Assembly: GCA_964594455.1 (NCBI GenBank) | Contig: CAZQLY010000001.1 | Coordinates: forward strand, 133,989-197,988 | Length of the DNA: 64,000 bases | Reading direction: 5' to 3' | Origin: an uncultured Gammaproteobacteria bacterium | Lineage (GTDB): Bacteria > Patescibacteriota > Patescibacteriia > JAHIZJ01 | Part shown: positions 1 through 64,000 of the stretch, in pieces | How positions within the stretch are numbered: the stretch's first letter is position 1 | Layout of the letters: each line of letters opens with the position of its first letter | Position numbers and translations under genes: made by a program | The notes under the pieces: model-generated | What the model saw: only the letters and a program-made list of their open reading frames with translations | Database searches by the model: none | What the model was told of the DNA's origin: nothing

Positions 1-3
1 GCA

Positions 4-219
4 TTGGAAAACCTGAAACTAGTTTGCAGTGAACTAGGCATGATTACCACGACATATCCATTCACAGTTGCCAAGGTAGATAAAAACTTTAAAACCTCCA
101 ATGAACCAATTGAAAAAAAGTTAAATTATTTCGAAAAAAAATTAGAAAAATTTACTGCTGAATTTGAATGGTATCTGGAGGCTTTAAAAGTGCAGAGAAA
201 AAAAGGGCTGCCTTTTTAA
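4..219 (+). CDS. 3' end of a hypothetical protein; its 5' end lies outside the window
   Basis: ORF runs from the window edge to a TAA stop; no recognisable motifs. Confidence 0.3.
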   Translation: MENLKLVCSELGMITTTYPFTVAKVDKNFKTSNEPIEKKLNYFEKKLEKFTAEFEWYLEALKVQRKKGLPF

Positions 220-290
220 AAATAAAAAAACTTAGCTAATTTAATATAATTGTGCTAAAATTTATTTAGTTAATAATTGAAATAGCTATT

Positions 291-1046
291 ATGAAAAAAA
301 TAGTTATTATAGCTGCGATAATCATCGTTGTTTTATTTATCGTATTAATCGTTGTTATGGCTCTAAATGATGATGAGAATAACGTCAGCAACGCCGGAGG
401 AAAGCTGGCCGCATTTTCTCAAAGCGATACTGAAGTAATGATTGACTTTTCGGCCTGTCCCGCAACCGGTGTTGCCAAGATAACTATGGGCTCAAGCGCA
501 GACGCGTTAGAATTAATAGGGAAAGATGGTGATAATTGCCTAATGCAATATGGCGCTGATCCCGATGATCCAGACTGGGGTGGTTCATATGCCAAGAACT
601 GTCAGGTGCCTATTAGGCTGGGACAGGTTACTTTTTCCAAACAAGAAAGCGGGATAGATTATAGACCAATCAGAGAATATTGCAGTGCTAATGATAATAG
701 CAACACTATTTGTTCAGATATAAACGATGAAGAAGAATGTAAATCACAGTCGGGCTGTTTGACAGTTGATTATTGTACTTGCACGACTGATTTTAATCGG
801 GCTGAAAAGTGTGGTTACTCTATACCGGGCGATGAGCAATGTTTATGTGATATGGGAGGATTTGAAAGATGTGAAGATTTACATTGCCCGGCGGCCCGAA
901 GTGCCTGTGACGAAGATTTTTGTTCAAATTACACCTACAGCGATTGCCCAACACTTTGTCAAAAAGAATGCCAGCCCAGTGATTGCCATGGAGACGTTTG
1001 CACAAATGATTGTGATGGGGCGGGGTCGTGTTACTGCTCTAATTAA
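291..1046 (+). CDS. Cysteine-rich secreted or membrane-anchored protein
   Basis: N-terminal hydrophobic anchor; C-terminal 100 aa carry more than 25 Cys (for example CTCTTD, CLCDMGG, CDGAGSCYC). Confidence 0.6.
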   Translation: MKKIVIIAAIIIVVLFIVLIVVMALNDDENNVSNAGGKLAAFSQSDTEVMIDFSACPATGVAKITMGSSADALELIGKDGDNCLMQYGADPDDPDWGGSYAKNCQVPIRLGQVTFSKQESGIDYRPIREYCSANDNSNTICSDINDEEECKSQSGCLTVDYCTCTTDFNRAEKCGYSIPGDEQCLCDMGGFERCEDLHCPAARSACDEDFCSNYTYSDCPTLCQKECQPSDCHGDVCTNDCDGAGSCYCSN

Positions 1047-1079
1047 TTCATAAACATGACAATATATGCTGTTTGTCGT

Positions 1080-1108
1080 TGACAGCGGGTTTTGTTATTG
1101 ATACAATA
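1080..1108 (+). promoter_or_regulatory. Sigma70-like promoter (TTGACA, 17-nt spacer, TACAAT)
   Basis: ttgacagcgggttttgttattgatacaat about 30 nt upstream of the 1139 start. Confidence 0.5.
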
Positions 1109-1138
1109 TAAATACCTAGTAATTAAGTAGGAATTTAT

Positions 1139-1696
1139 ATGAAACAAGTGATAGGTTTAATAGCTGCGATAATAGTGGTATTGGGTGTCGTTTGGGGATT
1201 AACCGTAGTTTCTAACAACAAAAATGACAGTGCAGAAAATGATGCTATGACAAATGTGGATAAATCAACTAACTCAATGAATGACTCCAATGATAAAGCC
1301 ATGAATGACAATATAGGTGATGAGGCAATGGATGATAATATAAATGATTCTGATGATTCGATGGACGACTCAAATACTAATTCTGTTAGTAATGCTCAAT
1401 ACATTGATTATTCAGAATCAAACTTAGAGAGTACCAAGTATAAAACCCAGGTTTTGTTCTTTCATGCCAAATGGTGTCCAACCTGTAAGGCGGCTGACCA
1501 GGAGTTTACAGCCAATCTGGATCAATTGCCAGACAATGTTGTACTAATAAAAACAGATTATGATACTCAAACCGCTCTTAAGCAAAAACATGGCATTACC
1601 TATCAACACACTTTTGTCCAAATAGACGAGAACGGCAATCAGATCACTAAATGGAATGGTGGTGATGTGGAAGAATTAATATCCAACATTCAATAA
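1139..1696 (+). CDS. Membrane-anchored thioredoxin-family protein
   Basis: N-terminal TM segment, low-complexity D/N/S-rich linker, C-terminal thioredoxin fold with WCPTC active site. Confidence 0.7.
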   Translation: MKQVIGLIAAIIVVLGVVWGLTVVSNNKNDSAENDAMTNVDKSTNSMNDSNDKAMNDNIGDEAMDDNINDSDDSMDDSNTNSVSNAQYIDYSESNLESTKYKTQVLFFHAKWCPTCKAADQEFTANLDQLPDNVVLIKTDYDTQTALKQKHGITYQHTFVQIDENGNQITKWNGGDVEELISNIQ

Positions 1697-1702
1697 AATA
1701 AT

Positions 1703-3430
1703 ATGTTTGTTTTAGCCGGATTTGCTTTTGTAGCAGGTGTTGTCACAATTCTATCACCCTGTATTCTGCCGTTGTTGCCGATTATCTTATCTAGCTCAAC
1801 CTCGGGAAGTAAGAAGAGGCCCTTCGGTGTGGTAACGGGTTTTGTTGTCAGCTTCACTTTTTTTACACTTTTTCTTTCCACCATAGTTAGTGCTACCGGG
1901 TTATCCGCGGGATTCTTACGCAACCTAGCTGTAGTTATTTTGATTGGTTTTGGCTTGAGCTTATTGATACCAAAAACTCAAGAATTACTCGAGAAGCTAT
2001 TTACCAATCTTTCTAACAAAACACCTCAGCAAAGAGAACGTAGTGGTTTTGGTGGCGGAGTAATAGTTGGTATTAGTTTGGGTTTAATCTGGACACCCTG
2101 CGTGGGCCCGATTCTGGCTTCGGTCATTTCGCTAGCTTTAACCGGCACAGTTTCCGGTACTGCATTAATAATTGCGCTGGCTTATTCAATCGGTACTGGG
2201 TTACCAATGCTGGCAATAATATTTGGTGGCCGACAACTGTTACAAAAAGTACCCTGGTTATTGCGCAATACCAGTAAAATACAAAAAGCTTTTGGCTTAC
2301 TAATGATTGTGACGGCAGTGGGTATACTTTTTAACGTCGATCGGACATTTCAATCTTACATTTTAGAAAAGTTTCCCAATTACGGATTGGGTTTGACGCA
2401 GATTGAGGACAACGAAACCGTTCAAAAAGAATTAGATAATTTAGATAATCAAAATATTAAAGAAGAAGATATGGGAAAACCAATGGACGAATTTATGGAC
2501 GATGAATCAGTACGCGCGCCTGAATTAATTAGCGGCGGCAGTTGGTTCAATTCAGAACCATTAAAGATTAGTGAGTTAAAAGGGAGGGTTGTATTGGTAG
2601 ACTTCTGGACTTATACCTGTATAAATTGCATTAGGACTTTGCCCTATATAGAAAATTGGTACGAAAAATACCAAGACAAAGGCTTGGTCATTGTTGGCGT
2701 ACACACTCCAGAGTTTGAATTTGAGAAAAACCCTGATAATGTAATGAAGGCCATTAAGGATTTTGGATTGACTTATCCAATAATGCAGGACAATGATTAT
2801 AAAACCTGGCGGGCCTATTCCAACCATTATTGGCCAGCCAAATATTTAATAGATAAGGATGGAAAAATACGCTACACTCACTTTGGAGAGGGGAAGTATG
2901 ACGAGTCAGAAAAATGGATCCAAATATTATTGGAAGAAACAGGATCTGACGTTCAATCAGACGCAATCAGCAACCAAGAATACGATATAAACAGCCGAAC
3001 TCCCGAACTATATTTGGGCTATTCCCGGATAGCCGCTTTAGCTTCTCCAGAAAGAATATCAGCCAACAAAGTTAGTCAATACAGTTTACCGAGCAAGTTA
3101 CCAGATAATACATTTGCTTATGTGGGGGATTGGAAACTCAACTCCGAATACGCAATACCAGAAGCTGGGTCTAGCTTGGTTTTGAATTACGAATCTCAGA
3201 ACGTGTTTTTGGTGATGAGATCCCAAGACGGTCCAGCTAAAATTCTGATAAGGCTGGATGGAAATGCTCTTGATTCCAATATGGCTGGAGTCGATTTGGT
3301 TGACTCGGGCGTGACAGTGGACATAGACAGGCTTTATACTTTAGTTCAAGCTGATTCACCTGGACAGCATCAACTGACTTTAGAATTCCCTGAAGGTGGA
3401 GTAGAGCTTTACGCATTTACGTTTGGTTAA
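1703..3430 (+). CDS. DipZ/DsbD-like protein: CcdA-type transmembrane electron-transfer domain fused to a TlpA/ResA-like thioredoxin domain
   Basis: N-terminal multi-TM CcdA-like domain with the SPC..P.LP motif; periplasmic domain with CINC (CxxC) in a VLVDFWTYTCINC context, typical of TlpA-like thiol:disulfide oxidoreductases. Confidence 0.75.
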   Translation: MFVLAGFAFVAGVVTILSPCILPLLPIILSSSTSGSKKRPFGVVTGFVVSFTFFTLFLSTIVSATGLSAGFLRNLAVVILIGFGLSLLIPKTQELLEKLFTNLSNKTPQQRERSGFGGGVIVGISLGLIWTPCVGPILASVISLALTGTVSGTALIIALAYSIGTGLPMLAIIFGGRQLLQKVPWLLRNTSKIQKAFGLLMIVTAVGILFNVDRTFQSYILEKFPNYGLGLTQIEDNETVQKELDNLDNQNIKEEDMGKPMDEFMDDESVRAPELISGGSWFNSEPLKISELKGRVVLVDFWTYTCINCIRTLPYIENWYEKYQDKGLVIVGVHTPEFEFEKNPDNVMKAIKDFGLTYPIMQDNDYKTWRAYSNHYWPAKYLIDKDGKIRYTHFGEGKYDESEKWIQILLEETGSDVQSDAISNQEYDINSRTPELYLGYSRIAALASPERISANKVSQYSLPSKLPDNTFAYVGDWKLNSEYAIPEAGSSLVLNYESQNVFLVMRSQDGPAKILIRLDGNALDSNMAGVDLVDSGVTVDIDRLYTLVQADSPGQHQLTLEFPEGGVELYAFTFG

Positions 3431-3519
3431 ATATTAAAGGATTGACATAGATCAGTCCTTTTGATAAGGTGGGTTCGCTCTTTAGCCAGCACTAGGCCAA
3501 TCTCGCCAAGGAGGCTGCT

Positions 3520-3852
3520 ATGAAAATCAAGAAGGTGTCGCTGGTAGACAGACCCAGTGATACGGAACTGGAAGCGTCTTTAGTTCAGGGAAAGGACGCC
3601 ACAATTGTGATCAGGGACCTTGAAGGTATTGTATTAGGTATCAGGGGTAGCCGGGTGGTTGTCAAGGTGGACGTTACTTCGGTGGGGCGAGTTTCTGGTC
3701 AGTCCAGACAGAGAGGCTTCATGGGCCACGTGAGGAGGGGGCCAGGAAACCATGTTTTCGTCGAGGGAGTGATCAATGATGATGAGGATGAGGGATGGGT
3801 GGCCGTAGTGCATGATCGAGAACCTTCGATCCAGCTGATGCCACAGGGATAA
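3520..3852 (+). CDS. Hypothetical protein (GC-rich islet)
   Basis: AAGGAGG SD 7 nt upstream; ends in ...DREPSIQLMPQG; its 3' end and terminator are duplicated at 5757-5890. Confidence 0.5.
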   Translation: MKIKKVSLVDRPSDTELEASLVQGKDATIVIRDLEGIVLGIRGSRVVVKVDVTSVGRVSGQSRQRGFMGHVRRGPGNHVFVEGVINDDEDEGWVAVVHDREPSIQLMPQG

Positions 3853-3869
3853 ACCCCTGTGGTTTTTTA
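3841..3869 (+). terminator. Rho-independent terminator (8-bp stem ccacaggg/ccctgtgg, then T7)
   Basis: Hairpin overlaps the stop codon of the 3520 gene and is followed by ttttttt. Confidence 0.7.
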
Positions 3870-3999
3870 TTGACAAGTGAAGCAATATTGCATAAGGTTG
3901 TTTTGTTCTTTGAAAGATTAAGGCATTGAAGCTTGTCACTATTTTAGTGATAAAACGGATTACACGACCAAGCCCAAACGGTGAAAGGAGGGGTTTACT

Positions 4000-5589
4000 A
4001 TGATTCGCTGGTTGCTTATCCTATTCCTGCTAGTTCTGCCAACTCTGAGTAGTGCAGATGAGCCAATGGACACTGAAATCTTAAGATTTCTTGTCATTCC
4101 CAACCCTGATTGTGGTCTAAACTGGACCTATCAGGACAACTACTTCGATCCGCTCAAAGCTAATCCAGAATTAGCCCTGGAAGACGTCACGGCTGCTTTG
4201 CGAAAAGATCGGGGATCTGATCCTCTCTATACGGCTCAGCTCAAACTTGATGCCGCTATTGTCTATGGTGAACTGGATTCTCCGGTGATGGCTCAGCGAT
4301 ATAACCAGGAAGCTCTGGATATGTTGGAGCGGTTGTATCGACGCAACCCGAGTGCTGAGTGCGCTTTTTTCATCGGTCAGGCCAAAGAACGTCTAGACCA
4401 GGACAAAGAAGCCAACGCCTGGTACGAGAAAGCTTACGAACATGATCCGAATTACTATCCTGCTGTGTTTGAGATGGTCAGTGAGGTTAGTTTCAAGGAT
4501 CAAGAGAAGGCTACTCTTTGGGCGAGACGGGCTAAGAGGCTGTCTGATAAACTGCTCGGCTCTGGGGCTGATGCCTCAATAAGAGCTGAAGTAGCTTATG
4601 AATTTGCCGGCGTCAGGTCCAGTATAATGGCTAGGAGTCAGGTCGTTGGCTGGTTTGACATGATTTGGGAATTGGCTGGAAGTGAAAGTGATGAATCTGA
4701 GTCGACCAAACAAGCCCTGACCAGCATGAAAAGCATGTTTGGATCACTGTGTTCTGAAGAGAATGTCAGCCTCCTCAAAACTGCAGCTGATCTTGATCCT
4801 ACCAACACCCAGCATCAAGTTGCCTATGTCGGAGCCAGACTGGGACAGATATTCTTTGGTGTATTCGACATCATTGCCGAGAAGGATGAGGATATTCCTG
4901 ATGATGAGGCGCGGCAGTATTTCAAACAGTGGTTTATTGATAACAGAACGGCCATCCAGTCTCTAAGAGATAAGCTGGAAGCCTTACCACCGGTTGAACG
5001 CCTTCGTTGCCCGGTTGTGCATTACTATCTAGCCTATGCAGACGTTCTTCTTGGCGAGTATACGATTGCATATACTGAGATCTGTGAGTTTATCCGGCTA
5101 AAACCGGACAATGACTCTGCTCAGTCATTGCTTTGCACCGTTATTGATCAGATGCCAGGAAGCAACCCGAACCTGGGCGACATCCTCATGACATACACCG
5201 AGAGGAAGTGTGAGCTGTATCCGACCATGGCAGATTGCTACCGCTATGGTTACCTCAAGTGGCTAACTGGTGATCTGGCTGGCAGTTATCAAGCATTTGC
5301 CCACTCGGCCTTGTTTGCAATTGAGGATTTTCGACCCAGACTGGCTTGTGCTGTAGTCATGCTTCAAAATGGCCAGACAGAAGACGCTCTATCGTTTGTC
5401 CAAACACTTGAGTTACATGAATCCGATCTAGTCGGTCAGGAAGAGGCATGCTATTACATACTCAAGTCAGTCATTGCAGCCCGAAGAGGTGATCTGGATA
5501 TCGCCAAATACTGGGCAGAAAAAGCAGCCAACCAAGACGATCTAACGCCTGAATCCCAAGCTTTGCTGAGCTATCTGAATGTTCGTTGA
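4000..5589 (+). CDS. Secreted TPR-like repeat protein (GC-rich islet)
   Basis: AAGGAGGGG SD; N-terminal signal peptide (LLILFLLVLPTLSSA); helical repeat-like composition with Tyr/Ala/Leu periodicity. Confidence 0.55.
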   Translation: MIRWLLILFLLVLPTLSSADEPMDTEILRFLVIPNPDCGLNWTYQDNYFDPLKANPELALEDVTAALRKDRGSDPLYTAQLKLDAAIVYGELDSPVMAQRYNQEALDMLERLYRRNPSAECAFFIGQAKERLDQDKEANAWYEKAYEHDPNYYPAVFEMVSEVSFKDQEKATLWARRAKRLSDKLLGSGADASIRAEVAYEFAGVRSSIMARSQVVGWFDMIWELAGSESDESESTKQALTSMKSMFGSLCSEENVSLLKTAADLDPTNTQHQVAYVGARLGQIFFGVFDIIAEKDEDIPDDEARQYFKQWFIDNRTAIQSLRDKLEALPPVERLRCPVVHYYLAYADVLLGEYTIAYTEICEFIRLKPDNDSAQSLLCTVIDQMPGSNPNLGDILMTYTERKCELYPTMADCYRYGYLKWLTGDLAGSYQAFAHSALFAIEDFRPRLACAVVMLQNGQTEDALSFVQTLELHESDLVGQEEACYYILKSVIAARRGDLDIAKYWAEKAANQDDLTPESQALLSYLNVR

Positions 5590-5756
5590 AGCTCCTTATA
5601 CTATTCCCCATGTTTCAGTTCATGGGTTTTTTTTATTGACATTTAATGAATATTATCGTAAGTTTTTGTTTATGTTTGAACCATCTTTATCTGTTCTTTG
5701 TCTTTGCAAATAGATAATTACCAATAGGTCATGGATTGAAAACATTGGGAGGAAAA

Positions 5757-5878
5757 ATGCGAGAAGCTGAGAAGGTCCAGTGGATTACTGGAACGGAATT
5801 AAATTGTCTAGACTGGGATGCCGTGGTAGGTGATTGAGAACCTTCGATCAAATTGGTCCCACAGGGTTAAAGGCCTCT
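5757..5878 (+). pseudogene. Degenerate partial duplicate of the 3' end of the 3520..3852 gene, with an in-frame TGA
   Basis: Translation ...LDWDAVVGD*EPSIKLVPQG* parallels ...EGWVAVVHDREPSIQLMPQG*; the 14-nt core gagaaccttcgatc is identical, and the downstream terminator is also shared. Confidence 0.4.
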
Positions 5879-5900
5879 GTGGTTTTTTATAATTGCATTG
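5844..5900 (+). repeat. Copy 2 of a roughly 57-bp repeat (gene 3' end, terminator hairpin, T-run, TTGACA); copy 1 is at 3817..3875
   Basis: Shared blocks gagaaccttcgatc, ccacaggg, ctgtggttttttat; both copies are followed by TTGACA. Confidence 0.6.
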
Positions 5901-6023
5901 ACATTATTAGGAAAGCATGCTACAGTACTTTGTCGACTTTAATTAGTCGACTACTTGCTCATTGAGTGCGGAAGTTTCGCACTAAAGACCCGGTTTTCAA
6001 ATATCGAAAGGAGGGATGCATAA

Positions 6024-6398
6024 GTGTCCCTTACGAGAAGTGGTAACCTCAGCAGTGGTAAGGCCTGGGAAATGGTTCCCAGTCAAAAGAGTTCAGTGAC
6101 AGAGGGCTCGCATTCCATCGTTCATGTGGTGGATGACCCTGATCTGAGTTCGGAAGAACTTCACGAGCTACTGGGTGTGGCCCAAACTTTGGCCTGTGAG
6201 CTCTCCGAGAGTCATGGAGAACCAGGCCGTTTCCGGATCGCCTACAATGGTCCAGCTCAGCGGGTCAGACCGACTCATCACATCCATATCATCCTACCCA
6301 AGGGAGAAGACGCACTGCCGCGTTTGGTGGCCAACATGAAGGACGTAGCCAGCACCATTCAACAGACTCTGGCCGGCGCCTTTCCCAAGAAGGGCTAG
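6024..6398 (+). CDS. HIT (histidine triad) family protein (GC-rich islet)
   Basis: Histidine triad HHIHIIL (H-x-H-x-H-x-x hydrophobic) near the C-terminus; GTG start 8 nt after AAGGAGGG. The start codon is uncertain: GTG at 6024 or an internal ATG. Confidence 0.5.
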   Translation: MSLTRSGNLSSGKAWEMVPSQKSSVTEGSHSIVHVVDDPDLSSEELHELLGVAQTLACELSESHGEPGRFRIAYNGPAQRVRPTHHIHIILPKGEDALPRLVANMKDVASTIQQTLAGAFPKKG

Positions 6399-6410
6399 TG
6401 AGCTGATACA

Positions 6411-6447
6411 AGCCCCGACAGCTAACGCTGCTTGGGGCTTTTCTTTA
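6411..6447 (+). terminator. Rho-independent terminator after the HIT gene
   Basis: agcccc...ggggct hairpin followed by tttctttat. Confidence 0.6.
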
Positions 6448-6451
6448 TATG

Positions 6452-6480
6452 AAAAAAGCAGTTAGGTTGTCCCTAACTGC
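6452..6480 (-). terminator. Rho-independent terminator after hutU (minus strand)
   Basis: 9-bp stem gcagttagg/cctaactgc preceded on the plus strand by aaaaaa, which is a U-run on the minus strand. Confidence 0.65.
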
Positions 6481-6491
6481 TGTGTAATGTG

Positions 6492-8537
6492 CTAGTTGAA
6501 CGCCTGCTCGACTGCGCGGCCAACAAATACAGGGTCAGAGTGATGCGGCAGTGTTATCTGCAGACGGGAATCGGCCGCCATGGATTCTTTGATGGAGAAC
6601 TCAGCCCCAGGATTGCTTCCGGTCCAAGCTCTGCGAGCCAGGCCGTTGTTGACGTCGATTGCCATGAGCATCCTAATGCGTCGGTCAGTATCATCAGTTC
6701 CATCGAGGATCAGACCAAAGCCGCCGTTGATGCCCTTACCCCAGCCAACACCTCCGCCGTTGTGGAGACAAGCCCAAGTGGCACCCGAGCGAATACTGGC
6801 CGCGAAATTATGTACTGCCATATCGGCACAACGATTGCTGCCGTCAGCAATATTGGCTGTTTCGCGGAGAGGAGAATCGGTTCCGCCTACGTCGTGGTGA
6901 TCTCTCCCCAGAGCAATGGGTCCGATTTCAGCGCGACGCACCAGGTCGTTAAAGGCCAAAGCCAGCAGTGTCCTACCCTCGCGATTGCTGTAGAGGATAC
7001 GCGCCTGGGATCCAACTACCAGCTTATGAAAATCAGCCTCTACAATCCAGCGCTGGTTGTCCTCAATCTGTTGTCTGATTTCAACGGGGGCTCGACTGAG
7101 CATATCATTGAAGATTATAATTGCTTCTGCGTCCGTACGTTTCAGATCCTTGAGTTGGCCGCTGAGACAAACCCAGCGGAACGGGCCAAAGCCATAATCG
7201 AAACAAATCGGACCCATCAGATCCCTCACATAGGAAGGGTATCGGAATCCATCAATGTCTCCTTCGATGTCAGCTCCTGAGGTTCTTGATTGATCCAAGA
7301 AAGAATTCCCGTAGTCGAAGAAGCGAGCACCACGTTCGACCAGAGAATTAATCAGGCTGACCTGTACCCGAATCGATTCATCGACCAGTTCCTTGAAACG
7401 TTCTGGATCATCTGCAATCATCTTGTCAGCGCGCTCCAGAGTCAAAGTGTGGGGGTGATACCCGCCGGAGTAAGGCAGGTGGCAAGAGGTTTGGTCTGAG
7501 ATGAGATCGATCTTAACATCCGAGCTTACCAAAGCATCCAACAGAGTTACGATGTTGCCCAGGTAGCCGAGCGACAAAGGCATTTTGGCCGTCATTGCTT
7601 CTTTGATCAGTCTTATGGCCTCACCCGCGTCATTCGTGGACTTGTCGATCCAACCATGTTCCAGCCTACGGTTCAGGGCTCTGGGATTCACCTCGGCGAT
7701 GATTGAAACGATACCGAGTATTTGAGCGGCTTTTCCTTGAGCGCCGCTCATACCACCCAGACCGGAGCTGACAAACAGCCTTCCTTTCAGGTCCTCAAGG
7801 TTATTGAGCCCGAAGTACTTGCGGAAGGCATTGAGGATGGTGATGGTTGTACCATGGACAATGCCCTGTGGTCCAATATAGAACCAGCCATTGGCTGTCA
7901 TTTGGCCATAGGATGTGAGTCCCAGGGCGGAAAGGTCATCATAGTCTTGATCGGTCGAATGCCTCGGAACCACCATTCCAGCTGTAGTAATCGTCCTGGG
8001 TTGGTCAGGTGAAGAAGGAAACAGTCCCAGAGGATGACCTGAGTAGACCTGGAGTGTGTGATACTGGGTCAGTTGTGAGAGATACATCATTGTCAAACGG
8101 TACTGTGCCCAGTTCTGGAAAACAGTACCGTTGTTGCCGTAGGTAACCAATTCATGCGGGAACTGAGCCACCTCCAATTCGTCCAAGTTGTTCTGGATGT
8201 TGAGCATCATGGCACGACCCTCAAGGCACTGGCCAGGATACCAATCAATCGGACGGGCGTACATGCGGTAAGAGGGACGGAATCTGTACATGTAGATCCG
8301 GCCGCGTTCTTTCAGCTCACGAGCGAATTCTGGCGCCAAGACGCTATGCCACTTTTCAGGGAAATAGCGCAAAGCGTTTTGAACAGCGAGAATGCGTTGA
8401 TCACTGGTGAGTTGATTCGGACGAGGAGGTGCATGATTAACCCCTTCATCCCATAACGGTTCCGGCGGTAGGTCGTCAGGAATACCCTCGGCGACCAAAC
8501 ACTGGAACTCTTCACGAGTAACTTCTACACCTGGCAT
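6492..8537 (-). CDS. hutU: Urocanate hydratase (urocanase), long form (GC-rich islet)
   Basis: Urocanase signatures GQMTANGWFYIGPQGIVHGT and SSGLGGMSGAQ. Start at MPGVEV (ATG at 8537) with GGAGGTG SD; the ORF-track start at 8612 looks like an upstream extension. The 681-aa length resembles long/eukaryote-like urocanases. Confidence 0.85.
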   Translation of the reverse strand: MPGVEVTREEFQCLVAEGIPDDLPPEPLWDEGVNHAPPRPNQLTSDQRILAVQNALRYFPEKWHSVLAPEFARELKERGRIYMYRFRPSYRMYARPIDWYPGQCLEGRAMMLNIQNNLDELEVAQFPHELVTYGNNGTVFQNWAQYRLTMMYLSQLTQYHTLQVYSGHPLGLFPSSPDQPRTITTAGMVVPRHSTDQDYDDLSALGLTSYGQMTANGWFYIGPQGIVHGTTITILNAFRKYFGLNNLEDLKGRLFVSSGLGGMSGAQGKAAQILGIVSIIAEVNPRALNRRLEHGWIDKSTNDAGEAIRLIKEAMTAKMPLSLGYLGNIVTLLDALVSSDVKIDLISDQTSCHLPYSGGYHPHTLTLERADKMIADDPERFKELVDESIRVQVSLINSLVERGARFFDYGNSFLDQSRTSGADIEGDIDGFRYPSYVRDLMGPICFDYGFGPFRWVCLSGQLKDLKRTDAEAIIIFNDMLSRAPVEIRQQIEDNQRWIVEADFHKLVVGSQARILYSNREGRTLLALAFNDLVRRAEIGPIALGRDHHDVGGTDSPLRETANIADGSNRCADMAVHNFAASIRSGATWACLHNGGGVGWGKGINGGFGLILDGTDDTDRRIRMLMAIDVNNGLARRAWTGSNPGAEFSIKESMAADSRLQITLPHHSDPVFVGRAVEQAFN

Positions 8538-8602
8538 AACACCTCCTATTGATGGTTTATTGACAAATCTGCGTTTACAAAGAACAAAAAAGCACTGTAA
8601 TA

Positions 8603-8631
8603 ATTTATACATAAATCAGTAATATGTCAAA
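8603..8631 (-). promoter_or_regulatory. Sigma70-like promoter for hutU (minus strand: TTGACA, 17 nt, TAAATT)
   Basis: Reverse complement reads tttgacatattactgatttatgtataaatt, about 65 nt upstream of the hutU start. Confidence 0.45.
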
Positions 8632-8642
8632 CAGTATTTTAT

Positions 8643-8677
8643 TAAAAAATGGGCGGCTGAATTGAATCAGCTCGCCC
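8643..8677 (-). terminator. Rho-independent terminator (minus strand) between the small ORF and the hutU promoter
   Basis: Minus-strand gggcgagctgattcaattcagccgccc hairpin followed by attttttaat. Confidence 0.6.
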
Positions 8678-8718
8678 AAAGGACCATGATTTCACGTCCG
8701 TGAAGCCTCGGATATTGG

Positions 8719-8850
8719 CTATTGGACGGAACCCTCTTCATCACCACCTTCGATGGCGATCTGCTTCGTGGTCCGACTTCTTCTTGCGAGCGACCTCTTC
8801 TCACACTCGACTGGCGACCCGCGTGGGGTCGCCGAGAATTGGATGAGCAT
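8719..8850 (-). CDS. Small ORF (43 aa) with a strong SD; hypothetical
   Basis: AAGGAGG 7 nt upstream of the ATG; followed by its own terminator. Competes with a plus-strand ORF at 8722..8907; coding status uncertain. Confidence 0.3.
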   Translation of the reverse strand: MLIQFSATPRGSPVECEKRSLARRSRTTKQIAIEGGDEEGSVQ

Positions 8851-8984
8851 CGTAAACCTCCTTATTGGAGTCCAAAAAGGAAGGGCCGCGCTCCTCGTAT
8901 CTACTAGGGTTGGCTAAAAGCCGACTGGAGCGGCGTAATCAGCCAGTAGCCATTACAGCACAGTCATTTTGGCCTCACCTCCTT

Positions 8985-9010
8985 TGCGGAAAACAGCTGC
9001 GGAAAACAGC
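8985..9010. repeat. Tandem direct repeat, 2 x 13 bp (tgcggaaaacagc)
   Basis: Exact tandem 13-mers in a GC-rich non-coding stretch (8700-9060). Confidence 0.7.
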
Positions 9011-9106
9011 GGAGTAGAAGCGAGCAACATGGGACAGTGGTTGGCACACATGAGAATAGCAGCGGCGACCTGATTGACATCGCCAATATAATTCTGGCAA
9101 TAAATA

Positions 9107-9135
9107 TCTGCTTTGTCAATAATATGTGAAAATGT
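9107..9135 (+). promoter_or_regulatory. Sigma70-like promoter (TTGTCA, 17 nt, TACAAT)
   Basis: ttgtcaataatatgtgaaaatgttacaat upstream of the 9169 gene. Confidence 0.5.
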
Positions 9136-9168
9136 TACAATTATTTCACTTAATATTAACGAAAAACA

Positions 9169-9876
9169 ATGGCATCAGATCCTATTCCTGAAGTGGTTCC
9201 AGAGAAGAAAAAACATAGATGGCTCTGGGTTGTCTTGGCAATTATTATAATTTTGCCTTTGCTTTTTTTGGGCTGGACCGGGATTTATAGCATCCCTGTT
9301 TTGACTGACTTGTTCGGCAGTCGGAAACCGATTGATTTAGGGGTTGTAGTTAGTAATGAAGCTTTAGCCAGCGCCATAGCTGATAACCCAATGGACTTAG
9401 AAGGTGATCCAGCTGAGTACTCGGGCGTAGCAAAAAAAATATATACCGGGCAAGTGCCGATTAATGATCAACACAGTTCAGAAGAGATGACTTCGTTTCT
9501 CCAGCATTATACCCAAAACGCTCCCTACATTCGTGATCTGCAAGTTAAATTTATTGATGGCGGAATGGAAATTTCAGCTTTTGTAAAAGAGTATGTTAAA
9601 GCCCCGGTGTATATAAAAGTCGGAGTTGAGAAGACGGGCGTAAAATCTATAAAATTGAATTTGCAAAAAGCCAAGATCGGCCGTTTGTCAGTTCCGGAAA
9701 CATATTATGATGACATTGAAAAATTTGCCGAAGATGTGATTAATGATAAATTAACTGAAATTGAGGGTTTTACTATTGATAAACTGGAGTACACTGACGG
9801 TCAAGCCTACTTAAAAGGCACTCTTCCGGAAAAAGTTGAATTAGTGTCCGGGGAAGAAGATAAATTTTGGGAGTAG
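9169..9876 (+). CDS. Membrane-anchored hypothetical protein
   Basis: One N-terminal TM helix (WLWVVLAIIIILPLLFLGW); no known motifs. Confidence 0.55.
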   Translation: MASDPIPEVVPEKKKHRWLWVVLAIIIILPLLFLGWTGIYSIPVLTDLFGSRKPIDLGVVVSNEALASAIADNPMDLEGDPAEYSGVAKKIYTGQVPINDQHSSEEMTSFLQHYTQNAPYIRDLQVKFIDGGMEISAFVKEYVKAPVYIKVGVEKTGVKSIKLNLQKAKIGRLSVPETYYDDIEKFAEDVINDKLTEIEGFTIDKLEYTDGQAYLKGTLPEKVELVSGEEDKFWE

Positions 9877-9882
9877 TCTTTT

Positions 9883-10884
9883 ATGAAAATAACAATTAGA
9901 GAAACTGCCAAGCTTTTAGAAGCAAAGCTAAAGCGTATTGGGTATAGTAGTAAAGAAGCAAGGATAATCGCCAGTGAGTATGTAGATGGCGAGATTAAAG
10001 GAAAGCAGTCTCATGGTGTGTTTGGTTTTATTCGGGCATTTGGAAAAATACAAGCCAACAAAGATAAGCTTGAAGCGTTTGGCTCGGCCAAGAGAGGAGA
10101 GTTTAAAGTAAAAATTAACAAACCGGCCTATGCTTATATAGAAGGTAATCAGGATAAAGGGCAAATAGTCGCTGACTATGCTATTAAATTGGCTGTAAAA
10201 AAAGCCAAAAAATCTGGAATAGCTATGGTTGGCGGAGGCAATATTCAGTCCTTTCTCAAGCCGGGTACATGGGCTGAGTCTGCCGCCAAACAACAAATGA
10301 TCGGTTTATGCTTTAATTACGGCGGCAGTCCGTTAATGGCTCCGACAGGCTCTAGACAACCAGTTCTATCGACGAATCCCATTGGTATTGGTATACCCTA
10401 TAAACCATTTCCGATAGTTATAGACATGGCTACTTCTGTTCGCGCCTTTTACCATATTAGAATGGCAAAAGCACTAGGTAAGAAGATAGAAAAAGGCTGG
10501 GCAATTGATCGTTGGGGTAGTTTAACCCGGGATCCAGAAAAAGTTGCCGCTGTCTTACCATTCGGCGATTACAAAGGCTATGCTTTAAGCCTAGCCTTAG
10601 AGATTCTAACCGGTCCGTTGGTAAAAACAAGAGTGGGGAGTAGGACCAGGAAATTGAGAGGATTTTTATTTATAGTTATTAATCCTTATGTTTTTACTAG
10701 CCAGAAAGAATTCCAGTCAGATGTTAAAAAATTAATCAAAGAAATAAAGTCAGCAAAAAGGATAAAAGGTATTCAAGAAATAATTATTCCTGGTGAAAGA
10801 GCGTATGAGCATGAGAAAAGGATAAGACGCAGAGGGTGTTTAGAAATAGATAATAGTATTATTAACAAAATAAAATCTTTATGA
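9883..10884 (+). CDS. Ldh_2 family (malate/L-lactate/ureidoglycolate/sulfolactate) dehydrogenase
   Basis: Collinear with AllD/YbiC-type enzymes: MKITIRETAKLL start, SHGV, STNP, DMATS, GYAL, IVINP blocks. Confidence 0.75.
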   Translation: MKITIRETAKLLEAKLKRIGYSSKEARIIASEYVDGEIKGKQSHGVFGFIRAFGKIQANKDKLEAFGSAKRGEFKVKINKPAYAYIEGNQDKGQIVADYAIKLAVKKAKKSGIAMVGGGNIQSFLKPGTWAESAAKQQMIGLCFNYGGSPLMAPTGSRQPVLSTNPIGIGIPYKPFPIVIDMATSVRAFYHIRMAKALGKKIEKGWAIDRWGSLTRDPEKVAAVLPFGDYKGYALSLALEILTGPLVKTRVGSRTRKLRGFLFIVINPYVFTSQKEFQSDVKKLIKEIKSAKRIKGIQEIIIPGERAYEHEKRIRRRGCLEIDNSIINKIKSL

Positions 10885-13139
10885 AAACTAAGAAAACGGT
10901 AAAGAAAATAAAGAAGGCAACAAACTTAAAAATGTCATCCGGTATTTCCAACACCGAAGTGCTAGTAGTGCTGGTTATTGCCATGCTGGTGGCCGGTACC
11001 TCAATTTATCTTGGATTGAACTATGAGTTTCCATTTAATGTAAATACCAATAGTAATACATCTGATGATGTCGGCAGTGGCACCACTGTTTCAGAATCTC
11101 TGCTGGCTCAGAAGGAATTAAAAAAGTTTGAAGACTATGATCAACTCAATGATTTCTTAGATGAACGAGCAGGTTCGGAAAGTAGCTACTACAGAAGTTA
11201 TTGGGCTGATGTGACGATTGAAGAGAGTGCAGTCGGAGAGAGCTTGACCCAAGATTACAGCGCCAAAGAAGCTTCACCTAGTGATTTTTCTACTACCAAT
11301 ATCCAAGTCGAGGGAGTAGATGAAGCTGACATTGTGAAAAGTGACGGCGATTATATTTATGTTGTCTCAAGAAAGAATCTATATATTATTGACGCTTATC
11401 CGGCTGATCAGGCCCAGATTGTTTCGACAATCGCGTTTCACTCCACCCCTCAAGACATTTATATCAATGAAGATTACTTAGTTGTTTACGGCACGGAAAG
11501 CAGTGTTTTAACAAAGCCGTTTTTTGAATCTATCCGTGATTCCTCAACTTATACTTTTTTCAAAGTTTTTGACGTTAAGGATCGAGTCAATCCCAAGCAA
11601 GTTCGTGATCTGGAATTCGAAGGCACCTACGTAAATTCACGAATGATTGGCGATTATGTTTACTTTATTACCTCTCAGCCTTCATACGGAGTTTATGATG
11701 ACTATCCTGTTCCTATGGTTGTGGAGGATGATGAGTTAGTATCATCTGATCCAAGCGCCAAAGGCTGCCTCTGCCCAGATGTATATTATGTTGATGTTCC
11801 CTATACTAATTATAATTTTACGTCGGTTACTGCCATAAACGTTACCGACAATAACAAAAAAATAAACTCTGAAGTATATCTTTTGAGTGGTACGGAAAAT
11901 ATGTATGTTTCGGAAAATAATATCTATATTGCTTATACGAAATATGTCAGCGAAAGCCAGTTAGAATTAGAAGTCTTAAAGGAAATAGTTATGCCAATGT
12001 TAGAAACTAAAGACCGACAGCGTATTCAGGATATTGAAGATGCTCCAGCTCATGTCCTAAACCAAGTGGAGAAATTGACCAAAATAGGCCTGATTATTGA
12101 GCGATATACAAATTCGTTAAGCCAAACAGATCAAGTAAGCATAAATCAGAAAGTTGAGGAAAAACTTCAGGCTAAATATGACGATATATATAAAGAGTTA
12201 GAAAAAACTGTTATTCATAAAATTGAGTTAAATAACGATAAACTGTCATACAAAGCCACAGGCGAGGTAACCGGACAGGTATTAAACCAGTTTGCCATGG
12301 ATGAACACGACGATTATTTCCGGATCGCTACAACTAAGAATAGCAATTGGTCCTGGATTGAAGATGCCACAACTGATTCCTACAACAATGTTTATGTCTT
12401 GGATGAAGATTTGGAGATTGTGGGTAAGGTGGAAAATCTTGCTGAGGGTGAAAGAATCTATTCGGCCCGATTCATGCAGGGCAGAGTATATTTAGTAACC
12501 TTCCGACAAGTCGACCCGCTTTACGCTATCGATCTGTCTAATCCTAAGAGTCCAAAAGTGCTGGATATGTTAAAGGTCCCTGGCTTTTCGTCATATCTGC
12601 ATCCTTACGATTCCGAAACCCTGATTGGGTTTGGTAAACAGGCTGACGAAGATGGAAGAATCCAAGGATTAAAGATATCACTTTTTGACGTCTCTGATGT
12701 TGAGAACATGAAAGAAATTGATACCTATGAAATGGGTGATAGCGGGAGCGAATCAATTGCCCTGACTGACCATAAGGCGTTTCTCTTTTCCAAAGACAAA
12801 AATCTGTTGGTAGTGCCCGTGTCACTTCGCAAATCTTATGACGAAGAAACGTTTGTTAGCACATATACCAGGGGTGCCATGGTTTTTAGCATTACAGAAG
12901 ATGGTATAGAATTTCGTGATCAAATAAATCATTCCGATGGCAGCAATGACAGTTCAGATTACTATTATGGCTATCAGTATTACGATACTACCGTGAAAAG
13001 AAGTCTCTATATCGATGATACGCTTTATACGATTTCAAACTTATTTGTTAAATCAAACAGCTTGGATGATTTGTCGGTGATAAAAGAAATTGATCTAGCA
13101 ACTACGACATCTACTAGCGATTTTGATATAATTAACTAA
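10881..13139 (+). CDS. Secreted beta-propeller domain protein (COG4880/PF09826-like)
   Basis: N-terminal TM/signal; blocks EGVDEADIVKSDGDYIYVVS and VDPLYAIDLSNPKSPKVLDMLKVPGFSSYLHPYD resemble the archaeal/CPR beta-propeller secreted family. Confidence 0.55.
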   Translation: MKTKKTVKKIKKATNLKMSSGISNTEVLVVLVIAMLVAGTSIYLGLNYEFPFNVNTNSNTSDDVGSGTTVSESLLAQKELKKFEDYDQLNDFLDERAGSESSYYRSYWADVTIEESAVGESLTQDYSAKEASPSDFSTTNIQVEGVDEADIVKSDGDYIYVVSRKNLYIIDAYPADQAQIVSTIAFHSTPQDIYINEDYLVVYGTESSVLTKPFFESIRDSSTYTFFKVFDVKDRVNPKQVRDLEFEGTYVNSRMIGDYVYFITSQPSYGVYDDYPVPMVVEDDELVSSDPSAKGCLCPDVYYVDVPYTNYNFTSVTAINVTDNNKKINSEVYLLSGTENMYVSENNIYIAYTKYVSESQLELEVLKEIVMPMLETKDRQRIQDIEDAPAHVLNQVEKLTKIGLIIERYTNSLSQTDQVSINQKVEEKLQAKYDDIYKELEKTVIHKIELNNDKLSYKATGEVTGQVLNQFAMDEHDDYFRIATTKNSNWSWIEDATTDSYNNVYVLDEDLEIVGKVENLAEGERIYSARFMQGRVYLVTFRQVDPLYAIDLSNPKSPKVLDMLKVPGFSSYLHPYDSETLIGFGKQADEDGRIQGLKISLFDVSDVENMKEIDTYEMGDSGSESIALTDHKAFLFSKDKNLLVVPVSLRKSYDEETFVSTYTRGAMVFSITEDGIEFRDQINHSDGSNDSSDYYYGYQYYDTTVKRSLYIDDTLYTISNLFVKSNSLDDLSVIKEIDLATTTSTSDFDIIN

Positions 13140-13146
13140 TATTTCT

Positions 13147-13341
13147 ATGGAAGAAAGTCCAAAAGAAAAAACCCAACCGGACAAACCCGTCCACAAGCGA
13201 AAGTTTCCGCTGGGTGGGGTTATTGTTCTAGTGGTGGGAGTAATCCTGCTTTTGCAGAATATGGGAGTTGAGTGGGCTGACAATATCTGGTTCCCGGCTA
13301 TTTTGATAGTTTTGGGTTTGGGAATTATATTCAAGAAATAA
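13147..13341 (+). CDS. Small membrane protein (2 TM)
   Basis: 64 aa with two hydrophobic helices. Confidence 0.45.
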   Translation: MEESPKEKTQPDKPVHKRKFPLGGVIVLVVGVILLLQNMGVEWADNIWFPAILIVLGLGIIFKK

Positions 13342-13343
13342 AG

Positions 13344-13637
13344 ATGAAAAAAAGATTATACATCTTTCTCAGCATTGTTTTGGGTGTATTATTGAGCTTT
13401 ATCGTGCATGCTGCAATAGAGCTATGGTATCTAAATCGGATGGAAAGCTCAGGTAAAGAAGTGGTTTGGCGGACATTTTTTGGATATGGAGCGTGTGCCC
13501 TGCCGGATTATTTGAAATACGGGCTGATAGTAGCAGGGCTTCTGGGAGGCTTTTTGCTGGGAAAATGGTGGTGGAGGGCTGTGTATATCCAGGGAAGGCA
13601 TTGGCGTAATAAAAACGACTCCAATATTTCACCTTAA
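13344..13637 (+). CDS. Small membrane protein
   Basis: 97 aa with two hydrophobic segments and a Trp/Arg-rich tail. Confidence 0.45.
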   Translation: MKKRLYIFLSIVLGVLLSFIVHAAIELWYLNRMESSGKEVVWRTFFGYGACALPDYLKYGLIVAGLLGGFLLGKWWWRAVYIQGRHWRNKNDSNISP

Positions 13638-13689
13638 GTTTTCAATAGTTTGTTTTGAAAAAATAGGGTATCTATTGTAAAATTAACTT

Positions 13690-14724
13690 ATGGCTAAGAA
13701 AAAAAACAATCAACCTCCGATTACCCAGGTAACCAAGGTTTTAAAATTAAGAAACGAACGTCAAGCCATTATTCTAGATACAATATCCGAACATGCTAAG
13801 CCGGACGTTGATTTTTATTTATTAAGCGTTTTTTCCAGCATAATTATCACCCTCGGGTTGATTAGAGACAATACGGCAGTGGTCATTGGTGGTATGTTGA
13901 TAGCCCCTTTTATCTGGCCCATCCTTCAATTGGCTTTAGGTGTGGTTCGCGGGCAACCAATCTCATTGCGTAAAGGGCTAATGACAGCCTTGAAAGCAGC
14001 ATTAATATTTGTAGCGGTTTCATATATAATTACTGTGGTCTGGCCAGTGTTTGAAGTTGGTCGAGAAATTTTGCAGAGAACAGAACCGACTTTAGCTGAA
14101 TTAGTAATCGCTCTATCATCCGGATTTATTGGAGCGTTTATTATTTCTTGGCCCAAGATTATCTCGGCTTTGGGAGGAGTCTTAATAGCTGCAGCAATAA
14201 CACCACCGCTAGGTGTACTCGGTATTACCTTGGCTTTGGGAAATTTCGAAGCCTTCATGGGCGCCTTTCTTTTATTTTTGGCAAATTTGATTGCGATTAC
14301 CTTTGGGGCAGCCATACTTTTCTTTCTTATCAAAATCCGTCCGCTCAAATCAGAAAAAACTCCGAGCCGGGTCATGCGAAATACTGTCTGGGCTGTAATT
14401 TTCTTTGTCTTGATCACTATCCCGCTGAGTTACTTCTTTATTGATATTGCTAAGATCAACCGACAAAAATTTATTATCCAAGACGTGATTGAAGAAAACA
14501 TGCCCGAAAGCGTTATCAGAGATTTACAAGTCTCACATTCTCAGAATTCTGTTCATGCTAAAATTACTGTAGAATATACAGAAGAAGTAACGGAGTGGAA
14601 GGTTGATCGGATAAATGATATTATCAGTGATAAATTGAATAAGTCAGTTGATCTCGAGATGTATATTGTTCCGGTGATAAAAGCGGGCGAGACCAACAAT
14701 ACCAATACTGAGCAGCTGCTATAA
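13690..14724 (+). CDS. Polytopic membrane protein (possibly DUF389-like)
   Basis: Six or more TM helices, Gly-rich motifs, C-terminal soluble region. Confidence 0.5.
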   Translation: MAKKKNNQPPITQVTKVLKLRNERQAIILDTISEHAKPDVDFYLLSVFSSIIITLGLIRDNTAVVIGGMLIAPFIWPILQLALGVVRGQPISLRKGLMTALKAALIFVAVSYIITVVWPVFEVGREILQRTEPTLAELVIALSSGFIGAFIISWPKIISALGGVLIAAAITPPLGVLGITLALGNFEAFMGAFLLFLANLIAITFGAAILFFLIKIRPLKSEKTPSRVMRNTVWAVIFFVLITIPLSYFFIDIAKINRQKFIIQDVIEENMPESVIRDLQVSHSQNSVHAKITVEYTEEVTEWKVDRINDIISDKLNKSVDLEMYIVPVIKAGETNNTNTEQLL

Positions 14725-14725
14725 A

Positions 14726-17626
14726 ATGAAATCGGAATTATCCCAACAACTAAATCCAGAACAGAATCGGGCGGTCAAATTCGGGGACGGCCCATTATTA
14801 ATCGTGGCAGGCGCCGGGACCGGCAAAACCACAGTGATTACCCAGCGGTTGGCCTGGCTGATTGAGCAAAAAAAAGCTGCGCCGGACGAAATTTTGGCAC
14901 TGACATTTACCGACAAAGCAGCCGGAGAAATGGAAGAGCGAGTTGACCAGCTTCTGCCATACGGATACGTGGATCTTTGGGTGTCGACATTCCACGCTTT
15001 TGGTGAAAGGATTCTAAAAGACCATGCGTTGGATCTAGGCTTGGATCCGGGATTTAGAATCTTATCTACGCCGGATCAGTGGTTTATGATCCGGCAGAAT
15101 TTAGATAAATTTCAGCTTAGCTATTATAAACCTCTGGGCAACCCAACCCGTTTTATCTACGCTTTAGTCAAACACTTTTCGCGTTTAAAAGACGAGCACA
15201 TTGAACCGGATGAGTACGTAAAGTATGCCGAAAGACGGATCAAGAAAACCAAAGGCGGTTCGGAAGATGAGGTGGAAGAGGCAAAAAAGATTCTTGAGGT
15301 AGCCAAGGCTTTTCGGGTTTACCAAAACCTCCTGCATGAAAATGGCTGGCTGGATTTTGGCGATTTGGTTATATACACGCTGAAGCTTTTTAAAACTAGA
15401 AAAACCATTCTGGAAAAATACCGTCAGCAATTTAAATACGTATTAGTTGACGAATTCCAGGATACAAATTATGCCCAATACGAATTAGTCAAACTATTGG
15501 CCGGTACTAAACAAAACATTACTGTTTGCGGTGATGATGATCAATCAATTTATAAATTTCGGGGAGCGTCTGTTTCCAATATTTTGCAGTTCAAAAAAGA
15601 TTTCCCTAAAGCCCTGGAAGTCGTCTTGGTGCAAAATTATCGTAATGCTCAAAACACTTTGGATTTGTCTTATGATTTTATCCAGCTTAATAATCCTAAT
15701 AGATTAGAAGCACAGTTGGGCGATAGTGGAAAAGAGAAGTCGGGGCTGACAAAAAAGATCAGCAAAAAACTAAAGTCTAACAAAAAAGAACCAGCCGTTA
15801 TTGAACACATTCATTGTGAAACTATAGATAGGGAAGTGATGACGGTTCTAAAAAAGATAGTCGATTTGCAAAAAGCCAAGCAAGCCAGCTGGAGCGATTT
15901 TGCGATTTTGGTCAGGGCCAATGATATGGCTGACCCCTTTATTACGGCCTTAAGTGCTCAGGGTTTGCCATATCAGTTTATTGCTTCAAAAGGATTGTTC
16001 CAAAAACCCGAGATAATAGATTTAATATCTTATTTGAAACTGCTGGATAACTATCATGAGAGTTCGGCGCTTTATCGGATCCTCTCGTTGAAAACTTTTA
16101 ATATCCCAGTTGAAGATATCGTAAAACTTTTGCACTATTCCAGCCGTAAGAGTGTTTCTCTTTATGAAACATTACGTGAGGCTAGACTTTTGGGATTACA
16201 ACCAAAATCAAAAGACAAAATTGAAAAAATACAAAAGTTGATAGAACGACATACAGAATTAACGCGTACCAAATCAGTCGGCCAAGTGCTTTATCGTTTT
16301 GTGAAAGAGTCGGGCTATATTGAAAGGTTAACTAAGAAAGAAACGCTGGAGAACGCGGAAAAGATTTTGAATATCAATAAGTTTTTTACCAAGATAGCGG
16401 AATTCGAAAGCCGGAACGAAGACAAATCAGTCAAAAGTTTCATGGCTGAGCTGAATATCATGCTGGAAATAGGGCAAGATCCAGCGCCTACATCAATGCT
16501 GGAAGGACCAGAAGCTATAAAAATAATGACTATTCATTCGGCCAAAGGCCTGGAATTCCCTTACGTGTTTATTGCCAATTTGGTAGACAAAAGATTCCCC
16601 TCGATTGAACGGCGTGAACAAATAGAGATCCCTGAAGATATGATCAAGGAGATATTACCGACCGGCGATATTCATTTGCAGGAGGAGCGTCGGCTGTTTT
16701 ATGTGGCAGTAACTCGTGCCAAGTCAGGATTGTTTTTTACCACAGCTGACAACTATGGCGGATTGAGAAAGAAGAAGCTTTCTCGATTTCTCAAGGAAAT
16801 CAAATACGATCAGTATGTTAAACCGATGGGTATCAAAAAAGAGAAAGGGATTGATTATCCGGATGAGTTTGAAGGTGCGCGTAATAAACTTTTCAAATAT
16901 GAATTACCGCGCCAGCTCAGCTTTACCCAGCTAAAGGCTTTTTGGACCTGTCCGTATCAATACCGGTTCATGTTTGTTTTGAAGGTTCCGGGTGAGCCTA
17001 AACATACTTTTAGTTACGGCAAATCAATTCACAAAACATTAAGTGATTTCTTCCAGCTGGTTCAAAGAGGACAAAAGCACGACTGGCCAACTCTAAAAAG
17101 ATTATATGAATCAAACTGGATAGATGAATGGTACGAATCATCTGAGCATATGGCTGAACGAAAAGCTCAAGGTTTAAAAGCCCTCAAAGTATATTTTGAT
17201 TCTTTTGAGGGTAAGTTTCCTAAACCGCTTTATTTGGAGAAAGGTTTTGTTATTAAGATAAAAGGCAATTCTATCAAGGGATTTATTGACCGCATTGACG
17301 AGTTATCAGATGGCACGGTGGAAATTATCGATTATAAAACCGGTACCAAACCAAAATCAAAAAAGGTGGAAAACCCGGAACAGCTTTTAATTTATGCTAT
17401 GGCGGCTCGGGAAAGCATGAAAAAAGAACCCTCTAGCTTGTCGTATCATTATTTGGAGGGCAATGAGCAAGTAGCATTTAGCGCAACCGATCAAGCCATA
17501 GAAAAAGTTAAAGAAAAAATAGCCCAAACGGCCGAAGAGATGAAAACCAGTGATTTCCGGCCCACGCCTGGATTTCAATGCAAGTACTGTGATTTCAAAG
17601 ATATTTGTGAATATCGGCAGGTATAA
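14726..17626 (+). CDS. UvrD/PcrA-family helicase fused to a C-terminal Cas4/AddB-like PD-(D/E)xK nuclease with an Fe-S cysteine cluster
   Basis: Walker A AGAGTGKTT, DExx VDEFQDT, GDDDQSIY, helicase C-terminal TIHSAKGLEF; C-terminal GFIDRID...EIIDYKTG plus C..(CPYQY) and CKYCDFKDIC. Confidence 0.85.
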   Translation: MKSELSQQLNPEQNRAVKFGDGPLLIVAGAGTGKTTVITQRLAWLIEQKKAAPDEILALTFTDKAAGEMEERVDQLLPYGYVDLWVSTFHAFGERILKDHALDLGLDPGFRILSTPDQWFMIRQNLDKFQLSYYKPLGNPTRFIYALVKHFSRLKDEHIEPDEYVKYAERRIKKTKGGSEDEVEEAKKILEVAKAFRVYQNLLHENGWLDFGDLVIYTLKLFKTRKTILEKYRQQFKYVLVDEFQDTNYAQYELVKLLAGTKQNITVCGDDDQSIYKFRGASVSNILQFKKDFPKALEVVLVQNYRNAQNTLDLSYDFIQLNNPNRLEAQLGDSGKEKSGLTKKISKKLKSNKKEPAVIEHIHCETIDREVMTVLKKIVDLQKAKQASWSDFAILVRANDMADPFITALSAQGLPYQFIASKGLFQKPEIIDLISYLKLLDNYHESSALYRILSLKTFNIPVEDIVKLLHYSSRKSVSLYETLREARLLGLQPKSKDKIEKIQKLIERHTELTRTKSVGQVLYRFVKESGYIERLTKKETLENAEKILNINKFFTKIAEFESRNEDKSVKSFMAELNIMLEIGQDPAPTSMLEGPEAIKIMTIHSAKGLEFPYVFIANLVDKRFPSIERREQIEIPEDMIKEILPTGDIHLQEERRLFYVAVTRAKSGLFFTTADNYGGLRKKKLSRFLKEIKYDQYVKPMGIKKEKGIDYPDEFEGARNKLFKYELPRQLSFTQLKAFWTCPYQYRFMFVLKVPGEPKHTFSYGKSIHKTLSDFFQLVQRGQKHDWPTLKRLYESNWIDEWYESSEHMAERKAQGLKALKVYFDSFEGKFPKPLYLEKGFVIKIKGNSIKGFIDRIDELSDGTVEIIDYKTGTKPKSKKVENPEQLLIYAMAARESMKKEPSSLSYHYLEGNEQVAFSATDQAIEKVKEKIAQTAEEMKTSDFRPTPGFQCKYCDFKDICEYRQV

Positions 17627-17660
17627 AAAAACCCACCAAAAAGGCGGGTGAGGAAAGAGC
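17625..17660 (-). terminator. Terminator repeat A (minus-strand hairpin cacccgcc-ttttt-ggtgggt then U7)
   Basis: aaaaaaacccaccaaaaaggcgggtgaggaaagagc; near-identical copies at 18058 and 18563. Confidence 0.6.
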
Positions 17661-17662
17661 GG

Positions 17663-17968
17663 TCAGGTTGTCTGGCTGTTTCTGACATGGCTGGTAATGA
17701 TTTCAATTCGGGTAACGCTGCTTCTTTGTATGGTGCTTTTGACATGGAAGAAGCGCCTAAAACCATCGTGGACAAACCTGACAATCAATGAGTCATCAGC
17801 ACGATCCACAACTTGAGCAAAACCCTCCTTGCCAACTTCGATAAACTCGCGAATGCGCACTGACTGGATTGGTAATTCACGTCTTATTAGACGTTTTCTA
17901 TGGCGGCAGCCAATACGTAACTGCCGCAGCGATGTTATTGCAGCAGAACGGATCATTACTCCCTCCAT
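17663..17968 (-). CDS. Hypothetical small protein (GC-rich islet); coding status uncertain
   Basis: 101-aa ORF immediately upstream of terminator repeat A; an overlapping alternative 69-aa ORF exists. Confidence 0.3.
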   Translation of the reverse strand: MEGVMIRSAAITSLRQLRIGCRHRKRLIRRELPIQSVRIREFIEVGKEGFAQVVDRADDSLIVRFVHDGFRRFFHVKSTIQRSSVTRIEIITSHVRNSQTT

Positions 17969-18057
17969 ACAAGTTAAATGAGACAGGCCTTCCGTTTATC
18001 TGTTATGAAATTAGTGTGTATTATCTATTTTGTCAAGGGTATATTTACTAGTTTTAT

Positions 18058-18093
18058 AAAAAAACCCACCAAAATGGCGGGTGAGGGAAAGAT
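18058..18093 (-). terminator. Terminator repeat B
   Basis: aaaaaaacccaccaaaatggcgggtgagggaaagatc, directly 3' of the 18094 gene stop. Confidence 0.6.
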
Positions 18094-18486
18094 CTAGGTG
18101 TGCTGACCGATCAGGTCAGCGAAGATTTGGCGTGGGAGTGCCGGCTCTTTTAGGATTAAAGAAGGAACAACACTCTCAGTTTGGACATCAGGGGTGACGT
18201 AGTCAGTCCAAGATGTGCCAGGATGAAACTTGGGCGAGTCGATATGCGTGTTCGTTAGAAGAAATACGGCGCCATTCAACTCCAGCCCCTCGAGATTAGC
18301 TATCTGCGCTAAAGCCAGATAGACTAATCGATTCCAATCTGAGGGAGTAACATTAAAAAATTCCACCGCTAGTACAAACAGCGGTTTCTCTCCCGTCTGA
18401 TGGTCTGGTTTGTAATAGCGGAAAGTGCAGTCAGTAACTCCATCGGTTACTTGGACGGTGCAAATGGATTGATTTATGCGGCCCAT
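18094..18486 (-). CDS. Hypothetical protein (GC-rich islet)
   Basis: Start MGRINQ with GAGGAGGTG SD; possible weak similarity to the 27908..28180 protein (shared TPSD and KFHP motifs). Confidence 0.45.
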   Translation of the reverse strand: MGRINQSICTVQVTDGVTDCTFRYYKPDHQTGEKPLFVLAVEFFNVTPSDWNRLVYLALAQIANLEGLELNGAVFLLTNTHIDSPKFHPGTSWTDYVTPDVQTESVVPSLILKEPALPRQIFADLIGQHT

Positions 18487-18562
18487 GAACACCTCCTCGG
18501 TGGAAAGAACAACGGATACTACCAAGGTAATTTATCAGGTTGGCTGAAGAAGTCAAATGTTT

Positions 18563-18597
18563 AAAAAAAGACCCACCAATTGGTAGGTCAGAAAGGG
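18563..18597 (-). terminator. Terminator repeat C (diverged copy)
   Basis: aaaaaaagacccaccaattggtaggtcagaaaggg; the minus-strand RNA forms an 8-bp stem including one G-U pair, then a U-run. Confidence 0.55.
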
Positions 18598-20394
18598 CTA
18601 CGAAGAAAGAATGCCGAGCCAGATCAGCAAGGCAACAATCATACCCATGAGAGATGAGCCAGCGATGCCTGAAGCACCAATCGTGTACTGGTATTCGCCG
18701 GTGAAGCGCCTGTGAATCCAGTTCATGATCAGGTAGATAAACGAGCCGAGCCAGATCGCGCTGGAGTAGAAGAAGGGGATGATCATGGCTACACCTATAC
18801 CGACTGGGCTGGGCACCCATCTACGGAAACGTGTCTGCTCCAGTGTTGTCAGGAAGACTCCGGCCAGGCTTGCCCAAAGCATGGCCAAACCAGCTTTGGC
18901 CGGCAAAGCACTCCAACCTTCAGAGAAGAACTCAGCCAGCGTCGCGAAACGGACTGCGCCTGGAGCTGGCATGATGTCGCCCCCCATCTCGTAAGTGTTG
19001 AAGACTAGCATCAGCATCGGGACAGCAGCCAACGCTCCGACAATGATACCAATAAATTGGGCCGTAACCTGTTTCCGAGGAGTTGCTCCGACCAGCCAAC
19101 CGGTCTTCAGATCCTGCATCATGTCACCTGCTTCTCCAGCACCCGCGCCGGCCACACCCGCCATGGTCAGGTTTGCCGTGACGTTGTTCGGGCTGATGCC
19201 GCCGAAAATGAGTTGGGTCATGGATGCGAATGCCGAAATCGGATTGACTTCGGTTTGTCCGATGCACCGGACAGCGATTGCGGCCATGAACATGCTGAGA
19301 ATGATAGCCAGTAGGGTCATGAACGGATTAATGCCAAAGCCAAGCCATATGACCAGGATGCAGAGAAGTGACGAGCCCAGGAGCCCCCAGAGCCAGCTAC
19401 GGAAAGATGTCTTGAGGTCGCCGCCGACTCCGATCTGGCGCATGCTTCTGAGACTCTCCATGATGATCCGGAATTTGATAAGTATCTGGGTTAAACCCGC
19501 AGAAATCATGATCATTACCCCAGGCCAGACAGTCCAAGCAACGATCGGACGGAACAGCAAACCTTGTCCAGGATCCTGGACCAAACCATTCGCGATCAAC
19601 CAGGGGCCGAGTATCGGAAAAGCGATAATCGCTCCGATCAACAGCGACCAGCCGATCCGCGGACCGATCAGGAAACCGGCGCCGATCAGAAGAGGATCCC
19701 AGGCCACACCGACAGTCAGCCGAGTGAGAGACTGAGTGGCCACACTGCCACCCATCAACCAGAGAGCCGACAGCTTGTGAAAGCCTTCCTGCAGAAGCTT
19801 GACCAACCCGGAGACAGCGACCAGTATGCCCAGCATCCAGCCATGTCCAGCCGAACCGGTTTCCTGGTTATGAAAGGTGTCCATCATATAAGCGCAGGCT
19901 GTCCCCGAAGGAAACCTGAGCTTTTCTTCAATGACCACTTGTCGTCTCAGCGGAATGGCAAAATAGATGCCAAGCAAGCTAGTACTGCCAATAAACAGCA
20001 GAATCTGACACCAGCTCATAGCTTGGCTAATTACTCCGGAAGCTGCCAAGATGACGAACGCTGGCACGACATTGACTATGTTGCCGATACTACCGGCCGC
20101 TGATCCCACCGTCTGGGTGATGTTGTTTTCCAGGATTGAGTAGCGGGCCCGGAACATACGGAATAGCACCAGGCCGAAGATTGCGGCAATAATGGAGCCT
20201 CCTTCTCCAAAGCAAGTCTTCAAGCCCATGTAAATGTTGACTGCGACCAGCAGTATTCCGATGAAAATACCGGCTAAGACTGCCTTGAGAGTAAGCTCGG
20301 GTTTGCCATACCCTTGGTACACATTATAGTACCAGTGCTCTTCATCCCAGCAATCGGGAGGAAGATGCCATGGATCAGACGGTCGAAGCGACAT
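18598..20394 (-). CDS. OPT-family oligopeptide transporter (GC-rich islet)
   Basis: About 15 TM helices; OPT-like N-terminus (YQGYGKPELTLKAVLAGIFIGILL...GLKTCFGEGGSIIAAI); AGGGGG SD. Confidence 0.7.
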   Translation of the reverse strand: MSLRPSDPWHLPPDCWDEEHWYYNVYQGYGKPELTLKAVLAGIFIGILLVAVNIYMGLKTCFGEGGSIIAAIFGLVLFRMFRARYSILENNITQTVGSAAGSIGNIVNVVPAFVILAASGVISQAMSWCQILLFIGSTSLLGIYFAIPLRRQVVIEEKLRFPSGTACAYMMDTFHNQETGSAGHGWMLGILVAVSGLVKLLQEGFHKLSALWLMGGSVATQSLTRLTVGVAWDPLLIGAGFLIGPRIGWSLLIGAIIAFPILGPWLIANGLVQDPGQGLLFRPIVAWTVWPGVMIMISAGLTQILIKFRIIMESLRSMRQIGVGGDLKTSFRSWLWGLLGSSLLCILVIWLGFGINPFMTLLAIILSMFMAAIAVRCIGQTEVNPISAFASMTQLIFGGISPNNVTANLTMAGVAGAGAGEAGDMMQDLKTGWLVGATPRKQVTAQFIGIIVGALAAVPMLMLVFNTYEMGGDIMPAPGAVRFATLAEFFSEGWSALPAKAGLAMLWASLAGVFLTTLEQTRFRRWVPSPVGIGVAMIIPFFYSSAIWLGSFIYLIMNWIHRRFTGEYQYTIGASGIAGSSLMGMIVALLIWLGILSS

Positions 20395-20562
20395 TGATAC
20401 CCCCTTTGTATTGGGAACCGACGTTACGGTAAATGACCAACAGAGTTTTCAAAGAACCTTGAAATCTTAGTTACTTTTTTTATACCTAGTCAAGAGAAAA
20501 AGGGTCTATTATTTTGTAAAATATAAATATCGATGTATCATTAAGGTATAAATACTAATCTA

Positions 20563-20988
20563 GTGATTATGAACCCAGAAAAACCCACAAATTCGGAAGA
20601 ACTTGGTGAAAAAAAACTAGAGAAATCGCCAGAAATACTGACTGAACTGTGGACTTCGTTTGACCTGGAAGAGCAAGTCTTAGCCAAAGCAATCCTGGAT
20701 GGGCGTCCGCCAGATGAAGATGCAGCTGTTATTGAGAGCGATTTGCCTCCTAATAACGCGGCAGATCTATTAGATGTAAATTTGATTGATGGAGCCTCAG
20801 TATTGAGCAGATATATAACAAGAGGCAAGGGGACAGAAGTAGTAGTTGATAAAGGCAAACCGTCAATTGTTATTGATGACACAAATTGGCGTGAGCACGG
20901 GCCGAGAGGCAAATGGCTCAGGAAATGGATCCCGATTGCCGAATCTCTGTATCAAAAAGTCGAAGCGTTTAAATCAAAGGGATTATAA
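20563..20988 (+). CDS. Hypothetical protein
   Basis: 141 aa, acidic N-terminal half; no motif recognised. Confidence 0.5.
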   Translation: MIMNPEKPTNSEELGEKKLEKSPEILTELWTSFDLEEQVLAKAILDGRPPDEDAAVIESDLPPNNAADLLDVNLIDGASVLSRYITRGKGTEVVVDKGKPSIVIDDTNWREHGPRGKWLRKWIPIAESLYQKVEAFKSKGL

Positions 20989-21010
20989 TTAGTAGTATTA
21001 AACACGAGCC

Positions 21011-21039
21011 TTGACAGAAAGAGTTGGACATGTTATCAT
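21011..21039 (+). promoter_or_regulatory. Sigma70-like promoter (TTGACA, 17 nt, TATCAT) driving a non-coding transcript
   Basis: ttgacagaaagagttggacatgttatcat; no ORF follows for about 230 nt. Confidence 0.5.
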
Positions 21040-21045
21040 GCCCTA

Positions 21046-21266
21046 TCAAGTATTAGCTGGTTCTGGCTGAGCTTCAGAAAGTCATACAGACACACATGGT
21101 AATATGGTGTTGCGAGGATTATTTAGGCAGAACCAGGCAGTATCAGTTTTTCCGTGTTGAGTTTGATAACGCTAGGATAACCTACCCAAACCATTGAGAG
21201 GTAATTCGGAATTCAGGCGTCGCTCGTCCGAAGTAAATTGGAACCCTTGAACAGAGGGTTTTTTGA
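21046..21266 (+). ncRNA. Candidate structured sRNA or cis-regulatory leader (about 220 nt) running from the promoter to an intrinsic terminator
   Basis: ORF-free interval bounded by a consensus promoter and a hairpin plus T-run; internal long-range complementarity (ctggttctggc with gccagaaccag about 60 nt apart) and several local hairpins. Class not identified. Confidence 0.4.
21242..21266 (+). terminator. Rho-independent terminator (aaccct/agggtt stem then T5)
   Basis: aacccttgaacagagggttttttg, immediately upstream of the ywbE-like gene. Confidence 0.65.
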
Positions 21267-21319
21267 TTTGATTCAAATTAGAAATTAGCTATTCCTTGTT
21301 ATTTTTTAGGATTTGGCGT

Positions 21320-21526
21320 ATGATAAGCTATATGGATGGAAACAGTAGAGATAGCATATTTCCTGGCTTACGAGTAGCTGTGGTAAAAAAAATGGATCAG
21401 GCAACCGGACAGCTGACAGAAGGAATAGTCCGGGATGTTTTAACACATTCAGCTAGCCATCCACACGGTATTAAGGTTAGGCTGGAATCTGGCGAAGTAG
21501 GTAGAGTTAAGGATATTTTGAACTAA
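21320..21526 (+). CDS. YwbE-family small protein (DUF2196)
   Basis: MDGNSRDSIFPGLRVAVVKKMDQATGQLTEGIVRDVLTHSASHPHGIKVRLESGEVGRVKDI aligns along its length with B. subtilis YwbE (HPHGIKVRL..G.VGRV). Start at 21320 or 21332. Confidence 0.7.
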   Translation: MISYMDGNSRDSIFPGLRVAVVKKMDQATGQLTEGIVRDVLTHSASHPHGIKVRLESGEVGRVKDILN

Positions 21527-21554
21527 CTTTTTAAATAACTAAATATAGAAAAAT

Positions 21555-22127
21555 ATGTTTGATAAAAAAGAGATGTTCAAGGCAGTGTGTGGTGAATGTA
21601 ATAAACCATGTGAAGTACCATTTAAGCCAACCGGAGATAAACCTGTGTTGTGCAGCGACTGCTTTGCTCAAAAAAAAGACAGATTTCATAGCCGAACCGG
21701 CGCCGGTCGTTCGGCCAGATCTAGGGATAGGCACATGCATGAAGCTATTTGTGATAAATGTGGTAAGAAATGCCAGGTACCTTTCAAGCCTACTGGAGAA
21801 AAACCAATATTCTGTAGTGATTGTTTCAGTACAGAAGATAGACGAAGCGACAGGAGAGGTGATAGACGAGGCAGAGACCGGTATGGTAGAGGCAGCACTA
21901 AGAGTAGGGATGAAGTTGGAAGCAGACAGTTGTCAGAGCAATTAAAATCAGTCAGCCTTAAGGTAGACAAGGTATTGGAATTATTGGAGAGAGAAGAGAC
22001 TGAGAAACAATCTTCTACAAAAACTATCGGTAAAAAAGCTAGTATAAAAAAAGCAGGAGCCAAAACTAAAACAGCCAAGAATTCCACAAAAAAAGCAGCA
22101 AAGAAAACACCTAAGAAAAAGAAATAA
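21555..22127 (+). CDS. Nucleic-acid-binding-type protein: two tandem C4 zinc ribbons, an RG/RD-rich linker and a lysine-rich tail
   Basis: Duplicated C..C-x4-VPFKPTG-KP--C-DCF motif; RRSDRRGDRRGRDRYGRG low-complexity region; C-terminal KKAAKKTPKKKK tail. Confidence 0.55.
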   Translation: MFDKKEMFKAVCGECNKPCEVPFKPTGDKPVLCSDCFAQKKDRFHSRTGAGRSARSRDRHMHEAICDKCGKKCQVPFKPTGEKPIFCSDCFSTEDRRSDRRGDRRGRDRYGRGSTKSRDEVGSRQLSEQLKSVSLKVDKVLELLEREETEKQSSTKTIGKKASIKKAGAKTKTAKNSTKKAAKKTPKKKK

Positions 22128-22155
22128 ATCGTTAGATAAATACTCAGATAAACCA

Positions 22156-22704
22156 ATGAATAATCGTCAAAAGCAAACCCCATTACACCCAAAGCTAAAA
22201 GCCAATTATCAGGCTGAGATAAGTTTGTCTTTTGACAAAATTAATTATTCAGATATTTCTGATAAGGCCAAGCGGGAGGGATTCAAAAGAAATAAAGATT
22301 TCCATATTACAGTAATCGGAATAATTGCTGCTAAGGCAATAAAGAGTTGTTTAACGAAACTTGATCAGACAAAACGAAAAAAAATGCTGGAAAAAATACA
22401 GGAATTGTTAAAATCGTTTAACTGGTCGTTTAAGCTTTCCCAGCGTTATCACGTCAAGAAGAATGGGAAGTTTAATGAAAAAAATGACATTATAGAAAAT
22501 CGTGAGTCATATATTCAGATATTGTACCTTCCGGCTATGGAGAGATTCTATAGCAAGTTAAATGGCTTGATGGGTCTAGAGCTGGACACACAAATTTCTC
22601 ACGTTACTCTATTTACAAAAGGTGAAAGTAAAAATCCAGACTATTATGGCATACCCATACCGTCAAAAGAAGAATTCGATAATATGGATCCACAGGAAAT
22701 CTGA
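22156..22704 (+). CDS. 2H phosphoesterase superfamily protein (LigT / cyclic phosphodiesterase-like)
   Basis: Two H-x-T-x motifs in the expected spacing (FHITVIG and SHVTLFT). Confidence 0.5.
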   Translation: MNNRQKQTPLHPKLKANYQAEISLSFDKINYSDISDKAKREGFKRNKDFHITVIGIIAAKAIKSCLTKLDQTKRKKMLEKIQELLKSFNWSFKLSQRYHVKKNGKFNEKNDIIENRESYIQILYLPAMERFYSKLNGLMGLELDTQISHVTLFTKGESKNPDYYGIPIPSKEEFDNMDPQEI

Positions 22705-22734
22705 GCTGAAAACAACTATTTCAATTATCGTACT

Positions 22735-22758
22735 GGCAGTGCTTTAGCGCTGTTTTTA
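22735..22758 (+). terminator. Rho-independent terminator after the 2H phosphoesterase gene
   Basis: ggcagtgc-ttta-gcgctg then ttttta. Confidence 0.55.
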
Positions 22759-22861
22759 TATTGACAATTAAAGGAAATAGTAATAAATTCAGGAGCTGAG
22801 GAAATGAGAGCCCATTACATAAACTTGGCTGAATACAGCCGATATCTAGGAGGTAAACACC

Positions 22862-23959
22862 ATGAAGACTATGAGTATTTTTCTGTGTCTTCTGGTGGTC
22901 GCATTCAGCGCTTCGGCTGAAACGATCCGAGTGCCGGATCAGTATGCGACCATCCAGGCGGCTGTCGAGTCCGCACAACCCGGTGACGAAGTCCAAGTGG
23001 CGGCTGGAACGTACAACGACTGCACTCATCAATCAGTCAATGAGGCGGGCGCTGAGATGATGAACTGCGTAATAATGAAGAGCGGTGTCTCGCTGATCGG
23101 CGCTGGTTCCGAGAGTACCATCATTGATGCTCAAGGACTGGGTCGGGTCATCTTGGCTGATTCTTGTGCAGCCGGAACCAGGATCGAAGGCTTCACCCTG
23201 ACTGGAGGACACCTGGAAGGGAGTAAAAACGGTGCTGGTTTGAACTGCTACTGGTCGGCGGTTGAGTGCTCTGACCTGACCTTTGTTGAGAATGGAACAG
23301 AGGGTAATGGCGGCGGAGTCTCCATCTTCATGGGTGCGAATCGAATGACTGACTGTTTCTTCAACGGTAACTATGTTTTGATCGGATACGGAGGTGCTAT
23401 CCACTGTGTCAGTTCAAGCAGCGAGTTTGAGCGGTGCCGTGTTACTGGAAGCAGCGGCTACAACGGTACAGTGGTCTGTGACCAGAGTGATGGAGCTCCG
23501 ACTTTCAAATACTGCCTCTTTGATCACAACCAGAGTCACCGCGGTGTGGTCTGGACCGGCAATGAGAGCCAAGCCAGATTCGAACACTGTACTATTTCCG
23601 ACAGCGAAGGAGAGTCATTCTATACTAATTCCGAAGGGGCATCGCTATATTGCTGCATATTGGCATTCGGTAGTAGAGTGGCAATGATCTGTGACGAGGG
23701 TACAACATTTGAGTGCTGTGATGTCTACGGACATCAGTACAATGACACGAATAAAGGCACCGACCTCGGCGGATGTTTTTCTGAAGATCCCGAGTTTGTC
23801 AGCCGGGAGTCCGGGGACTACTACCTTCAGCCCAGCTCTCCATGCCAGCCCGGCAACCACTCTGGCGGCTGCAACGACGTTGTGATCGGCGCGTTTCCGC
23901 CCGATGACACGCCTGTCCAGAGATGTTCCTGGGGCATGATCAAGGCGTCATTTCGATAA
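22862..23959 (+). CDS. Secreted right-handed beta-helix (pectin-lyase-fold) protein with a Cys-rich C-terminus (GC-rich islet)
   Basis: Signal peptide ...AFSASA; Gly/Asn/Thr-rich repeats typical of parallel beta-helix; AGGAGGT SD. Confidence 0.55.
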   Translation: MKTMSIFLCLLVVAFSASAETIRVPDQYATIQAAVESAQPGDEVQVAAGTYNDCTHQSVNEAGAEMMNCVIMKSGVSLIGAGSESTIIDAQGLGRVILADSCAAGTRIEGFTLTGGHLEGSKNGAGLNCYWSAVECSDLTFVENGTEGNGGGVSIFMGANRMTDCFFNGNYVLIGYGGAIHCVSSSSEFERCRVTGSSGYNGTVVCDQSDGAPTFKYCLFDHNQSHRGVVWTGNESQARFEHCTISDSEGESFYTNSEGASLYCCILAFGSRVAMICDEGTTFECCDVYGHQYNDTNKGTDLGGCFSEDPEFVSRESGDYYLQPSSPCQPGNHSGGCNDVVIGAFPPDDTPVQRCSWGMIKASFR

Positions 23960-23970
23960 TGAACATTCAT

Positions 23971-23996
23971 GAGGTAACTACGGTTACCTCTTTTTT
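23971..23996 (+). terminator. Rho-independent terminator
   Basis: gaggtaac-tacg-gttacctc then tttttt. Confidence 0.7.
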
Positions 23997-24035
23997 ATGC
24001 TTGAAAAAAGAGTTATTAATGATTAAACTATTATT

Positions 24036-24977
24036 ATGGATAAAGCGAAGGTTGAAATAATGCGCAAAGAGATATTGAATCGACCAGACGTTGGGTCAAT
24101 TAAAATTTTTGATACATTCAAAAATGAGTCTGGCCGCAAAGACGTTATATTGATAAAACAAAATAACCAAAAAAAGATAGTCCGAATTGGCGAAGCCAGA
24201 CCGGATTATTTTTTTTCAGATGGGTATCAAGGCGAATATCTGGTAATACCCAAAATATATGAGATTAACAAACAGGAAATCGTTTATGAAATAGAAGAGT
24301 ATCTTGAGGGGCCTACGCTTTGGAAAAAGCTTGGGCGGAGTAACAGCTTTTTTTTACCAGAAGACCTGTGGGATTTATTGTTTTCAGCCTTTTGGGAATT
24401 TCAATCAGTAGCCAAAGAATTACCCTTTGAACAAAAGATGACGATAGAAAAAGTGATAAAGCATTTTGATAAGGCAAAAGAGTTAATCCCTGATCAGAAA
24501 GAAACACTATCGTTGATTAAAAAACTGGAGTCGAAGTGGAATTCCAGCTATCCGTCCAAGTGGAAGTTTGCCTTGGACAATCTGATCTATATCAAAGATA
24601 AAAAAATCGGTTTCATAGACAATGATAATGTAGGTAGCAGGTTCCTGGGTTATGACCTGGGCTGGGTTATCTGGCCTGGTTGGGTGCATATGAGAACAAA
24701 GGACTATCGGAACAGGTTTGATCAATACATTAAATACTTGAAAAGTATTGAGAAGAGATTTGCTAGATCCTGTCCTAGTAACCTAGACTTAGATGAAAAA
24801 TTATCCGATGCTTTTTGGCTGGCAATATTTGAGCGTATTATCGGAGCATTGTATGATGTAGTTAATCAAACTAAGCATTTGGCGCCTGCTAGGATTATAA
24901 AAAACAGTGTCAAAGAAAAAGAACACACAAACTTCCTTGTGCGATTGTTAAAAGTCGTTAGTGATAGATTAGAATGA
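24036..24977 (+). CDS. Hypothetical protein, possibly phosphotransferase (APH/choline-kinase fold)-like
   Basis: IGFIDNDNVGSRFLGYDLGWVIW resembles the APH catalytic loop and D...DLG region; weak. Confidence 0.35.
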   Translation: MDKAKVEIMRKEILNRPDVGSIKIFDTFKNESGRKDVILIKQNNQKKIVRIGEARPDYFFSDGYQGEYLVIPKIYEINKQEIVYEIEEYLEGPTLWKKLGRSNSFFLPEDLWDLLFSAFWEFQSVAKELPFEQKMTIEKVIKHFDKAKELIPDQKETLSLIKKLESKWNSSYPSKWKFALDNLIYIKDKKIGFIDNDNVGSRFLGYDLGWVIWPGWVHMRTKDYRNRFDQYIKYLKSIEKRFARSCPSNLDLDEKLSDAFWLAIFERIIGALYDVVNQTKHLAPARIIKNSVKEKEHTNFLVRLLKVVSDRLE

Positions 24978-25124
24978 TCTAGCATGAAAATAAAACTTTT
25001 TAGAAAAAGGTTTATTAGTTAATATCAGATAAATATTAGATATCTTGAAAAAAAATTAAGCTGGTAGTAAGATAATCCCAGTTCATTTGTAATTCGACTA
25101 GGGTACGAAAATAAGGGAGGAGAC

Positions 25125-25889
25125 ATGAAGAGGTTGAATGTTTTGTTATGGGTGATGCTGGCGGGGTTACTACTGGTGTCGTGCGGAGGTGATTCTGTCT
25201 CGAGCTGGACCAGGGCAATGTCCCAAGAAAACGCCGGCGAACACGAGAAGGCTTTGGCCAGAGCAACCAAGCTGGTTGAAGCTCGAATTGCACACATGGA
25301 CGGCGCTCTAGCGTCGAACTTGACCACCAGCCGGTATTTTGACCCTGAACGAGCGGCTGAGGACATCCTGAAGCTGAGCCGGAAGATCCACGACAACGAC
25401 GATTTGGCCAACAGTTTGGCTGCTCGAGGATTCCTCTTCTGCGTCATCGGCGAGTACAATCTGGGCGTTGCGGACTTTGAGCAGGCAATGAAAGCTGGAG
25501 AAGAGCCGGACTTGATGATGCTGGAGCCGCTGACTTCCGGAACCCTACACTTCTGTCATGCCATGGCACTCTGGCAGAAGGGAGAAAAGTCGCAAGCTCT
25601 GTCTGAACTAGAGTCCCTGACAGAGAAGGACGAGAAGTGCCACCAGGCCTGGTTTTATCAGGGAGTGATCAGAGATGAGTTGGGACAGCGTATTGATGCG
25701 ATCGGCAATATACAGTACGCTACTTATCTGAAATCAAGTCCTGTCTACAGCAATACCTTTGATTACTTGATGGGGAAGAGGACGGGCGAAGTGCCGTATT
25801 GCTCATTCCTGATTGCCTTTTTCAGCAACCGAGAACCGCTCAACCGGCCCTATGGCTACATCTGGCCCCTAGTCCAAGATACCAAATAA
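25125..25889 (+). CDS. Lipoprotein with TPR-like repeats (GC-rich islet)
   Basis: Lipobox LLLVSCGG; GGGAGGAG SD; helical repeat composition. Confidence 0.5.
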   Translation: MKRLNVLLWVMLAGLLLVSCGGDSVSSWTRAMSQENAGEHEKALARATKLVEARIAHMDGALASNLTTSRYFDPERAAEDILKLSRKIHDNDDLANSLAARGFLFCVIGEYNLGVADFEQAMKAGEEPDLMMLEPLTSGTLHFCHAMALWQKGEKSQALSELESLTEKDEKCHQAWFYQGVIRDELGQRIDAIGNIQYATYLKSSPVYSNTFDYLMGKRTGEVPYCSFLIAFFSNREPLNRPYGYIWPLVQDTK

Positions 25890-25899
25890 ACCTTCGAAC

Positions 25900-25926
25900 A
25901 GGCGTTTCCGTAAACGCCTTTTTTAT
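25900..25926 (+). terminator. Rho-independent terminator
   Basis: aggcgttt-ccgt-aaacgcct then tttttatt. Confidence 0.7.
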
Positions 25927-26050
25927 TCTTGAAGTAGTGTAAATTAAACCTTTTGGTAAAAAGGTTTACTCCTTTCATATAAGTCAATTTTTATGTTGAA
26001 TAGATAGGGGATAAGGAGTATGATAAAAATACAAATAATTAATTGATCTC

Positions 26051-27160
26051 ATGAAAAATTTCATTACCACAACGCTAATCATTCTCTTAGTAATCGTTGG
26101 CGGGTATATTGCTTATGATAAGATTTATAATGAAAGGGAGGGAAATGCTGGGCATGAATCTAAGTCATATGATCAGCTGGGCTTCTTAATTGGACCTTCG
26201 GCAAAAGAAATGAAGGAAGCGAGAGAATTAGGCGCCGGCTGGGTTCGGCCACACCCAGGCCCTTTTGTCTGGGGTGATATGCAGAAGACCGCTGAGAGCA
26301 AGATTTCTTTTTCTGAAACAGATGATATTGTCGAAGACTCTAAGGATTATGATATACAGTTGCTGGTTACTATTTGGCCTTATGCTGGCTGGGATCAGAA
26401 AGAACGTTCTGATTATGACGATTGTCGAGTGTCTGGAAGCGAATTTGTCGATGAGTTTGGCTGGTATCGTTGCAATCCAAATAATTGGGATACATATCAA
26501 GAATGGGTTTCGGCTTTTGTCGAACGTTATGATGGAGATGGGGTCGAAGATATGCCTGGAATGCAGCAGGCAATCAAATACTGGGAGGTATTTAATGAAC
26601 CGGATTTGCAGCAGATGGCAGGAGAAAGCGGGCTACAGTTCTTTGTAGGAGATCCTGATGATTACGCGGAATTACTTAAAAAGACCAGCCAGGCCATAAG
26701 ATCAGCTGATCCAGAAGCAAAAATATTAGTAGCCGGAGCAGCTGGCGGTGATGCGGATATGCTGGAATTCTATCGAGGAGTTTTTGACGACCAGAGCGCG
26801 ATCAACAGTTTTGATATAGCTAATGTGCATTGCATTTCCAGTGGAGACGTAGAAAGTTTTAATGTCGAACCGTATAGGGAAATGCTTGATGAATTTGGAA
26901 TTGATAAACCTATCTGGGTGACCGAAGCCGAGGCATTTATAAGTTCGGATCCAGCCGTGGTGGCAACTCAAACCAAGGAAAGCTCCTTGGAAGCTTTTGA
27001 ATTAGGAGCAGAGAAGTTATTTTATACTAGTCGAGATTTTGAACACCAGCCAGGTGGTGGTATGATGAAGATGGATGAAACAGACACGATGGTTGACACT
27101 AGCCTAGATGTATCTGATCCGGGTAGTATATTTAGAGAGATATGTGAATCAAATGGTTAA
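26051..27160 (+). CDS. Membrane-anchored glycoside hydrolase, GH5 (clan GH-A)-like
   Basis: N-terminal TM; IKYWEVFNEPD matches the GH5 acid/base NEP signature; candidate nucleophile in IWVTEAE. Confidence 0.45.
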   Translation: MKNFITTTLIILLVIVGGYIAYDKIYNEREGNAGHESKSYDQLGFLIGPSAKEMKEARELGAGWVRPHPGPFVWGDMQKTAESKISFSETDDIVEDSKDYDIQLLVTIWPYAGWDQKERSDYDDCRVSGSEFVDEFGWYRCNPNNWDTYQEWVSAFVERYDGDGVEDMPGMQQAIKYWEVFNEPDLQQMAGESGLQFFVGDPDDYAELLKKTSQAIRSADPEAKILVAGAAGGDADMLEFYRGVFDDQSAINSFDIANVHCISSGDVESFNVEPYREMLDEFGIDKPIWVTEAEAFISSDPAVVATQTKESSLEAFELGAEKLFYTSRDFEHQPGGGMMKMDETDTMVDTSLDVSDPGSIFREICESNG

Positions 27161-27193
27161 AATAAAGGCAAGTTAATTATTAATTAAAATTTT

Positions 27194-27778
27194 ATGAACA
27201 AAAGTTTAATTGGCATTATCGTGGCCGTGATAATCATTGGTAGCGGTGTAGGTATTTATTTCTATATGCAAAATGATGAGGAAGCTTCCACAGACAACAC
27301 CAACACCAACGCTGTAGCTGAAACAAAGTATGAGGGAGATTCCTATTCTTTTACTCAGCCGGACGGTTGGACTCAAGGACACATCCAGAACACGTTGGTA
27401 TCGTTTCATAATACCGAGGAAACTTTTCCTGAAGGTAGCGCGGCAGCCAACATAAATTTCAAAAGTTATATGGCTTTGTCGTTTGACAGCATCAATGAAC
27501 GATCCCTATCTGAGATATATGATTTGACTGTTGCCGGTTTACAGCAAACACTTCCTTCAATTACGGTTGTTGATGTAGTTGATGAAACAATTAATGGCCT
27601 TCCAGCTAAACTTCTGACAATCCAATTTGTTCAACAGGAAGTTGATTATACGGTGCTAATAGGCATGTACATGGCAAGCCAGCGGTATTATGCCATGTCA
27701 TTTAATACTACGACTGAAAAATGGTCAGAGTACAAAGACTACTTCTTCAAACTAGCTAGAAGTTTCGAGGCGGAATAA
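27194..27778 (+). CDS. Membrane-anchored or secreted hypothetical protein
   Basis: N-terminal TM; no motif recognised. Confidence 0.5.
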   Translation: MNKSLIGIIVAVIIIGSGVGIYFYMQNDEEASTDNTNTNAVAETKYEGDSYSFTQPDGWTQGHIQNTLVSFHNTEETFPEGSAAANINFKSYMALSFDSINERSLSEIYDLTVAGLQQTLPSITVVDVVDETINGLPAKLLTIQFVQQEVDYTVLIGMYMASQRYYAMSFNTTTEKWSEYKDYFFKLARSFEAE

Positions 27779-27796
27779 ATCACAGTTATAGCTATT

Positions 27797-27831
27797 AAAA
27801 AACCCGTGTTCAGGGCAATGCGGGTTTTTTA
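27797..27831. terminator. Bidirectional hairpin terminator (A-run, hairpin, T-run)
   Basis: aaaaaacccgtgttcagggcaatgcgggtttttt. Confidence 0.55.
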
Positions 27832-27907
27832 TTGTGTCATATTCATTAAAAAGCGAAAGACCCAGCGGCTGGTGCTGGGTCACGTGTGCGAAGAGCGAGG
27901 TTGGAAG

Positions 27908-28180
27908 TCAAATTACGGCTCTTTGCACCAAGGTTGTACTGATGGTACGAGGACTGATGTGCTGGGTTAGAACTGGAGTTTCGACAGATAACCCCTTAGG
28001 ATCGGAAGAAACTTGGATGTTGCAGCAGGGATCAACCCTGTGGTGAACTATCACATCACATAATACTGCGTCATCCGATGGAGTTAGTCTAAGATAGACG
28101 ACGATCATGTCATCCTCGTAGATGATGGGGGTATTTTTATTCCCGTGCATCCAGTCAACAGGATGAAACTTCGCGGACAT
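27908..28180 (-). CDS. Hypothetical small protein (GC-rich islet)
   Basis: Start MSAKFHP with GGAGGTG SD; four Cys. Confidence 0.4.
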   Translation of the reverse strand: MSAKFHPVDWMHGNKNTPIIYEDDMIVVYLRLTPSDDAVLCDVIVHHRVDPCCNIQVSSDPKGLSVETPVLTQHISPRTISTTLVQRAVI

Positions 28181-28405
28181 CTGACACCTCCAGTACTTCT
28201 GAGGTTTATTGAGAAACAATGAACGACCATGCGTAATAGCATGGATTATTCATGTTGTCAATAGTTACCTTATTTTAGCCAAAAAGATATCCCCAGCTAC
28301 TCTGCCTATAAGTTTGAAAAATGGGCGATTTTGTGTTAGAATTTGAGTAGAAAATATACGCTTTTCTAGCGAAAATCAAACAAAAGTTTGTAAAACTTTT
28401 AAGAT

Positions 28406-28789
28406 ATGTCATTGAGAAAATTTTTATTGTTTATGACCGCTGTAACAGTGATTTGCTGGATCGGCTGGATCACTGTGTTGTTTTATATAGACCCTGATTC
28501 CGCCGGATTTATTGGCTTATTCCTATTTTATATCAGTCTGTTTTTTGCTGTTATCGGATCTTTTTCGCTACTTGGATTCTTTTTTCGGGTTTGGTTTTCA
28601 AAAGAAGAGGTTGTTTTTCATCATGTGGGAATAGCCTTTAGGCAGGCCCTGCTGTTTTCTTTGCTGCTGGTCGGTTCATTGATTCTTCAAGGCATGCGTA
28701 TTTTAACTTGGTGGAATGCTGCATTGTTCGTGATTTGTTTAGCTGTGCTGGAATTATTTTTCTTAACTAGAAAGAAGAGCTACTCATGA
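28406..28789 (+). CDS. Membrane protein (4 TM), hypothetical
   Basis: Hydrophobic profile; overlaps the pheS start by 4 nt. Confidence 0.5.
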   Translation: MSLRKFLLFMTAVTVICWIGWITVLFYIDPDSAGFIGLFLFYISLFFAVIGSFSLLGFFFRVWFSKEEVVFHHVGIAFRQALLFSLLLVGSLILQGMRILTWWNAALFVICLAVLELFFLTRKKSYS

Positions 28790-29820
28790 GAGAAAAGATA
28801 GAAAAAATTCACCAACAAGCCAAAGCTGATTTGGGAGAAGTAACCAGCGAAAGCGATATCCAGAATCTGCGCAATAAATATTTGGGCCGTAAGGCTGAGT
28901 TGACTCGTTTACTGCGAGATGTCAAACAGCTGCCTCCTGAGGAGAGACCGCAGATGGGTCAGCTGGCCAATCGTCTTCGTAGCGAGATTGAAGAAGCATT
29001 AGCCGGCAAGAAGTTTGATCAAAGCGGCCTGGTAGGAAATATCGATATCACTTTGCCCGGCAAAAGGCTGCCGGTCGGACATTACCATCCTTTGACTCGC
29101 TTTTTACGAAAAGTTAAGAAAGTATTTAGTTCAATGGGATTTGAGATAGTTGATGGGCCGGAAGTGGAAACAGCAGAAAATAACTTTGATCTGCTAAATA
29201 TTCCCAAGGACCACCCAGCCAGAGATATGTGGGACACTTTTTATGTTAATAGAGGCAAAGGGATTAATCGGGGTAAAAGCACTGGATCACAATTGCTTCT
29301 GAGAACGCATACTTCACCCGGGCAAATTCGGGCAATGGCGAATCGAAAACCACCGGTTAGAATAATAGTTCCGGGTCGAGTATTCCGTCACGAGGCTACA
29401 GACGCTTCCCACGAAGCTCAGTTTTGCCAGTGTGAAGGCTTGGTTATAGATAAAGATGTAGCAGTAACTGATTTGATAGGTACGCTCAAAGCTTTTTTGA
29501 ATGAGATGTTTGGTGAAGACGTTAAGATCAGAATTCGTCCGGAATTTTATCCTTTTGTTGAACCGGGCATGGATATAGATATGAGTTGTATTTTGTGCAG
29601 CGGTAAGGGCTGTTCGGTATGTAGTCAGCGCGGCTGGTTGGAAATGCTTGGTTCAGGCATGGTTCACCCAACAGTTTTGAAGAATATGAAAGTTGATCCC
29701 AAGCAATACAGCGGCTTTGCTTTTGGGCTTGGCATAGACAGGCTGATGATGCTTTATTACGGTGTGCAGGATGTCCGGCTGTCCTATTCAAATGATTTAC
29801 GATTTTTAAAACAGTTTTAA
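28786..29820 (+). CDS. pheS: Phenylalanine--tRNA ligase alpha subunit
   Basis: Class II aaRS motifs: FRHEATDASHEAQFCQCEG and GFAFGLGIDRLMMLYYGVQDVR. Confidence 0.92.
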   Translation: MREKIEKIHQQAKADLGEVTSESDIQNLRNKYLGRKAELTRLLRDVKQLPPEERPQMGQLANRLRSEIEEALAGKKFDQSGLVGNIDITLPGKRLPVGHYHPLTRFLRKVKKVFSSMGFEIVDGPEVETAENNFDLLNIPKDHPARDMWDTFYVNRGKGINRGKSTGSQLLLRTHTSPGQIRAMANRKPPVRIIVPGRVFRHEATDASHEAQFCQCEGLVIDKDVAVTDLIGTLKAFLNEMFGEDVKIRIRPEFYPFVEPGMDIDMSCILCSGKGCSVCSQRGWLEMLGSGMVHPTVLKNMKVDPKQYSGFAFGLGIDRLMMLYYGVQDVRLSYSNDLRFLKQF

Positions 29821-29831
29821 GATATATTTAT

Positions 29832-30146
29832 ATGTCAAAATTTTTAAAAAAATTAGAAGACCGAAACTTTGATATTCTGATATACTCCGTACTGATTTTT
29901 TTCTACGGCTTAGGCTGGGATTTGGTACAGGATCGCCAGGTCGATTATTGGTCGGTAATAGGAGTAATCAGCTATACGGTTTTTGTTCTGCTGCTCCTGG
30001 TCAAAAGGCGGATGAACCTTCCTGATCCTAATGCTGGTGAACATCTTTCCAAAATTAGCCCTCGTAAAGACTTCACCGGAAAAATGGTATTGGCAGCCAT
30101 ACTCTATGGGTTATTGGTTTATAAGCTAATAACAGGTTTTCTCTAA
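29832..30146 (+). CDS. Small membrane protein
   Basis: 104 aa with 3 TM helices; inserted between pheS and pheT. Confidence 0.45.
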   Translation: MSKFLKKLEDRNFDILIYSVLIFFYGLGWDLVQDRQVDYWSVIGVISYTVFVLLLLVKRRMNLPDPNAGEHLSKISPRKDFTGKMVLAAILYGLLVYKLITGFL

Positions 30147-30150
30147 ACAT

Positions 30151-30456
30151 ATGAAAGAAAATTTCAAATCAGTTTTTCAAACAAAAATGTTTGATGCTGC
30201 GCTGGGGATTTTATTGTTTATGATATTGGCGTTTGCCCTGGATTATGCTACGGACGAGCAGTTTACCAGCAACTCTATACTTTTTGATTTAGTTTTTAGT
30301 TTTCTTTTAGGTGTTTTATTGGTTGTTAAGCCTTCTGGTAAAAAAATGGATCCCAAGATTTTGAAACAGCGGGCTGAAACCATGGAGCTGGTGGGTAAGG
30401 TTTTGATTGGTATCCTACTGTTTGTAACTTTAATTGTTTTAATCTTAACAAAGTAG
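30151..30456 (+). CDS. Small membrane protein
   Basis: 101 aa with 3 TM helices. Confidence 0.45.
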   Translation: MKENFKSVFQTKMFDAALGILLFMILAFALDYATDEQFTSNSILFDLVFSFLLGVLLVVKPSGKKMDPKILKQRAETMELVGKVLIGILLFVTLIVLILTK

Positions 30457-32853
30457 ATGAGACTTTCTCTTGATTGGTTAAAAGATTTTGTTGCGGTTAA
30501 AGAGGTGCCTGAAAAAGCAGCTGAAATTTTGACGTTACTGGGTTTTGAAGTAGAAACCATCGAAAAACCAGGACGAGAAATCAAAAACGTTATAACAACA
30601 AAAATTACCAAGATAAGAAAGCATCCTCAGGCTGACCGTTTGCAGCTGGCAACTGTTACCGACGGCAAAAAAGAACAAGAAGTTGTTTGTGGTGCCACTA
30701 ATATACGCGTGGGTCAAACAGTTCCATTAGCCAGAGTGGGAACGGTACTGCCTGGTGGCCGCAAGATAGAAAAAGCTAAAATTCGAGGTGTTGTATCCGA
30801 AGGCATGCTTTGTTCAGAAAAAGAACTCGGTTTAGGATTGGATCATGAAGGAATATACATTTTGGATAGCAGGGTCTCTTTGGGTCAAAGCTTGAGCCAA
30901 GCCCTGGGTCTAAACGATGCAGTTTTAGATATAACCATTTCTCCAAATCGCTCAGATTGCTTCTCAGTCCTGGGATTAGCGCGTGAGTATGCAGCTCAGA
31001 CTGGGCGCTCTTTGAAAACAAAGAAATATTCATTGAAGAAAATCAATAAAAAAAGCTCAGTTACTATTGTTAACAGAGAAACCAAAATTTGTCCCAAATA
31101 TACCGCTAGAGAGATAATTGATGTCAAAGTTGAATCTTCACCCGTCTGGCTCAAGAGCCGCTTGATTGCTGCAGGTGTGCGCCCGATAAACAATGTAGTT
31201 GATGCGACTAACTACATGATGCTGGAGACCGGCCAGCCGATACACGCCTTTGATTTGGATCAGCTGGCTGAGACTTCAGGAAATCATAGAATTATTATTC
31301 GTTCAGCCAAGCAAAAAGAGAAGATAAAGACGCTGGATGGACAGGGAAGGGAATTAAATCCATCTATGTTGATTATAGCTGACAGTAGAGAGCCTATTGC
31401 CGTGGCTGGTGTAATGGGCGGCGTGGCTAGCGAAGTTACTCCAGAAACAAAACGAGTTGTCTTGGAGGTAGCGGCTTTTGACAAACTGTCAGTTCGCAAA
31501 ACTAGCCAGCAGCTTGGTCTCCGTTCAGAAAGCTCTACTCGGTTTGAAAAAGGGATTGATCTGACGCAGATTGAAACAGTTTCTGATAATACAGCCAGCT
31601 TAATCGCCGATTTGAGTAGCGGCAAAGTTCTCAGTAAGATGCATGTTAATGGCTCCAAAGCTAAACCCAAAGAAAATAAAGTAGAACTGGATTTGGCTGA
31701 AGTGAAACGCCTTCTGGGCATAGAAATTCCCAAGCCTGAGATCAAAAAATATTTGCAACGCCTGGGCTTCAAGGTAACTGGTAGTGCTAAATCATTTAAC
31801 GTAACGGTCCCGAGCTGGAGGAGTGATATTGTAGTACCGGCTGATTTAATTGAAGAGATAGGTCGAATGTATGGATACAATAAGTTGGAACCAACATTAT
31901 TAACTGGTACTCTAAAACCTTCAAAAACCAACAAATCTGATGCCTGGTCTGAAAAACTCAGAGACAGTCTGGTTGGTCTGGGATATTCAGAGGTATATAA
32001 TTATTCATTCTATGATTTAAAATCGGCTGAAACAGCTGAACTGCCCGCGTCCGAACACTATAAAGTTTCTAATCCCATGAGTCCAGATCAGAAATATTTA
32101 CGAGCCAGTTTAATCCCTCGCTTGAAAGAAAATTTGAGGCGAAACGGCTCTCATCAAAAAGATATGCATATTTTTGAGGTCGGACGTACTTTCCACCCGG
32201 GGGCAGATTTACCGGTAGAGCACACCGTTCTAGCTGCGGCCGTGGCTAGAGACCGAGCCAAATCCCAAGAGATAGTATTAGAGTTAAAGGGCGTGCTCCA
32301 GAAGATACTCAACACGCTCCATTTGAATATTTTAATGCATATTGAATCAGTCCGCCCAGGATATTACAAGATAAAACTAGGTGAGATGGGTGAGGTGGGA
32401 GGATTATTCATTTTTTCGAACCGGGAAATGAATCAACTCAAACTATCTGGGAGTGCCGGTGCCTTTGGTATAAGACTGGACCTAATAATCGGTAAAGCCA
32501 GTGATCGGGTTCAGTATCAACCGTTTTCACAATATCCTACTATCGAAAGGGATTTGGCGGTAATTATTGATGAGCAGATTGAATATGTTAAAATCGGTGA
32601 AGCTATCTGCCGGATTAATCAGACAACAATGAGCAAGCAGGAACCCAATGGATTGGTAGCCGACCTAGGCTTATTTGGTGAAATATATAGAGGGAAGAAT
32701 ATCGGCTCTAATAAAAAAAGTTTACCGATCCGAATAGTCTATCAATCACCCAGCCGGACACTCAGCCATAAAGAAGTAGAAAAAATACAGAATAAGATAA
32801 TAAGCAAACTTCAGCAAGAATTTGGGGCAAAGATTAAAGGTATTAATAATTGA
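30457..32853 (+). CDS. pheT: Phenylalanine--tRNA ligase beta subunit
   Basis: N-terminal tRNA-binding (Myf) domain, B3/B4 and B5 domains, C-terminal anticodon-binding-like domain; about 800 aa. Confidence 0.92.
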   Translation: MRLSLDWLKDFVAVKEVPEKAAEILTLLGFEVETIEKPGREIKNVITTKITKIRKHPQADRLQLATVTDGKKEQEVVCGATNIRVGQTVPLARVGTVLPGGRKIEKAKIRGVVSEGMLCSEKELGLGLDHEGIYILDSRVSLGQSLSQALGLNDAVLDITISPNRSDCFSVLGLAREYAAQTGRSLKTKKYSLKKINKKSSVTIVNRETKICPKYTAREIIDVKVESSPVWLKSRLIAAGVRPINNVVDATNYMMLETGQPIHAFDLDQLAETSGNHRIIIRSAKQKEKIKTLDGQGRELNPSMLIIADSREPIAVAGVMGGVASEVTPETKRVVLEVAAFDKLSVRKTSQQLGLRSESSTRFEKGIDLTQIETVSDNTASLIADLSSGKVLSKMHVNGSKAKPKENKVELDLAEVKRLLGIEIPKPEIKKYLQRLGFKVTGSAKSFNVTVPSWRSDIVVPADLIEEIGRMYGYNKLEPTLLTGTLKPSKTNKSDAWSEKLRDSLVGLGYSEVYNYSFYDLKSAETAELPASEHYKVSNPMSPDQKYLRASLIPRLKENLRRNGSHQKDMHIFEVGRTFHPGADLPVEHTVLAAAVARDRAKSQEIVLELKGVLQKILNTLHLNILMHIESVRPGYYKIKLGEMGEVGGLFIFSNREMNQLKLSGSAGAFGIRLDLIIGKASDRVQYQPFSQYPTIERDLAVIIDEQIEYVKIGEAICRINQTTMSKQEPNGLVADLGLFGEIYRGKNIGSNKKSLPIRIVYQSPSRTLSHKEVEKIQNKIISKLQQEFGAKIKGINN

Positions 32854-32868
32854 TAATCAAATAAATAA

Positions 32869-34941
<2,073 letters not shown>

Positions 34942-34973
34942 TACGCCCGCGTTTCTTCCTGAAACAACGGGCG

Positions 34974-35546
34974 TTAGGTGGTTGGATTGGATCGGAGGCG
35001 CTTGATAGGAATAACTTCGAAAAGTTCAGTGCCGTATTCAAGTACCGCTCCTTTTTCCTGAAGCACCCTGATTATCCTGACAGCGTCGAAATCAGTTACT
35101 TCTTCATAGCGAGGACAAGACTCTCGACCCGTGTCGCGCCAGATGGACCCGATTTTGATATCAAAGTGATTGCCAAGCACATGGGCGCAGCTGATAATAT
35201 CATTTTTGGCAAAACATCTGGGTGTCCGGGTGGAACCGCCGGATCGCCGGATCTTTAGCCGATAATCTGCCGCTACAATGGGTGACCGGATGACATAACG
35301 CGGTGGGTTGGGAGATGCCTGTTTAGCGCTAGAAACTGCAACCGGCGGCCTGGAGCGAGTAACTGTGGCGAGTTTCTTACTGAGAGTGTATTGATAGCAG
35401 CGAAACAAAGAAAACCATCTTCGCTTGATTGTTACATCAAGACTGATTCCGGTGCTGGCAGAAGAGCAAGCGATATGTTTTTTGAAATCATTAGGGTGAC
35501 CCCACACATATCGCCTTAACCAGCCGATAATATCCAGAAAGAGCAT
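34974..35546 (-). CDS. Hypothetical protein, moderately GC-rich; possible HNH-like nuclease (weak)
   Basis: AAGGAGG SD 5 nt upstream; GHPND...H and SCAH..GNH arrangement is reminiscent of HNH but not diagnostic. Confidence 0.4.
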   Translation of the reverse strand: MLFLDIIGWLRRYVWGHPNDFKKHIACSSASTGISLDVTIKRRWFSLFRCYQYTLSKKLATVTRSRPPVAVSSAKQASPNPPRYVIRSPIVAADYRLKIRRSGGSTRTPRCFAKNDIISCAHVLGNHFDIKIGSIWRDTGRESCPRYEEVTDFDAVRIIRVLQEKGAVLEYGTELFEVIPIKRLRSNPTT

Positions 35547-35599
35547 AGTAACCTCCTTAGTTGGTGGTTCACGAAGCTTGTCAGTTTATCAAAACCTAT

Positions 35600-36061
35600 A
35601 TGAATAAGCAAGTTGATACATTTTTTCCTAAACGCATGCACTGGGTTTTGAAGCTGCGCCAAGTGACTGATTATTGGCTGACTCTGATACCTTGGCCAAA
35701 TCTGAATCCCACCATAGTATCGATACTATCATTGTTGGCAGCCCTGGGCTTTGCCTGGGCATATCTAGAGGGGTTAGTTTGGATAGCGTTAGTACTTTTG
35801 ATAATAAACATGCTAGGCGATTGGATTGATGGCGCTATCGCCAAGCGGCACAACCGCACTAGTTTCAAGGGGTGGGTGATAGACAACGTAGTTGATCGAG
35901 CTTCCGAAGGGATCATTTTGATACAGTTCATGGAGCCTTGGTTTTCTATGTTTGTCATCAATTGCTTCATGGCGTTTTATTCGTATGCCTTTCGTTGCAA
36001 TATAATTATTCCTTTACGCATAATATTCCTAGTTTATTATTTGATAATTATTTTTATATAA
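35600..36061 (+). CDS. CDP-alcohol phosphatidyltransferase family protein
   Basis: Signature D-G-x2-A-R...G-x3-D-x3-D present as DWIDGAIAKRHNRTSFKGWVIDNVVDRASE. The track start at 35561 (TTG) is unlikely because it overlaps the divergent gene's RBS; ATG at 35600 preferred. Confidence 0.6.
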   Translation: MNKQVDTFFPKRMHWVLKLRQVTDYWLTLIPWPNLNPTIVSILSLLAALGFAWAYLEGLVWIALVLLIINMLGDWIDGAIAKRHNRTSFKGWVIDNVVDRASEGIILIQFMEPWFSMFVINCFMAFYSYAFRCNIIIPLRIIFLVYYLIIIFI

Positions 36062-36067
36062 AAGTAA

Positions 36068-36610
36068 ATGTTTCAATTTGTCCTCCAGTGCCTTTGGTTC
36101 ATGCTACCGATCGGCGTGGCCAATATGAGTCCGGTGATTTTCAAAAACCAGCTTAGGGTTTTAGCTCGGCCGGTTGATTATGACATAAAGTTTTTTAACG
36201 AACCCCTTTTTGGAAAACACAAAACCTGGCGGGGATTCTTGGTTGCAACATTGGCGGGCGGCATCACTTTTATATTGCAGCAAGCACTTTACACCATCCC
36301 ATCGTTTGAGTATTTGAGCTTGTTTGATTATCCGGCCATCCCCTCGCATTTTGGATTTGTAGTCGGCTTTGGAGCATTATTTGGCGATCTGATTAGAGCT
36401 TTTTTTAAACGTCGGTTCAAGGTTTCACCGGGAAAAACTTGGCTACCCTTTGATCAAATAGACTACACTATCGGAGGATTGGTTTTTGCTTTGCCTTATG
36501 TATCGATTAGTTGGTCCGTTGCTATAACTATTGTTTTATCAGGCTTTCTGCTCCATATCATAGTGGGTCATATTGGCTATTATTTACGAATAAAGGACAG
36601 CCGTTGGTAG
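36068..36610 (+). CDS. CarS (CDP-archaeol synthase, DUF46)-like CTP-transferase membrane protein
   Basis: 180 aa with 5 TM; LPIGVANMSPVIF...RPVDYDIKFFNEPLFGKHKTWRGF matches the DUF46/CarS pattern (P.D.g..f..g...G..KTW.G). Confidence 0.5.
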   Translation: MFQFVLQCLWFMLPIGVANMSPVIFKNQLRVLARPVDYDIKFFNEPLFGKHKTWRGFLVATLAGGITFILQQALYTIPSFEYLSLFDYPAIPSHFGFVVGFGALFGDLIRAFFKRRFKVSPGKTWLPFDQIDYTIGGLVFALPYVSISWSVAITIVLSGFLLHIIVGHIGYYLRIKDSRW

Positions 36611-36702
36611 GGAAAGCTGATTAACTTGACGACTAATAAAGAACGTTATATACTGGGGATAGATTAAATATCCGCCAGACAAGCGGATTTTAAAAACCAC
36701 AA

Positions 36703-36894
36703 ATGAACATTACTGACAACAAATTAACCAGGTATTTAAAGGAATCCAGACAAGAATTAAAAAAGGTAGTCTGGCCCACTCGTCGCGAGACAGTTAGAAA
36801 CACACTGATTGTTATTGGAATTAGTGTAGCGGTTGCGGCTTTTCTGGGTGTAGCTGACTACCTCCTCAATCTGGGTTTAGAAAATATTATTTAA
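36703..36894 (+). CDS. secE: Preprotein translocase subunit SecE
   Basis: 63 aa; KKVVWPTRRET plus a single TM; in the conserved position upstream of nusG. Confidence 0.8.
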   Translation: MNITDNKLTRYLKESRQELKKVVWPTRRETVRNTLIVIGISVAVAAFLGVADYLLNLGLENII

Positions 36895-36904
36895 ATAATC
36901 TAAT

Positions 36905-37450
36905 ATGCCTAAACAAACAGCAGCGCAAGGTCGCAGATGGTATGTACTTCATACATATTCAGGATACGAAGAAAACGTTGCTCGCAACTTGAAACAACGT
37001 ATTGAATCAATGGATATGGAAGACAAGATATTCAACGTTTTGATACCTACAGAAAAAAAGATAAAAATCAAGAATGGCAAGCGCCGAGTTGTTACAGAAA
37101 AGATTTTTCCTGGATATGTTTTGGTTGAAATGGTGGTGACAGATGATTCTTGGTATGTGGTTCGAAACACTCCAAACGTGACTGGTTTCGTTGGTTCAGG
37201 CACAACCCCGACTCCGATATCAGAGACCGAGGTTAAGTCTCTACAGAAAAGAATGGGTGTCGAAGAGCCGAAATACAAGATTGACGTTAATGTTAATACA
37301 CCCGTCAGAATCATTGATGGACCATTCAAAGACTTCGAAGGTAAGATTAATGAAATCGATGAAGCTCGCGGTAAGGTCAAAGTACTGGTCTCAATGTTTG
37401 GTCGTGAGACCCCAGTGGAATTAGACTTCCTACAAATTAAAAAGATATAA
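36905..37450 (+). CDS. nusG: Transcription termination/antitermination factor NusG
   Basis: NGN domain ([11 protein letters not shown]) and KOW motif ([35 protein letters not shown]). Confidence 0.92.
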
Positions 37451-37455
37451 ACTAT

Positions 37456-37884
37456 ATGGCTAAGAAAGTAAAAACAGTTGTCAAACTACAAATTCCAGCC
37501 GGTAAAGCAACACCCGCTCCACCGATCGGACCAGCTCTAGGTCAACACGGATTAAATATCCAGGATTTCTGCACCCGTTTTAATGCCGAGACCAAGGATA
37601 TGGGTGGGGATGTCGTGCCAGTGGAAATTACTATTTTTGAAGACCGGACTTTTTCTTTTATCAAAAAAACTCCTCCAGCCGCTGAATTATTAAAGAAGGC
37701 CGCCGGTATCAAAAAAGGATCCGGTAGTTCTCTGAAGGAAAAGGTCGCCAAAGTTACCCAGCAACAGATCAGAGAGATTGCTGAGCGCAAGATGCCCGAT
37801 CTAAACGCCAATGACGTAGAAGCCGCCATGAAGATTATCGAAGGTACGGCTCGAAATATGGGTATCACAGTCGAAGGTAAGTAA
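37456..37884 (+). CDS. rplK: 50S ribosomal protein L11
   Basis: [26 protein letters not shown], the canonical L11 N-terminus. Confidence 0.93.
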
Positions 37885-37958
37885 AATAATAAACAACATA
37901 CTAATTAGTGGGAGATCCAAATAGTCTCTAGATCGATTGAACCACTAAAAGGAGTAAT

Positions 37959-38639
37959 ATGAAAAGAAGTAAACGCTATCAAGAAGCAGCCAATCAGGTC
38001 GACAAACAGAAGACCTATTCAATGACTGAGGCTTTTGATTTGATTAAGAAGACCTCAACTACTAAATTTGATTCATCTGTTGAGGTGCATATCCATCTGG
38101 GAATTGATTTAAAGAAACCGGACCAGCAAGTCAGGGCTACGGCTCAACTGCCTCATTCTACGGGCCGGAAAAGGAAAATATTGGTATTAGCCAATGACGC
38201 TGACCAAAAGAAGGCTTTGGAGGCTGGAGCCAGTCAAGCCGGTGGTGAGGATCTGATTAAAGAAATTAAGAAAACTCAGAAAGTTAATGCTGATATTGTC
38301 TTGGCTACTCCTGAGATGATGAAAAAAATTGGCCAGGTCGCTAAAATACTAGGCACCAAGGGATTGATGCCAAACCCCAAGAACGAAACCATAACTGCCG
38401 ATGTGGCAAAAACAATCAAGGATCTGGCCAGCGGCAAAATAGCCTTCCGTTCCGATGAATCAGGCAATGTCCATCAAATAATCGGCAAAGTATCATTTGA
38501 TCAAAAAATATTGGAAGATAATTTCAGAACCTTTGTGGAGGCAGTGCGTAAGGCTAAACCAGCCGAAGCCAAAGGTATATATATCCAAGGCATCACGCTT
38601 ACCACCACCATGGGTCCTGGGATTCGAGTAGCGTCATAA
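37959..38639 (+). CDS. rplA: 50S ribosomal protein L1
   Basis: L1 family blocks (KFDSSVEVHIHLGIDLKKPDQQVR, GKIAFRSDESGNVH); AAAGGAG SD. Confidence 0.93.
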   Translation: MKRSKRYQEAANQVDKQKTYSMTEAFDLIKKTSTTKFDSSVEVHIHLGIDLKKPDQQVRATAQLPHSTGRKRKILVLANDADQKKALEAGASQAGGEDLIKEIKKTQKVNADIVLATPEMMKKIGQVAKILGTKGLMPNPKNETITADVAKTIKDLASGKIAFRSDESGNVHQIIGKVSFDQKILEDNFRTFVEAVRKAKPAEAKGIYIQGITLTTTMGPGIRVAS

Positions 38640-38654
38640 TTAATATTCTTTCAC

Positions 38655-39194
38655 ATGGCAGAAAAAAAGTATTATCGTCCCAGCTGGGATGACTATTTCA
38701 TGGCTATTGCTCGAATTGTGGCCACTCGCGGAACATGTGACCGTTTAAGGGGTAGTGCAGTACTAGTTAAAAACAATCGCATCATTTCAACCGGCTACAA
38801 CGGCTCTCCTCCTGGTTTACCGCATTGTGATGATGTTGGTCATATGATGGAAGAGGGGCACTGTATTAGGACAATTCATGCCGAACACAATGCTCTGCTG
38901 CAGGCGGCTGTTATTCCCGGGGCGAGTACCGAGGGGTCAACGCTTTATGTAAAATATCTACCATGTGCGCATTGTTGTAAATATATTGTGGCTTGTGGTG
39001 TGAAAAGAGTGGTGTACGCGGACTTTTATAGAAACACAAAATCAGCAGATTACTTAGAGGAAGCTGGTCTAGAGGTAGACAAATATAAGAACAACAAGGT
39101 ATGGAATAAAAAAGCTCAAGAATTATTTGCTGAGGAAATAAAAGAGGTAAAAGCAGCTGAAGGATACGTGGTTATTAAAGACGGAGAAAAATGA
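38655..39194 (+). CDS. dCMP deaminase (ComEB/Dcd family cytidine/deoxycytidylate deaminase)
   Basis: Zinc-binding HAEHNAL and PCAHCC motifs; SD-less. Confidence 0.8.
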   Translation: MAEKKYYRPSWDDYFMAIARIVATRGTCDRLRGSAVLVKNNRIISTGYNGSPPGLPHCDDVGHMMEEGHCIRTIHAEHNALLQAAVIPGASTEGSTLYVKYLPCAHCCKYIVACGVKRVVYADFYRNTKSADYLEEAGLEVDKYKNNKVWNKKAQELFAEEIKEVKAAEGYVVIKDGEK

Positions 39195-39751
39195 TTATAG
39201 GATTAACCGGCTACACTGCCGCTGGCAAAGGTACGGTAGCTGAATTTTTAAAAGAGAAAGGGTTTGTCTATCATTCTTGTTCTGATGTTTTAAGAGAAGA
39301 AAACAAGAAATTGGGCCAGGAAAACACCATTGAGAATTTGATAACGCTGGGAAATAAACTGCGTGAAGAACAAGGACCCGGCGTGTTAGCAATAAGACTA
39401 TTAGAAAAAATAAAGGCTGAAAAAGAAGAATTATCCATAGTAGATAGTTTAAGACACCCCGATGAAATCGCCACTCTGAGAGAAACAGGCGATTTTGTGC
39501 TATTTAGCGTTGATGCGCCTCTAGACCTCCGATACGAACGAACTCAATTGAGGAAGCGAGACGAGGATAAAATTGATTTTGAGGAATTCAAAAGACAAGA
39601 ACAATTCCAAATTACCGGCAAAGGCAGTCAAGCCCAGATTCTGAACTGTATCAAGCTAGCTGATTACAACATAGTTAACGATGGAACCATTGAAGAACTG
39701 AAACTAAAAGTTGATGTTTTAATTGACGAACTCGGCATCAAAAAAGAATAG
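39191..39751 (+). CDS. P-loop nucleotide/nucleoside kinase-like protein (CoaE/dNMP-kinase fold)
   Basis: Walker A GLTGYTAAGKGTV; about 186 aa; 4-nt overlap with the deaminase gene. Confidence 0.45.
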   Translation: MIIGLTGYTAAGKGTVAEFLKEKGFVYHSCSDVLREENKKLGQENTIENLITLGNKLREEQGPGVLAIRLLEKIKAEKEELSIVDSLRHPDEIATLRETGDFVLFSVDAPLDLRYERTQLRKRDEDKIDFEEFKRQEQFQITGKGSQAQILNCIKLADYNIVNDGTIEELKLKVDVLIDELGIKKE

Positions 39752-39765
39752 TAAATAAAATACCC

Positions 39766-40413
39766 ATGCCCGCCCCAAAGTATTTAAAGGACAAAGATCC
39801 TTGGATGTTGGCCGAGGATATTCCTGATATGGATTTTGCCTTTGGGCAGATTTGGTTATCCTGTTTTGTAAATGAATTTGCTAAACCAGCCGGCCGTGCT
39901 TATAAAAAAATATTGGCAATTTTTAAAGGTTACCACTTGTGGTTTTATTATGGTGAAAAAGATTCAAACCGAGTAGGTGAGCACATAGTAAAAAAGTTCT
40001 GTGTTTATTATGCAGAGAAAGGCGTGGATAAAGTTTTCTTAAGAAAACAAGCCAAAGAATTGGCACAGCAAACACAACGTGATATTGGCGCAGAAGCCGA
40101 AATATCTGGACAGACGGGTTGTGTTGGCCGAGCTATTGGTGTAGTAAAGAAGATATTTCGTCCAGAAGGTATGGGCAAGATGAAAAAAGGCGATATACTC
40201 GTTTCCATAGCCACTGATCCAGATATAGTTCCAGCTATGAAAAAGGCCGCCGCCATCGTTACTGAACAAGGAGGAGTCACTTCGCACGCCGCTATCGTTT
40301 CTCGCGAAATGAACATACCTTGCGTGATTGGCACAAAAATTGCCACCAAAGTTTTGAATGATGGCGATAAAGTTGAAGTTGATGCCAATAAGGGTATTGT
40401 AAGGAAAATATGA
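39766..40413 (+). CDS. PEP-utilizer phosphohistidine (swivel) domain protein, paralog 1 (short N-terminal domain)
   Basis: C-terminal GDILVS..TDPDIVPAMKKAAAIVTEQGGVTSHAAIVSREMNIPCVIGT...VEVDANKGIVRKI: PF00391-type mobile domain with the catalytic His in GG.TSHAAI. Confidence 0.7.
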   Translation: MPAPKYLKDKDPWMLAEDIPDMDFAFGQIWLSCFVNEFAKPAGRAYKKILAIFKGYHLWFYYGEKDSNRVGEHIVKKFCVYYAEKGVDKVFLRKQAKELAQQTQRDIGAEAEISGQTGCVGRAIGVVKKIFRPEGMGKMKKGDILVSIATDPDIVPAMKKAAAIVTEQGGVTSHAAIVSREMNIPCVIGTKIATKVLNDGDKVEVDANKGIVRKI

Positions 40414-41432
40414 AGCTAGAATACGAAAAGCACCAGAGGAATTATACACTCCTGGCTGTGTCTTTGGTTATGGAAGAAATGATGAAAAGCCAACATTCCA
40501 AACTTTTTATCAATCCTTCGCAACCCATGTATATATATGTAAAAAACGGAGTGCTTTATCATTTTATCTCGGTGGCTAATTACTATAGTTGGACTGATCA
40601 GTGGATTAAAAAATATGATTATAAAAAAATAAAGAAGCTTTTTGATAAAAGAATAACTCAGCTCTTGGAATTCCATAAATATATTAAAAGAGATAAGCTT
40701 GATTTAGTACAGGCTGTAGATAAAATAAGTTGGTATATACTTGAGTTGCTGGACATTATAATGTTAGCCGCTTATTTGAAAGTTTATTCTACCGTGGACG
40801 ACAAAAAAACTAAAAAAATTTTAAACAAAGCCCGGCGGGAATTTGAATCTGTCCATAGGGTGGCGATAGATTTTCAGGCAAAACTGCTTAATAAAATTGA
40901 AAAAGAGAAAAATATTAAAAAGGGTAGTTTGTCCCATCTATCGATTGAGGAATATCGACGCTGGCTAAAAACTAAAAAACTTCCCTTAGGTGCATCAGCT
41001 CGCAATAAATTTTTAATGCTAGAACACTCAGGTAAGGGTGAGAGAATTTTGAACAACAAACAAGCTAAGGATCTATTAAGGAAAATAGACACCCGCGTTA
41101 ATAATAAAAATGTTAAATCAGCCAAAGGCATGTCTGCTTACCAGGGAGTCGTTAAGGGGAAAACCAAAATAATCATGGTTTTGAATCAGATACCTAAGTT
41201 TAAAAAAGATGAAATACTGGTTACTCCAATGACTGATCCACGCTACTTACCGGCCATGAAAAAAGCCTCAGCTATAGTGACTGACGAAGGTGGTGTTACT
41301 TGTCATGCTGCCATTGTAGCTCGAGAGTTAAAAAAACCATGCGTGATCGGAACAAAAATATCAACTCAAGTCTTCAAAAACGGTGACCGAGTTGAGGTTG
41401 ATGCTAACAAGGGTATTATTAGAAAAATATGA
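40410..41432 (+). CDS. PEP-utilizer phosphohistidine (swivel) domain protein, paralog 2
   Basis: C-terminal DEILVTPMTDPRYLPAMKKASAIVTDEGGVTCHAAIVARELKKPCVIGT; N-terminal about 250 aa K/N-rich helical domain unrelated to ATP-grasp. Confidence 0.7.
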   Translation: MKLEYEKHQRNYTLLAVSLVMEEMMKSQHSKLFINPSQPMYIYVKNGVLYHFISVANYYSWTDQWIKKYDYKKIKKLFDKRITQLLEFHKYIKRDKLDLVQAVDKISWYILELLDIIMLAAYLKVYSTVDDKKTKKILNKARREFESVHRVAIDFQAKLLNKIEKEKNIKKGSLSHLSIEEYRRWLKTKKLPLGASARNKFLMLEHSGKGERILNNKQAKDLLRKIDTRVNNKNVKSAKGMSAYQGVVKGKTKIIMVLNQIPKFKKDEILVTPMTDPRYLPAMKKASAIVTDEGGVTCHAAIVARELKKPCVIGTKISTQVFKNGDRVEVDANKGIIRKI

Positions 41433-42031
41433 AGTCTGAGATAAAGATAATTATTTTAGATGGGTACGGAATTATTCTGAGTCGGGGTTATCCTGACACC
41501 GTAAATTATTTGCATAAAAGATATAAGTTAGATAAGACTGAGCTACAAAAAGTTTTTTATAAAAAGTATTTTAATCTCGCAGCTGAAAGAAAAATAACTC
41601 AAAAGCAGGCCTGGCAAATACCAGTTGAGGAATTAGGTATTCCTATGACCTGGCAAGAAGTAAGAGCTTTGCACATGAGCCTATTTAGAATTAATAAGCC
41701 AGTTATGAAGTTAATCAACCAACTGCGAAATAAATATAAGGTTATCATGTTAAGCAAGAATACCAGATCTCAATTTGCTGATACCAAGAAGCTCTTTCCC
41801 AAGGTCTGGAAAAGTTTGGATGGAGTGATCAATACTTGGGAATTAAGCCTTCCCAAGGCCTCAAAAAGGACGATTTTGGAGATTTGTCGTCGATTTCGGG
41901 TAAAACCATCAGAAATAGTCTATGCTGACGATCAGAAGGTAAATTTGATTGAGCCAAAAAAAATGGGTGTTAAAACTATATTCTATAAATCATTCAAACA
42001 ATTCGATAGTGATTTGCGCAAATATTTATGA
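41429..42031 (+). CDS. HAD-superfamily hydrolase-like protein
   Basis: IIILDGYGIIL at the N-terminus (degenerate motif I) and K...VYADD motif III; embedded in the swivel-protein array. Confidence 0.45.
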   Translation: MKSEIKIIILDGYGIILSRGYPDTVNYLHKRYKLDKTELQKVFYKKYFNLAAERKITQKQAWQIPVEELGIPMTWQEVRALHMSLFRINKPVMKLINQLRNKYKVIMLSKNTRSQFADTKKLFPKVWKSLDGVINTWELSLPKASKRTILEICRRFRVKPSEIVYADDQKVNLIEPKKMGVKTIFYKSFKQFDSDLRKYL

Positions 42032-43509
42032 AAAGTAAAGCTCAATGGATAGAAACATCACGGCGAGGAAAGGCTCAACCACTTTTGGTTGTAGATGCTG
42101 TTATAGATTTGTATAAACAGAAATACTTTCAAAAAGCTCATAGAAGCAAATGGGGACCAAAGAACTATCGACAGTTTGATTCTGCTAGTTGGTTTGGAGT
42201 CAAGGATTACCAAGAATATCAAGACTTGCTGACGTTAGCAGCTGATAGTAAAGACCAGAAGTTATTGAAGTATGGTCGGGAGTACGAAAAAAGAATAATT
42301 GCTCACAGGACATTTGCTGACAAATATAGTAATTATGATTTTTACGGTCTTAGCAACAAAGAATTAAGAAAAATATTCAGTCAGTGGTTTGAGCTGACTA
42401 AGAGGTTTTGGTCATTTGCTTATGACTATATTTTTATCAACAAATTTCTACCTGACATAGTAACATCTGTAGTCGCCTCTAAGGTTCTAGATGTTAAAAA
42501 GCAGAATAAGTATCTAGGAATTCTGTTTGAAGCTGATGAACCCTCAGAGCTTAGACAGGAGAAAAAAAATTTATTGGAGATAGTGAAGTATATACGCAAC
42601 AAGAAAACAGACCTGAACAATGACATTGTTCATCGTAAATTGTCTAAACATTTAAATGAATATGCCCATCTAGGTTTTTACTATTTTAGAGGGTCATCAT
42701 ATAATTTATCCGACCTTAAAAAAAGAGTTAGTGAATACTTGAAAATAAATAGAATAGATTTTAATAAAATCGAATCAGATTTTAATAAACAGAACAAAAA
42801 TAATGCATTAGTCAAAGGAGTCATTAGAGAATTGAAACTTGATAAAAAAACTGTTGATTACATCAGATATATAAAACGTTGGGGTAGTTTATCAAACAAA
42901 GTTGACGAGACTTACGGTTACGTAGTTCACAAATGTTGGGGCCTCTGGCATGAAATCGCCAAGAGGTTTGGAATTTCTTATCAAGAATTTTATCATCTGA
43001 CCGGTACTGAAATAATTAAAAACTTAGATAGAGCTCAGCTTCCCCAGAAGTTAAAAAATAAAATTAAATTAAGACACAAAGATCATGCTCTAGTTTTAGA
43101 AAATAATAAGAAAAGCATTTATGTTGGCAATGAGCTGCGGAGCTACAGCTTGAGGGAAAAACAAGATAAAAGTTTTAACAAAAACGTAAAGGAATTGAAA
43201 GGCCAGCCAGTGTCACCGGGCCAAAAAAAGGGCAGAGTGATAATAGTACATACTGTGCATGATGTTAGAAAAGTGGAAAGAGGCGATATTATAGTAGCAA
43301 ATTCCACTAACCCTACCTATGTTCCGGCCATGGAGCGGGCTGGAGCCATAGTAACCGACGAAGGCGGATTGCTTTCTCATGCTGCTATAGTTTCCCGAGA
43401 ACTTAAGGTTCCTTGTGTTGTTGGCACAAAAATAGCTACCCGTGTTCTCAAAGATGGTGATATAATAAATGTGGATGCTGAAAAAGGAATTATTAAAATA
43501 GTTTCATAA
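42028..43509 (+). CDS. PEP-utilizer phosphohistidine (swivel) domain protein, paralog 3 (longest)
   Basis: C-terminal GDIIVANSTNPTYVPAMERAGAIVTDEGGLLSHAAIVSRELKVPCVVGT; about 400 aa novel N-terminal region. Confidence 0.7.
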   Translation: MKSKAQWIETSRRGKAQPLLVVDAVIDLYKQKYFQKAHRSKWGPKNYRQFDSASWFGVKDYQEYQDLLTLAADSKDQKLLKYGREYEKRIIAHRTFADKYSNYDFYGLSNKELRKIFSQWFELTKRFWSFAYDYIFINKFLPDIVTSVVASKVLDVKKQNKYLGILFEADEPSELRQEKKNLLEIVKYIRNKKTDLNNDIVHRKLSKHLNEYAHLGFYYFRGSSYNLSDLKKRVSEYLKINRIDFNKIESDFNKQNKNNALVKGVIRELKLDKKTVDYIRYIKRWGSLSNKVDETYGYVVHKCWGLWHEIAKRFGISYQEFYHLTGTEIIKNLDRAQLPQKLKNKIKLRHKDHALVLENNKKSIYVGNELRSYSLREKQDKSFNKNVKELKGQPVSPGQKKGRVIIVHTVHDVRKVERGDIIVANSTNPTYVPAMERAGAIVTDEGGLLSHAAIVSRELKVPCVVGTKIATRVLKDGDIINVDAEKGIIKIVS

Positions 43510-43510
43510 T

Positions 43511-44587
43511 ATGGTCAAAAAAGTTATCTACGAAGCTCATCCGCGAGACTATACTATTGTTGGTATATCGGAAGTTGCTCGTCATTATTGTACTAGCGGC
43601 TGGAAAGAGTTTAATGGACAGTTATTGGATGAATTTATCAACGTAATTGAGAACGGGAAATATATTTACTATGTTGAAGAGGACGGGCTTAATAAAATCA
43701 GCCAAGCGTTTATTAGATATAGGTTAAACAAGAACAAAGTTGATTTGCTGGGCATGTGGAAGAGGTTTGATAAAATGGTCGATGATTATTTCTCTCTGAT
43801 AAAATTACCCTACAGCAAATATTCCAAATATATGCTGTTGGATTTTTATGATTATTATATTAAGCTTCTGGGTCCGGCCTACACTGGTGCTTATGCTTTG
43901 GAATATATTGATGAAGTCAAGCCCTCAATAAAAAAACAGTTTACCGGTATTGCAAAAAAATTTCGCGACAAAGGAGAACTTATTTACAAAGACGGAGAAA
44001 GCAGGTTCATTCCAAAATATTTGAAATGGCTGTCCAAAAAAGAGTTGCCACAATACACTCCAGAACTAATGCAGTACATTTCGTGTAATGAAATGAAAAC
44101 CTGGCTTTTAACAAATAAAGGTTTGCCCAGTCCAAAAGAATTAAGATCAAGAAAGAAATTATTTGTCTTGAAGTATTATCCTGATGATAAGTTCCAAATC
44201 ATGACAGGCCAAAAGGCAAAAAAATATCTTAATAACATCAGATTAATGGAGCGCAGTACCTCGGGTGTTAAAAAGATGACAGGCACAACCGGTTATCCCG
44301 GAGTGGTTAAAGGTGTTGTAAAGATTGTGCGCTATCAGCATGAGATGAAAGGATTTAAAAACGGGCAGGTGCTGGTTTCTCCCATGACTCAGCCCAGCTT
44401 TTTAACCGTCATGAAAAAGGCTTCAGCCTTTATCACGGAAGAAGGTGGAACGCTTAGCCACGCCGCTATTGTGGCTCGAGAATTAAAAAAGCCTTGCGTT
44501 TTGGGAACAAAAGTTGCTACTAAAGTATTGAGAAATGGAGATAGAGTGACGGTAAACGCCACTACCGGAACCGTAAACAAGTTGTAG
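43511..44587 (+). CDS. PEP-utilizer phosphohistidine (swivel) domain protein, paralog 4
   Basis: C-terminal GQVLVSPMTQPSFLTVMKKASAFITEEGGTLSHAAIVARELKKPCVLGT; its N-terminal region shares short blocks with paralog 2 (YLKWLSKKELP vs YRRWLKTKKLP; GYPGVVKG vs AYQGVVKG). Confidence 0.7.
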   Translation: MVKKVIYEAHPRDYTIVGISEVARHYCTSGWKEFNGQLLDEFINVIENGKYIYYVEEDGLNKISQAFIRYRLNKNKVDLLGMWKRFDKMVDDYFSLIKLPYSKYSKYMLLDFYDYYIKLLGPAYTGAYALEYIDEVKPSIKKQFTGIAKKFRDKGELIYKDGESRFIPKYLKWLSKKELPQYTPELMQYISCNEMKTWLLTNKGLPSPKELRSRKKLFVLKYYPDDKFQIMTGQKAKKYLNNIRLMERSTSGVKKMTGTTGYPGVVKGVVKIVRYQHEMKGFKNGQVLVSPMTQPSFLTVMKKASAFITEEGGTLSHAAIVARELKKPCVLGTKVATKVLRNGDRVTVNATTGTVNKL

Positions 44588-44636
44588 ATTTGCTTAGTCA
44601 GGTTTTAACGTATATAATCAAAAAAAGTTTAAAGAT

Positions 44637-45074
44637 ATGGACTATTTATACGGAGTAACAAATTACAGTTTCTTTGATTCTTATTGGGCGGCTATCCACT
44701 TTGGTTCTGGTTTGCTGATCGGCTTATTGATTATCTTGATTTTTAGAATGGTTGATAAAAAAAGGTATTTTGGGTTTGGGATGTCCTTATTGGTATTTTG
44801 GGAGATATTTGAGTTTTTTATTCGGATACTAAACGAGTATTTTCCTAAATCTGCAGAAAAGCTAACCTTCATACCCGAAACCATGTTTCAGTCAGAAAGC
44901 ATAATTAATATTCTTAGCGATTTAATACTGGGATATATCGGCTTGGCGATTATTTATTGGATATTTGTTCGTCAGTCCGGTCTCGATCCCGATAACACAG
45001 AATATTATGATAAAAGTAAAGATAAAACGCCTCCACCCAGAAATGCGCCCCCCGACATACGGACGACCGAATGA
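44637..45074 (+). CDS. Membrane protein, hypothetical
   Basis: 3-4 TM helices; its 3' end overlaps the dut start by about 70 nt in another frame, so the true extent is uncertain. Confidence 0.4.
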   Translation: MDYLYGVTNYSFFDSYWAAIHFGSGLLIGLLIILIFRMVDKKRYFGFGMSLLVFWEIFEFFIRILNEYFPKSAEKLTFIPETMFQSESIINILSDLILGYIGLAIIYWIFVRQSGLDPDNTEYYDKSKDKTPPPRNAPPDIRTTE

Positions 45075-45432
45075 TGCTGGTCTGGATATTTTTGCATGCG
45101 GTGATCACACACTAAAACCTGGTCGGAGGTATGCCATACCAACAGGTTTTGCTATCGAAATACCCAAAGGTTTCGCTGGCTTGGTTTGGGACAAAGGTGG
45201 CCCGGCTTTTAAGTATGGAATTCATTGTTTAGCTGGTGTACTGGATGCCGGATACCGAGGAGAGCTGAAAATTGTCCTTTTAAATACCAGCGACAAAGAG
45301 TACCAGATAAAACTTGGCGATAAATTGGCTCAATTATTGATTCAGTCGGTAGAATCAGTTAAAATAGAGGAAGTAGATATATTAAGCGATACCGAGCGTG
45401 GAGAAGGAAGATTTGGCAGCACCGGCCGGTAA
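45007..45432 (+). CDS. dut: dUTP diphosphatase
   Basis: MIKVKIKRLHPE start, AGLDI, GLVWDKGG, RGEGRFGSTG dUTPase motifs. Start chosen at ATG 45007 rather than the track's 44965. Confidence 0.8.
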   Translation: MIKVKIKRLHPEMRPPTYGRPNDAGLDIFACGDHTLKPGRRYAIPTGFAIEIPKGFAGLVWDKGGPAFKYGIHCLAGVLDAGYRGELKIVLLNTSDKEYQIKLGDKLAQLLIQSVESVKIEEVDILSDTERGEGRFGSTGR

Positions 45433-45441
45433 AAATCATCA

Positions 45442-47142
45442 ATGGCAAAATTTACCAAAGAAGAAATAAAATTATTAAAGAAATATATCACTAACCCTAC
45501 GGGTGATGTTTTTTGTATTACGGGACTAGAAGGAATGGTCGGAGCGGCTTACGCTCGGTACAGCCGGGCCAGGGGCGGTTTTCGAGAGGTTTTATTAAAC
45601 GAATTCATAAAAGAAGGCGTAGTTGATCCATTACACGCGGAAGAATTGATTCAGCGGGTATTAATCGCTTTTGGAGATGATTCGGTTGGTGAATTAGAAG
45701 GCGCTCATTTGTCAGTTGAGAATGTTTCAGTGTTAGGCACAAAAGAGATGGAAGAGTGTCGTATTGGCGGATCACCGATTGAGCAGTCAACCCGCTATGT
45801 TTTTTACGATCAAAAAAAAGATGATGGTGAACATAGATATTACCGAGACCCCAAGATTATGCAGTCGCAGCATGCCAAGGAGTATACTGAGACGATGGAT
45901 TTCTTTTTCCAAACCTACTGCGATTTGATTGAGCCGATGAAGAAGTATTATAAGAAACTTAAGTCTTTAAAATCTGCCGAGTACGATATCAAGGGTACTG
46001 GCAATAAACAGCACTTCGAAGAACTGACCAGCGAAGAAGACAAAAAAGCCTTCAAGATGACTTACTCAATGGACTTGAGAACTAGAGCTTGTGATGCTTT
46101 GCGCTATATTTTGCCGATAGCTACTCAAACAAATGTAGGCTGGTTTGGGAATGGAAGGTTTTATCAAGGAATGTTGTCTAGTCTATATTCTAGCCCCTTT
46201 ACCGAAACTCAAAACATCGCTAAATCTGCTCAAGAGGAATTAAACAAAGTTATACCAGCTTACGTGAAAAGAGCCAATAAAAATGATTATCAAACAACGA
46301 TTGATAAAGAGATGTATCAGTTGGCTAATGAAGTCACAAAAAAGTATGATATTTTACCGGGCGAGGAAGTCGGACTATTGGATTCCGGGGTACATTATAT
46401 ATCTCACAAGCTGGGAGATGGCTATATCACATTAGAAAAAGTAAGAAAAACAATCCAAGATCGTCATGACAACGTAACGATTGCCATGATGCTATACGCC
46501 TATTCGAAGCACCCGCTGAAACAGCTGGTTAATTATATAGTTCCAAATTTAACAGACGATCATAAGAAGCAGGTTATTAAAACATATGTAGGCAATCGAC
46601 GCACTCGACGCGATCGGCCATATCGGGCTTTAGAATCTGGTTATCCCTATACCTTTGATTTAGTAACTGACTTTGGTGTTTACAAGGATTTAATGAGACA
46701 CCGAATGACCTCACAGTTGCGCCAGAGGTTTTCACCATTATTGGGCTTTGTCGTGCCGGATGATATTAAGAAAGCTGGATTTGAAAAAGAGTTCTTAAAT
46801 TGCCACCAAAAGTCATCAGAGCTGTATAATAAACTCTTCAAAGAATTTCCCGACGAAGCATCATACGCCACCCTTCATGGTTCAAAAGTCCGCTGGCTGA
46901 TTGGTTTTAATGAGCGCGAGGCTTATCATCTTTTGGAACTAAGGACCACTCCCCAAGGACACACTGCATATAGAAAGATTGCCCAGCAAATGCATAAGAA
47001 AATAAAAGAAGTAAGCCAGTGGAGAGCTGATAACATGAAGTTTGTTGATTACAATGATTACCAATGGGCTAGAGCCGATTCCGAGGCACGGCAAAGGGTA
47101 AAAGAGCGTGAACTGGAAGAAAAGTTAAAGCATAAAAAATAG
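45442..47142 (+). CDS. thyX: Flavin-dependent thymidylate synthase ThyX, long form
   Basis: ThyX signature RHRMTS...S (RHR-x2-S) in the C-terminal half; at 566 aa it is about twice a canonical ThyX. Confidence 0.65.
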   Translation: MAKFTKEEIKLLKKYITNPTGDVFCITGLEGMVGAAYARYSRARGGFREVLLNEFIKEGVVDPLHAEELIQRVLIAFGDDSVGELEGAHLSVENVSVLGTKEMEECRIGGSPIEQSTRYVFYDQKKDDGEHRYYRDPKIMQSQHAKEYTETMDFFFQTYCDLIEPMKKYYKKLKSLKSAEYDIKGTGNKQHFEELTSEEDKKAFKMTYSMDLRTRACDALRYILPIATQTNVGWFGNGRFYQGMLSSLYSSPFTETQNIAKSAQEELNKVIPAYVKRANKNDYQTTIDKEMYQLANEVTKKYDILPGEEVGLLDSGVHYISHKLGDGYITLEKVRKTIQDRHDNVTIAMMLYAYSKHPLKQLVNYIVPNLTDDHKKQVIKTYVGNRRTRRDRPYRALESGYPYTFDLVTDFGVYKDLMRHRMTSQLRQRFSPLLGFVVPDDIKKAGFEKEFLNCHQKSSELYNKLFKEFPDEASYATLHGSKVRWLIGFNEREAYHLLELRTTPQGHTAYRKIAQQMHKKIKEVSQWRADNMKFVDYNDYQWARADSEARQRVKERELEEKLKHKK

Positions 47143-47176
47143 TCCGGACAAATCAAAACATCCGGCTGTTTTTTTA
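47143..47176 (+). terminator. Rho-independent terminator after thyX
   Basis: tccgga-caaatcaaaaca-tccgg then ttttttt. Confidence 0.65.
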
Positions 47177-47182
47177 TACACA

Positions 47183-47211
47183 TTGACACTACCTATTAAT
47201 TAAAATAAAAT
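47183..47211 (+). promoter_or_regulatory. Sigma70-like promoter (TTGACA, 17 nt, TAAAAT) for tdk
   Basis: ttgacactacctattaattaaaataaaat, followed by the 5'-UTR hairpin tgtgcg-gaggaa-cgcaca at 47213-47232. Confidence 0.5.
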
Positions 47212-47273
47212 CTGTGCGGAGGAACGCACATTATAGCCAAATCAGACATGAGAATAAAAGGAGGTGATTGGTT

Positions 47274-47915
47274 ATGGCTTGGGGCCCGAAAATAATCGTA
47301 GTCATCGGTTCAATGTATTCTGGTAAGACCGGTTTTCTTTTCCGTCTAGCGAGGCAACTTATCAGGATGAAGCGTCACGGCACAAATATTCCGTTTGTGT
47401 GGTTAAGGCCATCTATCGATACACGCGATGGAGACCAGAGTATGATCGTAACTCGCAACAGGGAAGTGTTGGAAGGCGTGGAAGCCATCATCTTTCGGGC
47501 CAGTCGACCCAGCGATATCCTGCGTCATCCGCAAGTGAGAGAGGCTAAGCTGGTTTTCATCGACGAATTGCAGTTTGCCGGCGCTCGACTTTATCGCACC
47601 GTGATAAAACTTCATGAGATGGGAAAACGAGTGATTCTTGCTGGGCTAGACATCGACCACATGGGTAGACCATTTGATACCACCGCCCGGGTTGCGCTAA
47701 TACCCGAAGCTAAAGTATTCAAATTGCGTGATGGCGTTTGCATCAGATGCGGTGCAGTAGCTACGCATTCGCTGCGATTGATAGATGGTATACCCGCACC
47801 AGCAGACTCTCCCAGATTTATGGTTCAAGGTCAAGAAAAGGTTGATTACGAACCCGTATGTAGGAGGTGTCAGATAGGGGCATATGATAAAGCCGGCATT
47901 AGTTTCTTCTTCTAG
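47274..47915 (+). CDS. tdk: Thymidine kinase (GC-rich islet)
   Basis: P-loop GSMYSGKTG, C-terminal zinc ribbon (CIRCG...CRRC); AAGGAGGTG SD 9 nt upstream of the ATG (the track's TTG at 47268 is too close to the SD). Confidence 0.8.
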   Translation: MAWGPKIIVVIGSMYSGKTGFLFRLARQLIRMKRHGTNIPFVWLRPSIDTRDGDQSMIVTRNREVLEGVEAIIFRASRPSDILRHPQVREAKLVFIDELQFAGARLYRTVIKLHEMGKRVILAGLDIDHMGRPFDTTARVALIPEAKVFKLRDGVCIRCGAVATHSLRLIDGIPAPADSPRFMVQGQEKVDYEPVCRRCQIGAYDKAGISFFF

Positions 47916-47968
47916 CCTTAGCCTTCAGCTCACTAGAGTGAAGGCTTTTTTTATGGTAAAATAATGGC

Positions 47969-48403
47969 ATGAATTACTTACTAACATTTGCCTGGATTGT
48001 AGTCACATTTGCCTCAATTTCTTTCTGGGAGGCTTATATTGAGGGCCATCATGGAGGAGCTTCCAAGCAGGTGGGCTGGGTCTGGAACATATTTGGATTG
48101 AGATTAACAGGCTATCATGTGATGCTCTTCGGGGTAACTATTCCGCTTTTTCTGCTGATGCCTTTTATCGCTTATGGTTATGACGGCAAATTACTAGTTA
48201 CAGTTGTTATCGGATATTTGATTGGAATAGTAGTCGAAGATTTCTTGTGGTTCGTGGTTAATCCAGTTTACCCGCTAAGAGACTTCCGTCCAGAAAAAGT
48301 TTGGTGGTTCCCTTGGATTAAGTTAGGCAAGTTCAGGTTGCCGTTTTTCTACCCACTAGCAATTGTCATTGCCCTGGTTTTATACTTTTTATTTCTCAGA
48401 TAA
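47969..48403 (+). CDS. Membrane protein, hypothetical
   Basis: 4 TM helices, Trp/Phe-rich. Confidence 0.5.
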   Translation: MNYLLTFAWIVVTFASISFWEAYIEGHHGGASKQVGWVWNIFGLRLTGYHVMLFGVTIPLFLLMPFIAYGYDGKLLVTVVIGYLIGIVVEDFLWFVVNPVYPLRDFRPEKVWWFPWIKLGKFRLPFFYPLAIVIALVLYFLFLR

Positions 48404-48427
48404 AGTGTGTTAAAATTAGTTTGAATT

Positions 48428-49048
48428 ATGAAAAGAAACGGATATTTAATTGCCATTTACGGCATAAACAATTTAGGCAAGACCACTCAGGCAAAAAGAC
48501 TGGTGGATTTTTTGAATAAGAATGATTGGCCGGCTGAGTATGTGAAATACCCGGTTTATAGACAAAAGCCTTCCGGTCAGTATATTAATCAGATTCTCAG
48601 GAGAACGACTGAACAGCCGATCTCCGAGGAAGAATTTCAGATGTGGTATACTGTTAACCGTTTCCAATACGAGCCGGTGATAAAAAAGAAAATGGATAAT
48701 GGAAAAATCATCGTGGCTGAAGATTATATAGGGACTGGCTTAGCCTGGGGTGCCACAAAGGGGGCTAGCTTGGATTGGCTAGTCGAGATGAATGAACCTC
48801 TCCACAAAGAGGATTTGGCTATATTATTTGATGGTGAAAGATTTCCCGACGGCAAGGAAAAAAAACATCTACACGAGACAGACGATATATTAATGAAACG
48901 CTGTCGTCGCTGGCATCAGAAGTTAGCCGAAATGTACGGCTGGAAATTGGTAAACGCGAATCAAAAAGTAGATGAAGTCCATCAAGACGTCTTGGAGATC
49001 GTATCACAATTTTTGAGGAGTAAAGAAATATGGCAGAAAAAAAAGTAG
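48428..49048 (+). CDS. Thymidylate kinase-like dNMP kinase
   Basis: P-loop IAIYGINNLGKTTQ, DYIGTGLAWGATKG (like Tmk DRY..S..AYQ); divergent. Confidence 0.55.
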   Translation: MKRNGYLIAIYGINNLGKTTQAKRLVDFLNKNDWPAEYVKYPVYRQKPSGQYINQILRRTTEQPISEEEFQMWYTVNRFQYEPVIKKKMDNGKIIVAEDYIGTGLAWGATKGASLDWLVEMNEPLHKEDLAILFDGERFPDGKEKKHLHETDDILMKRCRRWHQKLAEMYGWKLVNANQKVDEVHQDVLEIVSQFLRSKEIWQKKK

Positions 49049-50544
49049 CCAAGCTGGAATCAGTAATTGGATTAGAAATTCACGTTCAGCTCAATACCAA
49101 GAGCAAGATGTTTTGCGGTTGTGATAACAAAAGCGATGAGGCTGAACCAAATACTAACATCTGCTCAGTCTGTACTGGACAGCCAGGCACCTTACCGGTG
49201 GTAAATGATTTGGCGTTGCGTTGGGGGATTAAAGCTGCTTTGGCCATGAACTGCACAATTTTACCCAAGACTAAATTTGATCGCAAGAACTATTTCTACC
49301 CAGATTTACCCAAAGGTTATCAAATTTCACAATATGATCTGCCTTTAGCCCAAGATGGTTTTTATAAAATCAAGTCAGGGGAGACATTAATTAAAGTTGG
49401 GATAGTGCGCGTGCATCTAGAAGAGGATTCAGCAAAGTTAATCCATCCGGCGGGTATGAAACACAGCTTGGTAGATTTTAACCGCTCTGGCACTCCTTTG
49501 ATTGAAATAGTTACTGAACCAGATTTTCGTCAGCCGTCAGAAGCCAGAGCCTTCTTGCAGTCCTTAAGACTTTTGATGCGATATTTGAAGATTTCAGATG
49601 CTGACATGGAAAAAGGACACTTGAGATGCGACGCTAACATTTCTTTACGACCAGTTGGTGATGTTCGGCTTTACACTAAGACAGAAATAAAAAACATGAA
49701 TTCATTCCGCTCGGTTGAAAACGCCTTAGCCTATGAAATCAAAAGACAGACTAAACTCTGGCAAAATAATGAAGTATCCAACCAACAGACCACCAGAGGT
49801 TGGGACGAAAATAAAGGTGTGACAGTAGAGCAAAGGAGTAAAGAAGGCGAGGCAGATTATAGATACTTTCCAGAACCAGATATTCCACCTATCGTGGTGA
49901 CTGCAGATATGATAAAAAGGCTTAAATCCGAGCTGCCCGAATTACCTGAACAGCGCCGAGTTAGATTTGTCGAAGATTATGCTTTTAGTGAAAAAGAAAT
50001 AAGTTTCTTGGTAGAAAACGTTGAATTGGCAAATTATGTAGAAGGAGTAGTGTCGGAACTAAGAGCCTGGTTCTTAGCCGAGCGACCCAAAGAAAGAGGC
50101 AAGGAGTTCTACGTTCAAAGGGATAAAATAACTCACTTGGCTGCCAGTTGGATTATAAACAAACTGGTCAAGCTGATGTATGATGCCGGAAAGACAGTAA
50201 AAGACTTGAAAATAACCCAAGAGAATTTTGCCGAATTTATTAAATTAATATACCAGGACAGAATTAACTCTCGTAACGCTCAAGAAGTAATGAAAGAGAT
50301 GTTTGAAAAAGGTCGCGATCCCTCAGACGTGATTGAAGAAAAAGACCTCTGGCAGCTGGGCACTCAAGAGGATTTGGAATTGATAGTTGATAAAGTAATT
50401 AACGACAATCCCAAACAAGTCGAGGAGTACAAATCAGGCAAGCTGGCCGTTTTACAATACTTGATTGGCCAGGTGATGAAGGAGTCGCGCGGTAAGGCCA
50501 ACCCCGAAGTGGTAAATCATATTTTAGTTCATAAGCTTAAATAG
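49030..50544 (+). CDS. gatB: Asp-tRNA(Asn)/Glu-tRNA(Gln) amidotransferase subunit B
   Basis: VIGLEIHVQLNTKSKMFCGC start, GatB/GatE catalytic domain and C-terminal GatB-Yqey domain; no adjacent gatA/gatC. Confidence 0.92.
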   Translation: MAEKKVAKLESVIGLEIHVQLNTKSKMFCGCDNKSDEAEPNTNICSVCTGQPGTLPVVNDLALRWGIKAALAMNCTILPKTKFDRKNYFYPDLPKGYQISQYDLPLAQDGFYKIKSGETLIKVGIVRVHLEEDSAKLIHPAGMKHSLVDFNRSGTPLIEIVTEPDFRQPSEARAFLQSLRLLMRYLKISDADMEKGHLRCDANISLRPVGDVRLYTKTEIKNMNSFRSVENALAYEIKRQTKLWQNNEVSNQQTTRGWDENKGVTVEQRSKEGEADYRYFPEPDIPPIVVTADMIKRLKSELPELPEQRRVRFVEDYAFSEKEISFLVENVELANYVEGVVSELRAWFLAERPKERGKEFYVQRDKITHLAASWIINKLVKLMYDAGKTVKDLKITQENFAEFIKLIYQDRINSRNAQEVMKEMFEKGRDPSDVIEEKDLWQLGTQEDLELIVDKVINDNPKQVEEYKSGKLAVLQYLIGQVMKESRGKANPEVVNHILVHKLK

Positions 50545-50546
50545 TA

Positions 50547-52097
50547 TTGTCTGAGCAAGTTATAGAAAAAAAAGTAGAGCTGGAGCGGATCATTAAAAAA
50601 CGCTCCTGGTTTTTAATTATATTAGCGGTAGCACTATCAGGAGCTTCAGCCTTGATTTATGAGGTCATAGCTGAACGCGTTCTGGAAATATTTTCCAATG
50701 GTTCACTATATTCGGTAACAACTGTATTAATAGTCTTTTTGGGAGGAATAGCTATCGGAGCTGGCTTAATGACTGAGTTAAGAAAGAAATATCAATTAGA
50801 AGCACCAGCATTTGTAATCATCCAAATGGTGATTGCCATATACAGCAGCTGTCTCCTAACACAATTTGGTTGGCTGCCATCTATTTTCGATAGGATCGAA
50901 GAATATATTTCATCACAAATCGCGGTGTTATTAATTGGTGGCATCTTCTATTTATTGATACCTGCTATTTTAATCGGTAGCGTTTTTCCATTAGCAGCCG
51001 CACTGATATTAGAAAGGGGGCAAGCAGATACCAAAAGAAGATTGGGCTGGCTCTATAGTTTTGATGTTATTGGAGCGGTAGTGGGGGCGGCCCTGGCTGG
51101 ATTTTGTTTGATCCCATTTCTAGGTTTAGTTAAAACACTATTAGTGGCCGCAGCGTTAAATTTAATTGCTAGTTTACTGTTACTAAATTACAAAAGGATC
51201 ACTCTGATGTATTGGCTTTTATTCTTTGCAATAATGTCCTTAGGGGTCTATCTATTCGTTCCGTATCAGTCAAATTTGAGCTTAGGAAGAGATTATGATC
51301 GGAACGAATCCTATACTCTACGATTTAACGAAAACGAACTTTTGTACAAAACCAGTTCACCCTATGGTTTGGTGACAGTGAGAGAAGAAGAATGGACCGA
51401 AGGTGGCCAGAACAGGATAATGGCCATAGGGGAACGTGATCAGTGTCAGTCAAAAGCCAGCGAATCTGAACAGCGTTTAGCGTTATCAACATTATCCAGC
51501 TTTAAAGAATCAGCCCGAGTGTTACATATTGGTTTAGGATGCGGATTCACACTACAAAAAATTTTGGAGTTTAATCCCGAATTAATTGACGTTGTTGAAA
51601 TCAATCGGGTTGTTCCCAGCATTGCTGATCAGTGGTTTGGTGAATTAAACGGACAGGCTTTGGACGATTCTAGGGTCAATCTGATAGTTGATGATGGAGC
51701 TGAAGTAGTAAGAAGAGGTGAAGATAAATACGACGTTATAATAATAGATATTGAGAATCCTACAATTGTTCATTCATCGCCTCTCTATACCTTGGAATAT
51801 TTCCGATACGCTGAAAGAATTCTCAAGCCGGGTGGTCGATTAGCTTTATGGGGTTATCAGTCGCAAGATTATAGGTATTTGAAAAGTTTAGTGAAAACGC
51901 TGGAAGAGGTTTTTGAACATGTAGACTTTTACCAGGATAATGCCTATATTTTTGTGGCCAGTCAGGGAGCGGTGGATTTATCTGAATTTGATTTGTATAA
52001 TACACGTGAGAGGTTAAGAGTAGAAATAAACAAACTTGATTCTATTGAAATAAATACCATAGATAACCTTGTTTTAGAAAAATATTATAATCCTTAA
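50547..52097 (+). CDS. Spermidine-synthase-like methyltransferase fused to an N-terminal polytopic membrane domain (COG4262-like)
   Basis: About 8 TM helices, then a Rossmann/SAM-type domain (VLHIGLGCGFT, DVIIIDIENP, KPGGRLALW). Confidence 0.6.
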   Translation: MSEQVIEKKVELERIIKKRSWFLIILAVALSGASALIYEVIAERVLEIFSNGSLYSVTTVLIVFLGGIAIGAGLMTELRKKYQLEAPAFVIIQMVIAIYSSCLLTQFGWLPSIFDRIEEYISSQIAVLLIGGIFYLLIPAILIGSVFPLAAALILERGQADTKRRLGWLYSFDVIGAVVGAALAGFCLIPFLGLVKTLLVAAALNLIASLLLLNYKRITLMYWLLFFAIMSLGVYLFVPYQSNLSLGRDYDRNESYTLRFNENELLYKTSSPYGLVTVREEEWTEGGQNRIMAIGERDQCQSKASESEQRLALSTLSSFKESARVLHIGLGCGFTLQKILEFNPELIDVVEINRVVPSIADQWFGELNGQALDDSRVNLIVDDGAEVVRRGEDKYDVIIIDIENPTIVHSSPLYTLEYFRYAERILKPGGRLALWGYQSQDYRYLKSLVKTLEEVFEHVDFYQDNAYIFVASQGAVDLSEFDLYNTRERLRVEINKLDSIEINTIDNLVLEKYYNP

Positions 52098-52107
52098 TGT
52101 TATAAAT

Positions 52108-52302
52108 ATGGGAGAAAGAGGATCAGACATAGAAAAATATAGAGAAGGGCAGTTTTCTGACAGCTTTGCAAGCGAGGAAGAGGAAAAAGATCCGGAAAAA
52201 CTGAAAGAAGCCACCAGAAGGCTTAAAGACAAAAGATTGGGTCGAAAACCGGACAGAAGTATTGAAATTCCGGATACAGAGGCTGGTAAGAAAGAATCAT
52301 AA
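52108..52302 (+). CDS. Small charged hypothetical protein
   Basis: 64 aa, highly charged (E/K/R/D); coding status uncertain. Confidence 0.3.
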   Translation: MGERGSDIEKYREGQFSDSFASEEEEKDPEKLKEATRRLKDKRLGRKPDRSIEIPDTEAGKKES

Positions 52303-52325
52303 ATATCTGTGGATAAAAACAGCAT

Positions 52326-52354
52326 TGACCGAATATCATTCAGGTGATATGCTC
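52326..52354 (+). promoter_or_regulatory. Sigma70-like promoter (TTGACC, 17 nt, TATGCT) upstream of the pyrBI leader
   Basis: ttgaccgaatatcattcaggtgatatgct. Confidence 0.4.
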
Positions 52355-52364
52355 TGTTTCAGAT

Positions 52365-52443
52365 ATGAATAACCACGGAATGAAACAAGTGAATAGGAGG
52401 GCTAAGGCCTGAGGAAATCCCCGGATGACGGGGAATTTTTTTT
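52365..52443 (+). promoter_or_regulatory. Putative attenuator: 15-codon leader ORF (MNNHGMKQVNRRAKA) followed by an intrinsic terminator hairpin (tccccg-gatga-cgggga, then T8) upstream of pyrBI
   Basis: The leader ORF ends 6 nt before a perfect 6-bp-stem hairpin and a U8 tract; pyrBI starts about 70 nt downstream. The architecture recalls the E. coli pyrBI attenuator; the leader has no obvious SD. Confidence 0.35.
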
Positions 52444-52513
52444 GGTCTGAAGCTCTGTGGTTATAGAATGTACGTTGATAATCGGGCATGAAAAACACGC
52501 AAGGAGGGGGTTG

Positions 52514-53992
52514 ATGAAACACGTAATCAGCGCGCAGGATTTCCGGGCTGACTGGGTTCAGGAGGTGCTGGAGCGAGCCACTTTCAATATCGAAACCTAC
52601 CGTAGTGGTGAGCCGAAGGGACACAAAAGCACCAAGGCGACAGTGTTCATTGCTGAGCCAAGCACCCGGACCAGCGGGTCCTATAGTGAGGCTGCCCGAC
52701 TGGCCGGCTGTGCCAGGGAGGGTATTTCTGGCGCCGATCTGACTTCATTGGTCAAAGGTGAAACTTTAGGAGCGACCGGTAGAATGTTCAGTGGCCAGAA
52801 CACAGCACTGCTGCCTATTCGCACTAGGATCGAAGGAGGAGCCAGGTGGCTGACCGAGATGTTCGCGATGGAGGGTTATGAATACCTGACCGCAGTTCAT
52901 AACTGCGGCGATGGATCCAACGAACATCCGACTCAAGCCTTGCTTGATCTGCTGACGATCCAGCAGAAATTGAATCGCTTAACAGACCTGAAGATCGGGT
53001 TTGTAGGTGATCTGAGGAACAGCCGGACGGTTCACTCATTGGTCGGGGTTCTCAGGCTTTTCACTGGCATCAAGATTGTCCTGGTGTCTTCACCATCAGT
53101 CAAACTGCCTGGGTGGTACACCGAAGGAATGGAGGTTGAGCAATCACAAGAGATTGAGGCGCTCCGTGGATGCGACGTTGTCTATGTCACGCGTGTCCAA
53201 GCAGAGCGTTTCGGTGGCAACAAGGTAGAGTATGAGCGTGTCCGGGGCCTGTATTCAATTGGCGTCAAGGAATTGGAGTTGATTGGTCCTAAGACTCAGA
53301 TAATGCATCCTCAGCCGATCAATCAGACTGACCGTGATATCGATCCGAGGATTTGGCGTCATCCGCAAGTGGTCATGGATTTTCAAGCTCAGATGGGAAT
53401 TCCAATGCGCATGGCTCTGATCGAATGGTCGTTGGCTCATATCAAGGACAGTGTTGTATCTGAAGCTCCTAAGCCAGGAATCGCTGTTTTGAGCGAGCGC
53501 TCAGCTGGCGAGGCCTTGCGGGCCAAGCATGCGAGGAATCAATACTTCACGCCAATTGAGCGGGGAACGGTTATCGATCACATTCCGCACGGCTTGGGCG
53601 CGAAGGTTGAAGCAGTATCTAACGCTGAAGCTAATAACGGCGATGGTGCTGTCCTGTTGCTCAAGAGACTCCGGACTCAAGGTGATCCTGGGACCAAGGA
53701 TGTGTTGGTAATCGAGGACGGATTCCTGTCTGATGCGGAGAAAGCAGCTATCTCGGTGATTGCACCAAGTGCGGTCTTCAACGAGATCAGAGAGGGACAA
53801 ATCATCAAGATGCGAGTCGAATCGGTTTCACAGATCGGCATCGGCAAGTGTCCCAATTCCAACTGCATTACCCAACAGGACATCGAAGCCGCACTGTATC
53901 CTGGTTTCAGTATCGTGATTGAAGACGGCGGACACATCAGACTGGTCTGCCGCTACTGCGAAAGACACTTCCATCGCGAGGAAGTGATCTAG
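52514..53992 (+). CDS. pyrBI: Aspartate carbamoyltransferase with fused catalytic (PyrB) and regulatory (PyrI) chains (GC-rich islet)
   Basis: PyrB motifs STRT (EPSTRTSGS), HPTQ (EHPTQALLD), HPQP; C-terminal about 160 aa with a PyrI-like allosteric domain and a 4-Cys zinc domain (CPNSNC...CRYC). Start at ATG 52514, 6 nt after AGGAGG. Confidence 0.8.
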   Translation: MKHVISAQDFRADWVQEVLERATFNIETYRSGEPKGHKSTKATVFIAEPSTRTSGSYSEAARLAGCAREGISGADLTSLVKGETLGATGRMFSGQNTALLPIRTRIEGGARWLTEMFAMEGYEYLTAVHNCGDGSNEHPTQALLDLLTIQQKLNRLTDLKIGFVGDLRNSRTVHSLVGVLRLFTGIKIVLVSSPSVKLPGWYTEGMEVEQSQEIEALRGCDVVYVTRVQAERFGGNKVEYERVRGLYSIGVKELELIGPKTQIMHPQPINQTDRDIDPRIWRHPQVVMDFQAQMGIPMRMALIEWSLAHIKDSVVSEAPKPGIAVLSERSAGEALRAKHARNQYFTPIERGTVIDHIPHGLGAKVEAVSNAEANNGDGAVLLLKRLRTQGDPGTKDVLVIEDGFLSDAEKAAISVIAPSAVFNEIREGQIIKMRVESVSQIGIGKCPNSNCITQQDIEAALYPGFSIVIEDGGHIRLVCRYCERHFHREEVI

Positions 53993-54008
53993 CATTTGTT
54001 CATTCATC

Positions 54009-54040
54009 GGGAGAAGTCATCTGACCTCTCCCTTTTTTTA
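54009..54040. terminator. Hairpin terminator between convergent pyrBI and miaA
   Basis: gggaga-agtcatctgacc-tctccc then ttttttt; the T-run overlaps the miaA stop. Confidence 0.6.
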
Positions 54041-54913
54041 TTTAAGAAATTGTTTTGTTAACCTGTTGGCTTGGTTTCTATTGGTGATCCAGTGAATATT
54101 TTTATCTCTGCGAAACCAGGTTAGTTGGCGCTTAGCATAATGACGCGTATCGCGCTTTATCAAATCTATGGCTTCTTGTTTGGATAATTTATCTCGCAGA
54201 AACAATCCGATTTGTTTGTAGCCAATACCCGACATGGCTGGTAAATTCCAAGAATATTTTTTGGCTAATTTTTTTGCTTCAGCAATTAAACCTTTATTTA
54301 TCATATTATCAACTCGCCCGTTGATTCTTTTATACAAGACATCGCGGTCTATTTTTAATCCTAATTGCAAAACATCAAAAGCTGGTGTCTGATTGTTTAT
54401 TCGCGATTTACCTTTTGTGGATTTAGCTATCTCAATAGCTCGAATAAGGTAGCGTTTGTTATGAGGATTGATTTTCTTTGCTGAATTCGGATCAAGACGT
54501 TTTAACTGAGCCAGTAATTGAGCTGTGGTTTTTTTGTTTAATATCTTCCTCAAGGCAATGTCGGGTTTAACCTTAGGCAAGGAATATCCCTCAATGATTG
54601 ACGATATGTACAGGCCGGTTCCTCCAACTAGAATCGGTAATTTATTGGCTGGTATCTTCTTTATTGTTTTGTAAAAATCTTTTTGGAAATCAGCCAGCGT
54701 ATACTTCTGGCTTGGCTTGACTATGTTTATCAAGTAATGTTTGACGTATTTCAGTTCGGCTGAAGAAGGTTTGGCGGTTCCGATATTCATCTCCTTGTAT
54801 ATTTGTCTGGAATCGGCTGAAATGATGATGCCGTTGTATTTTTTAGCCAAATACAAAGCCAACTCTGATTTCCCGGAAGCAGTTGGTCCTAAAATAACTA
54901 GTAGTTTTTTCAT
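54038..54913 (-). CDS. miaA: tRNA dimethylallyltransferase
   Basis: P-loop ILGPTASGKS, ISADSRQIYKEMNIGTAKP. Confidence 0.9.
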   Translation of the reverse strand: MKKLLVILGPTASGKSELALYLAKKYNGIIISADSRQIYKEMNIGTAKPSSAELKYVKHYLINIVKPSQKYTLADFQKDFYKTIKKIPANKLPILVGGTGLYISSIIEGYSLPKVKPDIALRKILNKKTTAQLLAQLKRLDPNSAKKINPHNKRYLIRAIEIAKSTKGKSRINNQTPAFDVLQLGLKIDRDVLYKRINGRVDNMINKGLIAEAKKLAKKYSWNLPAMSGIGYKQIGLFLRDKLSKQEAIDLIKRDTRHYAKRQLTWFRRDKNIHWITNRNQANRLTKQFLK

Positions 54914-54995
54914 TGGCCGTAGTTTATCTCAATGATATAGTGATTGCGTTGATAGTGATGGTTCTTTATGACGCGAACAGAAGGAGGGAAGAAAT

Positions 54996-55490
54996 GTGAT
55001 AGACGAGATCTTTTTTGCTTGGACGGCTATATGGCAGGAACAGACCACGGCTGTTGCTATGTACCTTGCTGGGTACGCTTTCTGGAAAGGTTACATAGTC
55101 CTAGTCAGCGGATCTAGCATTGGGATAATCATCTGCTATTTCTTTCCTGATTATACCAAATGGCTGGGTCAGCGGACAGTCGAGTCGATAGAAACAGCCA
55201 CACAGAGAAGGCTGCGCGATACCCGCCTCATGATTTGGTGTCAGCACTACTGGCTAGCTATTGAGAAGGCACGGGCGAGATTAATCGATCGGATAGTTGC
55301 AAACAATTATCCTCAACTGATTGTCTTTGCCAGTACAGCCATACCAATACCTTTTCTCTGGCTGGCTCCGATAGCCGCCACCAGGATTCTGAAGCTGCGA
55401 CGGGGATTTACGATCGTCTATTCAGCCAGTGTCGTGCGATCGTTGATAATTGCACTGGTAACATATCGGGTCCTAGTAACGTTAAAATAA
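54996..55490 (+). CDS. Membrane protein, hypothetical (moderately GC-rich)
   Basis: GTG start 7 nt after AGGAGGG; 4 TM helices. Confidence 0.45.
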   Translation: MIDEIFFAWTAIWQEQTTAVAMYLAGYAFWKGYIVLVSGSSIGIIICYFFPDYTKWLGQRTVESIETATQRRLRDTRLMIWCQHYWLAIEKARARLIDRIVANNYPQLIVFASTAIPIPFLWLAPIAATRILKLRRGFTIVYSASVVRSLIIALVTYRVLVTLK

Positions 55491-55493
55491 CGC

Positions 55494-56858
55494 TTATCGT
55501 TTTTTAGGCGAAGAGCGTTTTTTTAATTCTCCCGTTAGATTCCAGGCTGTAGCTGATGTTACATTAACAGTTTTAAAACGACCTGTTAGATCACTGGTTG
55601 ATTTTACTCTGATATTTTTAAATCCGTAAGTTTTACCGTCACAATAGCCTTTCTGACATTTTTCAAAAAGAACCCGCTGTTCTGAATTAATCAATTTTTT
55701 GTTTTTCGCTAAAGCCACTTTTTTCAAAATTGAATTAAGGTTTTTTTCTCGCGTAGCTTTTATATCATGTGGAATATCATCTTTAAGTCTGGCTGCCATA
55801 GTACCGGGTCGGGGCGAGTATTGAGCAATATAAGCCATATCAAATTTAACCTCTTTGACTAGCTGACAAGTTTTTTGGAAATCTGATTCAGTTTCTCCGC
55901 AAAAACCTACAATAATGTCAGTTGATATTACAGCGTTTGGAATTTGTTTTTTTATTTTATTTATCTGTTCTTTATAGTGTTCAATAGTATAAAGCCGATT
56001 CATTCTTTTTAAAACTTCATTGCTTCCGGATTGTACTGCTAGGTGAATATAAGGCGTTATTTTTTTATTACTAGCTACTGTTTTAATTAAATTTTCGTCC
56101 ATATCGTAGGGGTGGCTGGTAATAAACCTAATCCAGAAGTCACCGGGCAGAATAGCAATATTTTTCAGCAGGGTAGGGAAATTCATTGGGTTATTTACCG
56201 CTCTTTTGTTGATTTCCAGTTGACCCTGAGCTCCTTTTTTATGAATTAATACCTTTCCTTTGGGGTGGTTTATAGCCACTCCTTCGAAATCCCAGCCATA
56301 AGAGTTTACGTTTTGCCCAAGCAAGGTGATTTCTTTATATCTCTTCTTAATTAATTGTTTTATTTCGTAAATAATATCATCGGGAGGACGAGATACTTCA
56401 CGGCCACGAGTGTAGGGGACAGCGCAGTAACTGCAGAATTTATTGCAGCCGGTTGAAATCGGAACAAAAGCCTGGAATTTAGAATTATAGTTTGGTTTTA
56501 TGGTTAAGTATTCTTCCCTGGCTGTGTTTTTGGCTTTTTTATTGATTAATAGAGCGGGTAATTCTTGAATATCTTTGATCGGCAATATATGATCAAACAC
56601 TTCGGACATTTTTATTTTGTCTAAATCCAAAACACAGCCGGTTAATATTGTAATGGCGCCTGTCTGCTTCCAGCGTCTGGCTCGTCCATAAATACGATCA
56701 ACCGCTTTTTGTCTGACCGCGCAAGCCACAACTAAAATCAGATCGGCCAAGCTTTCCTTGTTTGTCCTACGGTAGTTAAGCTCCTTTAATATAGTCTCCA
56801 GGCGTTCAGCGTCGGAGATGTTCATCTGACAACCAAAAACCTGTATATAATATTTCAT
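55494..56858 (-). CDS. miaB: Radical-SAM methylthiotransferase, MiaB-like (tRNA ms2i6A synthase)
   Basis: N-terminal MTTase domain (VFGCQMN), radical SAM CNKFCSYCAVPYTRG, C-terminal TRAM; adjacent to miaA. RimO not excluded. Confidence 0.8.
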   Translation of the reverse strand: MKYYIQVFGCQMNISDAERLETILKELNYRRTNKESLADLILVVACAVRQKAVDRIYGRARRWKQTGAITILTGCVLDLDKIKMSEVFDHILPIKDIQELPALLINKKAKNTAREEYLTIKPNYNSKFQAFVPISTGCNKFCSYCAVPYTRGREVSRPPDDIIYEIKQLIKKRYKEITLLGQNVNSYGWDFEGVAINHPKGKVLIHKKGAQGQLEINKRAVNNPMNFPTLLKNIAILPGDFWIRFITSHPYDMDENLIKTVASNKKITPYIHLAVQSGSNEVLKRMNRLYTIEHYKEQINKIKKQIPNAVISTDIIVGFCGETESDFQKTCQLVKEVKFDMAYIAQYSPRPGTMAARLKDDIPHDIKATREKNLNSILKKVALAKNKKLINSEQRVLFEKCQKGYCDGKTYGFKNIRVKSTSDLTGRFKTVNVTSATAWNLTGELKKRSSPKKR

Positions 56859-56931
56859 ATAATGATATTAATAAATTACCCCTCGTGTTGAAATGGTACG
56901 AGGGGCATTTACTCTTGCCTGATCGTTTGTG

Positions 56932-57285
56932 TTATTGTTCCAACCCCTCATCATTGTCTTCTGCCTCCTCCCTGGCTGTAGTCCTCGCTGCACATTGTTG
57001 TGCTTCGGTGAAGATGTCCACGATACCACTGATTGATTCTTGTACCTGCCTGGCTGCGATCTTCTCGGCCGATCTCACTGCCGGTTCTGGGTAGCCTCTC
57101 AAGCTTAATTCCTCTGGATGAGAGAATATTGGACTCGACAATAGACCCAGCAATCGAGACATGGTGTTGCGGTCAATCCGTCCTTCTTGATAAAGCCACT
57201 GGATGTCGACTCCTGCCTGCCTTAACCCCTGACGGAGCTTAGCCAGGTAGGCGGTTCTAGGAGTTACTTCTGTCATGGCGATCAC
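56932..57285 (-). CDS. Hypothetical protein (GC-rich islet)
   Basis: 117 aa, acidic C-terminus; GAGGTGAT SD; a hairpin (cccctcgt...acgagggg) at 56878-56904 lies downstream. Confidence 0.4.
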   Translation of the reverse strand: MIAMTEVTPRTAYLAKLRQGLRQAGVDIQWLYQEGRIDRNTMSRLLGLLSSPIFSHPEELSLRGYPEPAVRSAEKIAARQVQESISGIVDIFTEAQQCAARTTAREEAEDNDEGLEQ

Positions 57286-57372
57286 CTCGATTCAGACCAG
57301 GGCAAGAGTAATAAAGAGGTGAAAGGATCGTGACACTATCGTAGCAGGTGATATTTTATTGTCAAATGGGTA

Positions 57373-59109
57373 TTATTGTCTTTCTGTAACTGACTTTTCT
57401 AGATTTTTGATAAAGGAAGATATAGAAACGATGGAAACTTTGTCGTCTCCTCGAGCCCTAACGTGCAACTTGCTGCTCTTTAGCTCTTTATCTCCGATTA
57501 CCAATATGTAAGGGGTTTTTTGCTTGATCGCTTTGCGGATTTTATTACCTACCGTTTCATTGGCGCTGTCTACATAAACACGCAGGTTGTGTGATTTGAA
57601 TTCTTCAGCCAATTTCTCCGAAGGCTTGATATGTGCAGATCCTACCGGGACGATTTGAATTTGCACTGGAGACATCCAAACAGGAAAGGCTCCGGCGTAA
57701 TGTTCAATGATAATGCTCAAGAATCTTTCCATTGATCCGGCTACCGCAATATGAATCATCACCGGTCTAGCCTTTTTACCTTTATCGTCGGTATATTCCA
57801 GCTTGAATCTCTCGGGTAGATTGAAGTCTAGCTGTATTGTGGAAAGCTGCCAGGTGCGGCCCAATGAGTCCTCGGCTTTGAAATCTATCTTGGGACCGTA
57901 AAAAGCAGCCTCGCCTTCGCAAATATCATAATTTATTTTTTTTTGATCTAAGAAATCTTTGAGTAGTTTTTCTGATTTTTTCCAGATTACATCACTGCCG
58001 AGATATTTATCAGGTGTTTTTGGATCACGCACTGACAGCTCAACCTTGATAGGAAACCCGAATACTTTGTTGAATTTACTAATAATGTTATAGGCTCGTT
58101 CAGCTTCAGTGGTTATTTGGTCCGGACGACAGAATATATGCGTATCGTCTATGGTTATAGATCTGACTCGGGAAAGTCCCAGCAGTTCGCCCGTTTGTTC
58201 ATCACGGTACATTTTGGTAGTTTCGGCTAAGCGCACGGGCAAATCACGATAACTACGCGGCAGGGAAGAGTAGATCATCACATGATGAGGGCAGTTCATA
58301 GGTTTGAGTACAAATTCCTCGCTTTTGCCTTTGACATAAAAGATATCGTTTTTAAACTTATCCCAATGCCCAGACGTTTTGTAGAGATCACTTTTAGCAA
58401 TATGCGGTATATCAACCAGCTCATAACCCTGCTCTGATTTTAATTCATTAAGAAGTTTGTTAACTTCATTCATCAAGATGGTACCTTTGGGTAAATAAAG
58501 AGGTAGTCCCGGACCGACTAAATCAGAGAAGGCGAATAGTTCTAATTCTTGACCCAATTTTCTGTGCTCTCTCTTTTCTGCTTCATCCCTTTGTAGCTGG
58601 TATTCATCTAGCTGTTTTTTTGTGTCAAAAGCTACACCGTATATTCTTTGCATCTGAGGATTTTTTTCATCGCCTCGCCAGTAGGCACCTGCCACAGAGA
58701 TCAATTTAAAAGCTGCTGGATCAATGTCTCGAGTTGTATTGACATGCGGGCCTCCACAAAGGTCGATAAAGTTGGCTGAACGATAAAAAGTAATCGGTTT
58801 TTTATCCCTGATTAGATCTTTAACCAGCTCTTCTTTGAAAGGCTGATCTTTTACAATCTTCTTGGCTTCATCAGCTGAAACCGACAGGCGTTCGAAACTA
58901 ATAGATTTCTTAACAAGCTGACGCATTCTTTTCTCCAGTTTTGGCAGATCCTTAATTGTGATCTTATCTGGTAGGTCAAAGTCGTAATAAAAGCCATTAT
59001 CTATGGTTGGCCCAATTCCCAGCTTGGCATTTGGATACTGCTCTAGAACGGCCATAGCCATGAGATGTGACAGAGAATGTCTAATTTTTTCTAATTGCTC
59101 TTTTTTCAT
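57373..59109 (-). CDS. thrS: Threonine--tRNA ligase (lacks the N-terminal TGS domain)
   Basis: Editing-domain HxxxH (HSLSHLMA), class II core KPMNCPHHVMIY, RVRSITIDDTHIFC, C-terminal anticodon-binding domain; 578 aa. Confidence 0.92.
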   Translation of the reverse strand: MKKEQLEKIRHSLSHLMAMAVLEQYPNAKLGIGPTIDNGFYYDFDLPDKITIKDLPKLEKRMRQLVKKSISFERLSVSADEAKKIVKDQPFKEELVKDLIRDKKPITFYRSANFIDLCGGPHVNTTRDIDPAAFKLISVAGAYWRGDEKNPQMQRIYGVAFDTKKQLDEYQLQRDEAEKREHRKLGQELELFAFSDLVGPGLPLYLPKGTILMNEVNKLLNELKSEQGYELVDIPHIAKSDLYKTSGHWDKFKNDIFYVKGKSEEFVLKPMNCPHHVMIYSSLPRSYRDLPVRLAETTKMYRDEQTGELLGLSRVRSITIDDTHIFCRPDQITTEAERAYNIISKFNKVFGFPIKVELSVRDPKTPDKYLGSDVIWKKSEKLLKDFLDQKKINYDICEGEAAFYGPKIDFKAEDSLGRTWQLSTIQLDFNLPERFKLEYTDDKGKKARPVMIHIAVAGSMERFLSIIIEHYAGAFPVWMSPVQIQIVPVGSAHIKPSEKLAEEFKSHNLRVYVDSANETVGNKIRKAIKQKTPYILVIGDKELKSSKLHVRARGDDKVSIVSISSFIKNLEKSVTERQ

Positions 59110-59336
59110 AATTGTAATAATTTAAAAATCCCAATCAATGTTCCTTGTTTGGGACCCTGTTATTCGGGCGGTTCCACCCAATTTCTTTCTTTAGCCGATG
59201 CCAAAGAGAGCGCTCATTGAATTGTCTCTTATAGTTTAGGTCGCAGTTGACTTGGGCCATTGGCCTAACCAGTTTGGTAATCTGGTCAATCACTATAAGT
59301 GTTTATAGAATATTTGAATCTGAATAATCTGTCAAG
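59110..59336 (-). promoter_or_regulatory. T-box leader (tRNA-sensing riboswitch) upstream of thrS
   Basis: Minus strand: TTGACA promoter; Stem-I region with an AGUGA (GA/K-turn) motif and an ACC Thr codon in the expected specifier position; T-box sequence UUGGGUGGAACCGC; then terminator ucccaa-N14-uuggga with U5, 30 nt before the ATG. Confidence 0.6.
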
Positions 59337-59338
59337 AA

Positions 59339-60496
59339 TTACCTTATCCGGACTTCAATATTATCCACTAAGGTTGGCGTTCTAAACACCCAGAATGGCG
59401 AGAATTGTATTTCCACGTTTTCTACTTTGGGGAATTGGGCAAAGTACCGCTGGACATCATTACGATCCATATTGACCAATTTAATACGGTCAAACATGGA
59501 ATGCGAGAGCGTAACGTTCTTGGTTCCCGATATGGTTACTCTCAGACTGGCGACTTGGTCTTCAACATTGAAATTATCTATTACATAGGTGTAAGGAGTG
59601 TCAGTATCCAATGTTAATTTAGTATTATTGGGAAGCTGTCCGGCGGTTTTTTCGTGAGCTAAGGCAATAACTTCATCAGCGTTATAACTTAAAGCTACAA
59701 CATGCAGGCTGGTAGTAACATAAAAGGAATTTACTTGGGCATTGGGTTCGACTGAGGCTTCTTCGCTGAGTAGTTCTTTTTTAGTGGCTTGTATTTTATA
59801 ATCTGCATTTAAATAATTTAGCTGAGTTTCAATATCATCCAAAGCTTGATTGTAGGCTGCTTGAAAGTTGTCATTCTTGGCTTTAACAATATTATCTAAG
59901 GTGGCTACGGTTGTGGTAGTGGTTCCGCCAGTCATTTTTTCAGTACTTTCACCATAGATCTTATCTTGGAGACCTGGCCAAAGTCCTGGAATAGTGAAGC
60001 GCATAGGTTCGACCTCTCCAGCCAGACCGGGTTGGTCAGCTGTTACTGATACGGAAACTTGACCGCCTGGAGGCACATCCACGCGTTCGTCTGTTCTGAA
60101 TAAGATTCCAGTTTCTGACAACAGTCTGGTGGTAGCAATCAGAGGCTGTGTACTAGAGTAGTTGTTATGAATTGTAACTTGACCAGTTGCCTTAGATTCG
60201 ACTTCTGATCCTACAGTAACTTCAGCATACTCATTTGTCAGTGAAACGTTTGATTCGAACACCACCCCGGCAACTGCTGGTTCGCTGGTGTTTTCATCTT
60301 CCGGATTGTTGACTATCTCGATTAGGGTGCTAACCGTGTATGGTTCGTCAGAGACTGTAACCCAAATAATTGTATTAGAAAAGGAAAAGTAGACTATCAG
60401 AGCCAATACGATTACAACCGCTATAGAAAAAGTAATAATTAAAGTCCGATAGTAATTCTGTATTTTAATTTTGTGGATTGATTTTTTCTTAGTCAT
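59339..60496 (-). CDS. Membrane-anchored hypothetical protein
   Basis: One N-terminal TM helix; Thr/Val/Asn-rich extracytoplasmic domain; no motif. Confidence 0.55.
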   Translation of the reverse strand: MTKKKSIHKIKIQNYYRTLIITFSIAVVIVLALIVYFSFSNTIIWVTVSDEPYTVSTLIEIVNNPEDENTSEPAVAGVVFESNVSLTNEYAEVTVGSEVESKATGQVTIHNNYSSTQPLIATTRLLSETGILFRTDERVDVPPGGQVSVSVTADQPGLAGEVEPMRFTIPGLWPGLQDKIYGESTEKMTGGTTTTTVATLDNIVKAKNDNFQAAYNQALDDIETQLNYLNADYKIQATKKELLSEEASVEPNAQVNSFYVTTSLHVVALSYNADEVIALAHEKTAGQLPNNTKLTLDTDTPYTYVIDNFNVEDQVASLRVTISGTKNVTLSHSMFDRIKLVNMDRNDVQRYFAQFPKVENVEIQFSPFWVFRTPTLVDNIEVRIR

Positions 60497-60499
60497 AAA

Positions 60500-63400
60500 T
60501 TATCTAAGAGTAATCATGTCCTTACCAATTACCGATTCTATTTCTTTCACTAGGTCGGGAGAATGATTTACGGCCAAGCTTGTTTTTATTACTCGCTGAC
60601 CAGTACGGGCTGGTACAACCAGAAACACGTTAATTTTTCCGGGATTCTTTTGCAATATCACTTTAAGCTTATCATAAATATCACGTTTGGCGCGAGAGGG
60701 TACATTAATAAATAGATTTTCGTTGTAGGGCATATTGTTACGATCGTAGTTGTTTCTATTTCGCTTCTTGGAAAATCCAGCTATCACTTCCTCAGCATTG
60801 TCAGTATTCATGACAGTTACGTCATCGACCAATAATTTCTTTTCATCATCTTTTTCTGAAAGTCGGCCGGCGATAGCTACAACTCTATCTTCCTGCCAGA
60901 CTTCCGGGTACTGCTCTAAAACCTTAGGGAAAACTAACACTTCAACTGACCCAGTATTATCCTCGATTTTAACAAATAACATAGGATCATGATTGCGAGT
61001 GAGTATTTTTTTTATTTGGGTGATAATTCCAGCGACAATTACACGTTTTTTTGGAGGAACATGGCTTAGCTCATTAATAGAAGTTGTATAGTCTTGGATT
61101 TTTTCCGAATATGAGGAAAAAGGGTGCTCGGTGATGTAGAGCCCCAGGAGTTCTTTTTCCCAGGCCAGCATTTGGTCTTTAGTGTCTGGTTCAGAAGATA
61201 TTAGTTTCAGTTTTGGCGAGTTGTTTATTGGAGCATAGCGGAAAAAATTTGTTTGGCCGTTGGTGCTTTCCTTTTCTGCTGATTTAGCAAAACTGAGGAG
61301 ATGGTCCATATTGCTTAGGAGCTGATTGCGTCCGCCAAAACGGTCGAGGGTGCCTGATTTGATCATACTTTCTAATGATTTCTTGTTTAAATCTTTAGTG
61401 TGAACCCGGCTTAAGAAATCTTCTAAGTTTTTATAAGCTCCGTTGGCTTTTCTTTCTTCAATGATAGTTTCAACTATATTTGACCCGACATTCTTTATTG
61501 CTCTCAGTCCAAATCGAATAGTCGGGCTTTTCGCTTGAGGCACAACCGAAAAAGTTCCGAAACTTTCATTAATGTCAGGTGGTAGGACCTGGATTCCCAT
61601 GTGTTCGCATTCTTCTACCTCTATCGATATACGGTCAGTATTTTCCTGATCAGAAGTCAGCAGTGAAGCCATAAACTCTTCAGGGTAATTAGCCTTGAAA
61701 TAGGCAGTTTGGTAGGCAATCAAAGCGTAACAAGCGCCATGAGATCTATTAAAACCATAACGGGCAAATGGCTCGATGAACTGAAATATCATTTCTGCAG
61801 TTTTCTGGGGTATTTTGTTGTTCACACAACCGTCAATAAACTTCTTTTTTTGTTGCTTAAGAAGTTTTTCAATCTTTTTGCCCACCGCTTTTCTCAAAAC
61901 GTCAGCTTCGGCCAGAGTAAATCCCGCCAATGATTGGGCAATTTGCATAATTTGCTCTTGATAAACAGCCACGCCGTAAGTCTTCTCTAGAATGGGTTGA
62001 AGTTTTGGATGTAGATACTCAGTTTTTTTACGACCGTGCTTACCGGCGATAAAGTCGGGGATCAGTTCCATCGGGCCTGGTCGGTACAACGAGACCATAG
62101 CAATAATATCTTCTAGAGAAGTAGGTCGAAGTTGCTTGAGATATCTTTTCATGCCGGAACTTTCAAGTTGAAAAACACCAGTAGTTAAAGAACGTTGCAG
62201 TAGCTCAAATGTTTTTTTGTCATCCAATGGTAGATTATCCAGATCAATGTCTACATTCCTGGTTTTATTGATGATCTTCATGGCATTCTGGAGAATGGTC
62301 AGGTTCTTTAATCCCAAAAAGTCCATTTTTAATAAACCAAGGTCTTCGATAGCGTGAAGCGAATATTGGGTTACAATCGTCCGGTCATCTTGGCTGGCGT
62401 ATTGAGTGGGAACATAATGATCAAGTGAATCCTTGGTTATTACCACGCCACAGGCATGAGTTGAGGCGTGCCGGGCAACACCTTCCAGTTTTTTTGCGTT
62501 GTCTAATAAATTCCTGCCTTCTTCGTCGTTGTCATATATTTCTTTCAATTCAGGAACGGAGGAGATAGCATCAGAGAGTGACGAGAACATAGGAATGAGC
62601 TTGGCCACCCTATCGCAATATGAGTAACTTAGCCCCAGCACCCTCCCAACGTCTCTGATGGCGGCTCGAGCGGCCATAGTTCCAAAAGTGATTATTTGAG
62701 CCACGTGGTTTTTGCCATATTTTTTTTCAACATAACGGATAACTTCATCGCGCCTGTCATCAGCGAAGTCAACATCGATATCAGGCATTGATATACGTTC
62801 AGGATTCAAGAAACGTTCAAACAATAACTCATATTTCAATGGGTCAAGGTTTGTGATATTGGTCAGATAAGAAACTATTGAGCCAGCGGCTGAACCACGC
62901 CCTGGTCCCACGACGATATCGTTATCTTTAGCCCAATTAATGAAATCTTGGACTATTAAGAAATATGATGCAAACCCTGTTTTTTCGATGACTGACAGCT
63001 CAAAATCCATGCGGTCAATAATGCCTTTTTCAGAGCTGTTTTTTGGATGCTGATAATCATTTAATCCATATCTTTTGGCTAAACCTTTTAGGCAAAGATC
63101 ACGCAGGAAATCATCCGCTGTTTTGTTATCAGGAAGAGGGAAGTGTGGTAAAGAGATTTTGCCTAGCTCTATCTCTAGATTACAGCGCTCAGCTATTTTT
63201 ACCGTGTTTTCCAAAATTTCAGGATGACCAGGAAAAGCCTCGGCAATTGACTTGGCTGAACGAAAAGAAATATTAGTGTCTCCATAGGACATCCGGTCTT
63301 GATCTGATTGTTTCTTTTTTGTCTGAATGCAAAGCAGAATATCTTGAGCAACCGAGTCCTCTGGCTCTAAGTAGTGAACATCATTAGTAGCTACCACTGG

Positions 63401-63997
63401 GACATTTAGTTTTTCAGCAAATTGGAAAATTCTTTCGTTAACTTCTGATTGGTGTCTTAATTTTGGATGGTGTTGGACTTCTAAATAAAAATTATCCGGT
63501 CCGAAGAGATCGCGGTATTTAATGATCATCTCCTCAGCCTTCTTGAGATTATTATTAATAATGTGGTTAGAGAGTTCGCCTTGCAGGCAAGCTGTCAGAG
63601 CAATAATCCCTTCGTGATGTTCAGAAAGTAAATCAAAATCAACCCGAGGTTTTCTATAAAAACCCTCAAGGTGGGCCTTGGTAGTCAGTTTGATCAGGTT
63701 TTTGTAGCCAGCAGTGTTTTTAGCTAGTAGGACTAGATGGTAGGGTCGCTCATCAATTCTGGGTCGCTTCTGGTTACGGCTGTGCCTGGCAACATATGCC
63801 TCAACACCGATGATAGGTTTAATGCCTGCCTCTTGGGCTTTTTGGTAAAATTCGATAGCACCATACATTACGCCGTGGTCAGTTAAGGCCACGGCAGGCA
63901 TTGCCTCTTTTTGAACCTTTTCGATTAGCTCATCAATCTTCGGCAGTCCATCTAAGAGGCTATAATGGCTATGGAGATGCAGATGGACAAATTCCAT
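60500..63997 (-). CDS. dnaE: DNA polymerase III alpha subunit
   Basis: PHP domain start MEFVHLHLHSHYSLLDG, polymerase core, HhH and OB-fold; 1165 aa. Confidence 0.95.
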   Translation of the reverse strand: MEFVHLHLHSHYSLLDGLPKIDELIEKVQKEAMPAVALTDHGVMYGAIEFYQKAQEAGIKPIIGVEAYVARHSRNQKRPRIDERPYHLVLLAKNTAGYKNLIKLTTKAHLEGFYRKPRVDFDLLSEHHEGIIALTACLQGELSNHIINNNLKKAEEMIIKYRDLFGPDNFYLEVQHHPKLRHQSEVNERIFQFAEKLNVPVVATNDVHYLEPEDSVAQDILLCIQTKKKQSDQDRMSYGDTNISFRSAKSIAEAFPGHPEILENTVKIAERCNLEIELGKISLPHFPLPDNKTADDFLRDLCLKGLAKRYGLNDYQHPKNSSEKGIIDRMDFELSVIEKTGFASYFLIVQDFINWAKDNDIVVGPGRGSAAGSIVSYLTNITNLDPLKYELLFERFLNPERISMPDIDVDFADDRRDEVIRYVEKKYGKNHVAQIITFGTMAARAAIRDVGRVLGLSYSYCDRVAKLIPMFSSLSDAISSVPELKEIYDNDEEGRNLLDNAKKLEGVARHASTHACGVVITKDSLDHYVPTQYASQDDRTIVTQYSLHAIEDLGLLKMDFLGLKNLTILQNAMKIINKTRNVDIDLDNLPLDDKKTFELLQRSLTTGVFQLESSGMKRYLKQLRPTSLEDIIAMVSLYRPGPMELIPDFIAGKHGRKKTEYLHPKLQPILEKTYGVAVYQEQIMQIAQSLAGFTLAEADVLRKAVGKKIEKLLKQQKKKFIDGCVNNKIPQKTAEMIFQFIEPFARYGFNRSHGACYALIAYQTAYFKANYPEEFMASLLTSDQENTDRISIEVEECEHMGIQVLPPDINESFGTFSVVPQAKSPTIRFGLRAIKNVGSNIVETIIEERKANGAYKNLEDFLSRVHTKDLNKKSLESMIKSGTLDRFGGRNQLLSNMDHLLSFAKSAEKESTNGQTNFFRYAPINNSPKLKLISSEPDTKDQMLAWEKELLGLYITEHPFSSYSEKIQDYTTSINELSHVPPKKRVIVAGIITQIKKILTRNHDPMLFVKIEDNTGSVEVLVFPKVLEQYPEVWQEDRVVAIAGRLSEKDDEKKLLVDDVTVMNTDNAEEVIAGFSKKRNRNNYDRNNMPYNENLFINVPSRAKRDIYDKLKVILQKNPGKINVFLVVPARTGQRVIKTSLAVNHSPDLVKEIESVIGKDMITLR

Positions 63998-64000
63998 TCC

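Follow-up and report, generated by a model that had tools for sequence, protein, structure and literature searches.

The pyr operons of Firmicutes are under PyrR-dependent attenuation. Members of the CPR/Patescibacteria, in turn, are thought to be almost wholly dependent on scavenged nucleotides and, to our knowledge, almost nothing is known about gene regulation in these bacteria. The de novo pathway occurs in 7% of Patescibacteria genomes, while 93% are without de novo nucleotide synthesis (bioRxiv 10.64898/2026.06.21.733656). The pyrBI operon of E. coli works on the principle that a ribosome represses a terminator, and the efficiency of an E. coli terminator placed 5 bp past a stop codon falls from ~90% to <10% through the translating ribosome (PMC4824070). 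Aspartate carbamoyltransferase (ATCase) in the form of a fused protein has been described for Thermotoga maritima (Chen et al. 1998, J Bacteriol 180:6389, as cited in PMC4581275 and PMC6022934). The locus described here, which lies in a 64-kb stretch of DNA (hereafter, the window), can be compared with each of these systems.

Specifically, a pyrBI ORF at positions 52514-53992 of the plus strand codes for a protein of 492 aa. As listed, the ORF spans 52457-53992 and opens with a GTG; we reassigned the start to the ATG at 52514, because the Shine-Dalgarno motif AAGGAGGGGG precedes it and because an MKH start is common to all the fused homologues (14/14). The initial annotation had placed the feature at 52320-53992, but it extends from the TGTGGATAA box at 52308 to the 3' terminator at 54039 (Table 1). 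The 3' terminator overlaps the 3' end of the convergent miaA gene. With a GC content of 0.527 and a GC3 of 0.58, compared to 0.37-0.41 in the flanking genes, pyrBI does sit in a GC-rich islet (0.53 vs ~0.40), as first proposed, and the named homologues, all from Patescibacteria or Kerfeldbacteria, agree with the suggested CPR affiliation.

Table 1. Features of the pyrBI locus, in window coordinates.
Feature	Coordinates	Strand	Details
TGTGGATAA box, reverse complement of the DnaA-box consensus TTATCCACA	52308..52316	+	8 bp upstream of -35
Sigma-70-type promoter	52325..52353	+	-35 TTGACC 52325-30, 17-bp spacer, extended TG 52345-46, -10 TATGCT 52348-53; consensus scan
AGATATG	52361..52367	+	putative start site A52361 (8th base past -10), leader start codon directly after
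Leader mini-ORF, 15 codons + TGA (MNNHGMKQVNRRAKA)	52365..52412	+	ATG 52365, TGA 52410-12
GGAGG, Shine-Dalgarno-like, within mini-ORF	52396..52400	+	kept in 5/5 pyrBI leaders
Intrinsic terminator (attenuator)	52418..52443	+	stem TCCCCG/CGGGGA 52418-52434, loop GATGA, T8 52436-52443
Spacer between attenuator and gene	52444..52513	+	contains pyrBI Shine-Dalgarno AAGGAGGGGG at 52501-52510
pyrBI catalytic (PyrB) part, aa 1-305	52514..53428	+	Pfam PF02729 + PF00185
PyrB-PyrI linker, ~40 residues	53429..53548	+	without domain match; weakly conserved in clade alignment
pyrBI regulatory (PyrI) part + stop codon	53549..53992	+	PF01948 + PF02748
pyrBI unit terminator, GGGAGAAG...CCTCTCCC + T7	54009..54039	+	predicted, -14.2 kcal/mol

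Within this single ORF, four Pfam domains score above their gathering thresholds, namely OTCace_N (PF02729; aa 2-151, 68.6 bits, gathering score 29.9), OTCace (PF00185; aa 158-305, 54.5 bits, gathering score 29.4), the allosteric domain PyrI (PF01948; aa 346-432, 48.4 bits) and the zinc domain PyrI_C (PF02748; aa 442-491, 41.7 bits). The initial proposal of a PyrB-PyrI fusion whose zinc site is intact is thus borne out, the HMM check of the C-terminal region having returned both PyrI and PyrI_C. Over its full length, the PyrB half aligned with ATCase catalytic chains of solved structure (2rgw_A, E=1.5e-43; 1ml4_A, E=2.6e-41), and the PyrI half aligned to 1pg5_B (E=1.1e-19) as well as to the E. 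coli r chain 1d09_B (E=1.6e-15), in the last case with the four Zn cysteines and GTVIDHIP in register.

The motifs STRT, HPTQ, HPQP, CPNSNC and CRYC were all found in the protein, and all the ATCase residues checked are present (STRT, Lys84, Arg105, His134/Gln137 of HPTQ, Arg167, Arg229/Gln231). In the 15-member CPR clade, S50, T51, R52, T53, K81, R103, H138, Q141, R171, R227 and Q229 are invariant. The same holds for the cysteines of the C-x4-C and C-x2-C pairs, which align with C109, C114, C138 and C141 of E. coli. The HPLP signature (Leu267) reads HPQP in the window protein, with Q, L or M at this position across the clade, and two orthologues carry further changes in signature motifs (NVQP in P0004, HVSQ in P0006). 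In E. coli, the Leu267 contact of HPLP is made by the backbone carbonyl, and for this reason the change from HPLP to HPQP may be tolerated. The protein misses the equivalog cutoffs of both TIGR00670 (PyrB; 210.4 vs 236.95 bits) and TIGR00240 (PyrI; 76.4 vs 148.55 bits); a clade-B homologue, P0011, clears TIGR00670 with 240.5 bits. In conclusion, judging from its sequence, the window protein is a divergent member of ATCase, and the pyrBI product is a predicted class-B-type aspartate carbamoyltransferase carrying both chains in one polypeptide.

The fusion had at first been regarded as unusual, on the grounds that the two chains are normally separate. This view had to be given up, since an exhaustive profile search yielded full-length PyrB-PyrI fusions for ~80 of its 150 best representatives; in addition, NCBIfam has a model for the fused enzyme (NF009916). 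Like the fused ATCase of Thermotoga maritima, which is allosteric, the window protein is a single chain that opens with PyrB and continues, past a linker, into a C-terminal PyrI comprising the allosteric domain and the zinc domain. Against the Thermotoga-type model NF009916, however, it reaches 141.5 bits with a cutoff of 800, and the other fused metagenomic proteins tested reach 122-209 bits, all below the same cutoff. In a rough NJ tree, in which three separate fused groups appear, the CPR proteins form a clade apart from the other fused groups, and they differ from the Thermotoga enzyme by an insertion of 5-7 residues before NxGDG and by HPQP in place of HPLP. A common origin with the Thermotoga-type fusion was considered but not adopted, as no fused protein tested reaches NF009916; the rough tree is compatible with a single fusion as well as with independent ones.

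The best solved-structure matches of both halves are class B ATCases with separate chains, of archaeal and enterobacterial type (2rgw, 1ml4, 1pg5, 1d09). Catalytic and zinc-ligand residues of these enzymes align with those of the window protein, but two genes there correspond to one fused gene here, and K60, T82 and Y89, which belong to the nucleotide site of E. coli PyrI, are not retained in the window protein. In the literature on ATCase in Patescibacteria, we found nothing specific to the fused clade or to its leader. All together, these data indicate that the CPR fusions form a Patescibacteria clade of their own within a design that Thermotoga already exemplifies, and that, although divergent, the fused enzyme is an ordinary representative of this known and widespread architecture.

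Upstream of the gene, the promoter, the 15-codon ORF and the hairpin with U8 of the initial annotation were recovered, promoter and terminator also by a consensus scan. The attenuator hairpin has 6 bp and a stability of ~-11.8 kcal/mol. From the promoter geometry we infer that the leader transcript starts at A52361, which would make the mini-ORF nearly leaderless. The TGTGGATAA box has two exact copies in the window, and with at most one mismatch 15 copies were found against 18 expected, that is, without enrichment.

The leader is conserved in the window and at the orthologous loci L001, L002, L004/5, L025 and L026 (protein identity 55-69%), and is complete in five of them (window, L001, L002, L004 and L025). 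The leader interior is nearly unalignable among the orthologues, yet the architecture of promoter, ORF and terminator is kept. Specifically, all five complete leaders show the TGTGGATAA box, invariant and 6-8 bp 5' of the -35, followed by TTGAC, a 17-bp spacer and a TAnnnT -10. The TTGAC-N31-AGATATG spacing is the same in four of the five, L025 being 2 nt shorter. The mini-ORF has 15-16 codons in each complete leader, its peptide sequence is not conserved, and its stop codon invariably falls 5-11 nt before the C-run and 0-7 nt before the stem. The shuffle probability of an open ATG frame with this stop placement is 0.07-0.10 per sequence, with a product of 3e-6, a value that is indicative only, as the sequences are related. 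The distance from the internal GGAGG to the C-run is 18-22 nt, and the motif falls into three different frames among the five leaders.

The terminator is present in 6/6 leaders, with 91.7% of alignment cells paired and compensatory changes at two pairs (UA to AU; GC to CG or GU); with six sequences, this covariation is statistically weak, 74 of 500 shuffles reaching the observed values. The comparison of homologue leaders therefore sustains the attenuator-like leader first proposed, both ORF and hairpin being conserved in the closest homologues. Among the more distant pyrBI orthologues (clade B, L007, L008 and L027; clade C, L029), plain promoters and no terminator were found, which implies that the enzyme can occur without the attenuator. 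At L004/L005, the upstream gene is divergent and only ~25 nt lie between the T-run and the Shine-Dalgarno motif; this leaves no room for a second promoter, so that pyrBI can be reached only via read-through. The reading of the hairpin as a mere terminator of an upstream operon was discarded, as at L004/L005 the upstream gene is divergent and a promoter lies between gene and hairpin.

When the five leaders were folded with and without the 3' arm of the terminator, no antiterminator appeared, but weak and non-conserved structures of -7 to -8 kcal/mol, the leader 5' of the hairpin being essentially unstructured. In the leader ORF region, A makes up 43-54% of the nucleotides, G 18-30%, U 11-16% and C 9-14%. 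The pyrBI-type leaders have no U-rich stretch of the kind that serves as a UTP-sensitive pause site; their pyrimidine runs are confined to the terminator, and any sensing of pyrimidines would have to depend on its C4-5 run and U7-8 tract alone. No Rfam family reached its gathering score across the window, and none, including PyrR RF00515, was matched at E up to 10 in the region 52250-52560. The only weak Rfam matches, to His_leader, asX2 and NsiR1, were terminator-driven, and readings as a PyrR site, riboswitch or known leader were accordingly dismissed. We likewise rejected a further ORF that would open with CUG/GUG 3' of the internal GGAGG and extend across the terminator, because it occurs in the window, L001 and L002 but is missing from L004 and L025. 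Reiterative transcription at a T-run near the start was set aside, since L011 and L032 do not share that T-run and AGAUAUG, the initially transcribed sequence, holds no homopolymer.

The same module was found elsewhere in CPR. In L011, gatB is followed directly by a TGTGGATAA/TTGAC/N29-31/AGATATG promoter with mini-ORF and terminator, and then by DDAH-like-carA-carB, while in L030/L032/L037 the gatB-downstream module precedes a pyrE-like phosphoribosyltransferase gene. The mini-ORFs of the carAB and pyrE-like leaders have 9 and 12 codons, respectively, their composition also differs from that of the pyrBI leader, and the pyrE-like leader peptide of L030/L032 is aromatic-rich (MFWTYPKNYYQI). 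No common sensing element is visible when the pyrBI, carAB and pyrE-like leaders are compared, and the promoter motif was found before non-pyrimidine targets too. With carAB and the pyrE-like gene behind the same module, de novo pyrimidine genes do exist in the CPR radiation, and this reuse leads us to regard the module as an attenuator that acts on pyrimidine genes by ribosome occlusion. In the window, as stated in the initial annotation, no further de novo pyr gene was found among the ~50 ORFs scanned, so that the label "orphan" applies to these 64 kb of a 198,913-bp contig; pyrimidine salvage genes (dCMP deaminase, ThyX, TK, Tmk) lie close by. Similarly, no pyr neighbours were seen at eight orthologous pyrBI loci.

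The conserved array of promoter, 15-codon mini-gene and terminator is most likely a ribosome-dependent on/off switch for pyrBI. Transcription would start from the sigma-70-type promoter ~150 nt upstream of pyrBI, with the transcript beginning nearly at the AUG of the mini-ORF, whose end precedes the strong terminator by 5 nt. By default, the polymerase would terminate at the T8 tract, leaving pyrBI off. A first ribosome standing at the end of the mini-ORF while the terminator is being transcribed would instead cover the 5' arm (UCCCCG) and block the hairpin, and the polymerase would then read on into pyrBI. This race would most likely be set by the speed of the polymerase at the C-run and U-tract, i.e., by the CTP/UTP pools, so that low pyrimidine nucleotides would turn pyrBI on, and the PyrI domain would add a further feedback on the enzyme level. 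Translation of the mini-ORF, occlusion by the ribosome and the nature of the signal are the steps that we infer. The stop-to-stem distance of 0-7 nt falls within the range of ribosome repression of E. coli terminators (PMC4824070). A mini-ORF without a Shine-Dalgarno motif is not abnormal here, since 38 of the 50 genes in the window have none. Taken as a whole, the reading of a fused, regulated ATCase under a ribosome-occlusion attenuator that senses low pyrimidine nucleotides is the one towards which we lean, with modest confidence.

Control could also reside mainly at the promoter, through DnaA or another factor acting on the TGTGGATAA box, with the mini-ORF and terminator serving only as a constitutive damper that leaks, or as a small transcription unit of their own from which read-through supplies pyrBI at a low level. 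The invariant position of the box 6-8 bp 5' of the -35 in all complete leaders, the recurrence of box and promoter in several CPR lineages before different genes, and the lack of an evident sensing element in the leader are compatible with such a scheme; in addition, DnaA control of nucleotide-supply genes has a precedent in nrdAB of E. coli. We nevertheless consider it unlikely, as a constitutive terminator leaves unexplained why ORF length and stop-to-stem distance are kept while the peptide drifts, and the geometry of a stop codon beside a terminator is kept in the carAB and pyrE-like leaders as well; promoter control and attenuation are, moreover, not mutually exclusive. The conservation of the ORF is equally unexplained if the leader binds a PyrR-like protein or acts as a pyrimidine-metabolite riboswitch, with an incidental mini-ORF. 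The Firmicutes pyr operons offer a precedent for this kind of attenuation, a small AGGC-loop-GCCU hairpin precedes the terminator in four of the five leaders, and GGAGG is kept as nucleotides whatever the frame. However, neither RF00515 nor any other Rfam family was matched at E up to 10, the 40 nt from AUG to GGAGG are unconserved and unstructured, with neither an aptamer-like fold nor an antiterminator, and the AGGC hairpin is missing from L025, all of which makes this explanation very improbable.

A different doubt concerns the enzyme, which might not be a biosynthetic ATCase, but a horizontally acquired remnant of a pyrimidine pathway since lost, an enzyme working in the other direction or on another acceptor (releasing carbamoyl phosphate from carbamoyl-aspartate), or a source of carbamoyl-aspartate for a host. 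The absence of other de novo pyr genes in the window and of pyr neighbours at the eight orthologous loci, the 93% of Patescibacteria genomes without de novo nucleotide synthesis, a GC and Shine-Dalgarno signature that suggests foreign origin, HPQP in place of HPLP and the scores under the equivalog cutoffs would all fit. On the other hand, no catalytic or aspartate-binding residue varies in a clade whose members diverge to 37% identity, and both the nucleotide-binding and the zinc domain are retained, which argues for purifying selection for a regulated ATCase; furthermore, in related CPR lineages the same promoter/mini-ORF/terminator module stands before carAB and a pyrE-like gene. For these reasons a non-biosynthetic role seems to us quite unlikely. 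We give equally little credence to a broader proposal, namely that a stand-alone pyrBI in a salvage-dependent bacterium, still under both transcriptional and allosteric control, is one cargo of a previously undescribed, CPR-wide gatB-downstream cassette (DnaA-box-like element, promoter, leaderless mini-ORF and terminator), driving different single pyrimidine/carbamoyl-phosphate steps (pyrBI, carAB, pyrE-like) according to lineage. If true, it would suggest a pathway split between symbiont and host, or a nucleotide supply tied to replication via DnaA.

Under the preferred reading, that of ribosome-occlusion attenuation, the pyrBI locus represents a concrete and testable candidate for a leader-peptide attenuator in CPR, and the cassette stands before three different pyrimidine/carbamoyl-phosphate genes in different CPR lineages. 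If confirmed, it would indicate that transcription-translation coupling serves metabolite control in minimal bacteria, that such coupling extends to nearly leaderless transcripts in a genome mostly without Shine-Dalgarno motifs, and it would single out the CPR lineages in which parts of de novo pyrimidine synthesis have been kept or regained.

By comparing this leader with known attenuators, it appears that it shares with the PyrR system of Bacillus (RF00515) a terminator within the 5' leader of pyrimidine genes, but no binding loop, in line with the Rfam search at E up to 10. With trpL, hisL and pheL it has in common a short upstream ORF whose translation, here by prediction, decides on terminator formation; those leaders, however, use antiterminator/terminator alternatives and runs of regulatory codons, and the CPR leader has neither. 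The UTP-sensing of enteric pyrBI, invoked in the initial annotation, is an analogy only, given a purine-rich ORF, the lack of a U-rich tract and a stop before the hairpin. Indeed, there is no sequence relationship with E. coli pyrBI, whose ORF has 44 codons instead of 15-16, runs through the terminator instead of stopping 0-7 nt before the stem, and contains a U-rich, UTP-sensitive pause tract. The CPR mini-ORF is, by contrast, nearly leaderless and without a Shine-Dalgarno motif, and its leader adds a conserved internal GGAGG and the upstream TGTGGATAA box. Conversely, as in pyrBI of E. coli and Salmonella (Turnbough and co-workers; Roland et al. 1988, as cited in PMC4824070), a sigma-70 promoter, a short ORF and a terminator precede the ATCase gene, there is no antiterminator RNA, and read-through is expected via a ribosome that blocks the hairpin. 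In conclusion, the putative attenuator and the fused enzyme are variants of known designs, and not a new kind of system.

The fused PyrB–PyrI reading frame proposed by the initial annotation proved to be real: its 492-aa product is hit by four Pfam families, each over its gathering threshold (see table), and each half aligns over its full length with aspartate carbamoyltransferase (ATCase) chains of known structure, the catalytic half with 2rgw_A (E=1.5e-43) and 1ml4_A, the regulatory half with 1pg5_B (E=1.1e-19) and with 1d09_B, the r chain of E. coli (E=1.6e-15). Its four zinc cysteines and its GTVIDHIP nucleotide-site motif line up with these regulatory structures. The reading frame was first listed as 52457-53992; its true start is the ATG at 52514, which AAGGAGGGGG (52501-52510) precedes, and the same MKH opens every homologue.

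The protein retains STRT, Lys84, Arg105, HPTQ, Arg167 and RxQxER, all invariant across a 15-member clade diverging to 37% identity, while the HPLP signature reads HPQP, a position occupied by Q, L or M within the clade. It scores 210 bits on TIGR00670, where the cutoff is 237, and on sequence grounds we regard it as a divergent ATCase. Among the orthologues, P0004 (L004-L006) carries NVQP in place of HPxP and P0006 (L002) shows HVSQ and RVQEKR changes in the signature motifs; both keep all directly catalytic residues, and constraint may be relaxed in some lineages.

This fused architecture is not new but already known, and it is widespread. A word-indexed search returned 15 fused homologues, the named ones being Patescibacteria or Kerfeldbacteria, and an exhaustive profile search gave 13,688 matches; when these were clustered at 50% identity, about 80 of the 150 best representatives spanned both catalytic and regulatory parts. 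A fused, allosteric ATCase of Thermotoga maritima was described in 1998, and reviews give class B ATCases as "fused or unfused" (PMC4581275, PMC6022934). NCBIfam holds a model for bifunctional PyrB/PyrI, NF009916, on which the window protein reaches 141.5 bits, the cutoff being 800; other fused metagenomic proteins likewise fall below it. In a rough neighbour-joining tree, the CPR fused proteins form their own clade, separate from two other fused groups.

Features of pyrBI, its leader and the GC-rich islets (window positions unless stated)
Feature	Position	Strand	Remarks
TGTGGATAA box	52308-16		5' of pyrBI
-35 TTGACC	52325-30		5' of pyrBI
TG plus -10 TATGCT	52345-53		5' of pyrBI
AGATATG	52361-67		5' of pyrBI; inferred start
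15-codon ORF	ATG 52365 to TGA 52410-12		5' of pyrBI
Hairpin TCCCCG-GATGA-CGGGGA	52418-34		5' of pyrBI
T8 tract	52436-43		5' of pyrBI
Spacer, T8 to Shine-Dalgarno motif			about 57 nt
OTCace_N	aa 2-151 of product		Pfam
OTCace	aa 158-305 of product		Pfam
PyrI	aa 346-432 of product		Pfam
PyrI_C	aa 442-491 of product		Pfam
Urocanase	6492-8612	-	GC 0.515
OPT oligopeptide transporter	18598-20394	-	GC 0.541
Beta-helix protein	22862-23959	+	GC 0.530
TPR protein	25125-25889	+	GC 0.525
Genes with strong Shine-Dalgarno motifs	starts 4000, 22862, 25125, 35546(-), 37959, 47268, 52514, 54996

The attenuator-like leader withstood the conservation check, mini-ORF and hairpin being kept in the closest orthologous loci. 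Specifically, the full arrangement occurs in the six closest ones: the window, L001, L002, L004/5, L025 and the truncated L026. Constant elements are the TGTGGATAA box (a match to the DnaA-box consensus), the -35, a -10 of the form TAnnnT, the 17-bp spacer between them and the distance to AGATATG, with TTGAC-N31 spacing identical in four of five leaders. The mini-ORF interior is nearly unalignable and the five peptides differ (MNNHGMKQVNRRAKA, MENSNQCKKKEAKKPE, MNKKRFNTIQRRQKA, MKRKRNKKMCGGKSLD, MVTNRKDKSSGGIIKV), while each of the five complete leaders keeps an open frame of 15-16 codons whose stop lies 0-7 nt 5' of the stem (shuffle probability 0.07-0.10 per sequence). Pairing in the stem amounts to 91.7%, and two of its pairs are compensatory, at low statistical power. 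GGAGG is conserved in three different reading frames. Folding revealed no antiterminator in the leaders, and Rfam gave no match.

In L004/L005, pyrBI can be transcribed only by read-through: the gene upstream is divergent, and T-run and Shine-Dalgarno motif lie only ~25 nt apart. In the more distant clade-B and clade-C orthologues (37-48% identity) the promoter is plain and the terminator is missing, and we thus consider the attenuator specific to the window's subclade.

The surrounding genes are typical of CPR (PheST, GyrB, NusG-L11-L1, UvrD, GatB, MiaA/B, ThrRS, DnaE), and the absence of other de novo pyrimidine genes, also claimed initially, holds at the scale of the 64-kb window. A nucleotide-salvage cluster lies at 38.6-49 kb (38655-49048), with dCMP/cytidine deaminase, P-loop kinase, HAD hydrolase, ThyX (unusually long, 566 aa), TK, Tmk and four paralogous swivel proteins; a PEP-utiliser mobile (phosphohistidine swivel) domain forms the end of each of these four, which lack the other PEP synthase/PPDK domains. 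The closest relatives keep the gene order ThyX-TK-Tmk-GatB-(SpeE-like)-PyrBI and, next to it and convergent, MiaA-MiaB-ThrRS-DnaE. Between the SpeE-like gene and the promoter, a 64-aa ORF rich in charged residues (52108-52302), for which no Pfam match was found, has a counterpart in L001 and a 79-aa ORF at this place in L025. At ~53992-54040, gene orientation flips from + to -, AT skew reverses sign and GC skew falls from positive to about zero, a pattern resembling a replication terminus; the convergence of pyrBI and miaA is kept in L001, L002, L004 and L025.

The GC of pyrBI is 0.527 (GC3 0.58) against 0.37-0.41 for its neighbours, a contrast also seen in L001, L004 and L025. Shine-Dalgarno-like motifs precede 12 of 50 window genes, and the eight strong ones, including that of pyrBI, all belong to GC-richer genes (GC 0.43-0.53); the AT-rich majority has A/T-rich upstream regions without such a motif. 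Clade-B orthologues match in GC their host genomes (61-63%). High GC and GC3, together with a strong Shine-Dalgarno motif among the GC-richer genes, point to acquisition of pyrBI from a GC-richer, Shine-Dalgarno-using lineage, a reading that leaves unaccounted the unameliorated GC3 among orthologues only 55-69% identical. The data suggest that native and acquired genes form two populations that differ in their translation-initiation signals. The other GC-rich islets may be further horizontally acquired single genes; near the urocanase no other histidine-utilisation genes were seen.

We searched collections of genomes and metagenomes for the pattern TGTGGATAA-N5-9-TTGAC-N29-33-AGATATG. About 7 chance matches were expected in the genome collection, and CPR matches lay far above CPR's share. 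In L011, gatB (product 46% identical to window GatB) is followed by the motif, a 9-codon ORF, a hairpin with T8, a DDAH/arginine-dihydrolase-like gene, carA and carB; in L030/L032/L037, by the motif, a 12-codon ORF ending at the terminator foot and a phosphoribosyltransferase that among NCBIfam models comes closest to pyrE, with 70.7 bits where the cutoff is 106.8. Together with the pyrBI leader, these matches therefore place the same design in the gatB-downstream slot of three lineages; in L002 the motif likewise lies directly 3' of gatB. This promoter, near-leaderless mini-ORF and terminator thus precede three different pyrimidine or carbamoyl-phosphate genes, and the conserved cassette, together with its recurrence ahead of carAB and a pyrE-like gene, is our most interesting result. 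In L011, from a CPR MAG, the first gene (2867-3661) of the leader-controlled carAB operon encodes a DDAH/arginine-dihydrolase-like amidinotransferase, a hint that the breakdown of arginine may be connected with the supply of carbamoyl phosphate.

The module also has unrelated targets, a flavodoxin-like gene and a ~190-nt conserved RNA in Saccharibacteria, and is a general CPR promoter/leader type, not exclusive to pyrimidine genes. In Saccharibacteria/Vogelbacteria loci (L012, L017, L020, L021, L031, L033, L036, L043-L046, L049, L053), the TGTGGATAA/TTGAC/AGATATG promoter drives the ~190-nt transcript (e.g. L021 3318-3560) between xerD-like and cca, ending in a CCCTCCC...GGGAGGG hairpin and T-run. 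Since no Rfam family matches, this may be a CPR non-coding RNA that has not been described before.

The best-supported reading of the pyrBI leader, judged from its sequence, is a ribosome-occlusion attenuator. By default, polymerase would terminate at the T8 tract; a first ribosome at the mini-ORF end would cover the hairpin 5' arm and prevent this. In E. coli, a terminator 5 bp past a stop codon drops from ~90% to <10% efficiency, and the pyrBI attenuator uses the same ribosome-terminator principle (PMC4824070). The signal would be the supply of pyrimidine NTPs, sensed by how slowly the C-run and U-tract are transcribed. The mini-ORF of pyrBI-type leaders is purine-rich (U 11-16%, C 9-14%), and pyrimidine runs are thus confined to the terminator.

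The enteric pyrBI leader differs in two features, a U-rich pause tract and an ORF of 44 codons that runs through the terminator. The initial interpretation is thus supported in part: the fusion and the conserved attenuator-like leader stand, and UTP sensing is an analogy only. In L034/L035 (motif L034 787-843, minus strand), a 34-codon ORF begins at the AGATATG start, traverses the terminator hairpin (CGCCGGAGACGGCG plus T6) and stops just past the T-run, a geometry that is that of the E. coli pyrBI leader.

Follow-up and report, generated by a model that had tools for sequence, protein, structure and literature searches.

The leader of thrS in the window (the whole stretch of DNA that was analysed, 64 kb long) is very probably a real and conserved T-box attenuator. 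Sequence, folding and comparison with homologous leaders make it likely that this RNA senses tRNA-Thr to control transcription of thrS, and that it represents a structurally distinct, CPR-specific subclass of T-boxes. Through its discriminator domain the element belongs to the T-box superfamily, and it is neither a class I T-box nor a member of the "ultrashort" class II; its decoding module has, as far as the literature that we found goes, not been described before. A search for papers linking T-box riboswitches with the CPR, the Patescibacteria or individual CPR phyla found none, which, given its incomplete coverage of the literature, is a weak sign of novelty.

Locus and organization of the leader

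The leader occupies a 229-nucleotide intergenic gap and is read from the minus strand, with a hypothetical gene (59339-60496) on one side and thrS (57373-59109) on the other. The best ThrRS relatives are all from Patescibacteria, and the organism from which the window comes is therefore taken to be a Patescibacteria (CPR) MAG. In the 5' to 3' direction the leader comprises a promoter-like site, a module of about 73 nucleotides (59299-59228), a linker, the purine string GAGCG, Stem III, an AA dinucleotide, the T-box, the remainder of the antiterminator and a terminator (Table 1). As a whole it folds with a free energy of -53.7 kcal/mol (z = -3.78 against shuffled sequences). Boxes of the form TTGACA and TAxxxT occur at equal distance in relatives of the window leader, and on the consensus match alone the transcript is predicted to start near 59300, at the 5' end of helix P1. 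The ATG of thrS (59109) lies 14 nucleotides past the U-run, and no Shine-Dalgarno sequence was found inside the switching hairpin of the window leader. No tRNA genes were found in the 64-kb window.

Table 1. Position of the thrS leader elements and of the gene that they are predicted to regulate
Feature	Position	Strand	Basis or remarks
Promoter-like site: TTGACA (59335-59330), 17-nt spacer, TATTCT (59312-59307)	59307..59335	-	10 of 12 consensus matches
P1, 5' strand CUUAUAGU, pairs with 59235-59228	59292..59299	-	In MFE fold
GAUUG junction motif, in place of the canonical K-turn GAUGA	59287..59291	-	In all 10 leaders obtained from ThrRS homology alone
H1, candidate specifier hairpin: ACCAG / loop A-UUACCAA-A / CUGGU	59268..59286	-	Covariation, RNAalifold
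Variable arms: H2 GGCC-AAU-GGCC (59265-59255), H3 GUC-AACUGC-GAC (59251-59240)	59240..59265	-	Fold
3' junction C-UAA	59236..59239	-	C in 42/44 leaders; UAA in 38, CAA in 4, UAG in 1, UGG in 1
P1, 3' strand ACUAUAAG	59228..59235	-	MFE fold, covariation
Single-stranded linker AGACAAUUCAAU (CAAU 59224-59221), then GAGCG (59215-59211)	59211..59227	-	RRRxG purine string beside Stem III
Stem III: CUCUCUUUGGC / AUCG / GCUAAAGAAAG	59185..59210	-	Rfam alignment and fold
AA (59184-59183) and T-box: A1 5' UUGGG (59181-59177), bulge UGGAACC (59176-59170), A2 5' GCCC (59169-59166)	59166..59184	-	
A2 loop GAAUAACA, A2 3' GGGU (basal G.U pair), A1 3' CCCAA (59153-59149)	59149..59165	-	
Intrinsic terminator: hairpin GUCCCAAACAAGGAACAUUGAUUGGGAU (59155-59128) and U-run UUUUU (59128-59124)	59120..59155	-	Fold
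thrS, predicted regulated gene, 578 aa	57373..59109	-	Pfam tRNA-synt_2b, HGTP_anticodon, tRNA_SAD

Detection and phyletic spread of the leader

At gathering thresholds the Rfam library returned nothing from the whole 64-kb window, not even a tRNA. With permissive filters the T-box family RF00230 matched 59147-59315 at 28.3 bits (gathering score 93), and was the sole Rfam family at E <= 1 in a scan of the whole window. The RF00230 search proposed in an earlier note on this DNA thus gave a match with E = 2e-4 on a 601-nucleotide region, but one that lies below the gathering score and has E = 0.022 on the whole window. The alignment with the family model is good, with high posterior probability, for the 3' half from Stem III on, but it deletes 87 positions of Stem I and has 8 nucleotides in their place. 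The low score is accordingly attributed to the absence of a canonical Stem I. The other leaders of the family described below score 22-35 bits or go unreported in Rfam, and the thrS leader of a Firmicute (L075) reaches 76.5 bits, which is also below 93. The absence of a significant RF00230 hit, which the earlier note had named as a ground for dismissal, would by itself almost have led to rejection of the T-box.

To collect related leaders, the sequence flanking the closest ThrRS homologues, whose identity is 57-77%, was retrieved. Of the 12 closest relatives 11 have the leader: in nine it stands directly upstream of thrS (L002, L081, L083, L084, L086, L087, L089, L090 and L091), and in two it precedes an operon, NUDIX-thrS in L082 and GNAT-thrS in L092. 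It was not found in the 215 nucleotides examined upstream of thrS in L001, the closest relative of all (77% ThrRS identity). The view that the element is almost unique, which came from a stringent search for the motif at 80 thrS loci, confined to the sequence directly upstream, was overturned by looser, operon-aware scans. Metagenomes were scanned with the pattern GATTG, N80-110, AANNTGGGTGGNACCGYCC, which placed no constraint on the codon in the loop or on the discriminator position. This returned 76 loci, and 17 pattern matches were dropped as chance occurrences in GC-rich coding sequence. After removal of duplicates and chance matches the set contains 58 unique thrS-type leaders, 44 of them non-redundant, from CPR genomes and metagenomes. 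As GAUUG, AA and the larger part of the T-box were prescribed by the pattern, the invariance of these elements in the larger set is partly due to sampling, and the set that is unbiased for them consists of just the 10-12 leaders derived from ThrRS homology.

In 48 of the 58 cases the ThrRS gene follows the leader directly or with one small ORF in between; the remaining 10 contigs are too short to show it, and conflicting genes were encountered in none. Between the hairpin and the start codon lie about 20 to more than 200 nucleotides, and entire ORFs coding for GNAT or NUDIX proteins can intervene. Across ThrRS proteins that share 45-67% identity the elements of the leader are kept in the same order, with compensatory changes in four helices.

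The discriminator domain and the terminator

The T-box consensus that had been noted on the minus strand, AAAUUGGGUGGAACCGC, is indeed present at 59183-59167, with a single mismatch in its 14-mer core; in the whole window chance alone would give about 0.55 matches with up to two mismatches. Together with the conservation of the leader in 11 of 12 relatives, this core bears out the earlier claim of a T-box leader upstream of thrS in a CPR genome. Two further T-box-like 14-mers, at 35227(+) and 53110(+), were set aside as chance matches, and the Rfam E-value scan reports neither of them; the one at 35227(+) sits in GC-richer, coding-like sequence.

Published T-box rules for the discriminator domain are observed in this RNA. 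These are the RRRxG-Stem III-AA rule (PMC7583486, PMC7778990), the UGGNACC bulge and the basal G.U wobble of helix A2, the latter two likewise being among the published discriminator rules (PMC7583486; PMC7778990). The antiterminator, formed by UUGGG, the UGGAACC bulge, GCCC...GGGU and CCCAA, has a folding energy of -10.7 kcal/mol, and the terminator hairpin one of -11.2 kcal/mol (z = -2.67). The segment UCCCAA (59154-59149) is common to both, so that the two folds are mutually exclusive, as had been supposed when the 5' half of the terminator was first said to pair alternatively in the antiterminator.

Among the 44 non-redundant leaders GGUGGAACCG is invariant, a part of it being required by the search pattern, and it also occurs in every ThrRS-derived leader. 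Helices A1 and A2 of the antiterminator are paired in 90-98% of the cells across these leaders, and the pair 176:210 covaries, with C-G in 23 and U-A in 15. The basal G.U of A2, reported to act as the principal steric sensor, is replaced by G-C in 16 of 44. Upstream of the T-box, the purine string takes the form RAGNG in 43 of 44 leaders, and CAAU is found in the linker in 22 of 44. Reading of the alignment places a hairpin of variable length at the position of Stem III in most members; Stem III looks absent in L092. A structural descriptor scan of 1.25 Mb of collected sequence recovered no antiterminators besides those of thrS and glyS leaders.

In 57 of the 58 leaders the CCCAA strand forms part of a hairpin behind which at least 5 of 8 nucleotides are U. 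Some members, such as L087, L089 and L090, have interrupted U-tracts. The near-universal U-run terminator, the variable distance to the start codon and the intervening genes point to transcription attenuation rather than to sequestration of a Shine-Dalgarno sequence.

The proposed 5' decoding module

The module shared by the family consists, in order, of the 5' strand of P1, GAUUG, hairpin H1, one or two variable hairpins, C-UAA and the 3' strand of P1, after which the linker follows. In the window leader P1, H1, H2 and H3 together form a four-way junction. The region of the variable arms is 19-47 nucleotides long in the family and has no conserved sequence columns; it holds two hairpins in 25 of 44 leaders and one in the other 19.

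This structure was laid on a MAFFT alignment of the 44 leaders (A2) that was built without structural information. Standard pairs fill 90.0% of the cells, against 72.3% in column shuffles, and the covariation score amounts to 0.571, compared with 0.225 in shuffled alignments (0 of 500 reach the observed value) and at most 0.147 when the pairing partners are slid by 1-3 columns. Changes on both sides are seen in all 8 pairs of P1 and all 6 pairs of H1, and pairs 1-5 of H1 are formed in 93-100% of the 44 leaders with 4-7 pair types each. Unsupervised, RNAalifold recovered H1 from the alignment, and it did not recover P1, which there spans a gappy region. P1 is therefore founded on the pair counts and on an alignment-free test with equal search freedom, in which cognate strands give -6.13 kcal/mol and non-cognate strands -3.93 kcal/mol (0 of 10,000 permutations). 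Its outer pairs are weaker than the inner ones, being formed in roughly 55-70% of sequences. Unconstrained MFE folding of the isolated module yields P1 in 31, H1 in 33 and both in 24 of the 44 leaders.

The UUG of the junction motif may pair with the UAA at 59238-59236, leaving GA bulged. A UUG:YAR pairing can be drawn in 44 of 44 leaders, with changes on one side only, and the mini-helix appears in the MFE folds of 3 of 44. This one-sided variation and its rarity in the MFE folds make the pairing tentative. A pseudoknot between AUUG and the CAAU of the linker was also considered and is topologically unlikely, since only 2-4 nucleotides would have to span the 8-bp P1.

The Stem-I-like region with a GA/K-turn motif that the earlier note had described does not survive this analysis as a canonical Stem I, given the 87 Stem I positions deleted from the Rfam alignment. 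A K-turn was rejected for the thrS family, as the motif is GAUUG rather than GAUGA and faces UAA on the 3' side, and so was a reading of the module as a K-junction, there being no tandem G.A pairs. The alignment has no conserved columns for a Stem II S-turn or F-box, a search that an S-turn without sequence conservation would escape, and none for a T-loop or for the AG bulge and distal loop.

The candidate specifier triplet and the expected tRNA

The candidate specifier of the window leader is the ACC triplet at 59278-59276, which occupies loop positions 3-5 of H1, with a U before it and an A after it. The threonine codon ACC had been reported before and is present; its setting is, however, the terminal loop of a short hairpin and not the 3' side of an internal specifier loop. 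The 7-nucleotide loop of H1 has the consensus Y(43/44)-U(38)-A-C-C(43)-R(43)-A(40), with ACC at fixed positions in 43 of 44 leaders. The loop of L117 has ACA followed by G, which is still a threonine codon, and in L110 ACC is shifted by one within an 8-nucleotide loop. The signature of the loop is that of an anticodon loop, with Y32, U33, R37 and A38. The window leader has one more ACC (in GACCUAA, 59241-59239), which the family does not conserve.

Four related leaders (L133, L141, L151 and L158) stand upstream of a GlyRS gene (NF003211, 490-530 bits, cutoff 312). They were caught by chance in the thrS scan, GATTG being merely a part of their -35 box. Their short helix of 4-6 bp ends in a loop with GGC, the next nucleotide being a purine or U, and below this helix an NNN-GA / GA K-turn can be read by eye. 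They share the discriminator half and the terminator with the thrS leaders and lack arms like H2 and H3. The loop triplet thus changes with the regulated synthetase, being ACC or ACA before thrS and GGC before glyS, the behaviour by which a specifier is defined. A "C rule" for the third codon position has been described for T-boxes (PMC7778990), and the third-position C of both ACC and GGC follows it.

On the side of the discriminator, the bulge UGGA calls for a tRNA with U73. A search for tRNA-Thr in 120 loci found only tRNA-Thr(CGU) genes of Saccharibacteria (contigs L023 and L037); these end in GGC-U-CCA and hence have U73, though they come from other organisms and represent a different isoacceptor than GGU.

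Alternative explanations

A class I T-box of the usual kind, whose standard Stem I has merely diverged in sequence, would account for the canonical 3' half, and the AT-rich, fast-evolving genomes of the CPR could depress covariance-model scores, as even the Firmicute leader L075 stays below the threshold. Such a reading is very improbable in view of the 5' half. Only 8 nucleotides take the place of the deleted Stem I positions in the Rfam alignment, and just about 73 separate the transcript start from the linker, a stretch that by covariation folds into P1, H1 and some small arms; a GAUGA...GA K-turn is missing, the ACC triplet is in a terminal loop, and the T-loop and AG-bulge columns are not conserved. 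Just as little credence is given to a chance resemblance or a decaying relic without regulatory function. The element stands directly behind a promoter-like site with its terminator intact, and order and compensatory changes in four helices are maintained across ThrRS proteins of 45-67% identity; what speaks for a relic is the Rfam score under the threshold and the case of L001, whose 215 nucleotides without a leader imply that the element can be lost.

Somewhat less remote, and still improbable, is a translational switch like that of actinobacterial ileS, in which the downstream hairpin would hide the ribosome-binding site. The hairpin with at least 5 U in 8 nucleotides in 57 of 58 leaders weighs against it. 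In the window the hairpin stops 18 nucleotides before the ATG, with no GGAGG-like sequence at Shine-Dalgarno distance, and the spread of hairpin-to-start distances from about 20 to over 200 nucleotides, with ORFs in between, fits control of operon transcription. In its favour, the T-boxes with terminal-loop specifiers known earlier, the "ultrashort" ones, are all translational (bioRxiv 10.1101/2023.02.28.530422), the U-tracts of L087, L089 and L090 are interrupted, and intrinsic termination in CPR bacteria is little known. We also regard it as unlikely, a little more so than the translational switch, that the 5' junction does not decode a tRNA at all, and that it serves as an operator for ThrRS or pairs in cis through CCAA:UUGG, with the T-box half acting alone or being vestigial. 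The ThrRS of E. coli binds mimics of the anticodon arm in its own leader, where they form a translational operator; the H1 loop resembles an anticodon loop, and its CCAA is complementary to UUGG in the 5' strand of A1. Yet the loop carries a codon (ACC, ACA) and not a threonine anticodon (GGU, UGU, CGU). The glyS relatives similarly have the codon GGC and not GCC, in loops that are not complementary to UUGG. Moreover, the triplet switches with the synthetase gene, and its third-position C obeys the C rule.

Comparison with known T-boxes

With the class I T-boxes of RF00230, such as those of Bacillus subtilis tyrS, thrS and glyQS, the thrS family shares the RRRxG-Stem III-AA arrangement, A1, UGGNACC, A2 and a terminator that vies with the antiterminator for the 3' strand of A1. 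It also shares with them a codon-like specifier that fits the aaRS gene, adherence to the C rule, a purine after the codon and a probable complementarity of UGGN to the discriminator base of the tRNA. In contrast to class I, it lacks the long Stem I, the GAUGA/GA K-turn, the internal specifier loop with its S-turn, the AG bulge, the distal double T-loop platform for the tRNA elbow, Stem II and the IIA/B pseudoknot; the four-way junction of about 73 nucleotides stands where the Stem I region would be.

The ultrashort Stem I T-boxes have been described as translational, as occurring with ileS only, and as needing both the S-turn of Stem II and the IIA/B pseudoknot, on top of a K-turn (bioRxiv 10.1101/2023.02.28.530422; PMC7583486); cited in these papers are Sherwood et al. 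2015 and the structures from Nocardia farcinica (PDB 6UFM) and M. tuberculosis (PDB 6UFG). The thrS family resembles these actinobacterial RNAs in carrying its specifier on a short helix (5-6 bp in H1), in the apical loop, and in lacking an elbow platform. It differs from them in being of the terminator type where they sequester the Shine-Dalgarno sequence, in regulating thrS (and glyS in relatives) rather than ileS, and in having no canonical K-turn and no conserved S-turn or F-box where they have a K-turn, an S-turn and a pseudoknot. Its additional hairpins, moreover, lie inside the closing helix and not after it.

The glyQS T-boxes, the minimal class among natural ones with Stem I, linker, Stem III and antiterminator, are similar in that a single-stranded linker leads from the decoding module to Stem III, a separate Stem II is absent and regulation is transcriptional. 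They nevertheless retain a full-length Stem I, the K-turn and the platform, and the CPR glyS leaders are smaller still. Transcriptional T-boxes are held to need an elbow-binding platform for fast capture of the tRNA, and a truncated Stem I barely binds without Stem II (PMC7583486). The thrS-family RNA has neither the platform nor the Stem II that this literature calls for.

A parallel of another kind is offered by the thrS operator of E. coli, where thrS is likewise regulated through a leader hairpin with a 7-nucleotide, anticodon-like loop. The operator loop is, however, an anticodon mimic that binds a protein, whereas the loop in the window presents a codon upstream of a T-box and a terminator.

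Proposed mechanism

In the predicted mechanism, the first 73 or so nucleotides transcribed would fold into the P1/H1/H2/H3 junction as transcription proceeds from a start near 59300. The H1 loop would then display ACC, probably in a U-turn like that of an anticodon loop, and could form a loop-loop complex by pairing with the anticodon, GGU, of tRNA-Thr. Two anticodon loops that are complementary to each other are known to associate unusually tightly. If the tRNA is uncharged, its 3' end UCCA would pair with UGGA in the bulge of the T-box and stabilise the antiterminator, which may allow read-through into thrS. If the tRNA is charged or absent, CCCAA would instead pair downstream and form the terminator with its U-run. 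One may guess that H2 and H3 act as a scaffold or a side support that replaces Stem II for the weaker ACC:GGU helix, as the glyS relatives, whose GGC makes three G-C pairs, lack such arms. The absence of arms from the glyS leaders parallels a published argument for glycine T-boxes that lack Stem II (PMC7583486).

Beyond this locus, we are inclined, with some reserve, to the view that the Patescibacteria (CPR) may have T-box classes of their own that are invisible at Rfam thresholds. These would present the codon in a 7-nucleotide loop resembling an anticodon loop and capture the tRNA in a kissing complex. The thrS class would be terminator-type and built on a four-way junction, with neither K-turn, platform nor S-turn, and the glyS class might be the smallest natural T-box seen so far.

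Implications

T-boxes are targets of antibiotics and the textbook illustration of how one structured RNA can read another. Structural models at present recognise two architectures, one with a long Stem I and an elbow platform and the other combining a short Stem I with an S-turn in Stem II. A third way of decoding, if it drives a kinetic terminator switch, would test which contacts are truly required for tRNA capture. If functional, the thrS-family RNA would speak against the view that co-transcriptional T-boxes need a platform and that a truncated Stem I needs Stem II. It may also offer a compact tRNA-sensing module for engineering, of about 190 nucleotides in the thrS form and about 125 in the glyS form.

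Gene regulation in the Patescibacteria has been described as virtually unknown (PMC11665869). Genetic tools for these organisms are now emerging, and riboswitches have been proposed there as tools for expression. Annotation at Rfam thresholds appears to miss T-boxes systematically in the CPR part of bacterial diversity. The leader studied here would be the first concrete example of control of aminoacylation by a cis-regulatory RNA in the Patescibacteria and, being conserved in dozens of lineages with clean covariation, should be of interest both for RNA structural biology and for the biology of the CPR.

Antiterminator and internal complementarities

The literature describes the basal pair of antiterminator helix A2 as a conserved G.U wobble and as the element that chiefly senses the aminoacyl group, by steric means (PMC7583486, PMC7778990). 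Among the 44 non-redundant CPR (Patescibacteria) thrS leaders of the family, this pair is G.U in 28 and G-C in 16. In the leader of L092 (1735-1925), helix A2 is enlarged by an insertion of about 50 nt, a type of insertion that the literature links to translational T-boxes; this leader apparently also lacks Stem III.

The linker directly 3' of P1, the closing helix of the 5' module, contains CAAU in 22 of the 44 leaders and (C/A)AAU in 31. A CAAU:AUUG pseudoknot between this linker and the GAUUG junction motif looks unlikely on steric grounds. In the window leader CCAA, in the 3' portion of the specifier loop, and UUGG, in the 5' strand of helix A1, are complementary, a match that may be no more than a consequence of the ACC codon together with the conserved AA; the glyS leaders described below show no loop complementarity to the UUGG of A1.

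Coordinates of leader features and related loci
Feature	Location	Remarks
Helix A2 basal pair, window leader	G59169:U59154	columns 175:211 of the 44-leader MAFFT alignment
Linker CAAU, window	59224-59221	complementary to AUUG 59290-59287 of invariant GAUUG
CCAA in loop of specifier hairpin H1, window	59277-59274	complementary to UUGG 59181-59178
GNAT/NUDIX-thrS operons	L092 1931-2485; L103, L120, L126, L135, L139, L142, probably also L113; L082 1998-2498; L110, L154, L168	
Saccharibacteria thrS leaders, L009, L012, L015, L016	some 100-190 nt before thrS	
thrS leader, UACCA in internal loop of short Stem I	L044 2640-2880	Magasanikbacteria MAG
thrS leader, UACCA in internal loop of short Stem I	L129 2980-3086 (-)	GC-rich metagenomic contig
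Small T-box leader before glyS	L133 ~67-260 (+)	
Small T-box leader before glyS	L141 170-340 (+)	
Small T-box leader before glyS	L151 2280-2412 (-)	
Small T-box leader before glyS	L158 3163-3282 (-)	

Operons and gene neighborhoods

In about a dozen family members the leader, as a tRNA-Thr sensor, would control a two-gene operon in which thrS comes second; the first gene encodes a RimJ/RimL-type GNAT acetyltransferase (PF13302) in some, such as L092, and a NUDIX hydrolase in others, such as L082. A DUF559 gene lies between leader and thrS in L138. The gene order dnaE, hypothetical, thrS, miaB, miaA is kept in several relatives, where the hypothetical gene gives a weak Baseplate_J match. Neither a tRNA gene nor an Rfam match at gathering score was found in the window (1-64000). 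The closest ThrRS relative, L001 (77% identity), has no T-box in the 215 nt available upstream of thrS (L001 1-215); immediately before the gene, this region holds a promoter as well as an intrinsic terminator. The lineage seems to have recently lost the leader.

Other leader architectures

Four low-GC metagenomic contigs carry very small T-box leaders before glyS, its product confirmed in each case as GlyRS. In all four there is a K-turn and a helix of 4-6 bp whose end loop shows GGC; after a linker come Stem III, a T-box with UGGA and a terminator. Stem II and the tRNA-elbow-binding platform are both absent, and these leaders could be the smallest T-boxes in nature. The thrS leaders of L044 and L129, neither reported by Rfam at E <= 1, have a short Stem I with an internal loop that carries UACCA in its 3' strand, and look like intermediate architectures.

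The thrS leaders of Saccharibacteria (those in the table, L013 and L073) have a diverged T-box core, CCGGUGGAACCCCCC, and a hairpin with a 7-nt loop (GCUUAG-UUACCAC-CUAGGC; loop CUCACCA in L013 and L073). This hairpin is followed by interleaved CGCG/CUGAC/CGCG/GUCAG segments, which look like a pseudoknot. Given these 7-nt-loop hairpins with ACC, terminal-loop specifiers seem to be widespread in CPR, on several different scaffolds.
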